DNA from: a virus
Lineage: Duplodnaviria; Heunggongvirae; Uroviricota; Caudoviricetes
Virus record (IMG/VR): IMGVR_UViG_2534682158_000010
Location: 1 to 30,878 of that record
DNA length: 30,878 nt
Reading direction: 5' to 3' (one strand)
The notes under the pieces: generated by a model
What the model was told of the DNA's origin: nothing
What the model saw: only the letters and a program-made list of their open reading frames with translations
The model's database searches: none
Program-made: the position numbers and the translations under genes
Shown: positions 1 to 30,878 of the stretch, one piece after another
Position numbering within the stretch: the first letter of the stretch is position 1
How the letters are laid out: the number at the start of each line of letters is the position of its first letter

Positions 1-73
1 TCTTAAGGGTTATTGAACATGATCAATTTACCTGTAAATCCATACAGTTCAATACCTTATCAGGTCAAATAGT

Positions 74-93
74 GATCACTTGATCATTTGATC
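74..93. promoter_or_regulatory. Cluster of three GATC (Dam) sites spaced 8 bp apart (74-77, 82-85, 90-93; a fourth at 21-24) in the cre upstream region
   Basis: GTGATCACTTGATCATTTGATCAAGG read directly; Dam-methylation-sensitive promoter upstream of P1 cre is established knowledge, exact promoter positions not verified here. Confidence 0.5.
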
Positions 94-190
94 AAGGTTG
101 CGCTACGTAAAATCTGCGAAATGTTGGCAGTGTTAGTGCTCCAGATTTCGCGTAGCGCACTTAGCACCACCAATCAATCAGAGGTGAAAA

Positions 191-412
191 ATGGGATATT
201 CAGCTGCTAAAGTGTCCACTCATATTGAGCTTGAGAAAAACCGTGGTTACTGGCGGGCAAAAGGGTTTGATCGTGATAGTTGTCAACTGTCATTATCGCG
301 CGGTGAAGAGAAAATAGAACGCACGCGCGGTCGCTGGCGTTTCTATGACGAGAACCATAAACAGGTAAAGGCAGAGCCGATCCTGTACACTTTACTTAAA
401 ACCATTATCTGA
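191..412 (+). CDS. Hypothetical small protein (73 aa) upstream of cre
   Basis: ATG preceded by GAGGTG at 6 nt spacing; ends 8 nt before cre; no recognisable motif. Confidence 0.4.
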   Translation: MGYSAAKVSTHIELEKNRGYWRAKGFDRDSCQLSLSRGEEKIERTRGRWRFYDENHKQVKAEPILYTLLKTII

Positions 413-419
413 GTGTTAA

Positions 420-1451
420 ATGTCCAATTTACTGACCGTACACCAAAATTTGCCTGCATTACCGGTCGATGCAACGAGTGATGAGGTTCGCAAGAACCTG
501 ATGGACATGTTCAGGGATCGCCAGGCGTTTTCTGAGCATACCTGGAAAATGCTTCTGTCCGTTTGCCGGTCGTGGGCGGCATGGTGCAAGTTGAATAACC
601 GGAAATGGTTTCCCGCAGAACCTGAAGATGTTCGCGATTATCTTCTATATCTTCAGGCGCGCGGTCTGGCAGTAAAAACTATCCAGCAACATTTGGGCCA
701 GCTAAACATGCTTCATCGTCGGTCCGGGCTGCCACGACCAAGTGACAGCAATGCTGTTTCACTGGTTATGCGGCGGATCCGAAAAGAAAACGTTGATGCC
801 GGTGAACGTGCAAAACAGGCTCTAGCGTTCGAACGCACTGATTTCGACCAGGTTCGTTCACTCATGGGAAATAGCGATCGCTGCCAGGATATACGTAATC
901 TGGCATTTCTGGGGATTGCTTATAACACCCTGTTACGTATAGCCGAAATTGCCAGGATCAGGGTTAAAGATATCTCACGTACTGACGGTGGGAGAATGTT
1001 AATCCATATTGGCAGAACGAAAACGCTGGTTAGCACCGCAGGTGTAGAGAAGGCACTTAGCCTGGGGGTAACTAAACTGGTCGAGCGATGGATTTCCGTC
1101 TCTGGTGTAGCTGATGATCCGAATAACTACCTGTTTTGCCGGGTCAGAAAAAATGGTGTTGCCGCGCCATCTGCCACCAGCCAGCTATCAACTCGCGCCC
1201 TGGAAGGGATTTTTGAAGCAACTCATCGATTGATTTACGGCGCTAAGGATGACTCTGGTCAGAGATACCTGGCCTGGTCTGGACACAGTGCCCGTGTCGG
1301 AGCCGCGCGAGATATGGCTCGTGCCGGAGTTTCAATACCGGAGATCATGCAAGCTGGTGGCTGGACCAACGTAAATATTGTCATGAACTATATCCGTAAC
1401 CTGGATAGTGAAACAGGGGCAATGGTGCGCCTGCTGGAAGATGGCGATTAG
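420..1451 (+). CDS. cre: Cre site-specific tyrosine recombinase
   Basis: 343 aa; N-terminus MSNLLTVHQNLPALPVD and C-terminal catalytic region HSARVGAARDMARAGVSIPEIMQAGGWTNVNIVMNYI match P1 Cre as I recall it. Confidence 0.97.
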   Translation: MSNLLTVHQNLPALPVDATSDEVRKNLMDMFRDRQAFSEHTWKMLLSVCRSWAAWCKLNNRKWFPAEPEDVRDYLLYLQARGLAVKTIQQHLGQLNMLHRRSGLPRPSDSNAVSLVMRRIRKENVDAGERAKQALAFERTDFDQVRSLMGNSDRCQDIRNLAFLGIAYNTLLRIAEIARIRVKDISRTDGGRMLIHIGRTKTLVSTAGVEKALSLGVTKLVERWISVSGVADDPNNYLFCRVRKNGVAAPSATSQLSTRALEGIFEATHRLIYGAKDDSGQRYLAWSGHSARVGAARDMARAGVSIPEIMQAGGWTNVNIVMNYIRNLDSETGAMVRLLEDGD

Positions 1452-1468
1452 CCATTAACGCGTAAATG

Positions 1469-1485
1469 ATTGCTCTAATTCTTTG
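1469..1485 (+). promoter_or_regulatory. C1-repressor operator-like 17-mer ATTGCTCTAATTCTTTG
   Basis: First 11 of 17 positions match the P1 C1 operator consensus ATTGCTCTAATAAATTT; lies 17 nt upstream of the 1502 ORF. Confidence 0.5.
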
Positions 1486-1501
1486 ATATTTATGGTGACA
1501 T

Positions 1502-1813
1502 ATGAGAAAGGATTTCAACATCGACGGAAAATATGTAGTGCTGTCTGTAAGCACTAATATTCAGTCGCCAGCCGTCATTGTCACTGTAAAGCTGAGCGAT
1601 AGAATGCCTGATATTGATTCAATATCCGTTGCGTTCCCTGTCAAAAGTATGCGTGGTGCTGAACATTTCGTGATGAATGCCACCGAGGGAGAAGCACGGC
1701 GCGGTTTTGCTAAAGTGATGTCTGAGTTTGGCGAATTTTTGGGGCACGTTGACAAAGCCCTCTCAATCAGTTCAGCAAGGTCCAAAGCGTTAACAGCTTC
1801 CATGATGAAATAA
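1502..1813 (+). CDS. Hypothetical protein (103 aa) in the position of a cre-associated gene
   Basis: Protein-like composition; weak RBS (GGTGA 3 nt from ATG); antisense ORF 1561..1875 is less protein-like. Confidence 0.45.
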   Translation: MRKDFNIDGKYVVLSVSTNIQSPAVIVTVKLSDRMPDIDSISVAFPVKSMRGAEHFVMNATEGEARRGFAKVMSEFGEFLGHVDKALSISSARSKALTASMMK

Positions 1814-1837
1814 AAAAAGCCTGGCAAGGAGCCAGGC
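1812..1837 (-). terminator. Intrinsic terminator for leftward transcription
   Basis: Hairpin GCCTGGC-AAGGA-GCCAGGC followed on the minus strand by a U7 tract; no U tract on the plus strand. Confidence 0.55.
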
Positions 1838-1943
1838 TGCACAAAAGAGCGGGTTTGTATTCCGCATCCAATCAATCAAGAAGGAGTATAGCACACAGGT
1901 ACTGAAGTGAAAAAATGTGATTCGCGATAAATAAACAACTTTA

Positions 1944-1967
1944 ATTGCTCTAATTTGTTGCTATAAT
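1944..1967 (+). promoter_or_regulatory. C1 operator-like 17-mer (ATTGCTCTAATTTGTTG) overlapping an extended -10 promoter (TGcTATAAT) upstream of ref
   Basis: 11/17 contiguous consensus match; perfect TATAAT at 1962-1967 with TG at -15/-14; C1 repression of ref is established for P1. Confidence 0.55.
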
Positions 1968-2026
1968 TGAGTCGCAGTTTTTGTCAACTACGAAGACGTT
2001 GCCATTACTTCACTCCTTGACATCAT

Positions 2027-2054
2027 AGGCGGCCATTAGGCCGCCTTTTTTTTG
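2027..2054 (+). terminator. Terminator-like hairpin plus T8 tract immediately upstream of the ref start codon
   Basis: AGGCGGCC-ATTA-GGCCGCCT followed by TTTTTTTT, ending 5 nt before ATG 2060; ref has no Shine-Dalgarno. Confidence 0.5.
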
Positions 2055-2059
2055 ACCAT

Positions 2060-2620
2060 ATGAAAACAATCGAACAAAAAATTGAACAGTGCCGCAAGTG
2101 GCAGAAGGCAGCCAGAGAACGAGCGATCGCTCGGCAACGGGAGAAGTTGGCTGATCCGGTCTGGCGAGAATCTCAATATCAGAAAATGCGGGATACTATC
2201 GACCGCCGTATCGCTAAACAGAAAGAGCGCCCACCAGCCAGCAAAACGCGGAAAAGCGCGGTAAAAATAAAATCTCGTGGCTTGAAGGGGAGAACACCAA
2301 CGGCGGAGGAACGGCGCATCGCCAATGCTCTTGGCACTCTCCCCTGCATTGCCTGCTATATGCATGGAGTAATATCTAATGAGGTGTCTCTGCACCATAT
2401 CGCCGGTCGTACCGCGCCGGGTTGTCATAAAAAGCAATTGCCACTTTGTAGATGGCACCACCAGCATGCAGCACCGGCTGAAGTAAGAGCAAAATACCCC
2501 TGGCTGGTCCCTGTTCATGCCGATGGTGTGGTTGGAGGCAAGAAAGAATTCACCCTGCTGAACAAGTCAGAGATGGAGTTACTGGCTGACGCCTATGAGA
2601 TGGCAAACATCATGCACTAA
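2060..2620 (+). CDS. ref: Ref, RecA-dependent HNH-family nuclease (recombination enhancement function)
   Basis: 186 aa, matching P1 Ref length as recalled; basic N-terminus and Cys/His cluster CIACYMHG...HHIAGR...CHKKQLPLCRWHH. Confidence 0.9.
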   Translation: MKTIEQKIEQCRKWQKAARERAIARQREKLADPVWRESQYQKMRDTIDRRIAKQKERPPASKTRKSAVKIKSRGLKGRTPTAEERRIANALGTLPCIACYMHGVISNEVSLHHIAGRTAPGCHKKQLPLCRWHHQHAAPAEVRAKYPWLVPVHADGVVGGKKEFTLLNKSEMELLADAYEMANIMH

Positions 2621-2648
2621 TAAATATATTATTTTTAATGATAAATGA

Positions 2649-2679
2649 TTGACAACTGACAAGTGACTTCAGTCAGAAT
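2649..2679 (+). promoter_or_regulatory. Composite promoter: -35 TTGACA, late-promoter-like element ACAAGTGACT, -10-like CAGAAT
   Basis: Same ACAAGTGA(C/T)T motif plus downstream hexamer is found upstream of prt and lyz; fits the dual (sigma70 plus late) promoter described for P1 mat, as recalled. Confidence 0.5.
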
Positions 2680-2809
2680 CATCACATGCCCGGTACGGAT
2701 GGATCCCTTTTCAAATATTCCATGGACGGCACAGTCTGAGTACCGGGCGCTACCTTCAGTTGTATTGCTAAGCCGCCGCTGGTGGCTTTTCTTTTTTGTA
2801 GGGGGCGCT

Positions 2810-3451
2810 ATGGATAAGAAAATATGCGTTGTTTCGATGAGCGTCGGCAAACCGGCGTCAATGACTGCTGCATGGATCAATAACGAGCTGATAATGGCTG
2901 AGCGGACCAGCTACCCTGAACGCCGCCGCGATATGGAACTCCAGCTGCTGCGCGAATTGCGAGAAAAAGAGGAAAAGGGTTTTATCGTGCTGGTGGAAGA
3001 GGAAAACAGCTTTATTACTGGTCGAGTTGGCCAGCGTGTAAGGTTGCGCGATCCCTTCATGAACGGCAGGCCGGTACTGATTGAAGCAATGCAGATTTAC
3101 AAGGAGCTGGAACGCCAGAAAGCGATCAAGTTACCGCGCAAGGAATCCGGCAAATACATCCTCCACCAAAGCATCTTCGATTCCGAACACGATAAAAAAG
3201 GCGATGAATTTTTCAACATCAACTGGAGCGAAATAACGACAGAGCATGTTCTGACGTTACTATGTTGCTTTGCGACGGAATACAACAACGTTGCCAGCGC
3301 CGACTACATCAGGGCAATGGCTGGAGAAGTTGAAGCCCGCCAGGAACCATCGTTACTAAGTCCACTTATTAACATAATTCTGGGTACCCAGACACTGGAA
3401 CAAAAAAAAGTGCCGAAAGGGGTATTAACAGGCAAGCATAATTATTTCTAA
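2810..3451 (+). CDS. Hypothetical late protein, possibly the particle-maturation (mat) homologue
   Basis: ATG at 2810 preceded by AGGGGG; the six-frame ORF nominally starts at GTG 2663 inside the promoter; no recognisable motif. Confidence 0.55.
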   Translation: MDKKICVVSMSVGKPASMTAAWINNELIMAERTSYPERRRDMELQLLRELREKEEKGFIVLVEEENSFITGRVGQRVRLRDPFMNGRPVLIEAMQIYKELERQKAIKLPRKESGKYILHQSIFDSEHDKKGDEFFNINWSEITTEHVLTLLCCFATEYNNVASADYIRAMAGEVEARQEPSLLSPLINIILGTQTLEQKKVPKGVLTGKHNYF

Positions 3452-3461
3452 TAATTTATAG

Positions 3462-3530
3462 TGGGGACTTTTGATGGTGTAAAACCCCATGAATTATTAT
3501 TTTTTAGTTTTTTGATTCTATTTTTTTTTG
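3462..3530 (+). terminator. Putative terminator: bulged hairpin followed by a long T-rich tract
   Basis: GGGGACTTTT...AAAACCCC stem then multiple T runs; begins 11 nt after the 2810 gene stop. Confidence 0.35.
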
Positions 3531-3618
3531 CATTACCCGTCATAAAAATGAGCTTGCTTACATAATAGAAAATTATTTTATCAACACTATTACAACAAAC
3601 GATTATCACTGATAACAT

Positions 3619-3642
3619 GAGTCCTTTGAAAACAAAGGACTC
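3619..3642 (+). promoter_or_regulatory. Perfect 10-bp inverted repeat (GAGTCCTTTG-AAAA-CAAAGGACTC) in the GNAT gene leader
   Basis: Lies 9-32 nt upstream of ATG 3651; its 3' arm contains the only SD-like AAGGA; a second palindrome TTATCA-C-TGATAA at 3603-3615. Confidence 0.4.
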
Positions 3643-3650
3643 ACCATACT

Positions 3651-4259
3651 ATGTCTAATACCTCGGCAAATGAAATTGTACCGCACTTACCGCTAATTTT
3701 CGAAAATGAAGCTAATGGGATTCTTCAGGATCTGGCCTATACTCCATCGCTTATGGGGTTGATGATGTTCCCGACAGAAGAGGAGCTGAAAGCAGCGAGA
3801 AGCTACATAATTAACGTTTTTGAAGAGTGTTACCGAGCCGGTCATTTGCGCATTATGGGCTTTACTAATGAAGAAAACTTGTTCGGATACGCCTTAATCT
3901 TCGGACATCCATCGGGAAATTTTCCGTTGTACTGTCATAAAATATATGTATATGAGCAATATCGTGGTAATGGACTTGGAAGTAATATACTGGCAGAAAT
4001 ACTTGCATTTCCAAATGAGGTCGCTTTGATTTGCCAGTCTGATTTGGTTCCTTTTTATGAATCAGCCGGAATGCACTTTAAAGGAAATTACACCACTCCA
4101 TCAGTCGCCAATTTCAAAAAAACTCGCGGCATGTATGAGGGGCTTTGTTTGATGAGCACTGAAAAAAATGCAAACTCTAATGGTGTACCTATATTCATGC
4201 TGAACGATAACGATATTGATAACATCATACAGGCTATCGCATCATCGGCACCACGATAA
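3651..4259 (+). CDS. GNAT-family N-acetyltransferase (202 aa), substrate unknown
   Basis: Acetyl-CoA binding motif YRGNGLGSNILAEIL and motif-B-like VPFYESAGMHFKG; gene and flanks visibly AT-rich relative to neighbours. Confidence 0.8.
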   Translation: MSNTSANEIVPHLPLIFENEANGILQDLAYTPSLMGLMMFPTEEELKAARSYIINVFEECYRAGHLRIMGFTNEENLFGYALIFGHPSGNFPLYCHKIYVYEQYRGNGLGSNILAEILAFPNEVALICQSDLVPFYESAGMHFKGNYTTPSVANFKKTRGMYEGLCLMSTEKNANSNGVPIFMLNDNDIDNIIQAIASSAPR

Positions 4260-4341
4260 TATTAATAATTCATCTCGCCGCAGGAACTACAAACCAGTTG
4301 ATTGTTTGTGAAACGCCCGGTGCAAACCGGGCCAACAAAAC

Positions 4342-4590
4342 TCAATCAGCATTGAGAAGCAATGCATTATCTATGATGATCTGCTCCCATTCTTCGAATG
4401 CCCGGTCGCGGACGCCCTGGGGAACACTGTTTGTTTTGAAATCGACGACTGTACGCCATTTCCCGTCCGGACGGTACATGCGCAGAGCTTTACTTCCCCC
4501 TTCCCTGCGCACCTCAACGTTATGCTTGTCAGCAAACTCTTGTAATGCTCGTAGCGTCCCATGCTTTACTGTGTAGTATCGCTTTTTCAA
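4342..4590 (-). CDS. lxc: Lxc (Bof)-like C1 co-repressor, 82 aa
   Basis: 82 codons with TTG start and GGAG SD, matching my recollection of P1 bof/lxc; located downstream of the ulx-like gene and darB as in P1. Confidence 0.65.
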   Translation of the reverse strand: MKKRYYTVKHGTLRALQEFADKHNVEVRREGGSKALRMYRPDGKWRTVVDFKTNSVPQGVRDRAFEEWEQIIIDNALLLNAD

Positions 4591-5027
4591 GTTTTCTCTC
4601 CAGCCTGTGCCAAGGCTTCAACTTCCAAATCGTAAGACTCAAACTCATAGTCCTGGTCGTCAACTTCTTCAGGCACTGGCAGTAAATGCCAGGCTGAGTA
4701 TATCTGACCATTATCAAAACGCTCCTGGCTGTAGAGCGTCGCGGCTATGAGTGTTAGCGCCGGGCGGTCATAACGGTAAATTTTGCGAACGTCACGGTCA
4801 ACGAGACGACCGAAATTACCATAACCGCGCTCCAGTAATAATTTTTTAATTTCCGGCCAGTATGGACCATAGCTGCGGTACAGGCGGGGATTTTTCAGTA
4901 ATCGCCCGCGTAGCCCTGACAGGAAGAAATCAACGTATTCGTCTTCTGTCTTTCCTAACAACGCTGTACGGAGTACCGCCTCAAGATATGTTTTATTCGG
5001 TTTTATTGTATCAGATAGTGTGGCCAT
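4587..5027 (-). CDS. ulx: Ulx-like protein (146 aa) between darB and lxc
   Basis: Position between darB and lxc; stop overlaps the lxc TTG start; no motif recognised, assignment by synteny only. Confidence 0.55.
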   Translation of the reverse strand: MATLSDTIKPNKTYLEAVLRTALLGKTEDEYVDFFLSGLRGRLLKNPRLYRSYGPYWPEIKKLLLERGYGNFGRLVDRDVRKIYRYDRPALTLIAATLYSQERFDNGQIYSAWHLLPVPEEVDDQDYEFESYDLEVEALAQAGEKT

Positions 5028-5060
5028 ATTATGCGACGCCCGGCGAACCGGGCGCTCCTG

Positions 5061-8000
5061 TTATGCGTATTGTTGGATGACGGCCAGAACGTCCGCCACG
5101 TTGTGTTTTGTCTCGATAATCCACCAGTTACCTGGGAAGTCGCTGTTCTTCGCCTTCGCTGGCAACCAGCGAGCGCCGAATTTCGCCTTGATTGCGTCTT
5201 TCGCACGGAAAAGAACCCCTTTCATGCCGGAGGCTTCCTGAAGCCCAAATACCTCGCCAGCGGCGAATTTTGGTGCGTACATCATCTTCAGGTCGGCGGT
5301 GGATACGCGATAATTCAGACCAAGAGACTGAGCTATGCTGGTGGCATCACCCTGTATTGATGATAACTCTTCTTGTTTCTCGTTTCTGGCAGCAATTTCT
5401 TCCTCCGTGATGTTGCCAAGGGCCAGGTTTATCCGATCAGCGTCTGCCTGTTTCTCTTCATCGGTGCGCCCGGCAAGTACCGTGTTAATTCTGTGCAATA
5501 TCTCCACATGATTCTTGCGCATGCTGAGCAATTCCGGCGTAACCTCGTTAAGGTCCACCAGCCCAAGGATGGCAAGGTCGGTAAACATTGATACCAGGTT
5601 GTAGGTCATGCGATAGCTGAGTTGCCCATAGGCTGATGGCAACTGCACCGCATCCATTTTATAGGCATCCATAAATTTAGAGCCGTCGTTTACGACATCC
5701 GCAATTGCCGGTGTGATTTTTCCTGTGGTGGCGGCCTCCCTGATTGCTGTTACCCACGATTGAGTCAGCGCGGCGACTGCATGATTCAGATTGACTTTCC
5801 GTTCTGCTGCAATGCGCGCGCTTGCTGCGTCCATTGCCTGCTTGATCTCGTCTTTATTGCTGTAAATGCCAATGGTGCCAAACTGTGCTGTGGTGATCTC
5901 ATAATCTGACGCCCGGAACTCATTGGTACCGAAAATGGCATTGGTGACTTCAAGTTCAGAATCCCCGTTACGAGTAGCCCCCTGGCTTGTTTTCTCCGGC
6001 ATTCTGGCGATCGCATCCGCTATTTTCTCCTGAATTGCTTCAGGGGATAGCGTATCTCCGTATGACGCGATTACATCGCCATAATTGGAGCCAAACAGTT
6101 CAACCAGGAATGCTTCTGCCGAACGGATCTGGCGGTTATTCCCTTCCGACATCATACCAAGCACCCATTTTGCAATTGACGACTTCAGCGCGCCGTCACG
6201 GCGATCCGGGTAAACCGCATGCTTCAGTGGGTCCGTATAGGTACCAACAAAATCAATGCTATAGCCTGACTCTGTAGTCTGAACGCCGTATGAGTCAGTG
6301 ATTTTGATCATGCCGCGCTGCTGGAAACGGTAGAAATCGTCACAGGAAACGATGTCGTTAATCCCGGCGATGGAGACGCCACCACTGATTTTCTGCATAA
6401 CAGCATCTTCATCGGGAGTTACATCAACCTGTTTATCCAGCGTCTTCACATCCCAGTTACCAGATTTGGTGCCTTTGAAGGTGAAGATGATCTCCACGTC
6501 TGCGCGCTGGCTGTCGAAGTCCAGCGACTTAATGCGAACGATATCACCGGCACAATCGTAGTATTGGCCTACACGCCATGAGCGATCGCCGATAACAAGG
6601 AACTCACTCGCATGGTTAACCAGGTCAGGATCAACATCCAGAATGCCTTTATTTAATGCATCCTCCACCAGCGGGCGCAGGCGTTTGATATCCGTCGCGG
6701 CCTTCTGAGTACGGTTCAATAATTTCTCATAGCGGGAGATGGCTTGAGAGATATTAGCCTTGCGCTGAATGGCGCTTTTCAACGACGCGCGATACTGTGC
6801 TAACAACATACGGTCTGTGTGATGGACGCTACCCCAGCGGGCTTTCCAGTCTGCGTTATCAGCTGCTTTGGCCATTACCGCCTGTTTGAATTTGGCGACG
6901 TCGGCGGTGGTCTTTTCAAGTTCCGCTTTGCTTCGCTCCAATTCAGCGGTAAGTACCTCCACATCCTCACCAGCTGCGTGCTGCGCCTTGATGTAGTTCT
7001 GAAGGTCGATAGTAGCCTGTTCTTTCTGGCGAGCGCGTTTCGCAGCTTTCGCCTTATCCATTTGAACCTGCATCATTGCCAGACGTTCGCCGTCATCCTT
7101 CGCGGTATACATCTGCATTTCGATCATATCGTTGGCGTCGGCGTTCTCCATTTCTGACTTATCTGAACGGAGGATATCGGAGATCCAGCCTGCTTTACGC
7201 TTCAGCGTCTTCAGTCGGTATTCATCGAAAGACCCCTTGCCGCAGTAGTAGTGAACGCGAACGCTTGCACGGTTGGAGCCAACTCGGGCACCGCGACCGT
7301 TTCGTTGCGCAATACTGGCTGGAGTCCATGGCAACGTCAGATGATGGATGTCAGTCGTTCCTCGATGCAGGTTGATACCCACCTCTGCCTTTTTGTTGCA
7401 GATGATGATCGGAGTCCGGCCCTCCTGGAAGTCGGCTGCAATCTTTTCCAGACCGCCCAACGACATTTCATTTTGCTGCGCGATATAGGCGTCATACAGA
7501 GCCATTTGCTCGTTGTATTTCGCTATCTGTGCATCTGTTGGTTCATCCGGTAACTCTTTCGGCGGTTTAACCGCTTTCAGTTTCTTACCGGTTTTACCTG
7601 CCTCGGCAACCGTCTGAGCATTCAGTATCCCCACCTTTGAAGGTTCAAGGTTAAGAGCATTGCAGATAATGCGCTTGAGCTTCTGGTGCTGCGTTTTTTC
7701 ATCGGTGAAGATGATTTGCTTACCTTCCGGGAAAAACTCCTTCAGCGTGGCAATCAGCTTCGCGTATTTGGGCGTAACGGGGTGAGTTACGGTCTGTTCG
7801 TCAATGCCAAACCTGGCCAGGCGCTTATTCACTTCCTGCTCGAACGCTTCCGGAACCTGCAACTGAATAAACTCGCCCTTATCTATCAGGGAGTATTGCG
7901 ATTGCTGCGTGATTGAATCATCACTGTCGTCGTCTTCGCTGGTGGCTTGTTTAGGCAAACTGTCCGCCAGCTGCTGCACCGCATCGGCGTACTCCGGCAG

Positions 8001-11000
8001 GAAACGATAGGTGATCCGGCGATAGTACAGGTCCATGTCAGTACATACGCGGTCCATATCCCTGATTATTGAGAAGATCGGACGGGCTTTCTCGTGCTCA
8101 ATCACGCCGTCTTCATTGACCGAGGTCGTTACGCCATTGTTGGCTTTGGCCGCCGCTTCCGCCTGCTGACGCAATTCTTCATACGCCGCCAGTTGTTCTT
8201 CAGTAAGTGGTGCATCCTGCTGGTGTTCGTCCAGCTCCGGGATCTCCACGGTATCCTTAACGTCTTCCGCCGTTTTAAGCGTTACCCAGCGATGGAATAT
8301 ACCGCGCAGCGCATCAAGGTTTTCAAAGCCCACCAGCGCCATTTTTTCTTCAACTTCACCGCTAATTTTCTGTACCGTTTCCAGCCTGGTCTTGCCGAAG
8401 AATTTAACGAAGTCATCAGGACCGTAGATCCCCATGTTCTGCCAGTATTCCTTCGGCAGAACATGAGAAAGCATGTTGTATGCATCGATCGGGGTGTTAA
8501 CGACTGGCGTTGCAGTCAGGAGAACCGGCCCGCGCCCACCATTCTTTTTCATCAGGTACGCGTTTTTAATTGCCATATCTCGCGCCGATTGCGCCACCGC
8601 GCTGGTGGGCAGATAGGCCAGTTGTGACGCTTCGCGACCATTTTTATAGCTATTGCGGTAGTTGTGACCTTCGTCAGCGATCACACTATCGAAGCCCATA
8701 TCCTCAAAGTACGGATACTTCTCTGCTTTTTCGGTGCCGGTATCTGAATACTCCGACAATACCCGGCGACGCGCGGCCTCTTTGCGGTGGGAGTCGGAGT
8801 CCATTGCGCTGGCTACGCGTCCGGCGGCAACGAAGTCATAAAGCATATCCTGTGCATGCTCATCTACGGTGTCATCACGTAGCGGAATGCGGGCGTATTG
8901 TTCTTTGGTAAACACGACTGCACGGTAATTTGAGTGCGGGATCGCGTTCATCCGCGCCGTGATAGTGGCTTCATCTGCCAGCTTAAGAGCATCGCGCATA
9001 ACTGGAGTGCCATCAGTACCAAGAACAGGTTTACCGTTCTCATCGAGCACCTGCACCTGGCGAATCTGATCGCCATCCATCAGCACATCAAGACCGACGA
9101 ACAGGTAGTTACTGAATGCCTCTTCACTCAGGAATTCTTTTGCTTCGTAATACCAGTTTTCCAGCACTGATTTAGGCACTACATACGCAGTACGGGTGGA
9201 GCGACCGTTCTCATAGTTGAACGCCTCAAGCGCCAGCGCGGTCGTGGTTTTACCCAGCCCGGTGCCGAAGCCCAGGATGCCGCGCCCATCTTCGGACAGT
9301 CGGCGCACCTCGCTATTCTGGTAATCAAATGGCTGGCGCTTACCGCTTAATCCCTTCAACCCAAGCGGATCGCCAGAGTGTTCATACGGGATATTGCTAT
9401 TGAACACATCGTTGTATTTAGCAACCAGCTCATCGTAGCGATCGTGCGTCTTGATCCACTTATTGAACTGGTCCTCAAGCAGTGCCATCTGCTCGCGGTA
9501 GCCGTTCGCCGTCGCGCTATCTTTGCCACCGATACGCGCACCATTGAGATACTTTTCCAGCTGTGCCGGGAACCCGGTCGCGTTTTCACCTGATTTACGG
9601 TCCCACTCGTAGCGGATCTCGCCTGTTTCTTTATCCTTACGCTGGACGACACCGTATCGGTGCCCGACGAACAGGCCATCACCACCGTGATAGGTGTCAG
9701 AAACCATTTCGTCGCCTTCCAGCTGCACTGACTGCACATAGCGCAGATCCGGATAGCCGTTTTCCTGCAAAAACTCCAGAATGACGGAACGGTCGAACCA
9801 ACGGCTATTGAGCTTAAAGCGGATATTCTCTGCTGGCGTCTTGATGCGCTTCTCTTCGATCGCTGCCAGCTGATTAAGGACGTTGTTCTTTACTGGACCG
9901 TCGGGGAGCGTGGCGAGGAATTCCTGTTTTGGAGCCACTATCTCGTTAATGTCGCCGCTGGTGGCGCGGGCGAACGGAACAATCCCGCCATACGGTGAAA
10001 CCGCAATGCCAGGGGTGCTGGCCAATAAATTAAGCAACTCGTCATCACTGGCTGGCAGTTCGCCGGTAAACGCAAGGCGGAAATCATCGAGCTGGATTGG
10101 ATCGCGAGTGAGATCACTGTAGAGATAACGCAGGGTGTCCTGATAGCTGGTGGAGTCATAACTGGCGCTGGAATCATGCGTAACCAGTTTTCCTGTCAGC
10201 TCGTCAGAAATAGTGCCATCCAGCTTAATTGCACCACGGAAAGCAAACCAGGCGCGCGCACCGCTCCCCGATAATTTCGCTATCGGACCGCGACCGGGGT
10301 TACCAAAACGGTCAATCTCTGCCTGCAAACGGGATACCAGAGAAAGGCGCTGCTGTTCGATTTGTTCAGCACTATGCCCGGCGGCCTTCATGTCCTGATA
10401 TTCAATTAACATCCGGCCAATCATCGCCCCGCGATACAAGCGTTCACGGTATTTTTCAGGCTGGCTGTTAATCCAGTCCACCAGCTGCACCATATCGTCG
10501 CTGATTGATGTGGTGTACTTATCGCGGACATTTGCCATCTGGGTAAATGTCATGCCGAGACGGCCTTCTGTTGTAGTCAGGTTACGCTGAAGAGCCTCCC
10601 AGCTATCCGCGCCATAACTGGCAGCATCGATCTTAAGTTCCTTCCCTGCATCAGCTTCAATCCAGCGACCACCAGCATATTTTTGCCATACGCCATTAAT
10701 CAGGCGCATTTCCCCTTCACCAACAACGTCTGCGGTCGGTGACGGTTCAGCCATATCGAGCAAAGACCAGTCGATACGGCTTTCGAAACGATGAATCAGC
10801 TTCGCTTTAAGAGCCTGGTTATCAATCTGACCGTCGGCACGAACCTCAATACGCCCCTGGAAGCCCTTTTCCTGGGTGCCATGAACAAACCGGCGGCCGT
10901 CCTTTTCAAACCACTTGCCAGAAATAAACGTTGGCCAAAGCACATTTGCCGATTCGAGAGTGCTTTCATCCACCAGGGGGATTTTCTCAGCCATCTCTGC

Positions 11001-11828
11001 CGGATGTTTGCGCATCAGCACCACATCAACAACTGTACTGGTCCCGTTTGCGTCAAAAGTACCGGTAGGCAAGCGGTGGGCACCAAGAAATTCAGCTTTC
11101 CGTGATAGGCGCAGGCGTAACCGTTTCATGTTTGAACCTGAAACAATGGACGGCGGCACAATCACACACATGAATCCGCCAGGTTTTATCTTGTCCAGCA
11201 TGCGGAGCATGAAGTAAGACCCCATGTCCGTTTCTTCTGCGTAAGGCTTATCGATGTTGCGTGTGTTATCACGACCGCCGAACGGAACGTTACCCACAAC
11301 ATGGTCGAATGAATCGTTAGGCGTGTTTATAGCCAGCTGTTCGAACGGGGAAATCTGTACGCTGTCTTCCGGGTGTAACAACTGGTTTATACGACCGGAA
11401 ACACTGCTGATCTCAGTCGCGGTCATCACCGTACCAACCGGTTTTGTCTCATTAAAAACGCCGGTTCCCGCCGATGGTTCCAGAGTGTTACCTACGTCCG
11501 CGCCGTAGAGCTTCATGATCTCCCAGACACCTTCAGCGATAGGCTTTGGTGTGTAATATTCGGAGACGGACCCGCCAATGCCGCCTTCACCAGTGTACCC
11601 GGCCAGGATCTGGCGCTGTTCATCTGTCAGTGTCGCGCCGTCCACCAGCGAATTAAGCAAATCTATCGCCTTCTGATTCGCCTCCCGGCGCAGTCGGTCA
11701 TAGCTTTTGCCTTCCACCTTTTCCACGCCGTATTTAATCGGCGCTCGGTGAGATGTTATTGCCCTAATGTATTTCAATATTTCGCTGACACTTGAACAGC
11801 GAAACACACCCATAGATAGCTTGTTCAT
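5061..11828 (-). CDS. darB: DarB, large antirestriction protein with N-terminal methyltransferase-like and SF2 helicase domains
   Basis: 2255 aa, matching P1 DarB length as recalled; MTase-like motifs LEPSAGTGVF and NVPFGG; Walker A GFGTGLGKTT and DEGH box; AAGGA SD. Confidence 0.95.
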   Translation of the reverse strand: MNKLSMGVFRCSSVSEILKYIRAITSHRAPIKYGVEKVEGKSYDRLRREANQKAIDLLNSLVDGATLTDEQRQILAGYTGEGGIGGSVSEYYTPKPIAEGVWEIMKLYGADVGNTLEPSAGTGVFNETKPVGTVMTATEISSVSGRINQLLHPEDSVQISPFEQLAINTPNDSFDHVVGNVPFGGRDNTRNIDKPYAEETDMGSYFMLRMLDKIKPGGFMCVIVPPSIVSGSNMKRLRLRLSRKAEFLGAHRLPTGTFDANGTSTVVDVVLMRKHPAEMAEKIPLVDESTLESANVLWPTFISGKWFEKDGRRFVHGTQEKGFQGRIEVRADGQIDNQALKAKLIHRFESRIDWSLLDMAEPSPTADVVGEGEMRLINGVWQKYAGGRWIEADAGKELKIDAASYGADSWEALQRNLTTTEGRLGMTFTQMANVRDKYTTSISDDMVQLVDWINSQPEKYRERLYRGAMIGRMLIEYQDMKAAGHSAEQIEQQRLSLVSRLQAEIDRFGNPGRGPIAKLSGSGARAWFAFRGAIKLDGTISDELTGKLVTHDSSASYDSTSYQDTLRYLYSDLTRDPIQLDDFRLAFTGELPASDDELLNLLASTPGIAVSPYGGIVPFARATSGDINEIVAPKQEFLATLPDGPVKNNVLNQLAAIEEKRIKTPAENIRFKLNSRWFDRSVILEFLQENGYPDLRYVQSVQLEGDEMVSDTYHGGDGLFVGHRYGVVQRKDKETGEIRYEWDRKSGENATGFPAQLEKYLNGARIGGKDSATANGYREQMALLEDQFNKWIKTHDRYDELVAKYNDVFNSNIPYEHSGDPLGLKGLSGKRQPFDYQNSEVRRLSEDGRGILGFGTGLGKTTTALALEAFNYENGRSTRTAYVVPKSVLENWYYEAKEFLSEEAFSNYLFVGLDVLMDGDQIRQVQVLDENGKPVLGTDGTPVMRDALKLADEATITARMNAIPHSNYRAVVFTKEQYARIPLRDDTVDEHAQDMLYDFVAAGRVASAMDSDSHRKEAARRRVLSEYSDTGTEKAEKYPYFEDMGFDSVIADEGHNYRNSYKNGREASQLAYLPTSAVAQSARDMAIKNAYLMKKNGGRGPVLLTATPVVNTPIDAYNMLSHVLPKEYWQNMGIYGPDDFVKFFGKTRLETVQKISGEVEEKMALVGFENLDALRGIFHRWVTLKTAEDVKDTVEIPELDEHQQDAPLTEEQLAAYEELRQQAEAAAKANNGVTTSVNEDGVIEHEKARPIFSIIRDMDRVCTDMDLYYRRITYRFLPEYADAVQQLADSLPKQATSEDDDSDDSITQQSQYSLIDKGEFIQLQVPEAFEQEVNKRLARFGIDEQTVTHPVTPKYAKLIATLKEFFPEGKQIIFTDEKTQHQKLKRIICNALNLEPSKVGILNAQTVAEAGKTGKKLKAVKPPKELPDEPTDAQIAKYNEQMALYDAYIAQQNEMSLGGLEKIAADFQEGRTPIIICNKKAEVGINLHRGTTDIHHLTLPWTPASIAQRNGRGARVGSNRASVRVHYYCGKGSFDEYRLKTLKRKAGWISDILRSDKSEMENADANDMIEMQMYTAKDDGERLAMMQVQMDKAKAAKRARQKEQATIDLQNYIKAQHAAGEDVEVLTAELERSKAELEKTTADVAKFKQAVMAKAADNADWKARWGSVHHTDRMLLAQYRASLKSAIQRKANISQAISRYEKLLNRTQKAATDIKRLRPLVEDALNKGILDVDPDLVNHASEFLVIGDRSWRVGQYYDCAGDIVRIKSLDFDSQRADVEIIFTFKGTKSGNWDVKTLDKQVDVTPDEDAVMQKISGGVSIAGINDIVSCDDFYRFQQRGMIKITDSYGVQTTESGYSIDFVGTYTDPLKHAVYPDRRDGALKSSIAKWVLGMMSEGNNRQIRSAEAFLVELFGSNYGDVIASYGDTLSPEAIQEKIADAIARMPEKTSQGATRNGDSELEVTNAIFGTNEFRASDYEITTAQFGTIGIYSNKDEIKQAMDAASARIAAERKVNLNHAVAALTQSWVTAIREAATTGKITPAIADVVNDGSKFMDAYKMDAVQLPSAYGQLSYRMTYNLVSMFTDLAILGLVDLNEVTPELLSMRKNHVEILHRINTVLAGRTDEEKQADADRINLALGNITEEEIAARNEKQEELSSIQGDATSIAQSLGLNYRVSTADLKMMYAPKFAAGEVFGLQEASGMKGVLFRAKDAIKAKFGARWLPAKAKNSDFPGNWWIIETKHNVADVLAVIQQYA

Positions 11829-11838
11829 TGGTAATCCT

Positions 11839-11860
11839 TAACAAGTGACTAGTGTTAAAT
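11839..11860 (+). promoter_or_regulatory. Late-promoter-like element AACAAGTGACT plus -10-like TTAAAT upstream of prt
   Basis: Motif shared with the mat-like and lyz upstream regions; embedded in the inverted repeat TTAACA-N9-TGTTAA in the 75-bp darB/prt divergent region. Confidence 0.45.
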
Positions 11861-11894
11861 TCCGTTCAAACACGATGCGAATTATTCTAATTAA

Positions 11895-14625
<2,731 letters not shown>

Positions 14626-14630
14626 CCACC

Positions 14631-14662
14631 AAAAATAACCCCGGCGGCTGCCGGGGTTATCG
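14631..14662. terminator. Intrinsic terminator between pro and the lyz cluster, stronger in the leftward direction
   Basis: AACCCCGGC-GGCT-GCCGGGGTT hairpin; minus strand followed by a U5 tract, plus strand by ATCGTT. Confidence 0.5.
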
Positions 14663-14669
14663 TTAACTA

Positions 14670-14924
14670 TTATCGCCTTCGCCTGCGTGCCATATATTTG
14701 CGCACCGCGCGGCGTGGACAATCTGAAGCGGTTTCTTTCTGCTGCATCAATCTTGCAGCCATGCTCAAAAATGTCAGGCACAGTCGAAGCCCAGCATACA
14801 ATAGCGGTTCCAGTGGCCACGTCTCATTGAGCACATATACCGCCATGAAAATCGAGTCGAAAACTATCGCCGCCAGCGATAACTTCATTGTCGAAAGTCG
14901 GCGGAGCTGCCGGAGTTTATTCAT
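14670..14924 (-). CDS. Hypothetical small membrane protein (84 aa) overlapping the 3' end of lyz
   Basis: ATG overlaps the lyz stop by 8 nt; two hydrophobic segments and an Arg-rich C-terminus; could be a lysis accessory protein. Confidence 0.35.
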   Translation of the reverse strand: MNKLRQLRRLSTMKLSLAAIVFDSIFMAVYVLNETWPLEPLLYAGLRLCLTFLSMAARLMQQKETASDCPRRAVRKYMARRRRR

Positions 14925-15474
14925 TGACCAGTCCCGTCAGGCAAAGCTGGCGTTCTTTTTCACGGCGAATCTTTAAACCTCGCAGGGGCACGCCGTTACT
15001 GTTCACGAAATCAGGGAGATGGTTACACATATTCACCCATTCCCCTTTCTGCGCCCACTTGTGGATGGACGTTTCTACTCGCATGCCTCGCGCTTTGCTG
15101 TAGTAGGTCCGTAAGCTATTGCATCCCATATTGAATGCCGCGCTTGTCATTGCACTGAAGGCATTATCGGGCATGTCTTTGCCCCGGAAGTGCTGATTAA
15201 TACAGCGTTCAGCGATCAGGATATTCTTTTCCCAATCAGCGGCGATTTGCTGGTCGTTTTTTCGCACACCCGGCGTTACCCCGTGTGTATTACCGATCCC
15301 GTCAGTCCATACCCCCGCCGGGCACATGTATGGATCACGTCGGCAACCTTCAGCGTTACCAATCAGCTCAAGCCCCGCCTGGTTGGTTCGCACATTGCCA
15401 TTACCCATCACGATGGTAATCATCACCGCGATAGCGCAAATTGCACCGCCTCCTGCGGCTGTTTTTCCCTTCAT
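14917..15474 (-). CDS. lyz: Lyz, SAR-type endolysin (T4-lysozyme family)
   Basis: Start at MKGKTAAGGGAICAIAVMITIVMGNG (signal-anchor-release domain) with GAGG SD; catalytic E...C...T region; the six-frame ORF start 15516 rejected. Confidence 0.92.
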   Translation of the reverse strand: MKGKTAAGGGAICAIAVMITIVMGNGNVRTNQAGLELIGNAEGCRRDPYMCPAGVWTDGIGNTHGVTPGVRKNDQQIAADWEKNILIAERCINQHFRGKDMPDNAFSAMTSAAFNMGCNSLRTYYSKARGMRVETSIHKWAQKGEWVNMCNHLPDFVNSNGVPLRGLKIRREKERQLCLTGLVNE

Positions 15475-15562
15475 AAAGACCTCATAAGCGAATTTTTTAC
15501 GCTCCAGGACAAACACTCATTCACAGCCAATACCGACTGACTCGATCCCTTTAGAAGGCACA

Positions 15563-15586
15563 GGATAATGCAAATCACTTGTTAGC
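15563..15586 (-). promoter_or_regulatory. Late-promoter-like element (AACAAGTGATT plus TATCCT) on the minus strand upstream of lyz
   Basis: Reverse complement of 15573-15586 gives GCTAACAAGTGATT, followed 5 nt later by TATCCT; same architecture as at mat-like and prt. Confidence 0.4.
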
Positions 15587-15607
15587 TACGTTTCAAAGAT
15601 ATACATT

Positions 15608-15624
15608 ATTGCTCTAATTAATTT
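15608..15624 (+). promoter_or_regulatory. C1 operator-like 17-mer ATTGCTCTAATTAATTT upstream of ssb
   Basis: 16/17 match to ATTGCTCTAATAAATTT; 20 nt upstream of the ssb GTG start. Confidence 0.55.
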
Positions 15625-15643
15625 ATTTTATTAGGTAAGATAA

Positions 15644-16132
15644 GTGGCACAACGCGGTGTAAACAAAGTCATCCTGATTGGTACCCTGGGGCAAGACCCG
15701 GAGATCAGGTATATACCAAATGGCGGAGCGGTCGGAAGACTCAGCATCGCAACGAATGAATCATGGCGCGACAAGCAAACGGGCCTACAGAAAGAGCAAA
15801 CAGAATGGCATAAAGTCGTTTTGTTCGGAAAACTTGCTGAAATTGCGAGTGAGTATTTACGAAAAGGTTCTCAGGTCTACATCGAAGGGAAACTTAAAAC
15901 CCGTAAGTGGACAGATGACGCCGGTGTAGAACGTTACACGACGGAAATTATCGTCAGCCAGGGCGGCACCATGCAAATGATCGGCGCTCGCCGTGACGAT
16001 TCACAGTCCTCAAATGGCTGGGGGCAATCAAACCAACCTCAAAACCACCAGCAATACAGTGGTGGCGGTAAACCTCAGAGCAACGCCAATAACGAACCTC
16101 CAATGGACTTTGACGACGATATTCCGTTTTGA
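15644..16132 (+). CDS. ssb: Single-stranded DNA-binding protein
   Basis: OB-fold region nearly identical to E. coli SSB ([16 protein letters not shown]...[15 protein letters not shown]...); acidic tail DFDDDIPF; GTG start. Confidence 0.95.
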
Positions 16133-16329
16133 ATGTGTAAAAAACGACTGAAAGAAAAGCGGTGGTCCAGACGCCGACAAAAGCACGAACTCGCAAACAA
16201 ACGCCAAAGTTGGCAATGGCACACGCTTTTCACGAAAAGAACACCCCGAGATATTGCGTTCGCTGGTGGGAAAACATTCCTGACCCACCTGAAGGCGCAA
16301 TACATCAGGTTTTAAGCAGAGGAAAGACT

Positions 16330-17007
16330 ATGAATAACATGACAACGAAAGAGCTTTTGACGGCACTTCCAAAATACAAAAGCCATAAAACAGTTCGCGC
16401 CTCAAAAATCAAAGATATCGAAATTATCGCCCTAATGGATGTGGTCCTTTTTTGCAACATCGAAGTCGTTGAGCCAGAAGGGGTAAAAGTCCATGTTGAT
16501 AAAATATTTTTGCAAAAACACCGACCAGAAATTGGCGGATATCTGGTCGCTTATGAGGACGGATCTCTGTCCTATTCACCAGAAAAAACATTTGAAGAAG
16601 GCTTTAGTCGGACTAACGACTTCTTCGAAAATGGGGTATCGCTCAGCATTGAAGGTCACAATGGGGTGACATTCATTACAGCCAGGGACGTAACTATTTC
16701 TGCTGGCGGTATCGCTACTCTACAAGAAGAAATCGACCTTGAAGCAGCCGACTTTTCTGACGCGCTGATGTGGCTGAAGGATGGCAAGAAAGTTGCTCGA
16801 CGCGGGTGGAACGGCGAAAACCAATTCTGCTGGCTGGTTCCTGAAGGACAGTACCCGGCACGAATGGAAGCCATTAAGGGATATTTCCCCGGCGACCTCG
16901 TTCCGTATGGTGCTTATTTCGCCTTAAAAAATGCACAAGGTGTAGTTGTTCCGTGGGTTCCTTCTGTAGGCGACTTACTGGCATGTGACTGGTTTGTAGT
17001 GGAGTGA
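16330..17007 (+). CDS. Hypothetical protein (225 aa) with a C-terminal DUF2829-like domain
   Basis: ATG 16330 with GAGGAAAG SD; C-terminal LMWLKDGKKVARRGWNGENQF...VPWVPSVGDLLACDWFVVE resembles the DUF2829 pattern from memory. Confidence 0.6.
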   Translation: MNNMTTKELLTALPKYKSHKTVRASKIKDIEIIALMDVVLFCNIEVVEPEGVKVHVDKIFLQKHRPEIGGYLVAYEDGSLSYSPEKTFEEGFSRTNDFFENGVSLSIEGHNGVTFITARDVTISAGGIATLQEEIDLEAADFSDALMWLKDGKKVARRGWNGENQFCWLVPEGQYPARMEAIKGYFPGDLVPYGAYFALKNAQGVVVPWVPSVGDLLACDWFVVE

Positions 17008-17013
17008 TTTAAC

Positions 17014-17796
17014 GTGGAAAATACTAAAGCAATTCAATACCGCCTGCGTAATGGCCAGAGTGTCGAAGTGACCATCAATAATGATGGAGTACCTGGCGAA
17101 AAGGTTTCTATCTCTGATCTGGCTATCGAAAAAACCATCATGTGCCACCTTGGCTTTACTGAAGAAGTGAGCAAAAAGCATGGTGTAGCAATCTGGAGCG
17201 CAATGGATACTGGTATGCGCAAATTCATTACTGCTCGTACCCCAGGGATGACCATGATGGACCTCATGCAGATTGCGCCGCTGTTTGAATGTGAGCCTTT
17301 AGATGTATTCAGCAATCCAGCTATCTGCCAGCAGTTATATGGTGAGATGAAACTCGCGGTTACCCCCATTGTGCTGCATGAAGGATCGCTTGCTGGCGTG
17401 TGGAAAGTGGAGCGTATTTCAAGCTACATGCCTTTCCATGTCAACGGCGTAATCACTGGTGAAAATCAACCTGTTTCCGTTATAAAGTCAGACCTCAAGC
17501 GCGCAATTCTTGAAGCAAGTTGTCGAGTTGTCGGCCTGGGCAAACAGTCTTATGTTTCCTTCCCGGCTGGCCCTGAAGGCCCGGCAGAAATTCTGATTAT
17601 GGATGCCGATCTGCTCTGGCAAATACAGTTTCTGATTGGCAAAAGCATCATCCGCGCTGAAGAACTCGATCAGTACATTACCTGCACGATGACGGATGAA
17701 GTCAAAAGTGTGGCTATAGCCAATGCCCGGAACCTATGTCGTGCTGCATTAACAGAACTGCAAGAAAACACCACGGAAGAAGTGGAAAGCGATTAA
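17014..17796 (+). CDS. Hypothetical protein (260 aa)
   Basis: GTG start with GGAG SD at 9 nt; begins 6 nt after the upstream gene stop; no recognisable motif. Confidence 0.55.
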   Translation: MENTKAIQYRLRNGQSVEVTINNDGVPGEKVSISDLAIEKTIMCHLGFTEEVSKKHGVAIWSAMDTGMRKFITARTPGMTMMDLMQIAPLFECEPLDVFSNPAICQQLYGEMKLAVTPIVLHEGSLAGVWKVERISSYMPFHVNGVITGENQPVSVIKSDLKRAILEASCRVVGLGKQSYVSFPAGPEGPAEILIMDADLLWQIQFLIGKSIIRAEELDQYITCTMTDEVKSVAIANARNLCRAALTELQENTTEEVESD

Positions 17797-17827
17797 AAAA
17801 AATCCCGCCGATTGGCGGGATTTCTTC
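17797..17827. terminator. Bidirectional intrinsic terminator between convergent genes
   Basis: A6 - AATCCCGCC-GATTG-GGCGGGATT - TTTCTTC; U tracts follow the hairpin on both strands. Confidence 0.7.
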
Positions 17828-18137
17828 AATATACGATCTGGTCTACATGATCACCAAAATCATCGTCGTCGTCGTCCTCATCGCCACCATCTACTGCTGG
17901 CCAATCAACAAACCAGCCAGCGTAAAGATGCAGCGTTCGGAGAACATCACTTGCGGGAGCATCAAGGGTGTTAACGAATCCCATATAGCTATTGGGATTT
18001 GCCCCAGCTATGGCTTCAGCGATCATGTCCTCGGTAATGTCACCGGAGATAATGCTTAAACGCCCGGAAACTTCTTCATTATCATCAAATTCGATAATGG
18101 CATCTCCGCCTAATGGCGCTGCGATTTTAATCTGCAT
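17826..18137 (-). CDS. Small highly acidic protein (103 aa) ending the darA operon
   Basis: AAAGGAG SD at 8 nt; start overlaps the ddrB stop; about 23 Asp/Glu including DGGDEDDDDDDFGD. Confidence 0.7.
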   Translation of the reverse strand: MQIKIAAPLGGDAIIEFDDNEEVSGRLSIISGDITEDMIAEAIAGANPNSYMGFVNTLDAPASDVLRTLHLYAGWFVDWPAVDGGDEDDDDDDFGDHVDQIVY

Positions 18138-21114
18138 TATTTAGCTCCTTTGCCACACCTAATAACAGTTCCAGCAATCCGTCACCATTCATCAGTGATG
18201 CGGCAGCGGCCTCTTTGTCATGATACAACTGAAGAGCCATAGAGAATACTTCCGTTGCTGACGTTTTGGAAATAGTCGGTGATTTCTGCCGAATTTTCCC
18301 GGTGTTACTTACTGAGGCTGGCGGGTATACCTTCGCCATATAAATATTACTCAATCGAGATCTGAAGCACCATTCAGGCTTGCCACGCCCACCGATATTA
18401 ACGAAAGATGGCTTATCCCCTTCAACATTGGCCTTCAGGAATGACCGGGCTTTCTCTAACAAACCAGGGTTACTGTACTCAAGATGATGACCCAGCTCGT
18501 GCCACAGTGCACTTGCATTTTCATCGTTCAAATTGACAGCAACAACACCATTAATATTTGCATATGCCCTTCCCTGGTGGTGAACCACCTTTGATAAGGT
18601 CGAAATTTTACCGCCGGTCAGGCGATAAATATCAGCAAGTTCCTTGCGCAGGTCTATCCCACCATTCTGTCCAGCGCGGGCTTCTTCCACTTCTTCCGTG
18701 ATAAAAGAGTCGGCCCACTCAAGAGCTTTTTCTTCAGATACGGATGAGTTGGCGATCGCACTGTTCATGGCAGATAACACTTTCTCGTGGACCGAACCCA
18801 TACTTTGCTGATTCATTTGCCAGCGTGTCTGCGGGTTATATGAGAATCGCTTAAGTAGTTGGTCAAGATGCTCAAGTTCTTCTTCGCTGACATACTTTTT
18901 AGCCTCACCAATAATGCCGGGGAGAATATTGCCGTTAGGATTAAACGCTCGCGAAAGGAAGAGTTTCAGCGCCCCCATGCCCTCCGATGCTTCAATATCA
19001 CCAATAACACGGTTAACAATGGCCGCACTCTTCGGATTAGCATCCGCCAACGCTCTGGCTACGATTTGCAGGGACGATACGACCTCACGCTGCATATCAG
19101 TCCTGATCTCATCAATAAACTCTGGCGTTATGCCGTGCTCTTTAAGGATATCCCTGCCTTCCGCCGTTACCCCATCGATATCACCGACATGTTTATTAAC
19201 CTGACTTTGCAATGCCTTAAATGCCCTCAGAATTCCACGGGCATCATCAGCTTTACTAACGGCCTTCCTGAATGCTGGCAAGAAGTCAGAGTTAACCTCA
19301 TTTTGTTGATCGGCCCACTGAATGGAGGCTTCTTTCATCTCGTCCAGAGTCAAATCACCCAACGCGGTATGGTCTGTGAATATGAGCGACAACCTCTGAA
19401 CCATTTCTGCCAATGGTGATGCCGAATGCGCCGCGCTAAGGAATGCTTTCACCCTGGTTGGGCGAATGGAAAACCAGTCAATAGCTGGTGGCATATCTCC
19501 GTTTTTTATCGCCTGCGCTATCTCGTCAAAGCCATCGCGCCCAAGGGAGGATGCGTGATTTAACAAGCCGCGAAGTAACGAATTGCTGATACCGAATAAT
19601 CGGCACCATTTTTTCACGTCGGCAACAGGCATTCGAACAAAATGCGCAAGCACTTGTACAAGCTGTTCATCCTGGGGATCTGTACGGGAAAGCAGCCTGA
19701 TCAGATGAATAATGTCTTTGATGCCGGATGCCCGATGTAATAGCAAACTGGTATATGGAGCAACACCATTGTAACTACCGCCGGAAACGGACTCGAAAAG
19801 ACCGCCGGATATCCCTTGCATGCCTTCGTTTTCCAGTTCCTGAGACACCTGGCGAAGGATATCCTGTAACGACACATCACCACCGCCAAACATATCCCCC
19901 AGCGCCTGGCCCTGGTGCTGTAACTCATCATTGATACGTTGAGCCATCAACTTAAAGGCGGAGGCCATACGCTTCGCGCTACGGTTATTCGCGACGATGA
20001 ACAACGCGAGTGCTTTCACTTCCGGGGCCGTTTCGCTGAACATATCCCCCTGAGCAATAACATCGGTAATATGCTGGCCTGACTCCTTCGATTGCCTTAC
20101 CAGGTCTACCGCATCTTTCAATGCCGCCAGCGCCTTTTTATCGAGGCTATCCGCTGTCTCAATGCCATCAACAATAGTTGTCACAGCCTGCTTGTGCGCT
20201 TCTCCTGATAAAGCCTGCATCTGGACAAAATCATTGGCTGCCGCATTAAGCGCCGTCAGAACATTACGCATGTCCGGATCAGGTTCTTCTGCAACCATCC
20301 TTACCAGGCGCGCATCCTTATATGCCTTGGCAAAGATCGCGTTTTGTATACGGTCTACAAGTTGCCGTGTTGGTCGCCCATCTTCAGTTACAAGGCCAGC
20401 CGCCTGTGTGGCACCAACTTGCGTCATAAATCCGCGAATAAACGCGTCATTACTGCGGCTAAGCAGATCTCCGCTTTCTGACGGGTTAAAAAGCGCCATC
20501 ATCGCCGGTGTTATGCTGTCGGCATCAACAAAAGCCTTTTCACTGGCTGCCATTTCCTGAAGATCAGAAATATTTGAGTCCTTGGCAAACTGAACGCGGT
20601 CAACCTTGGTTAACCGGCGGCGCACCAGTACCGGAGCCGTCATTGATTCAACCTTTTCAGGTCGTATGCCGAATTCGGTCGCATGATCAATCAGGTACTC
20701 ACGATACCGATCCGCATTGCCGTCCTGATAGGCTTTGATGATCCCCATGGTCCGTCCATTACCTGACTCAACGGCATTGTCCTCACCAATTATCGGCGCA
20801 CCATGGCTGGATAAACCGGAATCAGTAAGCTGAGCAGGCCGCAAATCTTTGGATATCTGGTTAACCTGAAGAAGGCTGGATGCGCGGGTCCGGTCGCGCG
20901 GCTGAAGTTCCTGGGGATAGTCAGGATTAATTTTCCCATCCAGAGTATTGGATACCAAAAGAGCTGAGGCATCGACGATATCAAACGCTGTTTTTACCTC
21001 GTCTCCCTTCGCTGTCACCACATACGAAACCCGCCCATAACCGGGCAGGTTCTTTAGCAGCTCGATCAGCGTTTCTATGCTGGTGGCCATTACCACCTGA
21101 TCGCTTAAGCTCAT
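18127..21114 (-). CDS. ddrB: DdrB-like large Dar-operon protein (995 aa)
   Basis: Position downstream of darA and ddrA in the same strand; assignment by operon synteny with P1, not by motif. Confidence 0.75.
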   Translation of the reverse strand: MSLSDQVVMATSIETLIELLKNLPGYGRVSYVVTAKGDEVKTAFDIVDASALLVSNTLDGKINPDYPQELQPRDRTRASSLLQVNQISKDLRPAQLTDSGLSSHGAPIIGEDNAVESGNGRTMGIIKAYQDGNADRYREYLIDHATEFGIRPEKVESMTAPVLVRRRLTKVDRVQFAKDSNISDLQEMAASEKAFVDADSITPAMMALFNPSESGDLLSRSNDAFIRGFMTQVGATQAAGLVTEDGRPTRQLVDRIQNAIFAKAYKDARLVRMVAEEPDPDMRNVLTALNAAANDFVQMQALSGEAHKQAVTTIVDGIETADSLDKKALAALKDAVDLVRQSKESGQHITDVIAQGDMFSETAPEVKALALFIVANNRSAKRMASAFKLMAQRINDELQHQGQALGDMFGGGDVSLQDILRQVSQELENEGMQGISGGLFESVSGGSYNGVAPYTSLLLHRASGIKDIIHLIRLLSRTDPQDEQLVQVLAHFVRMPVADVKKWCRLFGISNSLLRGLLNHASSLGRDGFDEIAQAIKNGDMPPAIDWFSIRPTRVKAFLSAAHSASPLAEMVQRLSLIFTDHTALGDLTLDEMKEASIQWADQQNEVNSDFLPAFRKAVSKADDARGILRAFKALQSQVNKHVGDIDGVTAEGRDILKEHGITPEFIDEIRTDMQREVVSSLQIVARALADANPKSAAIVNRVIGDIEASEGMGALKLFLSRAFNPNGNILPGIIGEAKKYVSEEELEHLDQLLKRFSYNPQTRWQMNQQSMGSVHEKVLSAMNSAIANSSVSEEKALEWADSFITEEVEEARAGQNGGIDLRKELADIYRLTGGKISTLSKVVHHQGRAYANINGVVAVNLNDENASALWHELGHHLEYSNPGLLEKARSFLKANVEGDKPSFVNIGGRGKPEWCFRSRLSNIYMAKVYPPASVSNTGKIRQKSPTISKTSATEVFSMALQLYHDKEAAAASLMNGDGLLELLLGVAKELNNAD

Positions 21115-21126
21115 CCCTGTTACGCC

Positions 21127-21492
21127 TTATGCTGCCTCTTTAATGTTGGCGGCTATCCATGCCGCCGTGTGCTGTTTAACCTGGTCCAGGTCGATGTATG
21201 TGCCAACATATTGACTCAAATCCTGCAAGGTACCGATAAATGCATCGGTGCTCTGATCGACGAATTTATCAGCCAGGAAATCAGCAACCAGTTTTGGCAC
21301 ACCATCATGTACCGAAGGTTGTTTTTCCTCGCCACTACTGCCGCCGGACACACCGTACCCCATCTGTTGCATGATCTGGTCAATTTCATCGCTGATATCC
21401 AGCAACTCCATGCCACTCGCGGTAGCCGCTTTGGACATCAAAGCATCCAACTTATCGCTGAGATCCATTAACTCAATAGCTGATAGTGTCAT
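21127..21492 (-). CDS. ddrA: DdrA-like protein (121 aa)
   Basis: ATGA start/stop overlap with darA; size and position as in the P1 darA operon (recalled). Confidence 0.7.
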   Translation of the reverse strand: MTLSAIELMDLSDKLDALMSKAATASGMELLDISDEIDQIMQQMGYGVSGGSSGEEKQPSVHDGVPKLVADFLADKFVDQSTDAFIGTLQDLSQYVGTYIDLDQVKQHTAAWIAANIKEAA

Positions 21493-23408
21493 GCCGCTAC
21501 CCCCGCTTTCTGGATTGCTACCAGCAGATCAGCCAAGTGGCGAGCAGCGCCATTAACCAGCTCTTCGTTTTCCTCAAAACGCCCGGCAGCCTGAAGGGCT
21601 GCAATCGCTTCCCGGACATTACCCCGGGCGTTACGGATCTCCGCCATGTCAGTGCTTTGCATATCCATCACGTTATTGAGATATTCAATGGCTTTATTAG
21701 CCTCTGCATCTGCTTCGCTAACCGTTTCATCAGGCTGTGCCGGGGCAGGTTCTGGCTGAGTAATCTCACCGACTTCGGCCTGCAATGCATTGATCATGCT
21801 CTGCACCATTTTCTCGGTGCCAGCGCCCCCCGGAAACGCAATATTGGGGAAAGTTTTTTGAAACTGAGTTTTCAGCATTACGCGGAACTCGTCTGGTGAG
21901 CTGGTGGCCAGCTCCAGAGCTTTTTGTGCATATTTGCCAAACGGACCATTAGTAAGTGTCTTCGCCAAGAAGTCGAAAGAATCCTCGCGAGGCAATAACT
22001 TCAGGTCGTACTCACTCATTTGCTGATCAGAAAGCGGGGTATCGTAAGTAGCAATGCCGTAGCGTGCATATTCATAATACGGGTCACCTTCATCAGGGCG
22101 CGGCAGAATTGCTTTGTTACCTTCAGGTATTGCGCCAGGGGCCGCCGGACGCATTTGCAGGGCATATCGATATGCACCTACAGAGATTTCTGGTTCAGGC
22201 GAAGAGCTACCGGTATCCTCCGCTGGTTCAGGTTCGACGTTTTCCGGTTTATGTTCTTCTGGTTGGACCAGGTATTCCGATACATTACCCGCTTTATAGG
22301 CTTTAAACAGCTTGCCGATCGCATCTGCCATGTCCACACCCTGTATGGATTTAGCCTTGATCATGTACACGCTGCCATCCGAATCGGTTAACTGGATATA
22401 CCCTTCACCGTCCTCAATGAATTGCTTCATTGATGCACCATTACTGAGCGTCACTTCCCCGTTCATATGCATACGATTTTTGATACTTGCAAGGCGATCC
22501 GTCATCGCGCGAGAGTGTCCACCAGTCATCCCCGCAGGAGCAATGGTTTCGCGCCCACCAGTTCGATTGAGCTGATCAATCTCCGTCTGCAAACGCTCAT
22601 TCTCTTCATAAAGAGAATCCGCTTCCGATGCAACAGCGTTAATTTTCTGCTCCAGATCTACCTTCTGCCCTTCTACCGCTGCCACCTGATCCGCGAGGTC
22701 GCTCATGGCATCCTCTTTCTGGTCACTGTCAGCCTGTAGTTGGGTTATTTCATCAACCAGGGCTTTTTTCTTCTTCTGCGCACGCTGGAATTTTGCCGAG
22801 TTTTTCTCTGCAAGGTTGGCAAGTTTCATGGTGACCTGCGCCAGCGTCATATCACGTCCACTCATCGGAGCAACGGTATGAGTAACGTCTTTTTTATTCA
22901 GTAAGAACTGGAAAGCAATCAGCGTATCGCTATTGGTGATCCGGTTTTCCGCTGTCGGGCTATGAAACAGAATGCTGATAGTCTGACCATCACTGAGCGG
23001 AATAATGGCTGGCAGGACCGGCAGCCCGTTAACGTTACGTGCCCGGCCAATTTCAGCCCCGCCGATCGCGCGTGCACCGTTCTGGGCCACATCCCCCGTT
23101 TTATCACTCCCCGCAGAGATTCCGGTACCATTCAGCTTCTGGTTCAATGCCCGGACAAATGCCTGCATGGTCCGGTGTAGCTGCAAACGAGTAGAACTAA
23201 TCGCCTCCAGTAAATCCGTAGCACACCAGTGGATCGGCGTGTCATAGAAGAACGTAGCCTCGATTTCCTCCAGGGTGTTGGATTCCGTCATCAGATAGCG
23301 GTCCTCACCGGCCATTAATGCGCGATATTCATCATCAGTCACTGGCGGGGGAAGCACGTCAAGCCCAGGTTTGATCGTCACCCCTTTATTGATATTGAAC
23401 TGTTCCAT
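21489..23408 (-). CDS. darA: DarA, virion-associated antirestriction protein
   Basis: 639 aa, matching P1 DarA as recalled; internal region shares the KNSAKFQ block with the upstream Hdf-like protein; AGGA SD. Confidence 0.85.
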   Translation of the reverse strand: MEQFNINKGVTIKPGLDVLPPPVTDDEYRALMAGEDRYLMTESNTLEEIEATFFYDTPIHWCATDLLEAISSTRLQLHRTMQAFVRALNQKLNGTGISAGSDKTGDVAQNGARAIGGAEIGRARNVNGLPVLPAIIPLSDGQTISILFHSPTAENRITNSDTLIAFQFLLNKKDVTHTVAPMSGRDMTLAQVTMKLANLAEKNSAKFQRAQKKKKALVDEITQLQADSDQKEDAMSDLADQVAAVEGQKVDLEQKINAVASEADSLYEENERLQTEIDQLNRTGGRETIAPAGMTGGHSRAMTDRLASIKNRMHMNGEVTLSNGASMKQFIEDGEGYIQLTDSDGSVYMIKAKSIQGVDMADAIGKLFKAYKAGNVSEYLVQPEEHKPENVEPEPAEDTGSSSPEPEISVGAYRYALQMRPAAPGAIPEGNKAILPRPDEGDPYYEYARYGIATYDTPLSDQQMSEYDLKLLPREDSFDFLAKTLTNGPFGKYAQKALELATSSPDEFRVMLKTQFQKTFPNIAFPGGAGTEKMVQSMINALQAEVGEITQPEPAPAQPDETVSEADAEANKAIEYLNNVMDMQSTDMAEIRNARGNVREAIAALQAAGRFEENEELVNGAARHLADLLVAIQKAGVAA

Positions 23409-23409
23409 G

Positions 23410-24012
23410 TTAATTTCCTGCTTTCAGTTGCTTAAGACGGCGTTTGAGTTCGCCATTTCGGGCCTTTTCGTTATTGAGTCGGCCTGTCTCCTTATCCAGC
23501 TTCGCCCGCAAATCAGTGATCTGCTGTTGATTGAAAGACACCGAGTTCTGCGCTGATTTATAAGCGGCAACCACCTGAGCATTCCGCTGTTTTGCCTCTT
23601 GCAGGCGCTGAAAGTTGGATTTTACTGCCGGTTTCTTGTCTACCGGATTGGCAACACGTTTCGCTTTGGCGATCAGTGATTTCTGGAATTTTGCGGAGTT
23701 TTTGCGGGCCGCTTGCCCCATGACGGTACCAAGCGTCTTGATATCCGGCGACTGAGCGTTAGGAATAGCTTTTCCATTCAGCCTCACAGACGATATATCG
23801 CCAGTATCGTTTACCTGTATGGCAAGAATTTGTCCGTCGTTAAGAACCAGCTTTGCGGTTTTAACTTTAACGCCATCTTTCGTTGTTGCGCGGTTGCTGG
23901 AGTCAACCTCAATTACCGTAACACCGGTTTTATTGATCGCCGCGATAAGGGATTTCAGCCCCTTTTCATTAACCTGGTCAAAATCGACCGTTGCATACTT
24001 ATTTTTCGTCAT
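23410..24012 (-). CDS. hdf: Hdf (homologue of a DarA fragment)
   Basis: Directly visible similarity to an internal DarA segment (GQILAIQ / GQTISIL and KNSAKFQ); ATG 24012 with AGGA SD preferred over ATG 24021. Confidence 0.8.
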   Translation of the reverse strand: MTKNKYATVDFDQVNEKGLKSLIAAINKTGVTVIEVDSSNRATTKDGVKVKTAKLVLNDGQILAIQVNDTGDISSVRLNGKAIPNAQSPDIKTLGTVMGQAARKNSAKFQKSLIAKAKRVANPVDKKPAVKSNFQRLQEAKQRNAQVVAAYKSAQNSVSFNQQQITDLRAKLDKETGRLNNEKARNGELKRRLKQLKAGN

Positions 24013-24442
24013 CTGACACATCCTGTGCGAGATTTATTACGTAACTTCTGCGGATTTGCTGAGTAACAGGGAAAATCCGATACAACGGGTTAATGAACGA
24101 GTCGCCATGCGTAACCATGACGTTGAAATGCCACAGTCGCTCTCCTTTACCCATATATTCAGTGGGTATGTACAACCATTCACTGTTTTCGCCCTGTTCA
24201 GCCGACGTCAAACAACGTTGTTCGCCTTCAATCACTGTCGTCGGCTTCTGAACATCGCGGATCCAATATCTGACCGTTGCGCCGCGCAAAAACGGGAATT
24301 TAGACCGGTATTTGAACGGCACCCGGATGAAACCCGGTTTAATTTCCACATCACCAAGTTCTAAATGCGTGATGTCCTTGCGTTTTAGCAAATAGCGATC
24401 GGCTAAGGCTAACGCAAGAACGCATACACCCCAGCCAATCAT
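23999..24442 (-). CDS. lydB: LydB-like lysis regulator (antiholin)
   Basis: 147 aa; ATGA overlap with lydA stop; position between the holin-like gene and hdf. Confidence 0.7.
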   Translation of the reverse strand: MIGWGVCVLALALADRYLLKRKDITHLELGDVEIKPGFIRVPFKYRSKFPFLRGATVRYWIRDVQKPTTVIEGEQRCLTSAEQGENSEWLYIPTEYMGKGERLWHFNVMVTHGDSFINPLYRIFPVTQQIRRSYVINLAQDVSDDEK

Positions 24443-24768
24443 TTCCCGCCTCCCTTTTTCACCAAACTTGTAAGAACATTCAGAATGCTATCGATATTCA
24501 CTCGTTTCATCCCTGAAATCACCTCATGACCGTTATTGCTGGCTATCGTTACCATTAAGTACGTAATTGATAACTCCCAGCCCTCGTGTTGCCCCAATAG
24601 GTACGCCACCGCGCCAGCTGTCACTGCAACAAAGATCTCCGTAACCAATCCCAACAAATTGCCAGACTGGCGACCGTCTCGGACATCCATCAGGAACGTG
24701 CCTATCCCACCAATTACTGAAAGCAGGAGCGCAATAGCAACTGGAGCTAATTCCTGTGTGTCAAGCAC
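24439..24768 (-). CDS. lydA: LydA-like holin
   Basis: 109 aa with hydrophobic transmembrane segments (VAIALLLSVIGGIGTFL, IFVAVTAGAVAYLL) and charged C-terminus; GTG start with AGGAGG SD. Confidence 0.8.
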   Translation of the reverse strand: MLDTQELAPVAIALLLSVIGGIGTFLMDVRDGRQSGNLLGLVTEIFVAVTAGAVAYLLGQHEGWELSITYLMVTIASNNGHEVISGMKRVNIDSILNVLTSLVKKGGGK

Positions 24769-24842
24769 AAGTTCCCTCCTACGTTGTCAGGAGGTAATGG
24801 TATGCAAAGTAACTTCTCAACCGGTTATGTTGCATAAGAGAC

Positions 24843-25106
24843 TTACCTATTCAACCGACTTTTGGAACCTTCAATAATAAGCCTGCTATTGGCGCTGAAA
24901 ATAAGAACCATGCAGCTCTGAAGGCTTTCATTCATGTCCTTATATTCCGCGAGATACATGCCAATAAAGCCAGCAAGTACGGCGGAAATACATTCGGCCA
25001 GCAATTTCTTGCATGAAGACTCGTAACGGTTTTCACATAGCCCACTCAAATACGAATACACCCCACCAAGAAGGGATAACATCACGATATGTACATAAAA
25101 TGTCAT
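24843..25106 (-). CDS. Hypothetical small membrane protein (87 aa) upstream of the holin
   Basis: AGGT SD at 5 nt; two hydrophobic segments; possibly a further lysis-cluster gene. Confidence 0.4.
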   Translation of the reverse strand: MTFYVHIVMLSLLGGVYSYLSGLCENRYESSCKKLLAECISAVLAGFIGMYLAEYKDMNESLQSCMVLIFSANSRLIIEGSKSRLNR

Positions 25107-25233
25107 TTTTTACCTATACAACAGTAAGTTGAACAACATTTGAGAACGGTATGCACTTTGTGATTTCCACACACACTGGTTTTGTTAATTAAAACCTGTA
25201 GCTTGCAATAAATAACGATAGTGGGCAGAAAAT

Positions 25234-25420
25234 ATGCTAATAGGCTATGTACGCATATAGACAAATGAACAAAACACAGCTATGCAGTGAAAAGCACTTG
25301 AAAGCGCAGGATGTGAGCTAATTTTTGCGAATAAGGCGAGCAGCAAAAAAGCTGGGCACCCTGGGTTAAAAAAGGTTCTGCGTATGCTTTCCAGAGGTGA
25401 TACCCTAGTCTCGGACTAGG
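25234..25420 (+). pseudogene. Decayed 5' remnant of a Cin/Gin-family serine invertase gene
   Basis: Translates to MLIGYVRI*TNEQNTAMQ*KALESAGCELIFANKASSKKAGHPGLKKVLRMLSRGDTLV with in-frame stops; the catalytic serine codon is replaced by a stop; homology ends near 25420. Confidence 0.6.
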
Positions 25421-25541
25421 GACAACATTTCGAGAACAGTTTTCATTAGCGGCCAGCAGGCGCTAGATACATCGAATTGATGTGCCGCGCGATAAATGTA
25501 CCTATTCTATCAAGATAAATTACACCGACGCGGCATTAGAA

Positions 25542-26114
25542 TTACAGCTCAGATTGAGTTTGGCGCTTCTCTACAGGATGATAACGATAAATCGTCGATA
25601 CACCGATATCGTAAATAATTGCCAACTGTTTCCTGCTGTAGCCATTTTCGATCAACCTCGCTATTTGCTCATGTTGTTCTTTTGTCAACTTCGGGCGACG
25701 TCCGCCAATGCGTCCCTGTTCGCGTGCAGCTGCCAGTCCGGCCAGTGTTCTCTCAACAATTAATTCACGTTCCATTTCTGCTAAAGCACCCATGACATGA
25801 AAAAAGAAACGCCCCATGGGTGTTGATGTGTCAATACTGTCTGTCAGACTACGGAAATTAACACCTTTTTCCCGCAACTCCTCTATAAGCGTGATAAGGT
25901 GTTTCATACTTCTGCCAAGCCTATCCAGCTTCCAGACAACCAGCGTATCTCCTTCTGATAACGTTCTGAGCAGCTTTTTCAAGCCTGGTCTGGCTGACTT
26001 TGTTCCGCTTATTTTATCTTCAAAAATCAGTTCACATCCTGCGCAGTTCAGTGCATTTCTTTGTAAATCTGTGTTTTGGTCATTTGTTGACACACGAATG
26101 TAGCCAATTTGCAT
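25542..26114 (-). CDS. Gin/Cin/Min-family serine DNA invertase
   Basis: 190 aa from ATG 26114 (AGAGG SD); catalytic motif IGYIRVSTNDQ, conserved core VVWKLDRLGRSMKHL...SLTDSIDTSTPMGRFFFHVMGALAEMERELIVERT, C-terminal HTH. Confidence 0.93.
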   Translation of the reverse strand: MQIGYIRVSTNDQNTDLQRNALNCAGCELIFEDKISGTKSARPGLKKLLRTLSEGDTLVVWKLDRLGRSMKHLITLIEELREKGVNFRSLTDSIDTSTPMGRFFFHVMGALAEMERELIVERTLAGLAAAREQGRIGGRRPKLTKEQHEQIARLIENGYSRKQLAIIYDIGVSTIYRYHPVEKRQTQSEL

Positions 26115-26168
26115 GAAAAACAACCTCTTTGTTTAGTTAAAAATACATCGTTGGTATAGGTAGGGATT

Positions 26169-26194
26169 AAGACTAAAACGTTGGTTTGGGGGAA
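26169..26194 (+). other. Invertase crossover site s1 (26 bp), at the 5' end of cassette B'
   Basis: AAGACTAAAACG-TT-GGTTTGGGGGAA; fits the Gin-family 12-2-12 architecture. Confidence 0.7.
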
Positions 26195-26653
26195 GGCTCA
26201 GCATTGCCCGTTGGCGTGCCCGTTCCGTGGCCCTTAGAAACACCACCAACGGGCTGGCTGAAATGCAATGGTGCAGCATTTTCTTCTGAAAAGTATCCAA
26301 ATCTGGCAAAGGTTTACCCCACCAATAAATTGCCGGATTTACGCGGTGAGTTTATTCGCGGCTGGGATGATGGGCGGGGGATTGACTCTGGCCGTAATTT
26401 ATTATCTGCACAGAATGATGCAATTCAGAATATTGTTGGTTCTTTCGGGCGTACTCAGCTTTTTAGAGATGTACTTAGTTCAGGGCCATTTAGTCAACAT
26501 GGTCAAGTATTATCTACAGGCCTAAAGGAAACGGAAATTATTGAGGGTTATGGCGCTTATAACTGGACATTCGACGCCTCTCGCTCAGTTCGTACAGCAT
26601 CTGAAACCCGCCCACGCAACATTGCGTTTAATTACATCGTAAGGGCAGCATGA
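26186..26653 (+). CDS. Silent tail-fibre C-terminal cassette B' (tail-collar domain)
   Basis: No genuine start (in-frame with the crossover site); conserved N-terminal GEGSALPVGVPVPWP...LPDLRGEFIRGWDDGRG and C-terminal RPRNIAFNYIVRAA. Confidence 0.75.
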   Translation: MGEGSALPVGVPVPWPLETPPTGWLKCNGAAFSSEKYPNLAKVYPTNKLPDLRGEFIRGWDDGRGIDSGRNLLSAQNDAIQNIVGSFGRTQLFRDVLSSGPFSQHGQVLSTGLKETEIIEGYGAYNWTFDASRSVRTASETRPRNIAFNYIVRAA

Positions 26654-26672
26654 AAACGTTGGTTTGGGGGAA
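26647..26672 (+). other. Invertase crossover site s2
   Basis: AGCATGAAAACG-TT-GGTTTGGGGGAA; spans the stop codon of cassette B'. Confidence 0.7.
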
Positions 26673-27167
26673 GGCTCGGCGCTGCCCGTTGGCGTGCCTG
26701 TTCCATGGCCCTCAGCCACACCGCCAACGGGGTGGCTGAAATGTAACGGAGCAGCATTTTCTTCTGAAAAGTACCCAAATCTGGCAAAGGTTTACCCAAC
26801 GTTAAAATTACCTGATTTACGCGGTGAGTTTATCCGTGGTTGGGATGATTCGAGAGGGATTGATACAGGGCGTTCATTGCTAAGTGGTCAGACTGCAACA
26901 TTTATTCGTACAGCTTTGCAGGATTATTACGGTGTCGATCTGACTACTAATGTCAAAGTAGGTATCGCTTATGCTACTGCTGATTCTGTTATAACTGTTG
27001 GAAACCCTGCTAATCCTAAAGCAGGAGATAATAGCGATTATGTTCCAGCATCAGCAGATAACTCCATAACAGGCACTCAAAGGACGGCAGAGGATAATTT
27101 TACCGGGGCATGGATATCAATGCGCCCCCGCAACGTTGCTTTTAATTACATTGTAAGGGCCACATAA
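26664..27167 (+). CDS. Silent tail-fibre C-terminal cassette E
   Basis: Same conserved ends, unique central region (QTATFIRTALQDYYGVDLTTNVKVGIAYATADS...). Confidence 0.75.
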   Translation: MGEGSALPVGVPVPWPSATPPTGWLKCNGAAFSSEKYPNLAKVYPTLKLPDLRGEFIRGWDDSRGIDTGRSLLSGQTATFIRTALQDYYGVDLTTNVKVGIAYATADSVITVGNPANPKAGDNSDYVPASADNSITGTQRTAEDNFTGAWISMRPRNVAFNYIVRAT

Positions 27168-27186
27168 AAACGTTGGTTTAGGGGAA
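27161..27186 (+). other. Invertase crossover site s3
   Basis: CACATAAAAACG-TT-GGTTTAGGGGAA. Confidence 0.7.
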
Positions 27187-27207
27187 GGCTCGGCGCTGCC
27201 CGTTGGC

Positions 27208-27675
27208 GTGCCTGTTCCATGGCCCTCAGCCACACCTCCAACGGGGTGGCTGAAATGCAATGGTGCAGCATTTTCTTCTGAAAAGTACCCAAATCTGGCA
27301 AAGGTTTACCCAACGTTAAAATTACCTGATTTACGCGGTGAGTTTATCCGTGGTTGGGATGATGGGCGAGGGATTGACTCTGGTCGCTCTATTTTAAGCG
27401 AGCAAGGATATGCAACGGAGGATCATGCTCACGGATTACCGTCAAAATCAACCGTAGCAACTGACCGCTCAATTAATTTCTACTTTGACGAGGCATGGGC
27501 TACTAGTGGTAATACGGGAGTTATCAGATGGGGGAACACAAGCGATGCAGGATTGCCAGCCCCTAATTATGGAACTTTTAAAACATATAAACAGTCCGTA
27601 GCTAATTTAGGTACTGCTGGCTTAGAAACCCGCCCTCGTAATGTTGCATTTAATTATATTGTGAGGGCGGATTAA
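27208..27675 (+). CDS. Silent tail-fibre C-terminal cassette D
   Basis: Open frame actually begins at the crossover site near 27175; unique central region (GYATEDHAHGLPSKSTVATDRSINFYFDEAW...). Confidence 0.75.
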   Translation: MPVPWPSATPPTGWLKCNGAAFSSEKYPNLAKVYPTLKLPDLRGEFIRGWDDGRGIDSGRSILSEQGYATEDHAHGLPSKSTVATDRSINFYFDEAWATSGNTGVIRWGNTSDAGLPAPNYGTFKTYKQSVANLGTAGLETRPRNVAFNYIVRAD

Positions 27676-27680
27676 TTATA

Positions 27681-28292
27681 TCAACTGGCTGTAGAAAGTT
27701 GTTTTTCAGGCCAGTTGAGATCTGGTGCCGTGGTTAAATCCATCGCGTTCAGCTCGTCTATATAATCTAGCACGGAGTTAAGCTGTGTGGTTTCTGCCTG
27801 CGTCAACTTCCGTCCAGCCTGTAATTTCAACTGAATCAGACTAATGGAAGCCATCGCAGTATCAATCAATGACTGACGTTTTGTTTCTGCTGCCTCTACA
27901 GCTGCACTATGTTGAGCCTCAGTATCAACCACCCATTTCTCTCCATCCCATTTGTCGTATGGTGTTAGCGGGGCGATAGTGGTTGTATTTTCCGGATAGT
28001 CACCCAACACCGTGATTTCTTCGGGATTCCCAGTGTCAATGCTATAGACAGTTTCGCCACGATGATCTGGCACATACTCCCATGAACTTAAATCCTCTGA
28101 ACGGAGAATCGCATAACCTGCTTTATGTGAGCCTGGAGCATCCAAACAAGAATTTGCCGGAATACCAACGCCAACAGCAAGATATTCAGTTGATGCAGAA
28201 ATATATTCCCGATTACCACCATCATAGTTATAAACGATAATGTTTCCTGCCTGTATGGCTATAAGTTCGCTATTTAATATCGCATTATCCAT
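27681..28292 (-). CDS. Tail fibre assembly protein (Tfa / U-like chaperone)
   Basis: 203 aa; C-terminal region LIDTAMASISLIQLKLQAGRKLTQAETTQLNSVLDYIDELNAMDLT typical of Tfa proteins; start overlaps cassette C stop (TAATG). Confidence 0.85.
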   Translation of the reverse strand: MDNAILNSELIAIQAGNIIVYNYDGGNREYISASTEYLAVGVGIPANSCLDAPGSHKAGYAILRSEDLSSWEYVPDHRGETVYSIDTGNPEEITVLGDYPENTTTIAPLTPYDKWDGEKWVVDTEAQHSAAVEAAETKRQSLIDTAMASISLIQLKLQAGRKLTQAETTQLNSVLDYIDELNAMDLTTAPDLNWPEKQLSTAS

Positions 28293-28750
28293 TATGCTGC
28301 TCTCACAATATAATTGAAGGCAATGTTACGTGGGCGGGTTTCATTCCCCCCAGATAACTCCGTTCTGTATTGACTGGTAAATTTACCATTAATCGCTCCT
28401 TCTTGGACGGCGTTATCTGTCGACAACAGACTATCCCCCCCTCTGTCATTTGGCACCAATACCGTGTTATCCCACGCGTCCCATGACCGAATATTATGAT
28501 AATGACTTCCTGTTAACCACCCCTGTATGCTTAAGATGCCCCTTCCCGCATCCACACCTCGCCCATCATCCCAACCACGGATAAACTCACCGCGTAAATC
28601 AGGTAATTTTAACGTTGGGTAAACCTTTGCCAGATTTGGGTACTTTTCAGAAGAAAATGCTGCTCCGTTACATTTCAGCCACCCCGTTGGTGGTGTGGCT
28701 GAGGGCCACGGAACAGGCACGCCAACGGGCAGTGCCGAGCCTTCCCCCAA
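28292..28750 (-). CDS. Silent tail-fibre C-terminal cassette C, translationally coupled to Tfa
   Basis: Conserved ends; unique centre (GWLTGSHYHNIRSWDAWDNTVLVPNDRGG...). Confidence 0.75.
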   Translation of the reverse strand: MGEGSALPVGVPVPWPSATPPTGWLKCNGAAFSSEKYPNLAKVYPTLKLPDLRGEFIRGWDDGRGVDAGRGILSIQGWLTGSHYHNIRSWDAWDNTVLVPNDRGGDSLLSTDNAVQEGAINGKFTSQYRTELSGGNETRPRNIAFNYIVRAA

Positions 28751-28767
28751 ACCAACGTTTTCATGCT
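28742..28767 (-). other. Invertase crossover site s4
   Basis: Plus strand reads TTCCCCCAAACC-AA-CGTTTTCATGCT. Confidence 0.7.
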
Positions 28768-29267
28768 GCCCTTACGATGTAATTAAACGCAATGTTGCGT
28801 GGGCGGTTTTCGTTTGCAGTTGGAACAATTTTTGAAGCATCAAGGCCAATCACTTTTGGGTAAACAGCGCCGTCTGTCCTTTCTGTCACCATACTTCTGA
28901 CTAAGGAAAAATAACTATTGTTTGTTGAGGGAGTTAAAGGCACCACTGCCCCCTTAAACGAGCCTACTGATTCCCATATTGAATAATTTTCAGTATTTAC
29001 AGTCTTGAACTCACCATAGATATTACGTATGGCATCACCTTGAGCGGATAATATTGTTCTCCCCGCATCCACACCACGTCCGTCATCCCAGCCGCGAATA
29101 AACTCACCGCGTAAATCCGGTAATTTATTGGTGGGATAAGCCTTTGCCAGTTCTGGGTATTCTTCAGCAGAAAAAGCTGCTCCGTTGCATTTTAGCCAGC
29201 CTGTTGGCGGAGTGGCTGAGGGCCATGGAACAGGTACGCCAACAGGCAATGCTGAGCCTTCCCCCAA
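28761..29267 (-). CDS. Silent tail-fibre C-terminal cassette A' (near-identical copy of A)
   Basis: 168 aa; differs from cassette 29756..30262 at 2 residues. Confidence 0.75.
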   Translation of the reverse strand: MGEGSALPVGVPVPWPSATPPTGWLKCNGAAFSAEEYPELAKAYPTNKLPDLRGEFIRGWDDGRGVDAGRTILSAQGDAIRNIYGEFKTVNTENYSIWESVGSFKGAVVPLTPSTNNSYFSLVRSMVTERTDGAVYPKVIGLDASKIVPTANENRPRNIAFNYIVRAA

Positions 29268-29284
29268 ACCAACGTTTTCATGCT
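29259..29284 (-). other. Invertase crossover site s5
   Basis: TTCCCCCAAACC-AA-CGTTTTCATGCT. Confidence 0.7.
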
Positions 29285-29745
29285 GCCCTTACGATGTAAT
29301 TAAACGCAATGTTATGGGGGCGTGTTTCAGATGCTGTGCGAACTGAGCGAGAGGCGTCGAATGTCCATACAGAAGCACCATATCCTTCAATGATCTCAGT
29401 TGGTTGTAAGCCTACTGATAATATAGAGTCAGTTTGACTAAATGGTCCTGAATTAAGCGCATCTTTAAAAAGCTGAGTACGCCCAAAAGTGCCAACTATA
29501 TTCTGAATAGCGTCAGACTGTGCAGACAGTAGGTTGCGCCCATTATCAACGCCCCGTCCGTCATCCCAGCCGCGAATAAATTCGCCCCGTAAATCCGGTA
29601 ATTTATTGGTGGGGTAGGCCTTTGCCAGATTGGGGTACATTTCAGAAGAAAATGCTGCACCGTTACATTTCAGCCACCCCGTTGGCGGCGTGGCTGAGGG
29701 CCATGGAACGGGCACACCAACGGGCAGTGCAGAGCCTTCCCCCAA
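29278..29745 (-). CDS. Silent tail-fibre C-terminal cassette B
   Basis: 155 aa; divergent paralogue of B' (26186..26653); C-terminal motif carries H in place of R (ETRPHNIAFNYIVRAA). Confidence 0.75.
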   Translation of the reverse strand: MGEGSALPVGVPVPWPSATPPTGWLKCNGAAFSSEMYPNLAKAYPTNKLPDLRGEFIRGWDDGRGVDNGRNLLSAQSDAIQNIVGTFGRTQLFKDALNSGPFSQTDSILSVGLQPTEIIEGYGASVWTFDASRSVRTASETRPHNIAFNYIVRAA

Positions 29746-29762
29746 ACCAACGTTTTCATGCT
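29737..29762 (-). other. Invertase crossover site s6
   Basis: TTCCCCCAAACC-AA-CGTTTTCATGCT. Confidence 0.7.
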
Positions 29763-30262
29763 GCCCTTACGATGTAATTAAACGCAATGTTGCGTGGGCG
29801 GTTTTCGTTTGCAGTTGGAACAATTTTTGAAGCATCAAGGCCAATCACTTTTGGGTAAACAGCGCCGTCTGTCCTTTCTGTCACCATACTTCTGACTAAG
29901 GAAAAATAACTATTGTTTGTTGAGGGATTTAAAGGCACCACTGCCCCCTTAAACGAGCCTACTGATTCCCATATTGAATAATTTTCAGTATTTACAGTCT
30001 TGAACTCACCATAGATATTACGTATGGCATCACCTTGAGCGGATAATATTGTTCTCCCCGCATCCACACCACGTCCGTCATCCCAGCCGCGAATAAACTC
30101 ACCGCGTAAATCCGGTAATTTATCGGTGGGATAAGCCTTTGCCAGTTCTGGGTATTCTTCAGCAGAAAAAGCTGCTCCGTTGCATTTTAGCCAGCCTGTT
30201 GGCGGAGTGGCTGAGGGCCACGGAACAGGTACGCCAACAGGCAATGCTGAGCCTTCCCCCAA
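29756..30262 (-). CDS. Silent tail-fibre C-terminal cassette A
   Basis: 168 aa; conserved ends, unique centre (GDAIRNIYGEFKTVNTENYSIWESVGSFKG...). Confidence 0.75.
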   Translation of the reverse strand: MGEGSALPVGVPVPWPSATPPTGWLKCNGAAFSAEEYPELAKAYPTDKLPDLRGEFIRGWDDGRGVDAGRTILSAQGDAIRNIYGEFKTVNTENYSIWESVGSFKGAVVPLNPSTNNSYFSLVRSMVTERTDGAVYPKVIGLDASKIVPTANENRPRNIAFNYIVRAA

Positions 30263-30279
30263 ACCAACGTTTTCATGCT
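30254..30279 (-). other. Invertase crossover site s7
   Basis: TTCCCCCAAACC-AA-CGTTTTCATGCT. Confidence 0.7.
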
Positions 30280-30878
30280 GCCCTTACGATGTAATTAAAT
30301 GCGATATTTCGCGGCCTGACAGCAACAAAATTTATACCATCACCTACAGAGTTACTGGTGAAATTAAATCGTGAAAATCCTGGCTGATTTCCGACGATGC
30401 CATCATGAAAATTAATTGCGTGCCCCGCACCATCACCTATATTTCCGGCACGCTGAGAAAAGTTTGTAGCCTCTTGGCTGCTTAATAATGCTCGCCCATT
30501 GTCCACACCTCGTCCATCATCCCAACCTCGAATAAATTCGCCCCGTAGATCCGGCAATTTATTGGTGGGGTAAACCTTTGCCAGATTTGGGTACTTTTCA
30601 GAAGAAAATGCTGCTCCGTTACATTTCAGCCACCCCGTTGGCGGTGTGGCTGAGGGCCACGGAACAGGCACACCAACGGGCAGCGCCGAGCCTTCTCCTA
30701 AACCAAGGTAATCAAGAACGCTCTGAATACTGGTCTTACCAAGAATGGCGCGTCCAACACTTGTCAATGCAGTTAACGCGGCACGATCAACACCTGTGAA
30801 ATAAGGGAGTTTATCTGCTGCTGTAGCTAGTGCCGCTAGGGCAGTGAGCGTAGCGTCTGCCGCTTGCTTTCCATTAGC
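30273..30878 (-). CDS. Tail fibre protein S, 3' portion: constant part fused to the currently expressed cassette F (5' end beyond the window)
   Basis: Frame is open from the window edge (ANGKQAADATLTALAALATAADKLPYFTGVDRAALTALTSVGRAILGKTSIQSVLDYLGLGEGSALP...) through cassette F; the TTG at 30767 is not a real start. Confidence 0.85.
   Translation of the reverse strand, partial: ANGKQAADATLTALAALATAADKLPYFTGVDRAALTALTSVGRAILGKTSIQSVLDYLGLGEGSALPVGVPVPWPSATPPTGWLKCNGAAFSSEKYPNLAKVYPTNKLPDLRGEFIRGWDDGRGVDNGRALLSSQEATNFSQRAGNIGDGAGHAINFHDGIVGNQPGFSRFNFTSNSVGDGINFVAVRPRNIAFNYIVRAA
30693..30718 (-). other. Invertase crossover site s8 at the junction of the S constant part and cassette F
   Basis: TTCTCCTAAACC-AA-GGTAATCAAGAA; the best-palindromic of the eight sites. 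Confidence 0.7.

Follow-up and report, generated by a model that had tools for sequence, protein, structure and literature searches.

A candidate short leftward RNA beside the C1-controlled ref promoter in the c8–ref spacer of a P1-type phage-plasmid

The DNA upstream of ref in P1-type phages contains a C1 operator-like site flanked by two hairpins with T-runs, which raises the question of what is transcribed from this region and in which direction. We addressed it in a viral sequence of 30,878 nt, hereafter the window. A preliminary description had placed the site between cre and ref and interpreted it as two face-to-face promoters centred on the operator, the leftward of which would yield a C1-controlled RNA of about 140 nt. 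The window belongs to a P1-type phage-plasmid. Bases 1400–2700 were 97.4% identical to bacteriophage P1, with 15 phage records reaching at least 80% coverage of this query, and the spacer DNA at 1790–2075 was 95.8% identical to P1. The gene order was cra (191–412), cre (420–1451), c8 (1502–1813, plus strand), and ref (2060–2620, plus strand), which encodes a RecA-dependent nuclease (Pfam RecA_dep_nuc, E = 5e-51). As judged from its sequence, the region is therefore the c8–ref intergenic control region of a P1-type phage-plasmid, and the neighbor on its left is c8 and not cre. The c8 stop codon (TAA, 1811–1813) overlaps the A-run of the left terminator.

Relatives of the window were gathered through C8 similarity in viral contigs (80 loci) and Ref similarity in genomes (3 loci), together with P1 and P7. 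After removal of duplicates, 57 usable spacers remained, and 46 distinct sequences spanned the whole of cre to ref. The three loci of the Ref-based genome scan were all close relatives. Distant C8 homologs, sought for covariation analysis, were not found: every match was at least 81% identical. We also drew a wider DNA sample by sequence pattern, in which nine of the pattern matches were unrelated DNA. Breakpoints near 1899–1901 in some relatives were considered as a recombination site and rejected, as they corresponded to Tn3-family insertions.

The rightward half of the region, comprising the operator, P2ref, the attenuator, and the SD-less ref start, is already published or annotated biology. 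In alignments with P1 and P7, the 17-mer at 1944–1960 (ATTGCTCTAATTTGTTG, plus strand) coincided with the operator annotated there as Oref, formerly Op1/Op2a. In this 17-bp asymmetric C1 operator the core ATTGCTCTAAT matched at 11 of 11 positions (1944–1954) and the 3' half was variable. The core pattern had four matches in the window against 0.07 expected, and the 11-nt core was nearly fixed in relatives. The 3' end of Oref is overlapped by the extended −10 element TGcTATAAT (1959–1967) of P2ref (1939–1967, plus strand), a sigma-70 promoter reading into ref with a weak, variable −35 near 1939–1945 and a predicted start near 1974. Its TG and TATAAT were nearly invariant in relatives. The P1 GenBank record AF234172 annotates P2ref (with a −10 hexamer corresponding to 1962–1967 of the window), Oref as a monovalent C1 operator, P1ref, and ref at the aligned positions, and the P7 record annotates the same operator. 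Both the operator-like 17-mer and the overlapping rightward promoter of the preliminary description are thus these annotated elements. Within the spacer, AF234172 annotates neither a terminator nor a leftward feature.

The window and the P1 ref control region share the operator core, TGcTATAAT, the hairpin with T8, and the SD-less ref start. They differ mainly in the operator's 3' half (TTTGTTG in the window, TTGATTG in P1) and in about 14 nt upstream of the operator, and the window has one additional base before the ref ATG. C1 control of the variant operator is predicted from orthology with P1 ref. In P1, ref is C1-repressed and is induced 73-fold after C1 inactivation or in lytic growth, one ref promoter is occluded by the C1 site, and H-NS binds a CGATAAA motif in the 5' region of ref according to EMSA and ChIP (Ronayne et al. 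2016, PMC4713147). The same nucleation motif occurred at 1925–1931. C1 bound at Oref would occlude P2ref, and the H-NS site would add host silencing to the control of ref.

Between the P2ref start and the ref ATG (2060) lies a predicted intrinsic terminator or attenuator (2027–2053, plus strand, −17.1 kcal/mol). Its stem AGGCGGCC/GGCCGCCT (2027–2046, eight pairs, seven of them GC) closes an ATTA loop and is followed by T8 (2046–2053). The ref leader folds into this terminator with z = −3.70. The stem was fixed in relatives while the loop varied (ATTA, GAAA, TAAA, ATCA, GCAA), and in one relative (L008) a C-to-T change still allowed G.U pairing, though solely on the plus strand. In about ten relatives without ref, a convergent ORF6N/KilAC antirepressor-like gene adjoins the kept right hairpin. 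The gap between T8 and the ref start, previously given as 5 nt, is 6 nt (GACCAT). The hairpin and T8 themselves were as described, as was the missing SD: GGA, GAG, and AGG were all absent from the 20 nt before the ATG. Transcripts from P2ref would meet this strong terminator before they reach the ref ATG, so that ref would also be controlled by attenuation. The hairpin and T-run correspond to the attenuator of a 1988 paper by Windle, Laufer & Hays (J Bacteriol 170:4881), whose title, as given in the reference list of PMC4713147, speaks of "attenuator-antiterminator" control of ref.

An alternative to the ref terminator was a weak 6-bp pairing of GUUGCC (1998–2003) with the 5' arm (2028–2033), at −12.7 vs −24.3 kcal/mol, and the segment 1998–2003 varied in relatives. 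A 5' hairpin of the leader (1974–2002) was rejected, as it was not kept in divergent relatives. The leader also contained a conserved 15-nt island, GTCAACTACGAAGAC (1983–1997, plus strand), with a nucleotide diversity (pi) of 0.003–0.011 between diverged flanks and no second copy in the window. The second promoter, P1ref (TTGCCA-16-CATCAT with TG, 1999–2026, plus strand; hexamers at 1999–2004 and 2021–2026), was found in the consensus scan and is a predicted promoter in the P1 annotation. Its start would fall near 2033, inside the terminator hairpin, and its transcripts would therefore escape termination. Since the operator, P2ref, the attenuator, and the SD-less ref start match the P1 annotation and the 1988 paper, this well-supported content adds nothing new. 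The observations of the preliminary description were largely accurate and its rightward reading was correct, but that reading was already known.

The left side of the region is where the known control of ref leaves something to explain. A second predicted intrinsic terminator occupied 1812–1838 on the minus strand (−16.2 kcal/mol), with stem AGCCTGGC/GCCAGGCT (1838–1818; eight pairs, six of them GC), a 5-nt loop, and a run of T6–7 (1817–1812). The plus-strand hairpin was equally stable (−16.1 kcal/mol) and continued into GCACAAAAG, which has no T-run. Because the T-run is found on the minus strand only, the element would stop leftward transcription, at the c8 stop codon. The stem was invariant in 57 relatives, with changes confined to the loop, and the change G1831A, carried by L236/L247, leaves a U.G pair in the minus-strand stem and a C x A mismatch in the plus-strand one. 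Strict criteria yielded only four terminators on both strands of the window, against none in 40 shuffles, and two of the four bracket the Oref region with T-runs pointing outward. The opposing terminators of the preliminary description were therefore recovered by the consensus scan, and the left one does face leftward. The promoter that it had been assigned to did not fare as well.

That promoter, on the minus strand at 1960–1987, consists of TTGACA (1987–1982) and TATAGC (1965–1960) with a 16-nt spacer. It overlaps Oref and would fire in the absence of C1, face-to-face with P2ref, to produce a non-coding RNA of about 142 nt ending at the left terminator. The strings were present at these positions, the −35 hexamer is perfect, with a 16-nt spacer, and the terminator is correctly oriented. 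The 142-nt RNA would hold both repeat halves complementary to cra (1868–1878 and 1904–1914, discussed below) and folded with z = −2.44. Against this, in 55 relatives the −10 read TATAGC, TATAAC, TATATC, or TATGGC, with C at −7 in 55/55 and never T. The consensus scan of the window did not list the site because its second hexamer lacks the final T, and the −35 decays to TTGACT in at least nine relatives. The score of 8.7 was common by chance in a rough, approximate promoter PWM: 219 sites in the window scored at least 8, about one per 280 nt. The site would also compete with the consensus extended −10 of the much stronger P2ref for the same DNA. The first 37 nt or so of the RNA would come from the hypervariable segment 1917–1953, which includes the stretch with the highest variability in the region (1917–1943, pi about 0.12), and variants in 1904–1914 do not keep the pairing with cra. 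We judge this promoter unlikely to be functional, and a C1-controlled 142-nt transcript from it improbable.

A better candidate lay closer to the left terminator. At 1885–1913 on the minus strand, the consensus scan listed a candidate sigma-70 promoter with −35 TTTTCA (1913–1908), a 17-nt spacer, and an extended −10 TGcTATACT (1893–1885; TG followed by TATACT at 1890–1885), predicted to start near 1877. Its score of 13.7 equaled that of P2ref by the same approximate PWM. It was kept in 55/55 relatives with a median of 13.7 and a minimum of 11.3, compared with a median of 11.4 for P2ref, and the −10 was invariant with most substitutions in the 17-nt spacer. The operator pattern scan of the window found no operator-like site overlapping it. 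Since this promoter lies outside the operator, it and P2ref would be divergent and not face-to-face as previously proposed. The left terminator most likely does not serve the operator-centred promoter and instead ends a leftward transcript from 1913–1885.

Such a transcript, begun at TTTTCA-17-TGcTATACT, would run from 1877 to about 1812. This candidate non-coding RNA of about 66 nt (1812–1877, minus strand) is shorter than the 140 nt formerly proposed and not obviously under C1 control, as its promoter is divergent from P2ref and has no overlapping C1 operator. It folded at −23.2 kcal/mol (z = −3.25) into eight free 5' nucleotides, a small hairpin GCGG-N9-CCGC (1850–1866), a U-rich linker (1849–1839), and the terminator hairpin with its U-run, a layout that would have the shape of a base-pairing sRNA. 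In the small hairpin, changes in L026 and L110 were compatible with the minus-strand structure only and that in L006 with the plus strand only, which was not significant. The wider pattern-based sample added a few more single-sided changes, and the minus:plus ratio of 3:1 for the two core stems in that sample was suggestive but likewise not significant. Covariation on the minus-strand structure was not significant in the wider sample, where shuffles matched the observed values in 130–218 of 500 cases. An Rfam scan at permissive E-values gave best matches of 20–25 bits vs thresholds of 41–75, the best match of the candidate being SorX (22.6 bits vs a cut-off of 46.6). Literature searches, some of them for stretches of the sequence itself, turned up no description of a transcript in the c8–ref spacer, and no ncRNA was annotated at the block in complete E. 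coli genomes. Small ORFs did not account for the block: the plus strand held just ATG-TGA, and those on the minus strand were rejected, as they read across the terminator and lose their frame through length polymorphism of the A-run.

The putative RNA and its promoter together make up a conserved block at 1812–1916. Diversity within it was 0.003–0.023, compared with 0.129 at c8 third codon positions and about 0.12 at 1917–1943. The block was present in 615 of 5,426 complete E. coli genomes (~11%), where it was plasmid-borne in 613 of 622 places, and all but one of 617 E. coli records (616) had an identity of at least 95%. Low diversity is not confined to the block, since the tract already begins within c8, at about 1765. 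Part of cre had equally low synonymous diversity, which weakens low diversity as proof of selection, and the block ranked near the 8th percentile of 105-nt windows for diversity. Hitch-hiking or a mosaic history, rather than selection, could lie behind it.

Within the block, the 11-mer CCAATCAATCA on the plus strand (1868–1878; repeat families D7/D8) showed no variation at all (pi = 0.000). An RNA starting near 1877 would carry its complement, 5'-GAUUGAUUGG, at the very 5' end. A complete P1 genome contained three copies of CCAATCAATCA, all of them immediately followed by an SD: one belongs to cra, one to the spacer block, and one to the pmgT leader. The cra copy (170–180) forms part of the cra translation start region CCAATCAATCA-GAGGTGAAAAA-TG (170–193, plus strand), which could serve as a pairing target and is itself paralogous to the spacer block. 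In the pmgT leader, the operator OpmgT/Op88 and a hairpin-TTT lie upstream of the copy, and a hydrophobic ORF of 28 aa that lacks annotation follows it. The invariant 5' end GAUUGAUUGG could pair with the CCAAUCAAUCA box just 5' of the SDs of cra and of the small ORF in the pmgT leader. In target ranking, the start region of cra came first among those of 93 annotated P1 genes (−17.8 kcal/mol) and second among those of 162 ORFs in the window. We rejected this ranking as stand-alone evidence, as shuffled seeds did equally well in 53/300 cases (18%). The cra site was invariant in relatives and thus offered no compensatory change between seed and target. The cra site was also 21/22 identical to 1868–1878 plus 1904–1914, with the two halves split by 25 nt in the spacer. 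The 1904–1914 half would belong to the promoter rather than to the transcript, and the resemblance to cra may therefore simply be that of a start region that was duplicated and disrupted. The CCAATCAATCA repeats may equally be paralogous start-region cassettes, of which the spacer copy is disrupted by an insertion. We place less trust in cra and the pmgT-leader ORF as targets than in the RNA itself.

Two further readings dispense with a leftward regulatory RNA. One holds that there is no dedicated leftward transcript: the left hairpin would form or stabilize the 3' end of the c8 mRNA, or act as a passive insulator against stray leftward transcription into c8 and cre, the block would be a relic start cassette (CCAATCAATCA-SD-...ATG) kept alike by recent common ancestry, and the 1913–1885 promoter would be fortuitous or weak. 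This agrees with the equal stability of the hairpin on the plus strand (−16.1 kcal/mol), with the paralogy of the block to the cra and pmgT-leader start regions, where the insertion falls between SD and ATG, with low diversity that begins as early as about 1765 in c8 and recurs in cre, and with the missing covariation and non-significant target statistics. However, the hairpin is a terminator for the minus strand only, because five to nine A's precede it on the plus strand and no T-run follows. All 55 relatives keep an extended −10 promoter of P2ref grade, placed 47 nt upstream of the hairpin and altered mostly in its spacer, and the DNA on either side of the block is the most variable in the region. 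We regard an explanation without a leftward RNA as unlikely, yet a serious contender.

The other reading makes the leftward unit an mRNA that mirrors ref, in which the 1913–1885 promoter and an attenuating terminator precede an SD-less AUG (1803) and an 80-aa ORF (1803–1564) antisense to c8. The layout is indeed ref-like, with a hairpin, a U-run, a gap of 6–8 nt, and an AUG without SD (8 nt after the U-run here), and the ORF was open in 46/46 unique relatives. That openness is an expected by-product of c8, since the third codon positions of the two frames coincide. Diversity in the antisense frame was higher at position 2 (0.063) than at position 1 (0.022), the reverse of a coding pattern, whereas the c8 frame had 0.022 at position 2 and 0.063 at position 1, with conservative substitutions. 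Substitutions in the antisense ORF were non-conservative (mean BLOSUM62 −0.42 vs +0.24 for c8), there was no Pfam match, and in a longer antisense ORF the variable length of the A-run shifted the frame of the upstream part. Both the diversity by codon position and the quality of the substitutions favor c8, and we disfavor the antisense ORF as very improbable.

A short leftward unit is thus the best explanation of the outward-facing left terminator. The left terminator and the adjoining conserved block may mark a short, unannotated leftward RNA, and we put the existence of an sRNA-like unit here at slightly below an even chance to even. For the region as a whole, the best explanation combines the known control of ref with a leftward sRNA-like transcript of about 66 nt from 1913–1885, a combination we hold to be about equally likely to be right or wrong. 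Rather doubtful is the full proposal of a P1-family sRNA gene of about 66 nt, divergent from the ref promoter and independent of C1, whose seed would pair with CCAAUCAAUCA at cra, in the cre operon, and at a small ORF for a membrane peptide in the C1-controlled pmgT leader, making it a second trans antisense regulator beside c4. The analysis corrects the view of the operator, as the operator-centred leftward promoter is not credible, and it offers a lead, an sRNA candidate made up of a leftward terminator, an extended −10 promoter kept in relatives, and a seed without variation. P1 is among the most used model phages, and the block is carried on plasmids in about 11% of complete E. coli genomes. 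If true, the cre/cra recombination module and the leader of a lytic operon would be linked to an RNA regulator.

Known phage RNAs offer several points of comparison. In lambda, OOP RNA is a cis-antisense RNA to cII, with which it shares the 3' end of the gene. Like OOP, the candidate would be a short, terminator-ended RNA convergent to a lysogeny-establishment gene (cII in lambda, c8 here), but it would stop at the c8 stop codon, where the overlap amounts to the U-run only. In size (about 60–70 nt), predicted promoter of its own, single-stranded 5' seed, U-rich linker, and Rho-independent terminator with U-run, it would resemble the Hfq-dependent prophage sRNAs of E. coli, such as DicF and those of EHEC/EPEC prophages (PMC5069750, PMC4104026). 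It differs from them in having no sequence or Rfam relationship and in its location on a P1-type plasmid prophage. The c4 RNA is a short phage RNA that acts in trans through short complementary boxes at the ribosome-binding region, with the boxes repeated in the genome. Its function is proven, and a single transcript gives rise to both c4, by processing, and its target. The candidate, by contrast, is a prediction from sequence with its own predicted promoter and terminator and one seed of 10–12 nt. What it shares with c4, the antisense RNA of the P1 immI operon (Citron & Schuster 1990, as cited in PMC8201110), is the repetition of its box, as the candidate RNA gene, the cra start region, and the pmgT leader each hold a copy of CCAATCAATCA.

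Sequence diversity was unevenly distributed across the cre-ref segment in the relatives. The most variable stretches were positions 1700-1760, in the body of c8, and 1917-1943, the ~25 nt immediately 5' of the C1 operator Oref where the -35 region of the rightward promoter P2ref lies (pi 0.12-0.19). The conserved block between them (1812-1916, in the c8-ref spacer) contrasted sharply with both in its low diversity. Within the ref leader, a 15-nt island, GTCAACTACGAAGAC (1983-1997), was retained where the flanking DNA diverged, including in relatives that lack ref, and no further copies of it were found in the window.

Approximately ten relatives were missing ref (L004, L010, L017, L026, L027, L044, L047, L054, L074, and L082). 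These contained a convergent gene of 352-370 aa with ORF6N and KilAC antirepressor domains (~2050-3160 in each locus), which terminates at the right terminator of the ref leader that these relatives keep. The ref-less loci therefore carry an orphan unit of ~80 nt, consisting of Oref, P2ref, leader, and terminator, with no gene downstream.

Another exact copy of the C1 operator core, ATTGCTCTAATTCTTTG, was located at 1469-1485, 17 nt 5' of the c8 ATG. This core and Oref were alike in orientation and downstream context, forming a 21-nt repeat with 86% identity. P1 instead has ATTGCTATAAT at the equivalent site, which can be read as a TGcTATAAT extended -10, and the P1 record has no operator or promoter annotation there. 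The relatives were divided at this site, some having the ATTGCTCTAATTCTTTG form and others the ATTGCTATAAT form.

Antisense to c8, an 80-aa ORF (1564-1803, minus strand) was open in 46/46 unique relatives; codon statistics speak against it as a coding sequence. Its AUG is 8 nt past the U-run of the left terminator, an arrangement that mirrors ref.

Several relatives had Tn3-family transposon ends (GGGGTCGTCTCAGAAAACGG... and GGGGTCGTTTGCGGGAGGGG...) inserted in the c8-ref spacer, after position 1901 in L073, after 1899 in L034, and near 2010 in L023. P7 carries Tn3 within the 3'-terminal part of ref. The c8-ref spacer appears to be a recurrent site of insertion.

The C1-controlled pmgT leader of P1 (L253) contained an unannotated 28-aa hydrophobic ORF, MNTAFKIIMAAIYFWLFSITFGGIVAHG, at 303-389 of that locus (~84392-84478 of AF234172). 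This ORF has a good SD, lies directly 3' of a hairpin-TTT and the CCAATCAATCA box, and has a stop codon that overlaps the pmgT SD. A Pfam search with it returned no match. An unrelated group of viral contigs (L090, L117, L138, L142, L154, and L171) had CAATCAATCGGGACGGAGTATAG in common and showed no likeness to the P1 spacer beyond it; there, CAATCAATCGGGACGGAGTATAG may be another start region composed of a box and an SD.

Downstream of mat, the window contained a plus-strand ORF of 202 aa (3651-4259) resembling GNAT acetyltransferases. P1 has res at this position, on the minus strand, and the restriction-modification module of the window thus differs from that of P1.

Follow-up and report, generated by a model that had tools for sequence, protein, structure and literature searches.

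The window (the whole stretch of DNA analysed, 30,878 nucleotides) belongs to a P1-type phage-plasmid, in which the interval 3452-4341 extends exactly from the stop codon of mat (3451) to the stop codon of lxc (4342). The sole gene between these two stop codons encodes a GNAT family N-acetyltransferase of 202 amino acids (hereafter GNAT; Table 1). The interval has a computed GC content of 38.1% against a window mean of 48.9%; no other 890-bp stretch of the window is lower, and it falls in the bottom 0.6% of sliding windows. This composition, the 202-amino-acid open reading frame and the Pfam GNAT matches bear out the original prediction of a low-GC GNAT gene in the slot between mat and lxc. 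Its description of the flanking non-coding DNA as AT-rich applies strongly to the upstream flank only, since the downstream spacer has a GC content of 45%. The upstream spacer has no homology to the spacer of an 86%-identical GNAT allele in L002. The only open reading frame there, an antisense one of 56 amino acids (3448-3618), was rejected as a gene because the surrounding DNA has a GC content of 28% and this other allele does not conserve it. A search of positions 3300-4700 against Rfam (E <= 1) returned nothing, and a tRNA scan found no tRNA genes.

Table 1. Features of the mat-lxc interval and the adjoining genes, in window positions
Feature	Position	Strand	Basis and remarks
mat (maturation control, late gene)	2810..3451	+	P1 and RefSeq annotation; left conserved hotspot flank
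AT-rich non-coding spacer 5' of the GNAT gene	3452..3650		28% GC; particular to this cassette allele
Putative extended -10 promoter element TGATAACAT (TGnTAAYAT)	3610..3618	+	Comparative alignment; ~33 nt 5' of the start codon
Perfect 11-bp hairpin with 4-nt loop, holding the Shine-Dalgarno sequence AAGGA	3618..3643	+	RNA fold; allele-specific
GNAT family N-acetyltransferase, 202 aa, pI 4.95	3651..4259	+	Pfam, identity to PDB 9S30, AF2 model
Downstream spacer between GNAT and lxc	4260..4341		45% GC
GC-rich hairpin GCCCGGT-GCAA-ACCGGGC	4315..4332		Between convergent stop codons; without a good T-tract
lxc (modulator of C1)	4342..4590	-	P1 and RefSeq annotation; right conserved hotspot flank
ulx (Ulx-like anti-restriction component)	4587..5027	-	P1 and RefSeq annotation
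darB (2255-aa methyltransferase/helicase, defence against restriction)	5061..11828	-	ORF list, P1 and RefSeq annotation

The putative promoter function of the extended -10 element is suggested by comparative alignment, in which TGnTAAYAT is invariant in all eight contexts aligned (P1 slot, prophage, IncFII plasmid, ICE and islands); a consensus promoter and terminator scan gave weak, non-specific matches only. The hairpin around the Shine-Dalgarno sequence is exceptionally stable (-17.5 kcal/mol, z = -6.1, with none of 200 shuffled sequences as stable), and a fold like it was not found in homologous GNAT leaders from other contexts. Downstream of the gene, the GC-rich hairpin (fold z of about -2.6 to -2.7 on both strands) was not called by the consensus terminator scan and may be a terminator in either direction. 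The L002 allele has a similar 3' hairpin in which the stem bases differ, and in other contexts the gene is followed by GC hairpins and then T-runs. No clear C1 operator was found upstream of the GNAT gene: the best site has five mismatches to the consensus, compared with four in the authentic Oref and Omat, and was treated as no evidence of C1 control.

Alternative cargo between mat and lxc

Canonical P1 (NC_005856) carries res (3544-6456, minus strand) and an IS5-interrupted mod between mat and lxc, as the original prediction had stated, and P7 carries EcoP7 res/mod in the same position. The absence of these genes from the present element, also predicted, holds for the rest of the window, in which there is no other res/mod-like open reading frame. 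The res-mod segment has already been published as a low-GC variable region of P1-like elements (PMC9603915, PMC6906374). In SJ46 the slot is occupied by CapRelSJ46, identical to PDB 7ZTB, a prophage-encoded system with experimentally demonstrated anti-phage activity (PMC9712102). Other occupants are a SIR2 protein, a DUF2971 protein matching the PADLOC candidate PDC-S31, a PIN protein matching the PADLOC candidate PDC-S34 and a two-gene YaaC module, and in RCS47 the slot is empty (39 bp). The slot therefore has eight alternative states, two of which are proven defence systems and three of which match PADLOC candidate or SIR2 models. Of the 707 PLSDB records that match the mat/lxc flanks, 21 have a query coverage of 80% or more and therefore carry GNAT, which is the slot occupant in approximately 3% of some 700 P1-like plasmids.

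The two borders of the interval differ in sharpness. On the left, mat shares 96-100% identity with other P1-like mat genes, dropping to 56-77% in its last 80 nt, and blastn homology among P1-like elements stops between 3322 and 3453 depending on the element, so that the 3' end of mat (the last ~80-130 nt) is mosaic and diverged. On the right, among the eight P1-like elements compared (pHYEC7-mcr1 being not assessable), identity of 96.6-98.6% begins at 4344 in seven and at 4330 in JL22. The mat-lxc interval is a hotspot of hypervariable cargo whose right junction is sharp and coincides with the lxc stop codon, and the earlier proposal of a cargo swap at a defence locus is supported and sharpened by the succession of variable occupants, including type III restriction-modification and CapRelSJ46, between conserved flanks.

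The GNAT gene is itself dispensable, since it is interrupted by ISApl1-mcr-1 in pHYEC7-mcr1. Together with the conserved flanks, the eight slot states, the empty-site reference and the difference in GC content (38% vs 49%), and with the presence of a conserved extended -10 element (a putative promoter) and a 3' hairpin, this identifies 3452-4341 as a real hotspot cargo gene in a self-contained 'moron' cassette of ~0.9 kb.

The GNAT protein and its family

An identical gene is named 'GNAT family N-acetyltransferase' in RefSeq (WP_000072647.1), and the protein exceeds the Pfam gathering cut-offs of Acetyltransf_10 (27.3 bits vs 23.6) and Acetyltransf_1 (25.6 bits vs 20.7), while Acetyltransf_7 scores slightly under its cut-off (25.3 bits vs 27). 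Residues 31-232 of chain A in PDB 9S30, a deposited crystal structure, are 100% identical to it. Literature searches by the PDB and RefSeq accessions, and on GNATs in phage defence, phage-plasmids or hotspots, yielded no publication on the protein, and the iLund4u hotspot preprint makes no mention of it. The AF2 model (pLDDT 88) has the mixed beta-sheet with splayed beta4 and beta5 strands of the GNAT fold, and beta4 is followed by motif A (R/Q-x-x-G-x-G/A), here Y104-R105-G106-N-G108-L-G110-S111. Within this motif R105, G106, G108, G110 and S111 are shared by all of the 19 sequences compared, with identities down to 43%, and Y94-C95-H96-K97, C60 and C128 are invariant in the family alignment. 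Conservation also extends beyond the GNAT core, to the N-terminal helices and to a C-terminal P-x-F-x-x-N-x-x-D motif and helix. On these sequence features, the gene probably encodes an active, acetyl-CoA-dependent N-acetyltransferase.

A profile search of the PDB aligned approximately 75 of the 202 residues with AANAT (PDB 1CJW, 1B6B, 1KUV, 1L0C; E = 5e-5), placing H96 at AANAT H122, C128 at C160 and Y136 at Tyr168, the last within motif B (L-V-P-F135-Y136 in GNAT, LVPFY168 in AANAT), whereas the position of AANAT His120 is occupied by Y94. AANAT lacks a counterpart of the family-specific long N-terminal helix (4-28) and of the C-terminal helix and motif, and GNAT differs in its host and context, which are those of bacterial mobile elements. 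As judged from this alignment, the likeness is a resemblance in catalytic layout and not family membership. Polyamine acetyltransferases (human SSAT1/2, SpeG, PaiA and the Enterococcus faecalis spermidine acetyltransferase) share the GNAT fold and are among the top Foldseek and profile matches, although the similarity is weak (E 3e-4 to 1e-3, TM 0.38-0.45); they act on polycations and, like GNAT, are acidic, but they are housekeeping and chromosomal, in contrast to a gene that is found only on plasmids in E. coli. Acidity is a property of the whole family to which this protein belongs (net charge -6 to -15, pI 4.5-5.5), which would suit a cationic substrate. The sequence and structure neighbours do not single out this substrate, because they are generic small-molecule or protein GNATs.

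The family comprises 91 clusters at 90% identity, all of ~200 amino acids and without fusions; 57 of 1.84 billion cluster representatives reach E <= 1e-10, and it is carried by 8 of 185,579 species-representative genomes. At the DNA level the GNAT gene matched none of 50,697 phage records in a search of blastn sensitivity, and in 5,426 complete E. coli genomes it has 19 matches, all of them on plasmids and none chromosomal. The gene is thus not a housekeeping gene, and it is not part of canonical P1, where the slot is filled by res and mod, so that neither of the two findings set beforehand as refuting the prediction was obtained. At least 19 near-identical intact copies are known from plasmids of humans, pigs, cattle, poultry and flies, in E. 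coli, E. fergusonii and Salmonella hosts. Between alleles and orthologues dN/dS is 0.14-0.17 at dS 0.6-1.1, which, as a measure taken from sequence divergence, indicates that the family is under purifying selection.

Relatives of GNAT are present in a lambdoid prophage moron, in a Serratia phage-plasmid, on an IncFII plasmid near McrBC and in islands with NACHT genes, AbiJ, Gabija and, directly adjacent, DSR1; Uzume and MADS models also match neighbours of relatives. Some relatives adjoin DUF4942 and LPD38, which are genes typical of the leading regions of conjugative elements or of polyvalent proteins. All-against-all BLAST of the neighbours in 11 contexts revealed no conserved partner gene. 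A 270-amino-acid membrane protein is encoded 3' of the gene in four of six closely related Pseudomonas loci and is absent elsewhere and from the window, and in the Serratia phage-plasmid a 95-amino-acid open reading frame overlaps the GNAT start by 8 nt. The family is one of rare, acidic, single-domain GNATs of ~200 amino acids, almost confined to the mobile elements and defence islands of gammaproteobacteria.

Candidate functions of the cargo gene

The best explanation, put forward tentatively and with the role assigned solely through genomic association, is a function in defence or exclusion, exercised in the lysogen by amine acetylation and independent of any partner. Known or candidate defence genes recur at the P1 slot (type III restriction-modification, CapRel, SIR2, PDC-S31 and PDC-S34), and relatives lie beside DSR1, AbiJ, Gabija, NACHT and McrBC. 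The gene would be expressed in the lysogen from its own extended -10 promoter and, acting alone, would play the part of a conflict gene, whose most likely effect is to exclude other phages or abort their infection. The proposed reaction is acetylation of a primary amine, the target being positively charged and possibly a protein, of the phage or of the host, or a small molecule resembling a polyamine or an arylalkylamine, with His96 as the putative base and Tyr136 as the putative acid, as in AANAT. No family in PADLOC-DB v2 matches GNAT at E <= 1, PHROGs places it in a family of its own (phrog_10454, 'unknown function'), and to our knowledge there is no established single-gene GNAT anti-phage system that could serve as a precedent.

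Comparison with the other occupants shows how far this analogy extends. EcoP1I and EcoP7I share with GNAT the mat-lxc slot and the character of low-GC accessory cargo (PMC9603915), but they are two-gene, DNA-targeting type III systems of ~5 kb on the opposite strand, with no sequence relationship to GNAT. CapRelSJ46 is closer in layout, being a single plus-strand gene in the same slot of a P1-like phage-plasmid, but it is a RelA/SpoT pyrophosphokinase acting on tRNA, of unrelated fold and chemistry, and it has a defined sensor/antitoxin domain. A further reading makes GNAT the founder of a new class of single-gene immunity, a stand-alone sensor-effector, and taken with all of its steps it is unlikely. 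The family-specific N-terminal helix and C-terminal motif would gate the active site, comparable to the C-terminal domain of CapRelSJ46; infection would trigger acetylation of a phage component, or of a metabolite or protein that is cationic and required for the phage to grow; and the hairpin at the ribosome-binding site would limit translation to transcripts from the gene's own promoter.

Several observations count against a defence role in general. The cargo of temperate-phage hotspots also includes anti-defence, resistance and metabolic genes, the nearest neighbours ulx and darB are anti-restriction genes, some relatives adjoin DUF4942 and LPD38 genes, the GNAT gene is dispensable, and a constitutive enzyme without a sensor or partner would require either a substrate specific to phage or regulation of its own. 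P1-like phage-plasmids are known to carry resistance genes, and GNAT could instead be a lysogenic-conversion enzyme that detoxifies or confers resistance through acetylation of a small-molecule amine. An antibiotic, a polyamine, a toxic analogue of an amino acid or an arylalkylamine of the gut (tryptamine, tyramine) could be the substrate, and the host would benefit, with no part in phage exclusion. This reading, rather unlikely but the strongest competitor, draws on the closest characterised relatives by profile and fold, all of them small-molecule N-acetyltransferases (AANAT, spermidine/spermine SSAT, SpeG, PaiA, phosphinothricin and methionine-sulfoximine acetyltransferases, the tabtoxin resistance protein and AAC(2')), on an acidic surface suited to cationic small molecules, on the acceptance of mcr-1 by the same slot, and on the layout of a constitutive single enzyme with its own promoter, which is typical of resistance genes. 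It is opposed by NCBIfam searches, resistance models included, that gave only noise (best E 0.05-0.12, 12-13 bits vs cut-offs of 86-171), by the PLSDB resistance predictor, which flags GNAT in none of 22 carrying plasmids, by the recurrence of this rare and patchy family beside defence genes and not in integrons or resistance regions, and by the conflict-related nature of every identifiable alternative slot occupant. AcrVA5, a GNAT-fold anti-CRISPR, reportedly acetylates Cas12a, and the element could likewise use GNAT to acetylate a host immune protein or immune signalling molecule. Such counter-defence, the opposite of the role proposed here, would fit the adjacent ulx-darB anti-restriction genes, but is distinctly improbable. 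AcrVA5 itself is a minimal domain of ~95 amino acids, no more similar to GNAT than generic GNATs are.

The toxin-like function that had also been suggested is disfavoured. GNAT toxins (TacT, AtaT, KacT, ItaT) acetylate aminoacyl-tRNA and stop translation, and a GNAT of this type would serve abortive infection or addiction, with its antitoxin fused, lost or encoded elsewhere. They share with GNAT the fold and the location on mobile elements, since plasmids and prophages commonly carry them, and either may act in abortive infection; toxin-antitoxin systems take part in phage defence, and the mat-lxc slot elsewhere holds the fused toxin-antitoxin CapRelSJ46. The conserved N-terminal helices and C-terminal motif and helix could in principle regulate such a toxin, the strong hairpin at the ribosome-binding site would keep translation low, and the short open reading frame overlapping the GNAT start in the Serratia phage-plasmid also favours this option. 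Against this, known GNAT toxins are basic and accompanied by an antitoxin gene, whereas GNAT is an acidic protein of 202 amino acids with extra helices. Here the 199-bp upstream spacer is non-coding and the neighbours are mat and lxc, leaving no adjacent RHH/DUF1778 antitoxin gene, and neither specific sequence or structural similarity to known toxins nor a basic tRNA-binding surface was found, which makes a toxin very unlikely. Scarcely credible is that GNAT is passenger DNA, a hitch-hiking gene without current function left in a recombination hotspot. Its interruption in pHYEC7-mcr1 and the empty slot of RCS47 agree with that view, but the strong purifying selection, the invariant catalytic motifs across the 19 sequences, the conserved promoter element and the persistence of intact near-identical copies in plasmids do not.

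Resistance and immunity genes move between strains on P1-like phage-plasmids, which are common among E. coli, Salmonella and related bacteria. As a precise exchange slot, mat-lxc provides a short, well-bounded list of candidate immunity genes, and this list already includes a textbook immune sensor, CapRelSJ46. GNAT is one of the occupants without a match to any defence model, known or candidate, and with its small size, intact catalytic residues, lack of a partner and deposited crystal structure it is a reasonable candidate for a putative immunity gene. Protection against phages, if GNAT provides it, would add acetylation to the effector chemistries used in bacterial immunity; if its target is a small molecule, it would represent a new lysogenic-conversion enzyme spreading on phage-plasmids.

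The mat-lxc interval and its occupants

The window belongs to a P1-like phage-plasmid. The interval between mat and lxc is bounded exactly by the convergent stop codons of the two genes and contains a 202-aa open reading frame (ORF) on which two GNAT models pass their Pfam gathering scores and which RefSeq names GNAT family N-acetyltransferase (WP_000072647.1), bearing out its identification as a GNAT gene. At the same position canonical P1 carries res and mod, with mod interrupted by IS5, and P7 carries EcoP7 res/mod, whereas neither gene was found anywhere in the window, confirming the original prediction that the GNAT gene occupies the res/mod slot of P1. With 38.1% GC, compared with 48.9% for the whole window, the interval is the lowest-GC 890-bp stretch of the window (bottom 0.6% of sliding windows). 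The AT-rich flanks proposed for the GNAT gene hold for its upstream spacer (28% GC) but not for the downstream one (45% GC).

Features of the window and of the compared loci
Sequence	Feature	Position	Strand	Remark
Window	cre	420-1451		
Window	c8			between cre and ref
Window	ref	2060-2620		
Window	mat	2810-3451	+	
Window	mat-lxc slot	3452-4341		
Window	Predicted extended -10 promoter element	3610-3618		from alignment of 8 contexts
Window	Perfect 11-bp hairpin	3618-3643		-17.5 kcal/mol, z -6.1
Window	GNAT ORF	3651-4259	+	
Window	GC hairpin	4315-4332		in the slot, between the GNAT and lxc stop codons
Window	lxc	4342-4590	-	
Window	ulx	4587-5027	-	
Window	darB	5061-11828	-	
Window	Near-consensus C1 operator	15608-15624		
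Window	ORF in ssb-like position	15644-16132		
Window	Apparent invertible segment	25542-30800		
Window	Cin-type serine invertase	25542-26123	-	Resolvase and HTH_7
Window	Three array cassettes	26186-27675	+	
Window	Tail-fibre assembly gene	27681-28292	-	
Window	Six array cassettes	28292-30767	-	
L002 (pNADC1036IncYphage)	DUF4145 protein, 240 aa	2318-3040		between ref and mat
L003 (pHYEC7-mcr1, NZ_KX518745.1)	ISApl1-mcr-1-pap2-ISApl1	4211-8496		inside GNAT gene, window-equivalent 3936
L010/L031 (Serratia phage-plasmid)	95-aa ORF	7721-8008		
L025 (Pseudomonas)	Hydrophobic protein	8014-8796		
L035 (Pseudomonas)	Hydrophobic protein	10584-11393		
L036 (Pseudomonas)	Hydrophobic protein	8907-9716		
L037 (Pseudomonas)	Hydrophobic protein	10584-11393		

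The window was aligned to P1, P7, the P1-like elements SJ46, RCS47, JL22 and MH422554, and another plasmid that carries GNAT. Homology ends within the mat 3' end, at 3322-3453 according to the element, and restarts exactly at the lxc stop (4344 in all except JL22, 4330) with 96.6-98.6% identity. Among P1-like elements, mat nucleotide identity falls from 96-100% upstream to 56-77% in the last 80 nt, which, as aligned, looks like a gradient into a recombination hotspot. The last ~40 codons of mat (3322-3451) are homologous yet strongly diverged, and each slot occupant is accompanied by its own Mat C-terminus.

The slot is thus a sharply delimited hotspot for cargo. Its occupants include type III restriction-modification (R-M) genes in P1 and P7; a 373-aa RelA/SpoT protein (CapRelSJ46, identical to PDB 7ZTB) in SJ46 and many E. 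coli plasmids; a 434-aa SIR2 protein in various plasmids (PADLOC models PDC-S25 and ThsA); a 346-aa DUF2971 protein in MH422554 (PDC-S31); a 316-aa PIN_12 protein in JL22 (PDC-S34); a two-gene YaaC module in various plasmids; and GNAT in the window and ~20 plasmids. The slot is empty in RCS47, where 39 bp separate the stop codons. The flanks matched 707 PLSDB records, of which 21 span 80% or more of the query and therefore carry GNAT. The 5,426 complete E. coli genomes yielded 12 copies with 97-100% identity and seven of a second allele (86% nucleotide and 84% amino-acid identity), all plasmid-borne. Plasmids with this second allele, including L002, also carry the DUF4145 gene, whose product has no PADLOC match; this points to another cargo site at a distance of one gene.

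The res-mod locus has already been published as variable and low in GC among P1-like elements (PMC9603915, PMC6906374), CapRelSJ46 has been proven by experiment to be a prophage-encoded anti-phage system (PMC9712102), and a 2025 survey of defence systems on P1-like elements listed both type III R-M and CapRel, with no locations stated. The hotspot, the cargo-swap principle, the gene annotation and the deposited structure are already known; no paper describing a GNAT occupant was found in the literature searched. The proposed cargo swap at an immunity or defence locus is supported, the slot being shared with type III R-M and CapRelSJ46. The YaaC module and GNAT match no PADLOC model.

The GNAT protein and its family

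Chain A of PDB 9S30, a 232-aa chain named 'GNAT family N-acetyltransferase', matches the protein with 100% identity over its residues 31-232, and the literature search found no paper mentioning the entry; the 30 extra residues must be a tag, because in the window an in-frame TGA precedes the ATG. In 19 homologues, the most distant of which has 43% identity, the invariant positions comprise motif A (R105-G106-x-G108-x-G110-S111), motif B (L-V-P-F135-Y136), Y94-C95-H96-K97, C60 and C128, as well as a large part of the N-terminal helix and, towards the C-terminus, the motif P180-x-F182-x-x-N185-x-x-D188. The best non-self match of the family profile among PDB sequences was serotonin N-acetyltransferase (E = 5e-5), followed by polyamine acetyltransferases, and the profile alignment pairs H96, C128 and LVPFY136 with His122, Cys160 and LVPFY168 of the former, in which His122 and Tyr168 are catalytic. 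With a pI of 4.95 and a net charge of -9, the protein is acidic, as is the whole family (-6 to -15); dN/dS is 0.14-0.17. Judged by sequence, it is probably an active acetyl-CoA-dependent N-acetyltransferase, and its substrate is probably a cationic amine.

The family is small and sharply bounded: it forms 91 clusters at 90% identity, which come from Enterobacterales, Pseudomonas, Plesiomonas and Methylophaga, are all of ~190-210 aa and include no fusions. Of 1.84 billion cluster representatives at 50% identity, only 57 reached E <= 1e-10, beyond which matches were to generic GNAT cores only, and the family is present in only 8 of 185,579 species-representative genomes.

Homologues reside in a lambdoid prophage moron of Raoultella (transcribed opposite to its neighbours), a Serratia phage-plasmid, a Klebsiella IncFII plasmid (adjoining repA, with McrBC close by), an island of Enterobacter mori that has two NACHT genes, one of P. 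aeruginosa that has DUF4942 and HipBA, Pseudomonas islands bearing AbiJ and Gabija, a locus with the start of DSR1 63 bp downstream, an ICE that encodes a Dcm methylase, and a locus adjoining an LPD38 polyvalent protein. Neighbours in six loci match PADLOC models for Dsr1, GajA, UzuA, AbiJ and MADS proteins, and no neighbouring gene is conserved across the contexts compared. The Serratia phage-plasmid has a 95-aa ORF overlapping the GNAT start by 8 nt, which lacks Pfam or PADLOC matches and is absent from the other contexts. Four of six closely related Pseudomonas loci encode, 44-120 bp downstream of GNAT, a hydrophobic, multi-pass membrane-like protein of 243-270 aa, likewise without Pfam or PADLOC match and missing from enterobacterial contexts and the window.

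Anatomy of the cassette and of the wider window

When the 5' regions of eight contexts were aligned, TGnTAAYAT was invariant ~33 nt 5' of the start codon; as a predicted extended -10 element, it implies that the gene travels with its own sigma-70-type promoter. The best C1 operator candidate upstream of GNAT has five mismatches, compared with four in the authentic Oref and Omat; elsewhere, a near-consensus C1 operator (ATTGCTCTAATTAATTT, one mismatch) lies just 5' of an ORF in an ssb-like position. The hairpin upstream of GNAT, which includes its Shine-Dalgarno sequence, is specific to this allele alone. Transcription starting ~7 nt past the -10 would begin inside the 5' arm, so the hairpin should form in read-through transcripts only (for example, from the mat late promoter) and may block their translation, which suggests that GNAT translation is confined to transcripts from its own promoter. 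In pHYEC7-mcr1, a published mcr-1 phage-plasmid, a colistin-resistance transposon interrupts the GNAT gene, which is thus dispensable for the element.

Beside the invertase gene lie ~9 paralogous cassettes of ~480-520 bp, encoding 152-168-aa ORFs with a phage tail-collar domain in all three scanned; 16 long inverted-repeat pairs link the cassette sets of the two strands. The region resembles an invertible host-range segment that has expanded to multiple cassettes, in contrast to the simple C-segment of P1.

Possible functions

The GNAT gene is hotspot cargo, or a moron, encoding a GNAT enzyme. By genomic association, the favoured view of its role is defence or exclusion, held tentatively and at somewhat less than an even chance. 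The gene would be a conflict gene expressed in the lysogen, which fits its slot position, the alternative occupants, restriction to mobile elements, defence-island neighbours, autonomy and purifying selection. Hotspots also carry cargo other than defence. A small-molecule detoxification or resistance enzyme, as the nearest characterised relatives would support, is possible but rather unlikely, and no resistance model matched. Counter-defence, to which the adjacent ulx and darB and some ICE contexts point, is less likely still.

The toxin-like role included in the original prediction fared worse than defence or exclusion: a tRNA-acetylating toxin is very improbable, as there is no antitoxin, the protein is acidic and specific similarity is lacking. 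Selection contradicts the reading as inert passenger DNA, which is scarcely credible. That the GNAT gene stands for a new immune mechanism based on a single GNAT gene is unlikely, though a real prospect; among many guilt-by-association candidates the gene is a well-bounded, testable one.

Follow-up and report, generated by a model that had tools for sequence, protein, structure and literature searches.

The window analysed here, a stretch of viral DNA of 30,878 nucleotides (IMGVR_UViG_2534682158_000010), is a P1-like (Punavirus) phage-plasmid that carries, between ssb and isaA, a gene whose body is missing from canonical P1. Its 225-residue product (ORF1; 16330–17007, + strand) joins a C-terminal domain, which on sequence and fold comparison is a bona fide member of the Tad2 (DUF2829) family, to an N-terminal OB-fold domain, an unusual architecture for a Tad2 protein. 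The OB-fold domain represents a large unannotated family that has received no more than a brief mention, in a single 2026 preprint. ORF1 is probably an accessory anti-defence sponge for a TIR-made signal, expressed early, in which the OB-fold domain would act as an oligomeriser or as a second module.

Genomic setting

The stretch from ssb to hxr (15600–18200) shares 99.4% identity with Salmonella phage SJ46, and positions 15644–17826 are 100% identical to one Escherichia coli plasmid. Preceded by lyz (14917–15516, − strand), the ssb promoter region (15579..15643, + strand) contains the C1 repressor operator Ossb/Op21 (ATTGCTCTAATTAATTT at 15608–15624), assigned by identity to the P1 annotation; positions 15560–15660 are 100% identical to P1, in which both the C1 operator and the ssb promoter are annotated. 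The ssb gene itself (15644–16132, + strand), a homologue of P1 ssb, encodes a single-strand DNA-binding protein of 162 residues (PF00436, E = 3.2e-39) and is separated from ORF1 by a spacer of 197 nt (16133–16329, + strand) with 98.9% identity to P1, the last ~21 nt of which (16309–16329, + strand) form a conserved ribosome-binding block common to D6-like elements and P1 isaA. ORF1 comprises the OB-fold domain (residues 8–97; 16351–16620, + strand), a linker (residues 98–136; 16621–16737, + strand) and the Tad2 sponge domain (residues 137–225; 16738–17004, + strand). It is followed by ORF2 (17014–17796, + strand), which encodes IsaA, and by a bidirectional intrinsic terminator (~17797–17827) read directly from the sequence, beyond which lie the convergent hxr (17826–18137, − strand; PHROG 2292), annotated in P1 and encoding an Xre-like putative repressor, and ddrB (18127–21114; P1 annotation) in the Dar anti-restriction region. 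The two reading frames of 225 and 260 codons that the earlier note had placed between ssb and a bidirectional terminator are thus both present, and the terminator hairpin is visible as ATCCCGCC-GATT-GGCGGGAT, with an A-run and a T-rich stretch on its flanks. An Rfam scan of 15400–18300 gave only weak, sub-threshold leader matches caused by this hairpin, and none in the ssb–ORF1 spacer.

The open frame of ORF1 spans 16162/16330–17007, and its start is placed at the ATG at 16330, which lies 7 nt after a GAGG Shine–Dalgarno sequence. This assignment follows from the 225-residue form of the database entries (PGAP-style, 453 member sequences), from the point at which the alignment of the N-terminal domain family begins and from D6-like plasmids, where the same ATG is found only 14 nt after dut, too close to accommodate the 56 extra codons with which the gene is annotated from a GTG in SJ46. 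The 281-residue GTG form of SJ46 therefore looks like an over-extended annotation. The same appears to hold for the 320-residue IsaA of P1, annotated with a 56-codon upstream extension that uses the ribosome-binding site and ATG belonging to ORF1 in the window.

The GTG of ORF2 (17014) is located 6 nt past the ORF1 stop codon and its GGAG lies within the 3′ end of ORF1, which suggests that isaA is translationally coupled to ORF1. No + strand terminator was predicted between ssb and ORF1. A promoter scan returned no predictions at all, likewise missing the known P1 ssb promoters. The P1-identical promoter and Op21, taken together with the lack of a terminator before ORF1, point to an early, C1-repressed ssb–ORF1–isaA operon, the sole basis for co-transcription being that no such signals were predicted.

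Comparison with canonical P1

Alignment to P1 by BLAST yields three collinear pieces: window positions 15600–16333 (98.9% identity), 17018–17796, which match P1 isaA (93.9% nucleotide identity), and 17828 onward, corresponding to hxr. The segment missing from P1 is exactly 16334–17017, the body of ORF1, while the window lacks the IS1 and isaB of P1. Of the two genes, only isaA is therefore present in canonical P1, where the site reads isaA–IS1–isaB, in agreement with the small genes and insertion element that the earlier note placed there. The site carries nmpC in P7. It is one of eight hypervariable regions described in P1-like phage-plasmids (PMC9603915), and corresponds to region RD-2, in which an ORF of pTZ20_1P was reported to ‘interrupt isaA’ (PMC6906374).

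In a three-way alignment, a block of ~24 nt (TAAGCAGAGRAAAGACTATGA) precedes ORF1 both in the window and in D6, where it follows dut, and precedes isaA in P1; a second common block of ~40 nt corresponds to the first isaA codons. Since the ribosome-binding site and ATG used by P1 isaA go with ORF1 elsewhere, P1 is likely to be a deletion derivative without ORF1. Canonical P1, the workhorse of phage-defence assays, would then be a natural variant lacking the gene, and its comparison with ORF1 carriers offers an isogenic test of a Tad2-type sponge in a temperate phage-plasmid.

D6-like elements, mosaicism and prevalence

D6-like plasmids display the order dut–ORF1–isaA-like near cre, a genomic site other than that of the window, and the recurrence of the same ORF1–isaA pair at a second locus supports the earlier idea of a two-gene module. 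Against a D6-like plasmid, a 334-nt block (16723–17056, + strand) is near-identical, with a single mismatch at 17044 and densely substituted flanks. This block contains ORF1 codons 132–225, i.e. the Tad2 domain, the 6-nt spacer and the first 14 isaA codons. Between the window and the D6-like copy, the Tad2 domain has a dS of 0, so that dN/dS is not defined, while dS is ~0.6 for the OB-fold domain (dN/dS 0.41–0.48) and ~0.7 for the linker (dN/dS 0.51–0.52). A near-identical Tad2 block between diverged flanks indicates recent exchange, and on this mismatch pattern the Tad2 domain is a recombination cassette with its left breakpoint at the domain boundary. Such a domain-precise block suggests that sponge domains pass between phage lineages as cassettes.

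In phage D6 itself, ORF1 (orf114) carries an in-frame deletion of residues 21–99, the core of the OB-fold domain, and aligns with the window protein from residue 100, the linker being kept. The relaxed constraint between lineages and this deletion suggest that the OB-fold domain may be dispensable.

What is established for ORF1 is the identity of its domains, its synteny, its mosaic make-up and how widespread it is. In PLSDB, the ssb–ORF1–isaA query (ssb to terminator) is covered to 80% or more by 106 of 620 matching plasmids. ORF1 is carried by 213 of 5426 complete E. coli genomes (about 4%), almost always on plasmids and annotated as ‘DUF2829 domain-containing protein’.

The Tad2 domain

Pfam, fold search and sequence similarity to Tad2 proteins of known structure all identify the C-terminal part of ORF1, which the earlier note had likened to DUF2829, as a Tad2 domain. 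The Pfam search that the note had proposed gave a highly significant match of PF11195 (Tad2-like; E = 1.6e-22, 80.2 bits against a cut-off of 25), which covers residues 141–224 and profile positions 2–73 of 73. In a phmmer search of the PDB, ORF1 retrieved ModTad2 (9eib, 6e-20; 8v3e, ~1e-20), HgmTad2/AcrIIA7 (8kbi, 1e-11) and SPO1 Tad2 (8sme, 1e-9). The predicted fold, compared with Tad2 as also proposed, resembles the solved structures in its α1 helix and antiparallel sheet, in a model of moderate confidence (pLDDT 39–80, below 50 in the insert loop).

ADP-ribose is held by Trp25, Asn26, Trp73, Ser76 and Asp79 in SPO1 Tad2 and by Trp21, Asn22, Gly23, Trp87, Ser90 and Asp93 in HgmTad2 (10.1101/2023.05.01.538930; 10.1101/2023.11.15.567273). 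The pocket residues Trp160, Asn161, Gly162, Trp209, Ser212 and Asp215 are kept in ORF1, in which Gly214 replaces the adenine-contacting Thr78 of SPO1 Tad2 and Thr92 of HgmTad2; the equivalent residue is a serine in ModTad2. Five of the six positions expected of a pocket for ADP-ribose-derived signals (the Trp-Asn pair of the β1–β2 loop and the C-terminal Trp, Ser, Thr and Asp) are thus conserved. As a consequence of the threonine-to-glycine change at the adenine contact, the sequence gives no read-out of ligand preference.

The closest solved relative is ModTad2 from a Myroides odoratus prophage (PDB entries 9EIB and 8V3E), with ~46–50% identity over 88 residues, the DUF2829 fold, a β2–β3 insert of equal length and conserved GWNG and W-x-P-S-V-x-D motifs. 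While ModTad2 is a stand-alone protein of 89 residues, ORF1 has an additional N-terminal extension of 136 residues formed by the OB-fold domain and the linker. SPO1 Tad2 (8SME–8SMG) and HgmTad2/AcrIIA7 (8KBI–8KBM) belong to the same family and share their gcADPR-pocket residues with ORF1, but are more distant (~35–40% identity), and the long β2–β3 insertion through which HgmTad2 binds cyclic dinucleotides is missing from ORF1. ModTad2 sequesters His-ADPR, the signal of type II Thoeris, and takes cUMP or cCMP, the signals of Pycsar, in a second pocket (10.1101/2024.01.03.573942; 10.1101/2025.08.24.671296). By analogy, a ModTad2-like specificity is our best guess for the ligand of ORF1. Phage P1 has itself served as the plating reporter on E. 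coli with Pycsar (cCMP) in the presence or absence of Tad2 homologues (10.1101/2025.08.24.671296, Fig. S2A).

The OB-fold domain

The N-terminal part of ORF1, previously left unassigned, belongs to an identifiable OB-fold family without a Pfam model. Residues 10–97 were modelled with high confidence (pLDDT ~90) as a small five-stranded β-barrel/sheet, followed by the low-confidence region 98–136 (pLDDT < 50). An exhaustive HMMER search retrieved 2493 cluster representatives at E ≤ 1e-3, and a profile search at least 7201 clusters at 90% identity, all of them ‘hypothetical’ and most with 84–100 residues; no Pfam domain was found on these clusters. The motifs LPxYxxHKxVxAxKI and KHxPxxGGYxVxYxDGYxSxSPxxAFExGY of the family are present in ORF1, and the near-invariant residues include His19, Lys20, His64, Pro66, Gly69, Gly70, Tyr71, Tyr75, Asp77, Gly78, Tyr79, Ser81, Ser83, Pro84, Phe88, Glu89, Gly91 and Tyr92. 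The window copy retains 21 of 23 near-invariant positions, the changes being Y79S and Y92F; five are changed in the D6-like copy.

Among 146 family members scanned, the only recurrent Pfam partners were Tad2 (seven), PF21825 (seven) and PF13876 (five), the latter two corresponding to Sequestin and Acb4, respectively; Sequestin was discovered through its fusion to sponges (10.1101/2025.07.12.664507). One of the 146 has the domain fused to an Acb2/Tad1 hairpin, and one protein is a triple fusion of OB-fold, Acb4 and Sequestin domains. The N-terminal domain of the RyR-Tad protein gp68 of Pectobacterium phage vB_PatP_CB1 also matches the family (7e-12 in a local hmmsearch; 96%, E = 1.5e-9 in hhalign). 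Judged by these sequence matches, the OB-fold domain recurs fused to five sponge families, namely Tad2, Sequestin, Acb4, the Acb2/Tad1 hairpin and RyR-Tad. Lacking a Pfam model, it was not visible to the Pfam-based fusion search that found Sequestin.

A close parallel to the architecture of ORF1 is gp68, in which a homologous N-terminal β-domain likewise precedes a sponge domain and whose gene shares an accessory hot spot with the phage SSB gene. The two proteins differ in the sponge, which in gp68 is a helical domain resembling RyR Repeat12 and in ORF1 is Tad2, and in the N-terminal domain, which is shorter in gp68 and lacks the central hairpin. Sponge–sponge fusions such as Acb4–Tad2 of phage Pm86 and Acb4–Sequestin of Ab09/YH6 reveal a modular shuffling similar to that seen in ORF1 (10.1101/2025.07.12.664507). 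In Pm86, as in ORF1, Tad2 is joined to another small phage domain, although the partner in ORF1 is at most a candidate sponge.

Other assignments considered for this domain found no support. No PDB matches to Lockin, Acb5 or TadIV-1 were obtained and the OB fold is unlike their descriptions (10.1101/2025.07.12.664507, PMC13243611); Lockin is moreover reported to be absent from INPHARED phages, in which the OB-fold domain is common. The HxT/S motifs of a 2H-phosphoesterase, suggested by the two conserved histidines, are missing when the motifs are read directly.

The OB-fold domain is the interesting part of ORF1 and could be an oligomerisation device, as in the RyR-Tad crystal, or a new anti-defence module; establishing either role would supply a missing entry among the known phage counter-defences. 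It is possible, though short of probable, that the domain has no target of its own and serves only for dimerisation or as a scaffold, stabilising sponge oligomers or cross-linking them. Indeed, the homologous domain of gp68 forms a β1-swapped dimer in the RyR-Tad crystal, contributing to dimerisation, and displays no activity against type I Thoeris on its own (10.64898/2026.06.04.730250). The low-confidence linker of ~40 residues at the junction with Tad2 and the retention by D6 of the Tad2 part without the OB-fold domain fit such a role. On the other hand, about half of the family members are stand-alone proteins of ~90 residues, a frequency not expected of a pure scaffold, and neither is the invariant set of His, Lys, Asp and Ser residues.

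These same features favour a second reading, in which the OB-fold domain, as a new sponge or other anti-defence module, has a ligand or target of its own and ORF1 blocks two immune pathways at once. The many stand-alone proteins point to an autonomous function, and the invariant polar and aromatic residues (His19, Lys20, His64, Tyr71, Tyr75, Asp77, Ser81, Ser83 and Glu89), which are missing from the capsid-binding phage protein Dec, suggest a distinct ligand site. The recurrent partners recognised by Pfam are almost exclusively sponge families, the same guilt-by-fusion logic led to Sequestin, and the Acb4–Tad2 and Acb4–Sequestin fusions, which were shown to block two immune pathways, provide a precedent (10.1101/2025.07.12.664507). 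This reading is nonetheless rather doubtful, given the inactivity of the isolated gp68 domain, the near-invariant residues altered in the window and D6-like copies and the deletion of the domain in D6. The neighbourhoods of three stand-alone OB-domain genes on metagenomic phage contigs were uninformative, holding only small hypothetical genes and no known anti-defence genes. Its bolder form, in which the domain founds a new large anti-defence family with its own ligand and ORF1 is accompanied by IsaA as a possible third component, seems unlikely.

That the OB-fold domain is a Dec-like capsid decoration, making ORF1 virion-associated, is very improbable. Among solved folds, the nearest is the OB domain of Dec, the decoration protein of phage L (PDB entry 6E3C), which shares the KPEVGGYL and AFE..Y motifs with ORF1; one family member, from phage Dolphis, is annotated as ‘capsid decoration protein’, and P1 packages the anti-restriction proteins encoded nearby (darB, ddrB). 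However, Dec binds the capsid and has a trimeric C-terminal spike, which ORF1 lacks, and does not have the invariant His, Lys, His, Tyr, Asp and Ser residues of the OB family. The combination typical of Dec, an OB fold with a C-terminal trimeric β-helix spike in a gene among structural genes, was not found for ORF1, which shares only the OB fold. ORF1 is also placed in what appears to be the early C1-controlled ssb operon and not in a late morphogenesis operon, and sponges work stoichiometrically within the cell.

Least probable of all, despite the homology of ORF1 to AcrIIA7/HgmTad2 (8kbi, 9kzr), is that the DUF2829 domain acts as an AcrIIA7-like anti-CRISPR and not as a signal sponge, since E. 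coli is not known to have type II CRISPR-Cas. The anti-Cas9 activity of HgmTad2 was, moreover, not reproduced, the protein being a gcADPR/cGG sponge instead (10.1101/2023.11.15.567273).

Proposed role of ORF1

In the preferred reading of ORF1 as an early anti-defence sponge, we infer its oligomeric state, ligand, expression timing and anti-defence effect from its relatives and its setting. The Tad2 domain would assemble as the usual Tad2 homotetramer and soak up a TIR-made, ADP-ribose-derived alarm signal, which by similarity to ModTad2 may be the His-ADPR of type II Thoeris, and possibly also the cyclic pyrimidine mononucleotides of Pycsar. With the signal sequestered, the host effector would never be activated. 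The gene would remain silent in the plasmid prophage and be switched on at once upon infection or induction, when the sponge is needed. The OB-fold domain would add an oligomerisation element or a second anti-defence module, and isaA would travel with ORF1 as a translationally coupled partner.

IsaA

ORF2, of 260 residues and with a GTG start, is not an unrecognised gene as the earlier note had it. Judged by its similarity to P1 (93.9% nucleotide and 94% amino-acid identity) and by synteny, it is the ordinary P1 isaA: from residue 2 onwards its product is 94.3% identical to P1 IsaA (YP_006486) over 259 residues, it belongs to PHROG 2326, and the gene occupies the same position upstream of hxr. 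IsaA gave no Pfam, NCBIfam or PADLOC match and no PDB match by sequence or profile; AlphaFold modelled it poorly (mean pLDDT 47.6), with confidence only at residues 40–105, and Foldseek found nothing below E = 0.4. An Xre-type helix–turn–helix, entertained as a guess, was supported by no tool. NCBIfam and PADLOC searches returned no matches for ORF1, IsaA, Hxr or IsaB, which leaves a reading of the region as a defence system without support. In P1, both isaA and isaB are non-essential (PMC10695390). Homologues of IsaA are restricted to P1- and D6-like elements, the bodies of the window protein and D6 orf113 being 48% identical, and the dN/dS of 0.12 against P1 indicates a constrained protein.

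Domain architecture of ORF1 and its relatives

The counterpart of ORF1 in phage D6, orf114 (D6 positions 2594–3034), is the same gene with the OB core deleted. Relative to ORF1, the D6 protein lacks residues 21–99 through a clean in-frame deletion, so that residues 1–20 remain, together with the linker and a Tad2 domain that shows no difference from the one encoded in the window. Among metagenomic proteins, the OB domain is found fused to sponge domains (P0189, P0109, P0071 and P0138), the partners being Acb4 (PF13876) together with Sequestin (PF21825) in a triple fusion, Acb4, Sequestin, and an Acb2/Tad1 hairpin, the last of these being a weak match. Several other recurrent C-terminal partners of the OB domain (clusters P0072/P0150/P0180 and P0073/P0138) had no match in Pfam, and these might be additional sponge-like modules. 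In P0075, a giant protein of 2604 amino acids with many bacterial Ig-like domains, eight separate stretches match query residues 51–101, which make up the C-terminal half of the OB domain; these matches may reflect either true homology or a repeated β-hairpin motif.

The slot following ssb and neighbouring gene starts

The slot after ssb differs in cargo among relatives: in phage P7 it carries the porin gene nmpC (P7 positions 5267–6382), while in RCS47 (FO818745) the record features show the Tad2-like gene interrupted by an IS-family transposase. The 197-nucleotide spacer between ssb and ORF1 is conserved. In P1 (NC_005856), isaA is annotated at positions 2063–3025, encoding 320 amino acids from an upstream GTG. 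Comparison of this sequence with the window (16162–16329) and with D6 indicates that the real start of P1 IsaA is the ATG at position 2231, giving a product of approximately 264 amino acids; the ribosome-binding site/ATG block used here is, in other lineages, that of the Tad2-like gene.

The endolysin ORF of the window (14917–15516) is listed from a GTG and encodes 199 amino acids, whereas P1 lyz is annotated with 558 nucleotides (185 amino acids) and lys of Salmonella phage SJ46 with 645 nucleotides; the choice of start codon therefore varies by record.

The tail-fibre inversion region

A Cin/Min-type serine invertase is encoded on the minus strand (25542–26123) and is followed by eight short ORFs of 152–168 amino acids, all of which contain a Phage Tail Collar domain, three lying on the plus and five on the minus strand, with one tail-fibre assembly gene (27681–28292) among them. 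This region (25542–30767) looks like a multiple-inversion array of tail-fibre cassettes, in comparison with which the C-segment of P1 is far smaller.

Follow-up and report, generated by a model that had tools for sequence, protein, structure and literature searches.

The window analysed here (the whole stretch of 30,878 nt, belonging to a tailed virus of the Caudoviricetes and recorded in IMG/VR as IMGVR_UViG_2534682158_000010) carries on its minus strand the gene hxr, which directly follows ddrB and is itself followed by a gene on the opposite strand (Table 1); the deduced Hxr protein is MQIKIAAPLGGDAIIEFDDNEEVSGRLSIISGDITEDMIAEAIAGANPNSYMGFVNTLDAPASDVLRTLHLYAGWFVDWPAVDGGDEDDDDDDFGDHVDQIVY. 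The hxr start codon (ATG, 18135-18137) lies 11 nt inside ddrB, the stop codon of which (TAA) occupies 18127-18129, and the stretch common to both genes reads ATGCAGATTAA. A Shine-Dalgarno sequence, AAGGAG (read from AAGGAGCTAAATAATG), is situated within ddrB, with 7 nt between it and the hxr ATG. A search for sigma-70-like promoters between 17600 and 18600 was negative. Directly 3' of the hxr stop codon follows a GC-rich hairpin with a U-run (minus-strand RNA GAAAUCCCGCC-AAUC-GGCGGGAUUUUUUUU), which has a folding energy of -21.8 kcal/mol (z -4.9), a stability reached by none of 200 shuffled sequences; the pattern scanner missed this terminator, probably because part of the U-run pairs within the stem. 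Given the Shine-Dalgarno sequence, the overlap with ddrB, the lack of a promoter in the region searched and the terminator immediately after the stop codon, hxr closes the lydA-lydB-hdf-darA-ddrA-ddrB operon, to which it is translationally coupled. The first-pass annotation of this DNA had proposed a strong Shine-Dalgarno sequence, a start codon overlapping the ddrB stop and translational coupling to the end of the Dar operon, all of which proved right. On comparative grounds, the reading frame is a real gene, since homologues of 30-45% identity keep its length, core motifs and position and since it is intact in 80 of 80 close relatives.

Table 1. Features of the hxr-ddrB region; positions refer to the window
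Feature	Position	Strand	Basis or remark
Single-stranded DNA-binding protein (SSB) of the phage	15644..16132		ORF list
Convergent gene, 260 aa	17014..17796	opposite to hxr	Shares the hxr terminator hairpin
Bidirectional intrinsic terminator hairpin	17795..17826	both strands	Between hxr and the convergent 260-aa gene
hxr coding sequence (103 aa and TGA stop)	17826..18137	(-)	ORF list and translation; annotated hxr in near-identical phages
C-terminal tip of Hxr, Ile-Val-Tyr	17829..17837	(-)	Conserved in close relatives
Acidic tail of Hxr, predicted disordered, residues 81-103, net charge -11	17829..17897	(-)	pLDDT 25-51
Poly-acidic run of Hxr, residues 83-96	17850-17891	(-)	Within the tail
Folded core of Hxr, residues 1-80 (predicted beta-beta-beta-alpha-alpha-beta)	17898..18137	(-)	AlphaFold2
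Overlap of hxr start and ddrB end, 11 nt	18127..18137	(-)	Sequence
Shine-Dalgarno sequence of hxr, AAGGAG	18145..18150	(-)	Within ddrB
ddrB, 995 aa (N-terminal ddrB-ParB domain, variable middle, C-terminal MPTase domain)	18127..21114	(-)	Annotated in P1; five-lineage alignment
Zincin-like metallopeptidase (MPTase) domain of DdrB, residues about 830-995	18130..18627	(-)	Alignment; PMC5512222
HELGH motif of the MPTase domain	18487-18501	(-)	Sequence
ddrB-ParB domain, residues 36-167	20614-21009	(-)	Pfam PF18763, E 2e-39

Annotation and family of hxr

The region is 98-99.8% identical in DNA to P1, P7, SJ46, RCS47, JL22 and others, and in the records of P1, SJ46, RCS47 and JL22 the reading frame (98-100% identical DNA) is annotated hxr and the gene upstream of it ddrB. 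It is the same gene, in the same place after ddrB, as hxr of bacteriophage P1 (P1_gp021, YP_006490.1) and of P7, SJ46, RCS47 and JL22; with respect to the P1 protein no difference in sequence was noted, and it is only the functional reading that changes here. [quoted passage not shown] A full-text literature search for hxr together with ddrB or phage P1 found no study of the gene; in a CRISPRi screen of P1 it was non-essential, and the same table marks it as non-essential from earlier literature (PMC10695390). The gene is known but unstudied, and its repressor label is very probably wrong.

Hxr matches PHROG 2292, a family of unassigned function, with an E of 3e-60. Searched against Pfam it hits no family at E up to 1, against NCBIfam none at E up to 10, and a sequence profile search of the PDB gave only a chance match to the HCV NS3 protease (E 1.9). 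Homologues were gathered by exhaustive HMMER and profile searches; at the identities given above they are 95-100 aa long and are encoded on contigs of 80-96 kb from Klebsiella, Citrobacter, Rosenbergiella and metagenomes. Two more, found in the same place and missed by the HMM, are those of Serratia PL17 (104 aa, ending in LVEY; hhalign E 9e-4) and Rosenbergiella metrosideri (107 aa, ending in PEIN). HMMER also returned proteins with FG-GAP/VCBS-like repeats (P0024, P0026, P0027), which were judged spurious, being matches to a GD(I/V) motif.

Properties of the Hxr protein

Hxr contains 18 Asp and 6 Glu residues next to 3 Lys/Arg, from which a net charge of -21 and a pI of 4.05 are calculated; with 23.3% Asp/Glu it is the most acidic product of the 46 ATG-started reading frames of at least 80 aa in the window, the runner-up having 16.5%. 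The extreme acidity noted in the first-pass annotation is thereby borne out, its "about 23" acidic residues being 24 by exact count, and the poly-acidic run it had pointed to, DGGDEDDDDDDFGD, is present. Its interpretation stood in part only: DNA mimicry as a means of antirestriction found no support, whereas the packaging or scaffolding role it had named as the other option corresponds to the assembly-chaperone function discussed below, which we consider rather unlikely.

AlphaFold2, supplied with an alignment of 18 diverse sequences, predicts Hxr with a mean pLDDT of 76 (with 7 near-identical sequences instead, the model had a pLDDT of 45 and was unusable). The predicted core comprises strands at residues 2-6, 12-16 and 28-32 and helices at residues 36-44 and 62-71, with block means of pLDDT between 81 and 90 over most of its length and of 67 at residues 21-30; G53, V65, L66, R67, L69, W75, W79 and P80 are invariant across the family. 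Behind the core follows the predicted disordered tail, which holds 11 of the 21 net negative charges of the protein and differs in length among strains. Within the 80 close relatives from IMG/VR the core hardly varies, the poly-Asp run has between 4 and 9 residues and a tip of the form [IVFL][IVL]Y is kept in 79; this pattern, that is, a variable run between a near-invariant core and a retained end, indicates that the linker serves as a spacer and that the tip is a motif under constraint. Among the P1-like homologues the tails are 19-25 aa long with a net charge of -4 to -14, and their composition (Asp, Glu, Pro, Gly, Thr) is kept; apart from the last residues, no conservation of the tail sequence was seen among them. 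The tip is IVY or VVY in the P1 clade; in the distant homologues it is mostly a hydrophobic residue followed by Asn, in a few cases ..IH or ..EY and in one ETN.

DdrB and its C-terminal peptidase domain

The C-terminus of DdrB is one of the zincin-like MPTase domains found in "polyvalent proteins" of phages and plasmids; the assignment, and with it the peptidase activity, is a prediction (Iyer et al. 2017, PMC5512222). H872, E873, H876 and E955, the latter within a TE[VI]xSM motif, are invariant in P1-like DdrB proteins, and the same His, Glu and His residues and the Glu of TE[VI]xSM are also invariant in an alignment with the homologues from Vibrio phages and cyanophage PaV-LD described below. 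For this peptidase subfamily no solved structure was found by sequence search, and Pfam gave no significant match. Autoproteolysis of DdrB before packaging, resulting in a packaged form of 76 kDa, has been predicted as well (Iyer, Burroughs, Anand, de Souza, Aravind 2017, PMC5512222). DdrB of the window carries ...AAIVN at residues 699-701, and a fragment of residues 1-701 would have 76.4 kDa, as the reported processed form does. The idea that the Hxr tip mimics a DdrB processing site was nevertheless rejected and is kept as a lead only: other lineages do not conserve the site, and its estimated chance expectation is about 12%.

Linkage of hxr to the 3' half of ddrB

Directly after full-length ddrB, hxr was found in 80 of 80 P1-like loci from IMG/VR and in every divergent lineage examined (Klebsiella, Citrobacter, Rosenbergiella, Serratia and Cronobacter; loci L003, L004, L006, L007, L009, JK004, L013-L016 and L021). 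Wherever DdrB is full-length the two genes overlap, by 8-17 nt: the overlap is 11 nt in all 80 IMG/VR loci and in L003, L004, L007 and L009, whereas L015 and L021 have a shorter one, of 8 nt, and JK004 and L006 longer ones, of 14 and 17 nt respectively. The genes 3' of hxr, on the other hand, vary by element and include toxin-antitoxin pairs, a gene with a CHAP domain, a porin gene, an Arc-like gene and IS1 with isaA/isaB. Four P1-like plasmids (from Enterobacter, Erwinia and, in two cases, Pantoea) encode a DdrB of only 443-460 aa, which consists of the ParB domain and a helical part and stops just behind the conserved N-terminal portion; in these four neither the MPTase domain, the middle region nor an Hxr-like reading frame was found. 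In the genome sample as a whole, MPTase domain and Hxr are both present in five of five loci and both absent in five of five.

In sequence, too, Hxr diverges in step with the C-terminal region of DdrB and not with its ParB domain. Over 28 pairs from eight lineages, the Spearman correlation with Hxr identity is 0.83 for the MPTase region, 0.74 for the middle region and 0.12 for the ParB region, the p-values being inflated because lineage pairs are not independent; between the window and JK004, for example, the N-terminal part of DdrB is 90% identical, the C-terminal part 49% and Hxr 47%. Both co-occurrence and divergence fit a module made up of the C-terminal half of DdrB and Hxr; as hxr adjoins the 3' end of ddrB, so that one deletion or one recombination tract carries both, co-deletion and correlated divergence could also result from linkage alone.

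Comparable gene pairs in other phages

With the last 187 residues of DdrB as query, tblastn revealed homologous domains in 69 Vibrio phage records, in cyanophage PaV-LD and in one Xanthomonas phage. In the Ackermannviridae D509, K469, 1.244.A, VAP7, YC and GR28A and in PaV-LD the domain forms the extreme C-terminal end of proteins whose lengths range from 384 to at least 1179 aa, and in the five of these that were scanned with Pfam no ddrB-ParB domain was found. In each of these Vibrio phages and in PaV-LD a small reading frame of 87-130 aa comes next, either overlapping the peptidase gene by 4 nt or separated from it by 1-2 nt. The one of PaV-LD, ORF082, encodes 91 aa with a net charge of -9 and ends in DEDIVY; in the PaV-LD record the upstream ORF081 is marked as a virion protein and ORF082 is not. 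The counterparts in the Vibrio phages are not acidic and do not have a Tyr tip.

An IMG/VR scan led by the PaV-LD sequence found 351 stretches that encode relatives of the peptidase domain; an earlier scan had given only near-identical P1-like loci. Of the 77 diverse loci that most resemble PaV-LD, about three quarters have, adjoining the peptidase gene, a member of one family of small, mostly acidic reading frames with [VI][VI]Y as the usual end; in about a quarter another gene follows. For 38 non-redundant pairs, the small reading frame has 73-99 aa and its junction lies -11 to +4 nt from the stop codon of the peptidase gene; the family has a median length of 80 aa and a median net charge of -7 (range -15 to +1). 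At the tips (n=48), Tyr is the last residue in 37 and Val or Ile occupies position -2 in 42; a few members end otherwise, one in Asn (VVN) and two in His (IH), as do relatives of Hxr. Hxr itself has the features of this wider family, namely an 11-nt overlap with a gene encoding a peptidase domain, a length of 103 aa, a net charge of -21 and an IVY end. The charge of the small proteins correlates weakly with that of the peptidase domains (rho -0.35, from non-independent data), which is not used as evidence here.

Whether these small proteins share ancestry with Hxr was addressed by profile comparison. The HMM of the wider family does not detect Hxr at E up to 10, and the Hxr profile does not significantly match single small reading frames of Vibrio phages or PaV-LD (E 0.07-0.16). 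When the extended Hxr alignment is compared with that of the family by hhalign, P is 0.003 over 61-71 collinear, end-to-end columns, and one of 300 column-shuffled controls reaches the score (19.0 observed; null mean 9.3, sd 2.2). In a fold search of BFVD, rank 21 (TM 0.43/0.48; E 1.1, by itself not significant) is a 90-aa ORF of Vibrio phage VAP7, annotated "tetraspanin-15", which lies directly downstream of the VAP7 peptidase protein. Together these alignments are suggestive of homology between Hxr and the wider family, if marginally so.

Five of the small reading frames from outside the P1 group were scanned against Pfam and PHROGs and had no significant match; a word-indexed search with the wider family retrieved only 13 unnamed proteins, and term searches of the main text of PMC5512222 turned up no mention of a conserved small downstream partner of MPTase domains. 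What is new here, at the level of comparative genomics, is the conserved pairing of a predicted metallopeptidase domain of phage virion proteins with a small, usually acidic protein that carries a Tyr tip. The module pairs the gene for a large virion protein ending in the peptidase domain with an overlapping gene, the product of which is small (75-105 aa) and usually acidic; Hxr is the hyper-acidic version of the P1 lineage, in which the strongly charged linker would be an elaboration. The evidence points to the companions of these peptidases as a widespread and previously undescribed group of phage proteins.

Possible function of Hxr

[quoted passage not shown] Translational coupling would deliver Hxr beside nascent DdrB, where its folded core (residues 1-80) may dock on the peptidase domain; the flexible acidic tail could then bring Ile-Val-Tyr-COOH into the active-site cleft or close to it, where the tip would act as a plug resembling a product or a substrate. 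Such a plug would keep the peptidase latent in the producing cell, or steer the processing of DdrB from 108 to 76 kDa, until DdrB enters the procapsid; Hxr itself would probably be left behind, outside the virion. The binding of Hxr to DdrB and an inhibition of the peptidase are thus presumed here. As to the fate of Hxr, the P1 virion proteome obtained by LC-MS/MS lists DdrB, DdrA, DarA, Hdf, DarB and Ulx and not Hxr (PMC9024508), which is weak evidence because Hxr yields few usable tryptic peptides (of 4, 22, 41 and 36 aa, only one being of convenient size) and the study required two unique ones.

Instead of inhibiting catalysis, Hxr might be an assembly chaperone or capsid-targeting adaptor, which binds DdrB, perhaps likewise via the C-terminal region, and aids its folding, processing or recruitment to the procapsid, thereby enabling the loading of DarB and Ulx, while the tip docks on a component of the capsid, scaffold or portal. 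The evidence from synteny, coupling and co-occurrence applies to this function just as well, the upstream partners in the wider module are components of the virion, and the Dar proteins are known to enter the particle stepwise, with DdrB helping to incorporate DarB (PMC9024508 Table 1; PMC12810830). However, DarB is packaged by means of an N-terminal signal and without an adaptor (PMC9024508), Hxr was not detected among the P1 virion proteins (for what that is worth, see above), and the peptidase domain alone is common to all modules while the capsids (P1-like myoviruses, Ackermannviridae, PaV-LD) differ, which favours a target within the module over one specific to a capsid. We consider a chaperone or adaptor rather unlikely.

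It is also conceivable, but distinctly unlikely, that Hxr has a role of its own, for example in handling neighbouring cargo or in interfering with a host target, and that only its place at the end of the operon and common recombination tracts connect it with the 3' half of ddrB. Linkage can by itself account for co-deletion and correlated divergence, the slot after hxr is a hot spot for cargo, and the gene is non-essential in P1. Against such a fortuitous association speaks that peptidase and small reading frame recur side by side in distant phages which share nothing else recognisably, that the overlap with the ddrB stop codon is kept at 30% protein identity, and that the wider family has the C-terminal tip in common with Hxr.

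Small, very acidic proteins encoded by mobile elements in an antirestriction context bring to mind Ocr (T7 gp0.3) and ArdA, in which carboxylates on rigid folded surfaces trace the shape of B-DNA. If Hxr were a stand-alone DNA mimic of this kind, blocking type I restriction enzymes or other DNA-binding defence proteins, its charge and pI, its place in a defence-against-restriction operon and the conservation of acidic tails across the P1-like homologues would all be accounted for. Yet half of its charge resides in the disordered tail, neither its sequence nor its predicted fold resembles Ocr or ArdA, and the gene is tied to the peptidase region of DdrB; DNA mimicry is regarded as very unlikely.

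As an Xre-like transcriptional repressor, binding DNA and repressing phage or host genes, Hxr has next to no chance, the label being contradicted by domain, fold and charge: apart from the alignment cited in the P1 record nothing favours it, no helix-turn-helix family was matched in Pfam, NCBIfam or PDB sequences at permissive thresholds, the predicted structure opens with three beta strands and contains no more than two helices instead of the all-helical five-helix fold with a basic DNA-binding face, no helix-turn-helix protein appears at a meaningful score among the fold matches, hxr is the last gene of a late virion-protein operon, and 3 basic residues as compared with 24 acidic ones make binding of DNA implausible.

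A partner of the DdrB peptidase domain would matter beyond the single gene. P1 ranks among the classic model phages, and phage-plasmids of the P1-like kind are often encountered in clinical Enterobacteriaceae; the unsupported "repressor" label dates from the annotation of the P1 genome record and has since been copied into many others. As a peptidase partner, hxr would offer a testable handle on the processing of DdrB and on the role of its predicted metallopeptidase. Since Vibrio phages, a cyanophage and many uncultured viral contigs have the same pair, a result obtained with P1 would probably carry over to a broad class of virion-delivered "polyvalent" anti-defence effectors. One may go further and envisage Hxr-type proteins as a general latency switch for injected phage effectors, an unpackaged plug acting in trans, made one per peptidase through translational coupling, with its hydrophobic-Tyr tip in the zinc site, and the P1 tail as being in addition DNA-like and masking the ParB-type domain of DdrB in the producing cell. 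This we consider unlikely as it stands; if true, activity of the peptidase would begin only within the capsid or after entry into the next host, and would there release or activate the effector domains.

Precedents for the proposed partnership exist among inhibitors of zinc metallopeptidases. Some are encoded in an operon with their target, such as emfourin with protealysin or Inh with serralysins; others insert a terminus into the enzyme, as the carboxypeptidase inhibitors of potato, leech and tick do with their C-terminal tail and the TIMPs with their N-terminus. By analogy, Hxr is small and encoded beside a peptidase, and its conserved free terminus on a flexible segment could reach the zinc. 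It differs in lacking sequence or fold similarity to any solved inhibitor and in that the target domain in DdrB is part of a "polyvalent" protein of the phage virion and not a secreted enzyme.

In its form, the Hxr tail is most closely matched by that of the SSB proteins (E. coli SSB, ...DFDDDIPF; T7 gp2.5), in which a folded domain is likewise followed by a variable acidic linker and a hydrophobic or aromatic docking tip; the analogy is a formal one, as Hxr has no SSB/OB domain in Pfam and no corresponding fold match, and its proposed partner is a peptidase domain. The phage also has an SSB of its own, encoded in the same window (Table 1).

The short DdrB of the P1-like plasmids L017-L020 comprises only the ParB domain and the conserved helical region, and it stops at a boundary that matches the start of the variable middle region of P1 DdrB; these loci lack both the peptidase domain and hxr. 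The mass calculated for fragment 1-701 of the window DdrB, 76.4 kDa, equals that reported for the processed protein, and the last three residues of the fragment are IVN, a tripeptide typical of the C-termini of Hxr homologues. Other lineages do not conserve this candidate site, and the probability of a chance occurrence is estimated at about 12%.

Features of the Dar region and related loci
Feature	Location	Strand	Remarks
Naturally short DdrB, 443-460 aa	about 5965-7347 in L017, L018, L019, L020		Enterobacter, Pantoea, Erwinia P1-like plasmids
DdrB residues 699-701	window about 19012-19020	-	...KSAAIVN/RVIG...
Hxr poly-Asp run	window 17850..17891	-
Tandem Hxr duplication (P0015)	L006 8001-8555		single fused 184-aa ORF; metagenomic P1-like contig
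ddrA	window 21127..21492
insQ	L002 9615-10823		Salmonella phage SJ46
'Tetraspanin-15', 90-aa ORF	L023 3543-3815		Vibrio phage VAP7, QDB73363.1
281-aa ORF	window 16162..17007	+	between ssb and hxr; C-terminal Tad2-like domain
Cargo site after hxr	window 17014..17826
Cargo after hxr	L003		RelE + MqsA/HTH-type toxin-antitoxin pair
Cargo after hxr	L004		CHAP-domain gene
Cargo after hxr	L006		OmpD-like porin
Cargo after hxr	L007		Arc-like gene
Cargo after hxr	P1		IS1 with isaA/isaB

Variation of hxr

Hxr varies in the length of its poly-Asp run, in frame and from 4 to 9 consecutive aspartates, across 80 near-identical P1-like contigs (L030-L109), while the core and the C-terminal tip that flank the run are constant; in a minority allele the end of the tail is swapped for ...EEGFSDETVNQLLY. 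The duplicated Hxr of L006 combines a first copy with a short tail (GWDDEEDL) and a second with the complete poly-acidic tail, the ORF overlapping the ddrB stop by 17 nt.

The peptidase and small-ORF module outside P1

The annotation of the VAP7 ORF as 'tetraspanin-15' is very probably wrong. This ORF is the small one immediately 3′ of the gene for the DdrB-type peptidase protein, and its BFVD model matches that of Hxr weakly (TM 0.43/0.48). Some uncultured phage contigs encode two proteins with a DdrB-type peptidase domain a few kb apart (L116, and L125 and L134, which belong to the same IMG/VR contig, 3300017971_007885), and since a member of the small-ORF family is present in each stretch, duplication of the two-gene module as a whole is suggested.

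Insertions around the Dar operon

In SJ46, which among annotated relatives stands closest to the window, ddrA and ddrB are separated by an inserted IS605-family transposase gene, insQ; the window has only 12 nt between the two genes and therefore lacks the insertion. In P1-like elements (the window, L001, L003, L004, L006, L007 and L009), the site directly after hxr is a variable-cargo hot spot. The slot of isaA/IS1/isaB in P1 is taken in the window by the 281-aa ORF, residues 197-280 of which form a Tad2-like (Thoeris anti-defense 2) domain (Pfam PF11195, E 2.4e-22); judging from this domain match, the element may carry an anti-Thoeris gene adjoining its Dar operon.

Follow-up and report, generated by a model that had tools for sequence, protein, structure and literature searches.

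A 5' remnant of a P1-type cin gene, very probably inert, facing a Min-type invertase module in a P1-like phage-plasmid

Results

Gene order and P1 synteny to the left of the remnant

The stretch of DNA analyzed here, which we refer to as the window, comprises 30,878 nucleotides and matches plasmid p12579_1 of E. coli O55:H7 RM12579 (NC_017653) at 100% identity. The locus of interest lies between a holin gene and a DNA invertase gene. The lydC-type holin gene (24843..25106, minus strand) was identified as an open reading frame with matches in records annotated as LydC or "phage holin family protein"; as in P1, it is the gene to the left of cin. The alignment with P1 extends uninterrupted from hdf into cin, across lydC and the intergenic region, and cin has the same start codon as in P1 and is divergent from lydC. 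Compared with P1 across the lydA-cin interval, the window is syntenic from hdf to lydC and carries no P1 DNA on the right side.

The genes hdf, lydB and lydA are 98.0%, 99.1% and 100% identical to those of P1, respectively, and the corresponding values are 77.7% for lydC and 82.7% for the lydC-cin intergenic region. Similarity to P1 changes sharply within 24769-24843, from 98-100% on the left to 78-89% in lydC and rightward, which points to a distinct recombination boundary that separates lydA from lydC, approximately 400 nt to the left of the cin remnant.

A truncated cin gene with two in-frame stop codons

Next to the intergenic region, positions 25234..25410 on the plus strand correspond to the first 177 nt, or 59 codons, of a P1-type cin gene. 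This pseudogene fragment, psi-cin, was delineated by alignments, BLASTP and Pfam. The frame that opens at 25234 reads MLIGYVRI-stop-TNEQNTAMQ-stop-KALESAGCELIFANKASSKKAGHPGLKKVLRMLSRGDTLV, and then SD-stop. Codon 9 is TAG (25258-25260) in place of Ser9 (TCA), which we take to be the catalytic serine of the invertase, and codon 19 is TGA (25288-25290) in place of Arg19 (CGA). The original prediction, made from the sequence of the window, had described a decayed invertase N-terminus with a stop at the catalytic serine codon and with a closer resemblance to P1 Cin than to the neighbouring invertase. This description was confirmed: in addition to the two stop codons, BLASTP aligned the conceptual product with P1 Cin at 49 of 59 identical residues (83%, E = 1e-34), which is far from chance similarity, and with the intact neighbour at 37 of 59 (63%, E = 5e-26). 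The fragment also matched the Pfam Resolvase family (PF00239) with 37.1 bits, as compared to the curated cut-off of 23.3 bits, at E = 4.3e-9 and with residues 3-59 placed on positions 2-68 of the 145-position profile.

At the DNA level, psi-cin is 88.7% identical to P1 cin and 86.4% identical to P7 cin over the 177 nt, with no indel, and 15 of the 20 differences from P1 cin are found in the stub alone. A complete domain and a helix-turn-helix (HTH) were looked for and were absent, the frame ending after codon 59 of 186, and the serine of the YxRVSTxxQ motif is replaced by the TAG codon. Thus, lacking the catalytic serine and the HTH and with its frame truncated, psi-cin is a pseudogene rather than a functional member of PF00239. 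The fragment had originally been placed at 25234-25420, convergent with the intact invertase and about 120 bp away from it. The start and the convergent orientation held, whereas the homology to cin stops at 25410 and the distance to the stop codon of the invertase (25542-25544) is 131 nt.

The intact cin genes of P1, P7 and D6, which belong to the Din family of Fis-dependent serine DNA invertases, occupy the same position, downstream of lydC or, in D6, of lydA. They share the start codon and 84-89% identity over the 177 nt, and they carry their enhancer in the 5' coding region, as does the stub. Unlike these genes, the stub retains 59 of 186 codons, has stops at the catalytic serine and at Arg19, and is devoid of the DNA-binding domain, cixL and the C-segment.

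Substitutions in the remnant and its upstream region

Changes specific to the stub were defined against five intact or open cin 5' regions, those of P1, P7, D6, p16-6773.2 and SJ46. The 15 unique changes in the stub lineage comprise 10 non-synonymous changes, two of them nonsense, and 5 synonymous changes, as compared to 5 non-synonymous and 22 synonymous changes among the five intact or open alleles (Fisher p = 0.003, for a small sample). As judged from the base changes, this pattern indicates relaxed constraint and has a neutral look.

The lydC-cin intergenic region (25107..25233, plus strand) contains decayed copies of the ribosome-binding site and of two cin promoters, P1cin and P2cin, which are sigma-70 promoters predicted in the P1 annotation and thus predictions even in P1. 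The predicted -35 hexamer of P1cin (TTTCCA, 25164-25169) is kept and its -10 hexamer has changed from TAAAAT to TAAAAC (25190-25195); both predicted P2cin hexamers are lost (25113-25118 and 25134-25139), and the Shine-Dalgarno sequence has changed from GAG to GGG (25223-25225). A generic sigma-70 scan found no plus-strand promoter in 24800-26300. The degraded predicted promoters and ribosome-binding site, together with the two in-frame stops, the truncation after codon 59 and the ratio of 10:5 versus 5:22 (p = 0.003), bear out the earlier description of the remnant as decayed.

The recombinational enhancer of Cin, annotated in P1 at 31678-31749 (nt +19 to +90 of cin), maps to 25252..25323. This relic shows 10 differences from P1 over its 72 positions, and all of them lie in the first 45 nt; the remnant shares the last 27 nt with P1, P7 and D6 without a single difference, and all intact alleles are invariant there. 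The spacing of the putative Fis sites is unchanged.

A C1-repressor operator near the stub, similar to Op(lydC) in P7, was considered and rejected, as no site with up to three mismatches was found there. Elsewhere in the element, two matches to the P1 C1 operator consensus ATTGCTCTAATAAATTT, at 15608-15624 and 11758-11774 with one and three mismatches, are probably genuine immunity operators.

The breakpoint and the spacer

The homology to cin ends abruptly at 25410. In a megablast search of 24800-26200 against phages, P1, P7, D6 and their relatives matched only up to this position. Among the approximately 270 PLSDB records listed, the P1-type plasmids with an intact cin gene (80-90% identity band) all stop at 25410, and the match ends slightly before 25410 for a few more divergent cin alleles in the same listing. 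In a three-way alignment, an identity of approximately 89% turns into noise directly after ...GGTGATACCCTAGTC. The left boundary of the module swap is fixed to a single base, 25410/25411.

The spacer (25411..25541), as delimited by alignment, contains the junction, together with the 3' flank that the invertase module brought in, and has no homology to cin. Its best local alignment with the rest of cin scored 14, below the shuffle mean of 17.6, and the interpretation of the spacer as heavily decayed cin was rejected on this basis; beyond the truncation, cin similarity is absent in any frame. From approximately 25416 the spacer aligns at about 80% identity with the D6-like plasmid pEc-050, and 25474-25541 aligns with the 3' flank of the invertase gene in chromosomal prophages of E. 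coli B7A and ST131. The latter segment, which lies directly downstream of the invertase stop codon, is common to prophages integrated at different sites (ppiD and aroA). It contains a long conserved hairpin (25485-25534) with a fold z-score of -2.97 and no T-run, and may serve the invertase module as a terminator or in regulation.

A perfect 8-bp palindrome (CCCTAGTC tcg GACTAGGG; 25403..25421), which was read in the sequence and is predicted to form a hairpin, straddles the breakpoint. Its left arm is already present in an intact cin allele (locus L012), and the change A25415G in a sister plasmid breaks one pair of the right arm. A functional hairpin or terminator was rejected given the absence of a T-run, the pre-existing arm and the sister mismatch. 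The palindrome is probably incidental; it may be due to chance or be a trace of how the join was formed.

A junction made by an invertase at a quasi-cix site was judged to be unsupported. Nucleotides 167-178 of intact cin (ATACC CT GGTCG) fit only 8 of the 12 positions of the AAACC-WW-GGTTT core, the central dinucleotide is CT as compared to TT in cixL and all eight mix sites, and other stubs break elsewhere.

The Min invertase and the tail-fibre cassettes

The gene on the other side of the spacer (25542..26114, minus strand) encodes an intact Min/Pin-type DNA invertase of 190 amino acids, with Pfam matches to Resolvase (2e-51) and HTH_7 (3e-15), and is convergent with psi-cin. The product is identical to WP_001165547.1, and the exact sequence is found in UniRef as Q05517_ECOLX, "DNA-invertase". 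In the mechanical list of open reading frames the gene starts at TTG 26123 (193 amino acids); the start homologous to that of other invertases, MQIGYIRVST, corresponds to the ATG at 26114 (190 amino acids), as in the RefSeq protein. The min DNA is approximately 77-79% identical to e14 pinE and matches P1 cin weakly, and no match to P1 was obtained for 26100-30878 by megablast.

The 5' end of min adjoins the first of eight mix crossover sites (AAGACTAAAACG TT GGTTTGGGGGAA; 26169..26194, plus strand), from which an invertible tail-fibre cassette region extends to approximately 30770. The sites were identified by a regular-expression scan and by repeat families, with P1 cixL for comparison, and are all of the form ...CG/CC TT GGTTTrGGrGAA. 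Three are oriented one way, with GGTTT half-sites starting at 26183, 26661 and 27175, and five the other way, with half-sites starting at 28753, 29270, 29748, 30265 and 30704. They are located in repeats of about 300 nt that head the C-terminal cassettes of the tail fibre. Within 26169-30730, the mix sites head nine such cassettes, together with a tail-fibre assembly gene (27681-28292). p15B was described with six mix sites; compared with that number, the eight in the window may represent an expanded shufflon-like array in a relative, and the cassette content may differ.

In phage Mu gin and e14 pin, the 5' end of the invertase gene faces the invertible DNA. The min gene and its 3' flank from approximately 25474 are homologous, at 74-87% identity, to e14 pinE and to the invertase genes at the ends of chromosomal P2-like prophages (adjacent to ppiD in B7A and to aroA in ST131). 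The invertases at the P2-like prophage ends have the same layout, with the 5' end toward the tail-fibre cassettes; these prophages differ from the window in that they have no cin stub and continue into the host chromosome beyond the invertase flank. Thus, from the prophage-type flank of the invertase and its 5' end abutting a mix site, we conclude that the incoming module is of the prophage Pin type and is oriented like gin and pin, which is the reverse of cin.

Distribution and relation to p15B

The remnant and the junction were found in 147 plasmids in PLSDB (query coverage of at least 80%), and among the full-length matches listed they are 98.6-100% identical. Two isolated Punavirus phages carry the same scar. 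One variant of the scar was compared base by base and showed five differences, none of them in the stop codons. In the PGAP annotation of RefSeq NC_017653 the stub is left unannotated, and we suggest that it should be marked as a pseudogene. In the record of phage vB_EcoM-673R5 (ON470615.2; locus L003, 2241-2812), min is annotated as overlapping "Hin1" and "Hin2" genes in a region that is 99.1% identical to the window, which suggests a frameshift or a sequencing error in that record.

The feature is already known, in that the RefSeq annotation of P1 records a homology to p15B (X62121, the Min multiple-inversion region, studied by Sandmeier, Iida, Arber and colleagues in 1990-1992). According to this annotation, nt 7147-7408 of p15B match P1 31570-31832 over 262 nt at 89% identity with one gap, which covers the cin promoter and the first 173 nt of cin. 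Homologies to lydC and lydA are recorded just beyond the p15B stub, and a homology to the min enhancer at 6463-6533. By our own arithmetic on these coordinates, the distance from the end of the p15B stub to the min enhancer is 614 nt, which is the exact spacing in the window. The order and spacing of lydA, lydC, the cin stub and min in p15B, as seen indirectly through the P1 RefSeq coordinates, are thus the same in the window. Sandmeier, Iida and Arber, in J Bacteriol in 1992, reportedly concluded that Min took the place of a Cin-like system in an ancestor of the p15B genome. Sequence MF510496 is 99.9% identical to 24800-26200 of the window, and this plasmid has been reported to be 99% identical to the min region of p15B (PMC5786510). 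The arrangement in the window and that in p15B, a plasmid of E. coli 15T-, appear to be the same locus, and we infer base-for-base identity with X62121.

Other cin stubs in P1-like and D6-like elements

Stubs of different lengths were observed at the same locus in other elements. In the window, which is of the p15B type with a P1-like backbone, 177 nt of cin are kept and followed by the convergent min gene. The IncY plasmids pEC21Z083-80K and pEC18-3 retain approximately 215 nt of cin followed by other sequence, and no invertase was seen in the 2 kb examined. In Salmonella phage SJ46 (Punavirus SJ46), approximately 234 nt are followed by a convergent pin gene that is about 75% identical to the min gene described here, and in the D6-like pEc-050-T20-MAC_3, approximately 306 nt with frameshifts are followed by a gene for the same Min protein. 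In the retrieved loci, the stubs are located at 1146-1370 in SJ46 (L014), at 2688-2865 in pEc-050-T20-MAC_3 (L006) and at approximately 2035-2250 in L009 and L010.

The SJ46 stub has kept the serine codon and is open over the first ~180 nt; its frame of 74 codons, convergent with pin, is annotated as a "DNA invertase" of 74 amino acids. The pEc-050-T20-MAC_3 stub, which points at an opposite Pin/Min-type invertase, is labelled by PGAP as a frameshifted, incomplete recombinase pseudogene. From the differing stubs (nt ~215, ~234 and ~306) we conclude that truncation or replacement of cin recurs at this locus in P1-like and D6-like elements. In every case the stub matches the cin allele of the backbone that carries it, which suggests several independent replacements, or transfer of the junction by recombination. 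The right flanks of the window and pEc-050 are homologous from approximately 25416, and the junction of the window type may have been formed by a secondary deletion of a longer stub of the pEc-050 type or may have arisen independently.

Alternative explanations for the remnant

Some observations speak against inertness of the stub. The distal 27 nt of the Cin enhancer are fully conserved, albeit in a segment without variation among the intact alleles; the stub contains no indel despite approximately 8.5% lineage-specific substitution; and its near-constancy across many plasmids might point to some constraint. The stub could have been retained for a function in cis, with the enhancer relic (25252-25323) binding Fis as a second enhancer for Min, or with the stub providing signals for the divergent lydC gene. 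Consistent with this, the enhancer annotated in P1 lies wholly within the stub with its last 27 nt unaltered, enhancers of the family are generally known to act from afar and in either orientation (Hin system, PMC3798978), at least four different types of junction have kept a 5' stub of cin, and the 177 nt have remained free of indels. However, 9 of the 15 stub-specific changes are located within the 72-nt enhancer and 6 in the other 105 nt, the opposite of what conservation would produce. By alignment, three of the changes would fall in the segment corresponding to the promoter-proximal Fis site of hin, and G22, changed to A in the stub, is presumably the critical outer G of a Fis core. Moreover, 2 nt are deleted between the enhancer halves in the D6-like stub, which would alter the helical phasing, min carries its own enhancer by homology (83% match in the P1 annotation), and the stub has neither a C1 operator nor a promoter-like site on the minus strand. 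A function in cis is therefore unlikely in our view. We are a little more doubtful about a broader version, in which the 5' end of cin is a preferred and retained boundary for the exchange of tail-fibre modules in P1-like and D6-like phage-plasmids. The first ~180 nt may in that case contain a cis-element (half or all of the Fis enhancer, or control signals for lydC), or the stretch coding for GDTLVVWKLDR (ATACC CT GGTCG), which is loosely cix-like, may be a quasi-recombination site for invertases. If this were true, stubs of 177 to ~306 nt would survive for a reason.

It could also be argued that the old cin promoter still fires through the stub into min and that the resulting antisense RNA keeps the expression of Min and the frequency of inversion low. 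The layout is convergent with a gap of only 131 nt, P1cin has kept its -35 hexamer, and there is no strong intrinsic terminator on the plus strand between the stub and min. Against this, the final T of the -10 hexamer of P1cin, as a rule one of its most conserved bases, has been changed (TAAAAT to TAAAAC), both P2cin hexamers are lost, the sigma-70 scan found no plus-strand promoter in 24800-26300, and no known RNA family matched this interval in Rfam at E <= 1, all of which makes the antisense explanation highly improbable. Finally, the stop codons could be sequencing or assembly errors, or the similarity could be due to chance, with the real gene intact or merely frameshifted. Both objections had been raised with the original prediction. 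The same sequence is present in the 147 independently assembled plasmids and in phage isolates, which excludes an assembly error, and both stops are unchanged in the variant checked base by base. The truncation after codon 59 with no cin similarity beyond it in any frame, and the BLASTP E value of 1e-34 to Cin, likewise contradict an artefact or a chance match. Nothing was found in favour of this explanation and it is refuted by the data, with practically no probability left to it. We consider it very probable that 25234-25410 is psi-cin, the 5' stub of an invertase gene of the P1 cin type, and that this stub is inert, with no residual function.

Discussion

The original prediction that an ancestral Cin system with its C-segment was replaced by a Min-like module is supported by the P1-syntenic left side and by the DNA to the right of 25410, which is foreign to P1. 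The ancestral plasmid-prophage would have had the P1-like order lydC, cin, cixL and C-segment. A foreign module for tail-fibre variation, consisting of a Min/Pin-type invertase, multiple mix sites and C-terminal tail-fibre cassettes, would then have displaced the last two-thirds of cin along with the entire C-segment, bringing with it an invertase flank like those seen at chromosomal P2-like prophage ends. On the left, the junction would represent an illegitimate join after cin codon 59; the right-hand boundary would fall in the tail-fibre gene S, outside the window. We infer both this mechanism and the direction of the exchange, with Cin replaced by Min and not the reverse.

After the exchange, the stub would have lost all function and drifted, acquiring two nonsense codons and an excess of amino-acid changes, along with damage to the promoters, the ribosome-binding site and the proximal half of the enhancer. 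Inversion would at present be carried out by Min, acting at the mix sites and with an enhancer that is expected to lie within min.

The scar is of the ordinary phage mosaic kind, and the stub provides one data point on the exchange of tail-fibre diversification cassettes among phages rather than a new mechanism. It is a clean molecular fossil that gives a date and an orientation to a swap of the host-range module in a widespread family of phage-plasmids, some members of which carry resistance genes such as mcr-1.

What the first reader, a model, noticed from the sequence alone, without database searches (positions are those of the whole stretch)
25542..30878. Expanded multiple-inversion tail-fibre switching module: one serine invertase, eight crossover sites, eight C-terminal cassettes
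A Gin/Min-family invertase gene abuts a 4.5 kb region in which eight 26-bp crossover sites each sit at the 5' end of a promoterless tail-fibre C-terminal cassette (three on the plus strand, five on the minus strand, one currently fused to the S constant part). Every cassette shares an N-terminal tail-collar block of about 70 aa and the C-terminal block RPRNIAFNYIVRAA, with a unique centre of about 70 aa. Successive inversions between oppositely oriented sites could fuse S to any cassette, giving many host-range isoforms. P1 has two alternatives; the p15B Min system, as I recall, has six sites; this locus has eight, so it is probably an expanded variant of a known class.
Basis: partly seen in the sequence, partly recalled or inferred. 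Interest (0 to 1): 0.8.

Follow-up and report, generated by a model that had tools for sequence, protein, structure and literature searches.

The report
Min-type tail-fibre shuffling array, P1-like plasmid
This is a real DNA-inversion "shuffling" module that lets a P1-like phage-plasmid of E. coli swap the tip of its tail fibre among eight cassettes, but it is an ordinary copy of the Min system first described in plasmid p15B, and arrays this size are the commonest among the sequenced relatives sampled.

Summary
A serine invertase gene (25542-26114, minus strand) abuts a 4.5-kb region holding exactly eight 26-bp crossover sites, three on the plus strand and five on the minus. Each site sits at the 5' end of a tail-collar cassette, and one cassette is fused in frame to the constant part of S, which runs off the window.

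- The invertase is 190/190 identical to the one in many P1-like plasmids.
- The site next to the invertase equals the published p15B site mixMl''L'. The S-side half-site equals that of mixQ''R'.
- A sample of relatives carries 3, 5, 8, 8, 8, 9, 9, 9, at least 9, and 17 sites. A P2-like prophage carries 5.
- Two records of one 97,393-bp Klebsiella plasmid with the identical invertase differ only by permutation and inversion of eight 100%-identical segments, broken exactly at the site centres. That shows natural inversion isomers.

- Cassettes B and D differ at 3 of 517 nt, and C and F are 86% identical, so there are seven tips, not eight unique ones.
- A single tail-fibre assembly gene (27681-28292) lies in the central segment.
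- A decayed cin 5' fragment lies at 25234-25410.

Verdict: a new member of a known kind, of low interest.

The parts
25542..26114 (-). min-type serine DNA invertase gene (190 aa from ATG MQIGY; the ORF listing extends it to a TTG at 26123)
   Evidence: It matches Resolvase PF00239 (E 2e-51) and HTH_7. It is 190/190 identical to the recombinase of L001, L003, L005 and L006, and 138/190 identical to P1 Cin. The exact sequence belongs to UniRef100 cluster Q05517_ECOLX, named 'DNA-invertase'.
26025..26096 (-). putative recombinational enhancer (Fis-binding sis element) inside the 5' end of the invertase gene
   Evidence: It lies at the same offset as the annotated P1 cin enhancer and is 58/72 identical to it. 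The overlapping 71-nt stretch is 83.1% identical, against 70.5% for the first 420 nt of the gene. Function is inferred.
26169..26194 (+). crossover site 1 (invertase-side end of the array), head of cassette F
   Evidence: Its reverse complement, TTCCCCCAAACC AA CGTTTTAGTCTT, equals p15B mixMl''L'.
26186..26653 (+). silent cassette F (type T9)
   Evidence: Collar domain. It is 100% nt identical to a segment of p12579_1.
26647..26672 (+). crossover site 2, head of cassette G; contains the stop codon of F
26664..27167 (+). silent cassette G (type T2)
   Evidence: Collar domain. It is 99% aa identical to a cassette of pMCR_SCKP-LL83.
27161..27186 (+). crossover site 3, head of cassette H; left end of the central 1581-bp segment
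   Evidence: Its tail half CGTTTTTATGTG equals that of p15B mixN''O'.
27178..27675 (+). silent cassette H (type T4), one end of the central segment
   Evidence: Collar domain. It flanks tfa in every array examined where it is intact.
27681..28292 (-). single tail-fibre assembly (chaperone) gene inside the central segment; its start overlaps the stop of cassette E
   Evidence: Caudo_TAP PF02413, E 3e-30. It is annotated as tail fiber assembly protein in all relatives.
28292..28750 (-). silent cassette E (type T5), the other end of the central segment
   Evidence: Collar domain plus a weak match to S_tail_recep_bd. The whole cassette aligns to PDB 9cuy 'Short tail fiber', E 2e-17.
28742..28767 (-). 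crossover site 4, head of cassette E
28761..29267 (-). silent cassette D (type T3), near-duplicate of B
   Evidence: Its segment differs from B's at 3 of 517 nt.
29259..29284 (-). crossover site 5, head of cassette D
29278..29745 (-). silent cassette C (type T10), 86% aa identical to F
   Evidence: It is 100% nt identical to a segment of L001 in the opposite orientation.
29737..29762 (-). crossover site 6, head of cassette C
29756..30262 (-). silent cassette B (type T3)
   Evidence: It is 100% nt identical to a segment of p12579_1 that lies there in the opposite orientation.
30254..30279 (-). crossover site 7, head of cassette B
30273..30701 (-). expressed cassette A (type T7), currently fused to the constant part of S
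   Evidence: The ORF is continuous across the site. It is 100% aa identical to a cassette of pMCR_SCKP-LL83.
30693..30718 (-). crossover site 8 (S-side end of the array)
   Evidence: Its reverse complement is TTCTCCTAAACC AA GGTAATCAAGAA. The S-side half equals that of p15B mixQ''R'.
30706..30878 (-). 3' end of the constant part of tail-fibre gene S; the gene runs off the window (end of contig)
   Evidence: It differs by 1-2 nt from the S genes of L001, L002, L003, L005, L006, L126, L128 and L129, and has no match in P1 S.

Best explanation
The region is a Min-type multiple DNA-inversion system of a P1-like phage-plasmid. It belongs to the Din family of serine invertases, alongside Hin, Gin, Cin, Pin and Min.

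**Expression.** The late tail-fibre operon (R-S) is transcribed from a late promoter outside the window. The constant 5' part of S ends at a 26-bp crossover site. Whatever cassette lies beyond that site supplies the last 142-168 residues of the fibre: a tail-collar domain with a variable insert that forms the receptor-binding tip.

**Recombination.** The invertase, probably helped by host Fis bound to an enhancer in the 5' end of its own gene, recombines any two sites in inverted orientation at the shared central TT/AA dinucleotide. All eight sites carry the same cassette-side half (GGTTTRGGRGAA), so every exchange keeps the reading frame (..Y-L-G-L-G-E-G..).

**Geometry.** All cassettes point towards a central 1.58-kb segment (cassette H, then convergent tfa and cassette E). 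Every inversion therefore spans that segment, and this convergent arrangement is preserved.

**Reach from the present isomer (S fused to A).** Cassettes F, G and H are one inversion away. B, C, D and E are two away.

**Number of isomers.** Eight sites give 7! x 2 = 10,080 DNA isomers. They encode only eight S variants, and seven distinct tips.

**Shown:** the anatomy, site identity, frame conservation, invertase identity, and natural isomers in a sister plasmid.

**Inferred:** activity in this particular strain, Fis and enhancer dependence, and different receptor specificities of the tips.
For: - **Sites.** There are eight sites and none elsewhere in the window; none of 100 shuffles gave a match. 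They fit the Din consensus and the published p15B mix sites. The invertase-side site is identical to mixMl''L', the S-side half-site is identical to that of mixQ''R', and the tail half of site 3 equals that of mixN''O'.
- **Invertase.** The gene is intact, matches Resolvase and HTH_7, and has the catalytic Ser in YIRVSTNDQ. It is 190/190 identical to the invertase of L001, L003, L005 and L006.
- **Natural isomers.** L005 (p160070-MCR) and L006 (pMCR_SCKP-LL83) are both 97,393 bp and carry that invertase. Their flanks are 3782/3782 and 2295/2295 identical. All eight inter-site segments are 100% identical but permuted and inverted, with breakpoints exactly at the site centres. Window segments B and C recur at 100% nt identity in the opposite orientation in p12579_1 and L001.
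- **Published link to p15B.** The L006 segment was reported as 99% identical over 92% coverage to p15B min (PMC5786510).
- **Model check.** An inversion model gives 240 isomers for six sites, the figure I recall for p15B, and 10,080 for eight.
- **Promoters.** No P1 late-promoter box lies inside the array. In complete relatives the box sits upstream of R and never inside the array.
- **Enhancer.** The enhancer-equivalent stretch is 81-83% identical to P1's, against 70.5% gene-wide.
- **Cassette fold.** The cassettes are homologous to solved short-tail-fibre tips: 9cuy (E 2e-17) and the T4 gp12 C-terminus.
Against: - There is no direct evidence of inversion in this strain. The window is a single draft contig (AFDR01000003.1) that stops 173 nt beyond the S-side site.
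- The p15B sequence (X62121) and the primary Min papers could not be retrieved. Identity to Min itself therefore rests on published site sequences, a UniRef name and a proxy plasmid.
- Fis binding and the receptor specificity of the tips were not tested.
- Only one tfa gene exists. It is antisense to S in roughly half of the possible isomers, which the simple model does not explain.
Confidence: 0.9

Rival explanations
1. The array is a frozen relic. It was built by past inversions and duplications, but it no longer switches in this plasmid.
For: Only one arrangement is seen, in a single contig. A decayed cin fragment nearby shows that recombinase genes do decay at this locus. The near-duplicate cassettes B and D could simply be passive repeats.
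Against: The invertase ORF is intact and 190/190 identical to the one in plasmids with demonstrable isomers. All eight sites keep the same core and cassette-side half-site. All eight cassettes are intact ORFs.
Confidence: 0.06
2. The cassettes are independently expressed small tail proteins, as RefSeq annotates them ('phage tail protein' CDSs with TTG or GTG starts), rather than promoterless 3' gene segments.
For: Annotation pipelines call each cassette as a separate CDS. Each cassette begins with a possible TTG start codon.
Against: The supposed TTG start lies inside the crossover site. The preceding cassette's stop is only about 10 nt upstream, with no evident ribosome-binding site. The frame is continuous with the constant part of S at the active site. 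No late-promoter box lies in the array, and sigma-70-like matches are no more frequent than in shuffles. Sister plasmids fuse different cassettes to S.
Confidence: 0.03
3. The order or copy number of cassettes in the contig is an assembly artefact. The culture held mixed isomers, so the true array may have fewer sites, for example B and D being one segment.
For: The contig ends 173 nt beyond the S-side site. B and D are 99.4% identical at the nucleotide level. PMC4134206 warns that alternative-isomer contigs can create artefactual duplications.
Against: B and D differ at three positions, and each variant recurs exactly in other records: D is 100% identical to a segment in L001, and B to one in p12579_1 and one in L002. 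Complete long-read plasmids show arrays of 8-9 sites with the same architecture.
Confidence: 0.08

Closest known systems
Min multiple-inversion system of plasmid p15B (E. coli 15T-; Sandmeier, Iida, Arber 1990-1992; GenBank X62121)
   Same: - Both sit on a P1-related plasmid, between the lysis genes and the R-S tail-fibre operon.
- The invertase gene points away from the array.
- The invertase-side site is identical, and so is the S-side half-site.
- Both have a large central segment with a cassette head at each end plus several small segments of about 0.5 kb. For p15B this is inferred from the names Ml/Mr and the site coordinates in PMC3241671.
- Both carry a cin 5' relic beside min (annotation compared).
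- The identity to the P1 enhancer stretch is the same 83%.
   Different: - The window has eight sites and seven segments; p15B has six sites and five segments.
- Five of the eight tail half-sites read CGTTTTCATGCT, a form absent from the six published mix sites.
- Cassette types T3 (two copies) and T10 have no close match (at most 86% aa) in the published 99%-identical proxy pMCR_SCKP-LL83.
- A direct alignment to X62121 was not possible.
Cin/C-segment of phage P1 (also Gin/G-segment of Mu and Pin/P-segment of e14)
   Same: Same invertase family (73% aa identity to Cin), the same 26-bp site design, and an enhancer inside the 5' end of the invertase gene. All switch the C-terminal part of a tail fibre.
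   Different: - P1 has two sites and one invertible segment. It carries two Sv/U pairs, each with its own chaperone.
- In P1 the invertase gene faces the segment.
- The cassettes here are short collar-type tips with no BLAST similarity to the P1 C-segment, and there is only one tfa.
Min-like arrays in other sequenced P1/P7-like phage-plasmids and P2-like prophages (for example pMCR_SCKP-LL83, p160070-MCR, p12579_1, pMTY9975_untypable1)
   Same: The invertase is identical in the P1-like plasmids. All share the end sites, the central H-tfa-E segment, and a common pool of at least 11 cassette types.
   Different: Only the number and choice of cassettes differ. Site counts are 3, 5, 8, 8, 8, 9, 9, 9, at least 9, and 17. 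The window's exact combination was not found elsewhere.
R64-type shufflon (Rci, pilV) and the bifidophage Rin shufflon
   Same: The logic is the same: one constant 5' gene part, several alternative 3' cassettes, and multiple overlapping inversions.
   Different: Those systems use tyrosine recombinases and short asymmetric sites (PMC6109161). This one uses a serine invertase.

Membership tests
Min-type (Din-family) multiple DNA inversion system | A serine invertase of the Hin/Gin/Cin/Pin/Min subfamily: resolvase catalytic domain with the active-site Ser, plus a C-terminal HTH. | tested here: met
   It matches PF00239 (E 2e-51) and PF02796 (E 4e-15). It is 73% identical to P1 Cin and has the YIRVSTNDQ motif. 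It belongs to UniRef100 cluster Q05517_ECOLX, 'DNA-invertase'.
Min-type (Din-family) multiple DNA inversion system | [quoted passage not shown] | tested here: met
   There are eight sites, all with central AA/TT. The cassette-side halves are TTC(C/T)CC(C/T)AAACC. Whole sites or half-sites are identical to published mix sites.
Min-type (Din-family) multiple DNA inversion system | More than two sites, in both orientations, defining overlapping invertible segments. | tested here: met
   There are three plus-strand and five minus-strand sites. All are convergent on a central segment.
Min-type (Din-family) multiple DNA inversion system | One constant 5' gene part joined in frame to alternative 3' parts at the sites. 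| tested here: met
   The ORF is continuous from cassette A through site 8 to the window end. All heads share TT GGT TTR GGR GAA GG, so the frame is kept. Only 173 nt of the constant part of S lie in the window.
Min-type (Din-family) multiple DNA inversion system | A cis-acting recombinational enhancer (Fis sites) in the 5' end of the invertase gene. | tested here: inconclusive
   The stretch at the same offset is 81-83% identical to the annotated P1 enhancer, against 70.5% for the gene as a whole. Fis binding cannot be tested with these tools.
Min-type (Din-family) multiple DNA inversion system | Inversion isomers actually occur. | not testable with these tools
   The window is a single contig. 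Isomers were shown only for sister plasmids with the identical invertase and sites.
P1 Cin / C-segment type (two-site switch) | Exactly two cix sites flanking one segment that carries Sv-U and Sv'-U' pairs. | tested here: not met
   The window has eight sites and one tfa, and no nucleotide similarity to the P1 C-segment. Only a decayed cin 5' fragment remains.
R64-type shufflon | A tyrosine recombinase (Rci) acting on sfx sites. | tested here: not met
   The recombinase belongs to the serine resolvase/invertase family.

The most novel reading that the evidence does not exclude
The array carries a single tail-fibre chaperone gene, fixed inside the central segment behind cassette E, with no late promoter of its own. 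Whenever cassette H is fused to S, and in about half of all isomers, tfa is antisense to the operon. Two outcomes are possible. Either the collar-type tips fold without Tfa, which would then be a private chaperone of cassette E. Or the orientation of the central segment acts as a second, hidden switch that decides whether functional fibres are made at all.
Probability: 0.3. Interest if true: 0.45.

Novelty: new member of a known kind. Interest (0 to 1): 0.2.

Why it matters
It matters mainly as a correction of scale. The classic six-site Min locus of p15B is at the small end of a family that is widespread:
- 139 records among 5,426 complete E. coli genomes carry this invertase gene at 99% identity or more.
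- The family draws on a shared pool of short collar-type receptor-binding cassettes, found in P1-like plasmids and in P2-like prophages.

Two practical points follow.
- Annotation pipelines label the silent cassettes as free-standing 'phage tail protein' genes.
- Assemblies of such plasmids capture only one of thousands of isomers.

For host-range engineering of P1-based delivery vectors, the cassette pool is a ready-made library. None of this changes how the system is understood to work.

Tried and rejected
- **Primary Min sources.** I tried to read the primary Min papers (PMC329034, PMC206102) and the Johnson 2015 review (PMC4384473); none is held. I tried to fetch p15B X62121 and pJIE250-3 MN510445; neither is in the collections. 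The comparison with p15B is therefore indirect. It rests on the site table in PMC3241671, the p15B cross-references in the P1 GenBank annotation, and the proxy plasmid pMCR_SCKP-LL83.
- **Promoter for the silent cassettes or tfa.** The sigma-70 scan found 8 matches against 9.9 expected. The only exact P1 late-promoter box in the window is LPdar at 24807-24815. No independent promoter is supported.
- **RNA genes.** The tRNA and Rfam scans of the window found nothing.
- **P1 C-segment reading.** Considered and rejected, because the window shares no similarity with the P1 C-segment.
- **Tyrosine-recombinase shufflon reading.** Rejected, because the recombinase is a serine invertase.
- **Literature on arrays larger than p15B's.** I found only a one-line mention of a 5-kb min-like segment. 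Surveys of P1-like plasmids list the region merely as variable.
- **Not run.** Structure prediction, because sequence matches to solved short-tail-fibre tips were sufficient.


Full report
**Where the window comes from.** The window is the complete 30,878-bp contig AFDR01000003.1 of E. coli assembly GCA_000225045.2. Positions 1-25000 are 98-99% identical over full length to hundreds of non-mobilizable plasmids of about 95 kb from E. coli, E. fergusonii and Salmonella. ORF sizes fit the P1 order cre, darB, prt, pro, then ddrB, darA, hdf, lydB, lydA, lydC. P1 29002-31836 is collinear with window 22587-25410 at 94.6%. The element is therefore a P1/P7-like phage-plasmid.

**Checking the observation.** A 19-nt pattern taken from the junctions matches exactly eight times, all between 26178 and 30709. 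None of 100 shuffles gave a match.
- Three sites lie on the plus strand (centres 26181, 26659, 27173) and five on the minus strand (28754, 29271, 29749, 30266, 30705).
- Downstream of each site, in coding orientation, is an intact reading frame of 142-168 codons.
- All eight carry the Pfam Collar domain (seven scanned, E about 1e-15; B is 99% identical to D). They share an invariant block of about 75 residues starting LGEGSALPVGVPVPWP, and end in RP(R/H)N(I/V)AFNYIVRA(A/T/D).
- The stop codon of each cassette lies inside the left half of the next site, so cassettes are packed 10 nt apart.
- The cassette at 30273-30701 reads on without a stop through site 8 to the contig end. Those last 173 nt differ by only 1-2 nt from the tail-fibre S genes of eight of the nine P1-like plasmids checked (9 nt in the ninth).
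- The invertase gene (25542-26114, minus strand) has the Resolvase and HTH_7 domains.

- Cassettes B and D differ at 3 of 517 nt, and C and F are 86% identical at the protein level. There are therefore seven distinct tips, not eight unique ones.
- The variable centres span about 53-79 residues.

**What it is.** The site table in PMC3241671 lists the six mix sites of p15B.
- The window's site next to the invertase reads TTCCCCCAAACC AA CGTTTTAGTCTT as its reverse complement. This is identical to mixMl''L'.
- The S-side half of site 8, GGTAATCAAGAA, is identical to that of mixQ''R'.
- The tail half of site 3, CGTTTTTATGTG, equals that of mixN''O'.
- All eight sites share the AA/TT centre and fit the Din consensus.

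The invertase matches known proteins as follows.
- It is 73% identical to P1 Cin.
- It is 190/190 identical to the recombinase WP_001165547.1 found in every P1-like array I fetched.
- Its exact sequence is the UniRef100 entry Q05517_ECOLX, 'DNA-invertase'. I believe this is the p15B Min entry but could not verify it.

The P1 GenBank record cross-references p15B, and two of those notes can be tested against the window.
- The enhancer stretch of cin is annotated as 83% identical to p15B nt 6463-6533. The window's equivalent stretch is 59/71 = 83.1% identical.
- P1 31570-31832, which covers the cin promoter and the first 170 nt of cin, is annotated as 89% identical to p15B nt 7147-7408, downstream of min. 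The window has exactly such a decayed cin 5' fragment at 25234-25410, with in-frame stops.

The locus is therefore organised like p15B Min. It is larger, though: eight sites and seven segments here, against six sites and five segments in p15B.

**Is it active?** This cannot be seen in one contig, but a natural experiment exists. pMCR_SCKP-LL83 (L006) was reported to carry a 5-kb segment 99% identical over 92% coverage to p15B min (PMC5786510). p160070-MCR (L005) is a second record of the same 97,393-bp Klebsiella plasmid.
- Their flanks are identical (3782/3782 and 2295/2295).
- All eight inter-site segments are 100% identical.
- Order and orientation differ, with every breakpoint exactly at a site centre.
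- Both carry the window's invertase, residue for residue.

**How it most likely works.** In complete relatives the P1 late-promoter box AAGTTACTT lies just upstream of the R homologue and never inside the array. In the window the only exact box is LPdar, upstream of lydA. The cassettes are therefore expressed only when joined to the constant part of S.

Exchange happens at the TT inside the codon CTT of ..Y-L-G-L-G-E-G... All heads share TT GGT TTR GGR GAA GG, so the frame is always kept.

All cassettes converge on the central 1581-bp segment (H, then convergent tfa and E), and this held in all twelve arrays checked. Any inversion between oppositely oriented sites spans that segment and preserves the convergent arrangement.

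A breadth-first simulation of this rule gives 240 isomers for six sites, the number I recall from the p15B literature. It gives 10,080 for eight sites. From the present isomer, F, G and H are one inversion from expression; B, C, D and E are two.

The enhancer-equivalent stretch (26025-26096) is better conserved against P1 than the gene as a whole (81-83% against 70.5%). This is consistent with a Fis-dependent enhancer, but function is inferred.

Whole cassettes align to a solved 'Short tail fiber' (9cuy, E 2e-17). Their C-terminal motif aligns to the T4 gp12 tip. This supports the view that the variable centre is the receptor-binding surface.

**How common it is.**
- 223 PLSDB plasmids and 1,908 records of complete E. 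coli genomes match the region.
- 139 E. coli records carry the invertase gene plus adjacent site at 99% identity or more.
- Site counts in fetched P1-like arrays are 3, 5, 8, 8, 8, 9, 9 (two records of one plasmid), 9, 9, at least 9, and 17. The window adds another 8. A P2-like chromosomal prophage has 5.
- A scan of IMG/VR found the site motif in more than 119 viral contigs, with up to eight copies in a row.
- Clustering 54 cassettes from six arrays gave 14 types at 90% identity, three of which appear to be frameshift artefacts in one record. Every window cassette belongs to a type seen elsewhere, and the five exact proteins looked up are on record, four of them on 155-292 contigs and one (G) only on this contig and a 1.3-kb metagenome contig.

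Eight sites is thus typical, and p15B's six is on the small side.

**Open point.** There is one tfa, its start overlaps the stop of cassette E, and it has no late promoter of its own. In isomers such as L005, L006, L129 and p12579_1 it is antisense to S. Whenever H is fused to S, tfa must be antisense. Yet H is conserved at 96-99% nucleotide identity in the arrays compared. Either these tips do not need Tfa, or the orientation of the central segment gates fibre assembly. I could not resolve this.

**Verdict.** The locus is a further member of the Min family, not a new variant in kind, and its size is ordinary for sequenced P1-like plasmids. Interest is low.

Noticed in passing
window 25234-25410 (+): This is a decayed 5' fragment of a P1-type cin gene. 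Its translation, MLIGYVRI*TNEQNTAMQ*KAL.., has stops, including one at the catalytic-Ser codon. It lies between lydC and the 3' end of the functional invertase and keeps a P1-like enhancer stretch at about 25252-25323. P1 homology ends here, which marks the left junction where the Min module replaced cin and the C-segment. The P1 GenBank annotation implies the same relic in p15B.
   Followed up: yes
window 27681-28292 (-) and the central segment 27174-28754: There is only one tail-fibre assembly gene for eight cassettes. Its start overlaps the stop of cassette E, and it has no late promoter of its own. It is necessarily antisense to S whenever cassette H is expressed, and it is found antisense in several sequenced relatives (L005, L006, L129, L134).
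   Followed up: partly
window 28755-29271 and 29750-30266: Segments D and B are near-duplicates, differing at 3 of 517 nt, and lie in direct orientation. Each variant recurs exactly in other plasmids. This suggests that arrays grow by duplication or unequal recombination between the conserved 200-bp cassette heads.
   Followed up: partly
L001 (NZ_CP135665.1 80525-92110): This array has 17 sites spanning 9 kb, with several cassette types repeated two to four times. It is either a real expansion or a long-read misassembly of a culture with mixed isomers.
   Followed up: no
L131 (NZ_AP045177.1, E. coli chromosome, 2364434-2369219): The same module occurs in a P2-like chromosomal prophage: an invertase, five sites, and a central tfa segment with collar cassettes. 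The cassette array therefore moves between unrelated myovirus backbones.
   Followed up: partly
L002 (NZ_CP148287.1) cassettes at locus 9296, 10878 and 11391: Three cassettes there are truncated or frameshifted (47, 148 and 108 aa), and several CDSs are missing from the annotation. These are probably sequencing errors in that record rather than biology.
   Followed up: no
window 30878 (contig end): The draft contig stops 173 nt beyond the S-side crossover site. This is consistent with the assembler breaking at or near the invertible or repetitive region of S, so the rest of S and the late promoter are not in the window.
   Followed up: partly
L133 (ENA ERZ17914570 NODE_4450, 1262 bp): This metagenome contig carries the exact cassette G protein. 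Its upstream neighbour is C-type (95% identity) rather than F, so it comes from a different array or isomer.
   Followed up: partly

Follow-up and report, generated by a model that had tools for sequence, protein, structure and literature searches.

Programmed DNA inversion of tail-fibre genes is best described in the two-state segments of P1 (Cin/C), Mu (Gin/G) and e14 (Pin/P), each of which has two crossover sites and two variable parts (Sv), every Sv being paired with its own U. A more elaborate arrangement is the Min multiple-inversion array of p15B, whose min region is GenBank entry X62121. Studies of p15B reportedly arrived at 240 isomers for six sites, and Sandmeier and colleagues are said to have reported in 1991 that p15B carries a truncated cin gene (psi-cin) beside min.

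Lambda Tfa can replace T4 gp38 as an assembly protein. T4 gp37 needs gp38 (PMC3004832), and a conserved assembly protein downstream of the T4 gp37/lambda Stf family of receptor-binding proteins has been noted (PMC9659904). The N-terminal domain of Tfa binds the fibre, and the conserved C-terminal domain trimerises (PMC9608196). P1 no longer plates once its essential U is knocked down, but it can do without the silent U' (PMC10695390).

Here we analyse a stretch of 30,878 nucleotides of a Caudoviricetes virus (positions 1 to 30,878 of IMG/VR record IMGVR_UViG_2534682158_000010), hereafter called the window; related loci carry L numbers. It contains an inversion array in which eight exchangeable fibre tips share a single tail-fibre assembly gene, tfa, and in which every inversion reverses that gene. 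We describe the array, ask whether one Tfa could serve all tips, and weigh how the chaperone might be supplied in the different isomers.

A Min-type array on a P1-like backbone

The window carries a P1-like phage-plasmid backbone, with a 2255-aa open reading frame of the size of DarB, a darA-like gene and lyd/holin genes, followed by an invertase gene that adjoins the invertible DNA (Table 1). The invertase combines the PF00239 and PF02796 domains of the Din-family serine type, is identical to the UniRef entry Q05517_ECOLX ('DNA-invertase') and is present on at least 1000 contigs. The psi-cin remnant next to it is common to all P1-like relatives examined. In the sister plasmid pMCR_SCKP-LL83, the equivalent region has 99% identity to p15B min at 92% coverage; it was described as a "5-kb putative invertible C-segment", with a single tfaE in the gene list (PMC5786510).

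A candidate 26-bp site, AGCATGAAAACG TT GGTTTGGGGGAA, lies at the 5' end of each cassette and overlaps the stop codon of the preceding one. The 26-bp frame, the half-sites and the TT core were assigned by analogy with the gix/cix consensus, and are to that extent predictions. Eight such sites, three on the plus and five on the minus strand, bound overlapping invertible segments. At the junction between the constant part of S and cassette H, the left half of the site differs from that of the other sites and derives from the constant part. Taken together, the identity of the invertase, the psi-cin remnant, the site at each cassette and the sister-plasmid region that is 99% identical to p15B min identify the locus as a p15B Min-type multiple-inversion array on a P1-like phage-plasmid, here with eight sites. 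An array of this kind, joined to a gp37/Stf-type tip and Tfa module, is already known. An earlier note on this DNA had contrasted it with P1 and Mu, where each S segment has its own U/Tfa; that contrast is correct, and the p15B Min architecture had gone unrecognised.

Table 1. Features of the inversion array and its surroundings in the window
Feature	Position	Strand	Evidence or remark
psi-cin, 5' remnant of a second invertase gene	25234..25410	+	tblastn with the window invertase, residues 4-62, 63% identity
Min-type serine DNA invertase, 190 aa from ATG	25542..26114	-	PF00239 E=2.2e-51, PF02796 E=3.5e-15
Predicted crossover site of A	26169..26194	+	...TAAGACTAAAACG TT GGTTTGGGGGAA; outermost, adjoins min
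Cassette A, silent	26186..26653	+	PF07484-type collar cassette
Predicted crossover site of B	26647..26672	+	AGCATGAAAACGTTGGTTTGGGGGAA; overlaps stop codon of A
Cassette B, silent	26664..27167	+	PF07484 E=3.9e-15
Predicted crossover site of C	27161..27186	+	variant TTTAGGGG
Cassette C, silent, central	27178/27208..27675	+	PF07484 E=1.7e-14; convergent with tfa, ends ...RAD
tfa, sole predicted tail-fibre assembly gene, 203 aa	27681..28292	-	PF02413 (Caudo_TAP) E=2.7e-30
Cassette D, silent	28292..28750	-	PF07484 E=4.9e-15; stop overlaps tfa ATG
Predicted crossover site of D	28742..28767	-	
Cassette E, silent	28761..29267	-	PF07484 E=9.1e-16
Predicted crossover site of E	29259..29284	-	
Cassette F, silent	29278..29745	-	PF07484 E=8.2e-15
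Predicted crossover site of F	29737..29762	-	
Cassette G, silent	29756..30262	-	PF07484 collar cassette
Predicted crossover site of G	30254..30279	-	
Cassette H, expressed now as 3' end of S	30273..30698	-	PF07484 E=1.2e-14
Predicted crossover site at constant S/H junction	30693..30718	-	TTCTTGATTACC TT GGTTTAGGAGAA
Constant part of S, 3' end, runs off the window	30719..30878	-	matches S proteins of L001/L002

Eight cassettes are present, three on the plus and five on the minus strand, as had been counted before; their variable parts, however, are distinct in only six, because E and G are 99% identical there and A and F about 78%, so that the array offers no more than six specificities. A PF07484 scan of seven cassettes (A left out) matched all of them with E values from 9e-16 to 2e-14, and A shares the invariant N-terminal part of the others. 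HxH motifs occur only in C (DHAHG) and D (SHYHN). The frame of H is open from the end of the window via ...SVLDYLGLGEGS... to the stop at 30273; H is therefore fused to the constant part of S and is the cassette currently expressed. In relatives, cassettes other than H are fused to S.

A single tfa gene attached to cassette D

The open reading frame at 27681-28292 on the minus strand is a gene for a Tfa/U-type tail-fibre assembly protein, a predicted chaperone. Its residues 78-197 match PF02413 with 105.6 bits (cut-off 22.1). A profile HMM made from 100 diverse Tfa/Tfa' sequences and run on the 372 stop-to-stop open reading frames of the window retrieved this one with E=5.8e-62 and the next best with E=1.6, and hence no second tfa among them. 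A sequence search against the PDB for solved Tfa relatives gave no match.

The view of the earlier note that one Tfa gene sits between the plus-strand and minus-strand cassettes is thereby upheld. An extra Tfa gene just past the window, which the note had named as a finding that would count against it, is not seen in related complete plasmids, where R, gene 16 and bplA homologues follow beyond S instead. The reported TAATG overlap between the tfa ATG and a cassette stop is likewise present (...GCAGCATAATGGAT...), the cassette then called C being D in our nomenclature, and the spacing given as about 2 kb is 1,981 nt from the stop of the expressed cassette H down to the tfa ATG.

The tfa gene thus lies directly downstream of D on the same strand, and the TAATG junction recurs in nearly every relative with upstream sequence present. 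All intact arrays examined keep D and tfa together: with no crossover site between them, tfa stays attached to D. On the other side, the stop of cassette C is 5 nt from that of tfa. Among the P1-like relatives that were compared (L001-L008, L082, L084), the gene keeps 99-100% identity, and most PLSDB matches to a composite query of min and tfa are at least 99% identical at the DNA level. As a side observation, the D/tfa overlap is interrupted in L084 by an error-ridden assembly, and tfa is truncated in L085.

Every inversion reverses tfa

The plus-strand sites all lie to the left of tfa and the minus-strand sites all to its right, and both cassette groups point towards the centre (C> <Tfa-D). 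We enumerated the isomers as every state that can be reached by inversion between oppositely oriented sites. This gave 240 states with six sites and 10,080 with eight. Throughout the enumeration the sorted arrangement of the sites is invariant, and the central segment flips at each step; since both cassette groups converge on the segment that holds D-tfa and C, every Min inversion flips tfa. The toggling of the sole chaperone gene is a simple consequence of this topology; we found no discussion of it in the literature searched, the original p15B papers lying outside that search. Exactly half of the enumerated states have tfa in sense with S. D adjoins S, with tfa following, in 7.1% of all states; C adjoins S in another 7.1%, in all of which tfa is antisense.

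Natural isomers follow the same pattern. To survey orientation, we matched PLSDB against a composite of min, filler and tfa and sampled the ranked matches evenly; this replaced an earlier long-window query, the matches to which were dominated by classical P1 plasmids. In the sample, min and tfa were joined on one strand (sense) in 16 records, and tfa was placed apart from min in 12. About 20 further records had min only; those examined carried a different type of tfa, held just one cassette or had suffered a deletion (L085-L087). All three 'separate place' records that were checked (NZ_CP145648, p1303_95 and p160070-MCR) were truly antisense, and the antisense share of natural isomers comes to about 40-45% in this spread sample (12 records against 16). 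Natural antisense isomers include L082, L205 and L206, and the IMG/VR contigs L004-L006 add to them. IMG/VR also holds a sense isomer (L003), and L008, L016 and L018 are in the Sc-D-Tfa state; cassette C is fused to S in L006, L083 and L205. The expectation that inversions covering tfa would turn it antisense to S is thus borne out by the enumeration and by natural antisense isomers of roughly even frequency.

That the segments do invert is evident from the varied cassette orders and both tfa orientations among near-identical plasmids, rather than from the window molecule itself, and the many isomers among such plasmids indicate that recombination is active. Arrays with a single D-adjacent tfa also occur in prophage contigs of about 35 kb from another lineage (L015, L018, L020).

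The cassettes as complete collar tips

A phmmer search with cassette D found the short tail fibre 9CUY (E=1.6e-17) and the T4 gp37 tip 2XGF (E=6.3e-14). Residues 5-69 of D align to 2XGF and, separately, so do residues 132-152, which are its last 21 (...NIAFNYIVR). The collar-like domain D10 of gp37 is made up of residues 811-881 and 1010-1026, with the needle D11 inserted into it (PMC6957217). The alignment of D to gp37 at both ends suggests that the conserved flanks of the cassettes are two halves of one collar domain. Each cassette is accordingly predicted to be a complete tip of the T4 gp37/lambda Stf type, with a collar made of the N-terminal 76 and C-terminal 14 residues and a variable insert that would be the receptor-binding part. 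An AF2 monomer of D, built from the eight-cassette alignment, reached a mean pLDDT of 34.

This bears on the 14-residue C-terminus, which had been called invariant and proposed as a generic recognition element for Tfa. It is conserved, with 11 of the 14 positions invariant across the cassettes; the exceptions are RPH in F, NV in B and C, and a last residue that is A, T or D. The N-terminal stretch of about 76 residues is conserved as strongly. Because the 14 residues align with the last residues of gp37, they are likely structural first, completing the collar, and they are conserved along with the N-terminal 76 residues; as a recognition element for Tfa they are at most putative.

A probable generic Tfa for many tips

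A Tfa-based scan of IMG/VR yielded 79 loci among the matches listed and 71 usable Tfa-cassette pairs; sorted by variable part, these pairs represent 15 cassette types. In nearly all loci with upstream sequence, the tfa ATG overlaps the stop of the collar cassette. Pairs of Tfa proteins that are 96-97% identical accompany variable parts that are 26-35% identical, a value equal to background, and the N-terminal 100 residues of Tfa have a mean identity of 87.5% across cassette types and 93.6% within a type. Tfa-coupled (TAATG) homologues were found elsewhere for five of the six cassette types of the window, namely A/F (A: L048), B (L064), C (L034/L037/L044), D (L010-L021) and E/G (L045/L067/L077); for H, none was seen among the Tfa-coupled loci of the scan.

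A second sample of 147 cassette ends was drawn by the cassette 3' end, independently of tfa. The gene lies directly downstream in 102 of them, a crossover site follows in 35 (internal array cassettes), and three occupy the central C position; in six the contig ends too soon for a call, and in one nothing recognisable is found downstream. Among non-array tips of the gp37/Stf-type collar family, tfa is immediately downstream in 102 of 103, and this near-constant neighbourhood argues against chaperone-free folding. The earlier note had left two alternatives side by side, a generic Tfa or cassettes that mostly fold without a chaperone; with five of six types coupled and 102 of 103 tips followed by tfa, the generic Tfa is favoured. 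The best-supported reading of these comparisons, and on balance a probable one, is that the single Tfa is generic and serves all cassettes via the conserved collar. Tfa would be matched to the collar framework and not to the variable insert, in which case one gene can serve all cassettes.

The chief competitor is the classical Sv-U pair, in which Tfa would be the private chaperone of D and the other seven cassettes would fold without a phage Tfa. Within the window, D alone has start/stop coupling to tfa. Antisense isomers are common, and cassette C, which is never expressed with a sense tfa, still looks constrained (see below); both speak for a private chaperone. D-type cassettes, together with all arrays, go with a 203-aa Tfa subclade; it shares about 77% identity with the 200-aa subclade that most other types have, the latter being found in classical two-state ('class II') loci with a collar cassette and Tfa facing a divergent Tfa'. 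This constant association leaves room for some D specificity, but the 203-aa subclade also pairs with one non-D cassette type (L009). L085 has lost part of tfa to a deletion and is maintained as a plasmid; it is, however, a noisy deletion derivative and uninformative on phage function. Against a private chaperone stand the homologues of A/F, B, C and E/G that are each Tfa-coupled in other prophages, the 102 of 103 non-array tips with tfa downstream, and the fibre-binding N-terminal half of Tfa, which is so similar across unrelated cassette types. Moreover, T4 gp37 has the same collar and requires gp38 (PMC3004832). We therefore consider a chaperone private to D unlikely.

Expression of tfa and the constraint on cassette C

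Between 25000 and 30878, sigma-70-like and terminator-like signals are no more numerous than in shuffled sequences. A P1 late-promoter box (AAGTNACTW, then TANNNT) was built from the sequences that precede lydA and prt in the window and R in a relative; its only further occurrences are at 11843 (+), 15572 (+), 15562-15580 (-) and 24797-24815 (-), and none is found on either strand in 26124-30878. The element CTGGCA-16-TAAAAT inside D was rejected as a dedicated tfa promoter: it belongs to the N-terminal part that the cassettes share, and the D cassettes of other lineages do not conserve it.

Since the scans detected no promoter in the array, transcription of tfa in the isomer of the window, where the gene is in sense with S, would start at the late promoter ahead of R/S and read through to it. 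Such a transcript would cross about 2 kb and four untranslated cassettes, and tfa would then be translated with the help of a Shine-Dalgarno-like signal of its own, an AGR codon within the 3' end of the cassette. All 213 cassettes compared use AGG or AGA for the Arg of ...IVR..., which lies 9-11 nt ahead of the tfa ATG, while 188 of 204 use CGY for the Arg of RPRN, counts that are not independent observations since the cassette 3' ends are homologous. The AGR codon fits a Shine-Dalgarno-like element that could allow tfa to be initiated without translation of D. For antisense isomers, this scheme would imply either that the chaperone is absent or that tfa is supplied by a route invisible in the sequence.

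Cassette C puts this scheme under strain. Its variable part, compared with that of a Tfa-coupled homologue, has a dN/dS of 0.14 at a dS of about 1. Within P1-like arrays, the variable part of C shows only 0-2 differences, which gives no power for a selection test, and the low dN/dS of the whole cassette stems from the shared collar part. Since C can be expressed only with tfa antisense, yet is intact and looks constrained, co-transcription with S is not the whole story. One of three explanations must hold: the supply of tfa is independent of orientation, C needs no tfa, or the topology carries C along.

An orientation-independent supply is central to a further alternative, in which all cassettes need Tfa and antisense isomers are fed in trans by a prophage tfa, or from an unrecognised weak promoter, so that orientation would hardly matter. 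Tfa relatives that are 78-84% identical are abundant in enterobacterial prophages (at least 593 confirmed IMG/VR stretches), and the near-invariance of the family across cassette types makes cross-complementation plausible; the substitution of lambda Tfa for T4 gp38 points the same way, and the constraint on cassette C fits. Against this stand the negative promoter scans of the array and the lack of conservation of the CTGGCA-16-TAAAAT element in D of other lineages, and dependence on prophages would make infectivity a matter of the host. We judge this explanation quite improbable.

Were the expression of tfa indeed tied to its orientation, half of all 10,080 isomers, among them every C-expressing one, would be fibre-defective or would have fibres lacking bound Tfa, and a second inversion that spares the S junction would restore competence with the tip unchanged. 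The array may then act as a two-layer switch, in which inversions choose the tip and at the same time toggle chaperone production through the orientation of tfa. We put this forward tentatively, as a possibility that is open to doubt.

Discussion

That the array is a decaying relic in a mainly plasmid-living element, its single tfa left over and without functional logic, is very improbable: deletions or frameshifted cassettes do occur in some relatives (L083, L084, L085), and altered or absent tail-fibre regions have been described for P1-like plasmids (PMC6906374), but in the window neither tfa nor any of the eight cassettes is disrupted, the crossover sites are conserved, the many isomers among near-identical plasmids speak for active recombination, a second phage lineage has conserved the one-tfa centre, and the frameshifted examples look like low-quality assemblies.

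The array raises a testable question, namely how the chaperone is supplied when each inversion reverses the chaperone gene. If one Tfa folds many unrelated inserts, the collar would also offer a plug-in scaffold for host-range engineering, in which the insert is swapped and the chaperone kept. About 200 PLSDB records contain this invertase, this tfa or both. E. coli, Salmonella and Klebsiella commonly harbour such elements, and resistance genes, mcr-1 for example, travel on some of them, which gives their host-range logic practical weight. The number of cassettes in relatives ranges from 2 to 17.

Among known systems, the closest is p15B Min of E. coli 15T-, described by Sandmeier, Iida and Arber in 1990-1992. 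Both have a P1-like backbone, a Min serine invertase beside a truncated cin, and clustered, overlapping invertible segments that place alternative 3' cassettes on a constant 5' part of the tail-fibre gene; the same topology with six sites gives the published 240 isomers. The window differs in its eight crossover sites and cassettes, its 10,080 formal isomers and its two near-duplicate cassette pairs.

With the P1 Cin/C, Mu Gin/G and e14 Pin/P segments, the window shares a Din-family serine invertase, a crossover site inside S, and a variable 3' part with a Tfa/U chaperone in a convergent arrangement around the centre. Those two-state segments have exactly two sites and one chaperone per variable part, whereas the window combines eight sites with a single tfa, and in half of the isomers that gene is antisense. 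The R64 shufflon (Rci, PilV C-termini) is similar in that several invertible cassettes provide alternative C-termini for one adhesin gene; it differs in using a tyrosine recombinase, in serving the pilus adhesin of a conjugative plasmid and in having no chaperone gene. Finally, the T4 gp37/lambda Stf family (PMC9659904) has the same conserved collar flanks, variable receptor-binding middle and directly downstream assembly gene, and the same C-terminal ...NIAFNYIVR(L/A)A. There, each phage has one tip and one chaperone; in the window, eight exchangeable tips stand beside one chaperone gene.

Exchange and rearrangement of tail-fibre cassettes

At the central position of cassette C, the related locus L005 carries a body of another type (5792-6265; ALLNWQPHTI...) with a C-type ending, ...RAD. 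This combination shows that cassette bodies undergo homologous exchange independent of the crossover sites. Within the window, the variable parts of E and G are 99% identical, making the two near-identical copies in direct orientation, and A and F share 78% identity in inverted orientation. These duplicate pairs could be substrates for deletions or for homologous inversions independent of the Min invertase.

Two relatives are rearranged around the chaperone gene tfa. In the plasmid NZ_CP128256.1, cassette C is missing together with the 3'-terminal two-thirds of tfa; a 218-bp junction (10587-10805) stands in their place and joins a plus-strand cassette start to the 5' part of tfa, so that the array has no intact tfa. 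In IMGVR_UViG_2541047915_000010 (8565-10609), two D-tfa units lie head-to-head and inverted, with overlapping cassette starts. The palindromic duplication may be real, or the assembly of a mixed population of isomers may have produced it as an artefact.

A remnant of a second serine invertase, comprising the first ~60 codons and 63% identical to the neighbouring invertase, is oriented toward the cassette array. It is kept at the same position in every P1-like relative examined and is probably the counterpart of the p15B psi-cin.

Features of the window discussed here
Feature	Position	Strand	Remark
Late-promoter-like box	11843-11861	+	AAGTNACTW + TANNNT match
Late-promoter-like box	15572-15592	+	AAGTNACTW + TANNNT match
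Late-promoter-like box	15562-15580	-	AAGTNACTW + TANNNT match
Late-promoter-like box	24797-24815	-	AAGTNACTW + TANNNT match
Invertase remnant	25234-25410	+	
Cassette A	26186-26653	+	NIxGxF
Cassette C	27178-27675	+	HxH (DHAHG)
Cassette D	28292-28750	-	HxH (SHYHN)
Cassette E	28761-29267	-	NIxGxF
Cassette F	29278-29745	-	NIxGxF
Cassette G	29756-30262	-	NIxGxF
51-58-aa ORFs (MGKPLPDLGTFQKKML...)	26632-26799	-	repeated
	27146-27313	-	
	28615-28782	+	and similar

Promoter-like boxes and coding features

The sequences upstream of lydA, prt and R (the gene beyond S in related plasmids) yielded a box in which palindromic AAGTNACTW is followed by a -10-like TANNNT. Since it recurs at only four places in the window, these are probably P1 late promoters. 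For the arginine of the IVR motif, all 213 cassettes across loci use a rare codon, either AGG or AGA (for example at window 28301-28303), and this includes internal cassettes with no tfa behind them. Opposite the conserved start of every cassette, on the antisense strand, lies a repeated short ORF; these ORFs most likely result from the sequence repetition and are not genes.

Motifs following the collar

Directly after the collar, only the central cassettes C and D carry an HxH motif, which resembles those that bind metal in T4 gp37 and gp12. In A, E, F and G it is replaced by NIxGxF, a motif also present in the 9CUY short tail fibre.

Follow-up and report, generated by a model that had tools for sequence, protein, structure and literature searches.

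The Min multiple DNA-inversion system was described for the E. coli 15T- plasmid p15B (Sandmeier, Iida, and Arber 1990-1992), as represented in later papers (PMC5903667, PMC11850598), and an invertase with 98.5% identity to Min was found on a different P1-like plasmid (PMC6906374). The Cin/C-segment of P1 and the Gin/G-segment of Mu have two sites and two alternative tail-fibre tips, with one assembly gene per tip (S-U/S'-U'). The shufflon of R64/IncI plasmids (Rci, pilV) selects one C-terminus of a receptor-recognizing protein by the inversion of clustered cassettes; its cassette content varies among plasmids and the region is hard to assemble (PMC5430464).

In this study, we analyzed a stretch of 30,878 nucleotides from a virus of the Caudoviricetes (the window), which, judged from its sequence, belongs to a P1-like phage-plasmid. 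Hundreds of ~95-kb E. coli plasmids with annotated darA, holins, and associated genes match 24 kb of its backbone, at 96-100% coverage and 98-99% identity. The ORFs of 343, 2255, 995, 121, and 639 aa beside the array of tail-fibre cassettes described below follow the order of the P1 backbone; the P1 names cre, darB, the ddrB/ddrA/darA operon, and the lysis genes were assigned from ORF lengths and presumably apply. The array occupies the position of the P1 C-segment, between the lysis/dar genes and the S gene. The nearest backbone relative, pUTME-7-2 (99.0% over 24 kb), carries a classical P1 C segment without a cassette array and is uninformative on the repeat that is the subject of this work.

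A multiple-inversion array with eight cassettes

Alongside a single serine invertase and a single assembly gene, the array has eight cassettes for the tail-fibre C-terminus and eight crossover sites of 26 bp. As assembled it is regular and complete, with a single constant part and no frame or site disrupted. We compared it with 20 relatives, chosen as best BLAST matches, whose array loci are labelled L001, L002, and so on; cassette types are numbered from a 97% clustering on 22 loci (an earlier clustering of 13 arrays numbered the types differently). The features are:

25542..26123, minus strand: serine DNA invertase of the Din family (Gin/Cin/Hin/Pin/Min type; Pfam Resolvase, 2.2e-51; HTH_7, 3.5e-15)
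26169..26194, minus strand: crossover site 1 (TTCCCCCAAACCAACGTTTTAGTCTT), array end at the invertase gene
26183..26653, plus strand: silent cassette of type 15, coding for a C-terminal tail-fibre tip (Collar domain), same allele as in L013 and L020
26647..26672, minus strand: crossover site 2, exact match
26661..27167, plus strand: silent cassette type 0, chimeric allele
27161..27186, minus strand: crossover site 3, left boundary of the central segment
27175..27675, plus strand: cassette type 3, in the central segment, same allele as in L002, L015, and L021
27681..28292, minus strand: tail-fibre assembly (chaperone) gene, sole copy (Pfam Caudo_TAP, 2.7e-30)
28292..28753, minus strand: cassette D (type 1), in the central segment, same allele as in L013
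28742..28767, plus strand: crossover site 4, lower-coordinate boundary of module A
28761..29270, minus strand: cassette A (type 6, haplotype AAC), 510/510 to cassettes in L001 and L002
29259..29284, plus strand: crossover site 5
29278..29748, minus strand: cassette B (type 11), between the repeats, same allele as in L001 and L002
29737..29762, plus strand: crossover site 6
29756..30265, minus strand: cassette A' (type 6, haplotype GGA), 510/510 to L008, L013, L014, and L020
30254..30279, plus strand: crossover site 7
30273..30704, minus strand: cassette E (type 2), in frame with the constant part at site 8, allele identical to L020
30693..30718, plus strand: crossover site 8 (TTCTCCTAAACCAAGGTAATCAAGAA), junction with the constant tail-fibre gene
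30705..30878, minus strand: 3' end of the constant tail-fibre part (Sc), continuing past the window end (open frame 30273-30878)

The invertase gene adjoins the outermost crossover site, and its copy in the relatives is annotated as 'recombinase family protein' (WP_001165547.1). With ~190 aa, a resolvase catalytic domain at its N-terminus, and an HTH at its C-terminus, the protein is a serine recombinase of typical Din-family build and a close relative of Gin and Cin, sharing 72.7% identity with phage Mu Gin over 97% of the Gin length (tblastn). A Fis-dependent recombinational enhancer within the 5' portion of the recombinase gene is a feature of Din-family systems. The crossover sites lie in both orientations, three in one and five in the other, and include five exact copies versus 0 expected in shuffles. 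All match the half-site pattern of the Din family, TTCNNNNAAACC-NN-GGTTT-like.

The sites are located inside the tail-fibre reading frame, so that alternative 3' cassettes can fuse to the single constant 5' part. Each cassette frame opens with GLGEGSALPVG in the left half-site and closes with a stop codon in the right half-site of the site that follows; the assembly gene sits between two convergent cassette sets. The Sc part and the tail-fibre genes of the relatives share 98.8-99.4% identity, and the in-frame fusion of Sc with cassette E predicts that E is the tip currently expressed. The serine invertase would recombine the 26-bp sites within the coding sequence and could thereby join any silent cassette to the constant 5' part; swapping a C-terminal cassette of ~155-170 aa would alter the receptor-binding tip of the tail fibre. 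Among relatives with identical alleles, the central segment is found in either orientation relative to the tail-fibre gene and the order of the modules is permuted, suggesting that inversion operates in this array family.

By its predicted organization, the array is of the multiple-inversion type of p15B Min. Both are on a P1-related plasmid prophage with a Din-family serine invertase gene at one end, both have several 26-bp sites in both orientations within tail-fibre coding sequence, and in both, the invertible segments overlap and link one constant 5' part to alternative 3' cassettes. This likeness to p15B Min (X62121) concerns the arrangement as described for that system. The p15B system reportedly has six crossover sites, whereas the window has eight sites and eight cassettes, among them a directly oriented pair of alleles of the same cassette type. 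P1 and Mu share with the window the recombinase family and the switching of the tail-fibre tip and host range, but the window encodes eight tips with only one assembly gene, which flips at every inversion. The R64/IncI shufflon resembles the window in selecting one C-terminus by clustered-cassette inversion and differs in that Rci is a tyrosine recombinase acting at sfx sites, the target is a pilus adhesin, and the sequence is unrelated.

Extent and identity of the two type-6 cassettes

The first-pass annotation had reported that 28741-29300 and 29736-30295 differ at three positions only. Alignment with MAFFT bore this out (560 columns, 0 gaps, 3 substitutions) and placed the differences at 28933/29928 (G/T), 29129/30124 (T/C), and 29226/30221 (T/C). 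Ungapped comparison at an offset of 995 extended the block to 568 nt, still with 3 mismatches:

28737..29304, no strand: repeat copy 1 (module A and both flanking crossover sites)
29732..30299, no strand: repeat copy 2

The two copies are thus 99.5% identical, lie in direct orientation on the same strand with a spacing of 995 bp, and contain uninterrupted runs of identity of 196, 195, 96, and 78 bp. Each consists of exactly one complete cassette module between two crossover sites. Rightward of the block, identity is lost immediately; leftward, ~90% identity persists for ~200 nt, which corresponds to the conserved N-terminal coding portion of the adjoining cassette. The length of the match rules out chance as its source.

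A and A' were also said to be far closer to each other than any other pair of cassettes, and indeed they share 99.4% identity, while every other pair in the window shares 64-84%. Two of the three substitutions change the protein from A to A' (N48D and T113N) and the third is synonymous. At cassette nucleotides 45/142/338, A has the haplotype AAC and A' has GGA.

Origin of the repeat pair

We next compared the modules with their counterparts outside the window. Cassette A has 0/510 differences to L001, in which it is present in three copies, and to L002; cassette A' has 0/510 differences to L008, L013, L014, and L020. The other modules divide in the same way. B and type 3 have 0 differences to L002, and D, type 15, E, and a 1719-bp invertase flank have 0 differences to L013 and/or L020. 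Hence, with allele sets defined from the 20 relatives only, the remaining modules fall into one set that is p886Rt_IncY-like and another that is p12579_1- and CNREC_004-43-like. No difference from L002 is present in the central segment across 27163-27785, and none from L013 across 27693-28761; the SNP pattern places the crossover between them at 27693-27785, inside the assembly gene. The type-0 cassette is itself a mosaic, matching L002-like alleles at nt 1-410 and L013/L020/L006-like alleles at nt 395-507. An intermediate type-6 haplotype, GAC, which equals a 5'-A'/3'-A recombinant, occurs in L009, L017, L018, and L019, and chromosomal prophage versions of the type-6 cassette are only ~95% identical.

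Arrays of the same kind are present in all 20 relatives and range from 3 to 17 cassettes. Same-type duplicates occur in 4/20, including perfectly identical ones in L001, L011, and L018, and X-Y-X patterns are present in the window, L018, and L001. The A-B-A' order, whose conservation in P1-like genomes the first-pass annotation had raised as a question, is not conserved: no record in the phage, plasmid, and complete E. coli genome collections contains it. The best match to this stretch (97.7% identity, 89% cover) has a single A-B pair and is L002. The A and A' alleles were not found together in any of the 23 other plasmid records with a type-6 cassette; the only one of these with several type-6 copies is L001, with three identical copies of A. 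An exact 47-nt pattern from the variable part of type 6 gave 0 matches in IMG/VR viral contigs.

Because each copy matches outside cassettes at 510/510 positions and the array is a mosaic of the same two lineages, we read A and A' as alleles from two plasmids, probably united in the array by recombination with a related plasmid. The array as a whole would then be an inter-lineage recombinant holding two already-circulating alleles of one type-6 cassette, which we regard as likely. One parent, p886Rt_IncY-like, would have contributed A, B, and the type-3 cassette, and the other, p12579_1/CNREC_004-43-like, would have contributed A', D, E, type 15, and the invertase flank. The array anatomy, allele identities, and mosaic breakpoints are observed directly; from them we infer the co-residence of the parents and the order of events. 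The probable route is homologous exchange inside a single cell that held two related elements with arrays unlike in module content and order. One exchange point falls in the assembly gene (27693-27785), and the recombinant would have retained one type-6 cassette from each parent. Subsequent shuffling by the invertase would have interleaved the modules of both parents; by our own derivation, two model inversions from the present order put every L002-like module in one contiguous patch. The L002-like part of the type-0 cassette lies opposite to where one simple patch would put it, so more than one exchange is needed. Neither parent nor an intermediate is among the sequenced relatives, none of which has the A-B-A' order or both alleles.

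The first-pass annotation had instead proposed a recent duplication or gene conversion. Duplication of A in place, whether by unequal sister crossing-over or by slippage during replication, with three point mutations arising afterwards, would produce the direct orientation, the 99.5% identity, and the boundaries within repeated sequence, and it happens in this array family, as the identical duplicates in L001, L011, and L018 illustrate. For A and A' it is highly improbable, as the three differences are existing alleles rather than new mutations, and the likelihood that three random substitutions would rebuild an existing haplotype is negligible. In addition, the adjoining modules are split by the same two lineages, and a tandem event predicts A-B-A-B instead of the observed D-A-B-A'-E; tandem duplication was ruled out by the flanking cassettes D and E, which are of unrelated types. 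Gene conversion is compatible with the data if the donor was another element, while the outside allele identities speak against a sister copy as donor. Recency likewise applies to the arrangement, which looks recent because every module matches an outside allele with zero differences, and not to a duplication. Invertase-mediated duplication was set aside; directly oriented sites are poor partners for Din invertases. The ends of the repeats fall at crossover sites and cannot separate site-specific from homologous exchange, since flanks of ~28 bp are identical at all right-hand sites.

The duplication could also be old, with A and A' diverging within an ancestral array that the window preserves and other lineages losing one copy. 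The content of the arrays is highly fluid, recombination between A and A' makes loss of a copy easy, and the GAC haplotype is what exchange between the two would leave. We nevertheless consider this history unlikely. It does not explain why the B and type-3 alleles are linked to A in L002, why the alleles of D, type 15, E, and the flank are linked to A' in L013/L020, or why the assembly gene contains a clean L002/L013 crossover, and 0/23 other plasmid records with type 6 have both alleles, the three copies in L001 all being A. Another explanation is that inversion isomers or two co-resident plasmids were merged during assembly into an order absent from any molecule. Mis-assembly of multiple-inversion regions from long reads is documented (PMC5430464), and the public records include suspicious cases, namely the 17-cassette array L001 with many 100% identical copies and 'circular plasmids' of 1.9-2.4 kb composed solely of array pieces. 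A simple artefact is unlikely, because collapse or expansion of a single template predicts identical copies or random, mostly indel errors, whereas the three substitutions all match known alleles, so two physical type-6 templates must have been present in the sample. The chromosomal prophage cassettes, at ~95% identity, are unfit as the second template, and the array is structurally regular; we therefore judge a merged order quite improbable, although a chimera of two co-resident plasmids keeps a small probability. Overall, recombination between two plasmid lineages remains our preferred origin of the A/A' pair.

Recombination potential of the array

The first-pass annotation had described the copies as direct repeats around cassette B that delimit a unit of roughly 1 kb, and this unit measures 995 bp. 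Segmental duplications in bacteria serve as substrates for RecA-dependent deletion or amplification. The A/A' pair resembles them in its length, identity, perfect runs of ~195 bp, and spacing, and differs in that it does not appear to have been formed by duplication in place. With this much uninterrupted identity, A and A' should be good substrates for homologous recombination, and RecA-dependent deletion of the 995-bp unit is plausible. Such an event would remove B and one type-6 copy, or alternatively amplify the unit.

The near-identical repeats are unremarkable for this known kind of system, and they reveal no new mechanism. Tentatively, P1-like arrays could grow and become more diverse chiefly by capturing cassettes of other elements through homologous recombination between arrays, with the repeats adding a RecA-driven layer that is independent of the invertase. 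If so, hybrids with doubled allelic cassettes (X-Y-X) would arise when arrays in unlike inversion states recombine, and the RecA layer would alter copy number and repertoire on top of programmed inversion. The substitutions N48D and T113N might make A and A' functionally distinct receptor-binding variants that are maintained by selection.

In practical terms, near-identical cassettes in an inverting array are both real recombination substrates and a classic assembly trap. P1-like plasmids often bear resistance genes, and the array shows how a host-range repertoire is assembled in this clinically common phage-plasmid family, in which whole receptor-binding cassettes between crossover sites appear to pass among lineages.

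Anatomy of the array and its repeated module

Alignment of 28741-29300 with 29736-30295 gave 560 gap-free columns with three mismatches, the same number as in the first-pass annotation, whose description of direct repeats also holds. Comparison at a fixed offset of 995 bp extended the near-identical block to 568 nt (28737-29304 versus 29732-30299), with perfect runs of 196, 195, 96 and 78 bp; to the left, ~90% identity continues over ~200 nt more, and to the right it is lost sharply. Each repeat unit is a single module, a type-6 cassette (A or A′) with both bounding crossover sites.

Features of the array and the repeat pair
25542-26123, minus strand: serine recombinase (Resolvase and HTH_7 domains; 72.7% identity to Mu Gin)
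26169-26194, 26647-26672 and 27161-27186: crossover sites, first orientation (n = 3)
27681-28292, minus strand: tail-fibre assembly protein, 203 aa (Caudo_TAP)
28742-28767, 29259-29284, 29737-29762, 30254-30279 and 30693-30718: crossover sites, other orientation (n = 5)
28761-29270: cassette A
29756-30265: cassette A′
28933/29928, 29129/30124 and 29226/30221: positions differing between A and A′ (alignment)

The eight 26-bp sites, three in one orientation and five in the opposite one, are of the Gin/Cin/Hin type. At each site a cassette reading frame starts with GLGEGSALPVG; it encodes 143-169 aa with a phage tail Collar domain, and its stop codon lies in the right half of the following site. 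Cassette A resembles the collar region of T4 gp37/gp12. The rightmost outer site fuses the type-2 cassette E (30273-30704) in frame with the constant tail-fibre gene, which continues beyond the window end, and hence E is the expressed tip and the remaining seven cassettes are silent. The 203-aa ORF is a tail-fibre assembly protein with a Caudo_TAP match, not an invertase. It is the only assembly gene alongside the eight alternative tips and, placed between two convergent cassette sets, flips with every inversion. Its neighbours are almost constant: type 3 or 10 flanks one side and type 1 or 13 the other. In several relatives (loci L009, L012, L013 and L020) it runs antisense to the tail-fibre gene.

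A and A′ are 99.4% identical versus 64-84% for every other cassette pair in the window, which bears out the earlier remark that they are by far the closest; type 15 and the type-11 cassette B come second (83.9%). The repeat pair is real and lies within a known kind of system, a multiple-inversion array such as has been described for plasmid p15B under the name Min.

Probable allelic origin of the two type-6 cassettes

Arrays were cut at the crossover sites, cassettes were clustered at 97% identity and alleles were compared. On the coding strand, A and A′ differ by a synonymous change at nt 45 and by two amino acid replacements, N48D at nt 142 and T113N at nt 338. A matches three cassette copies in NZ_CP135665.1 (L001) and also a cassette type-6 allele of NZ_CP080083.1 (L002) at 510/510 nt, and A′ is identical over 510/510 nt to cassettes in NZ_CP148287.1 (L008), NC_017653.1 (L013), NZ_CP065205.1 (L014) and the CNREC_004-43 plasmid (L020). 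Four further plasmids carry a third haplotype (GAC), and chromosomal versions of the cassette are only ~95% identical.

The matching modules split into the same two allele sets.

Allele sets in the window array
L002-like, from a p886Rt_IncY-like lineage (identical to L002): B and the type-3 cassette
L013/L020-like (identical to L013 and/or L020): the type-1 cassette D, type 15, E, and 1719 bp with the invertase and holin genes

At least two lineages thus make up the mosaic array, and each appears to have given it its own type-6 allele. Within the central segment, which spans 27161-28767, 27163-27785 is identical to L002 and 27693-28761 to L013, placing a crossover in the 3′ part of the assembly gene. 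The type-0 cassette (26661-27167) is chimeric, with an allele switch near nt 395-410. The type-6 cassette of L009 (9589-10098) has a divergent first ~200 nt and is A-like in the rest; together, these two mosaics indicate that homologous exchange also reaches into single cassettes, through the stretches encoding their conserved N and C termini.

Two model inversions from the present order would give invertase, 15, 0, B, A, 3, assembly gene, D, A′, E and constant part, with all L002-like modules contiguous in one patch, although this history is not unique. The probable origin is homologous recombination between two related elements co-resident in one cell, whose arrays would have differed in module content and order. 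Each module still has an outside counterpart from which it differs at no position, and so the hybrid appears to be young.

The pair had been put down to a recent duplication or gene conversion. Because both haplotypes are present in outside plasmids, the three differences represent standing allelic variation, neither post-duplication mutations nor sequencing noise, and we replace the duplication with two circulating alleles, probably joined through inter-lineage recombination. Mis-assembly is a documented hazard of inverting arrays (PMC5430464). Collapse or expansion of one template cannot yield two copies each matching a different known allele, and the only artefact reading left, a possible one, is a chimera assembled from two P1-like plasmids resident together.

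Related arrays

Over its first 24 kb the window matches hundreds of non-mobilisable E. coli plasmids of ~95 kb that carry P1 genes, at 98-99% identity, and ORF sizes fit P1 cre, darB, ddrB, ddrA and darA. Arrays of the same design occupy the same location in 20 relatives. Among these, cassette modules are permuted and the central segment is found facing either way with respect to the tail-fibre gene, the pattern expected from a working multiple-inversion system.

Same-type duplicates occur in 4 of these 20 relatives (L001, L010, L011 and L018), a sample biased by its selection from best BLAST hits, and the direct X-Y-X pattern recurs in L018 and L001. Among 23 other plasmid records in which the type-6 variable part occurs, L001 alone carries it more than once. 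L001 (82-91 kb) holds 17 cassettes, many copies being 100% identical: four of type 12, three of type 6 and two each of types 7 and 11. Either this array has undergone striking expansion, or its inversion isomers were mis-assembled from long reads.

Also suspect among public records are tiny cassette-only "plasmids". NZ_CP148414.1 (L021, 2415 bp) and NZ_CP148330.1 (1878 bp), deposited as circular plasmids, contain array pieces only (assembly gene and cassettes) and could be remnants of the assembly or circles that recombination at directly oriented sites has excised; the L021 strain also has a 96-kb P1-like plasmid, NZ_CP148411.1.

Structural damage is common in these arrays: L011 (NZ_LR882977.1) has, ~3.8 kb away, a second invertase gene copy with a partial array, the assembly gene of L017 is interrupted by an IS4-like element (ISVsa5), and L019 has an IS21-like element (ISEc10) within the array. 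In the closest backbone relative, L022 (NZ_CP169031.1, 26-32 kb; 99.0% over 24 kb), the multi-cassette array of window 25.5-30.9 kb is replaced by a C segment of the classical P1 type, adjoined by an IS66-family element. This segment has two tips, each tip set against one of two assembly genes in total, and its cin-like recombinase is a different one. The whole host-range module has been swapped between otherwise near-identical plasmids.

Consequences for recombination

The repeats are direct and 995 bp apart, with a length and identity sufficient for efficient homologous recombination; the earlier proposal that they are recombination substrates stands as a sequence-based prediction. RecA-dependent crossing-over would remove B and one type-6 copy, leaving an A′/A chimera, or would alternatively amplify the 995-bp unit. 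Din invertases strongly prefer inverted sites, and the invertase should therefore rarely act on the directly repeated sites bounding A and A′. The array also contains a 674-nt inverted repeat of 84% identity (26175-26848 versus 29083-29756), formed by type 15 and the start of type 0 versus B and the start of A. Such long inverted homology could also support inversion without the invertase.
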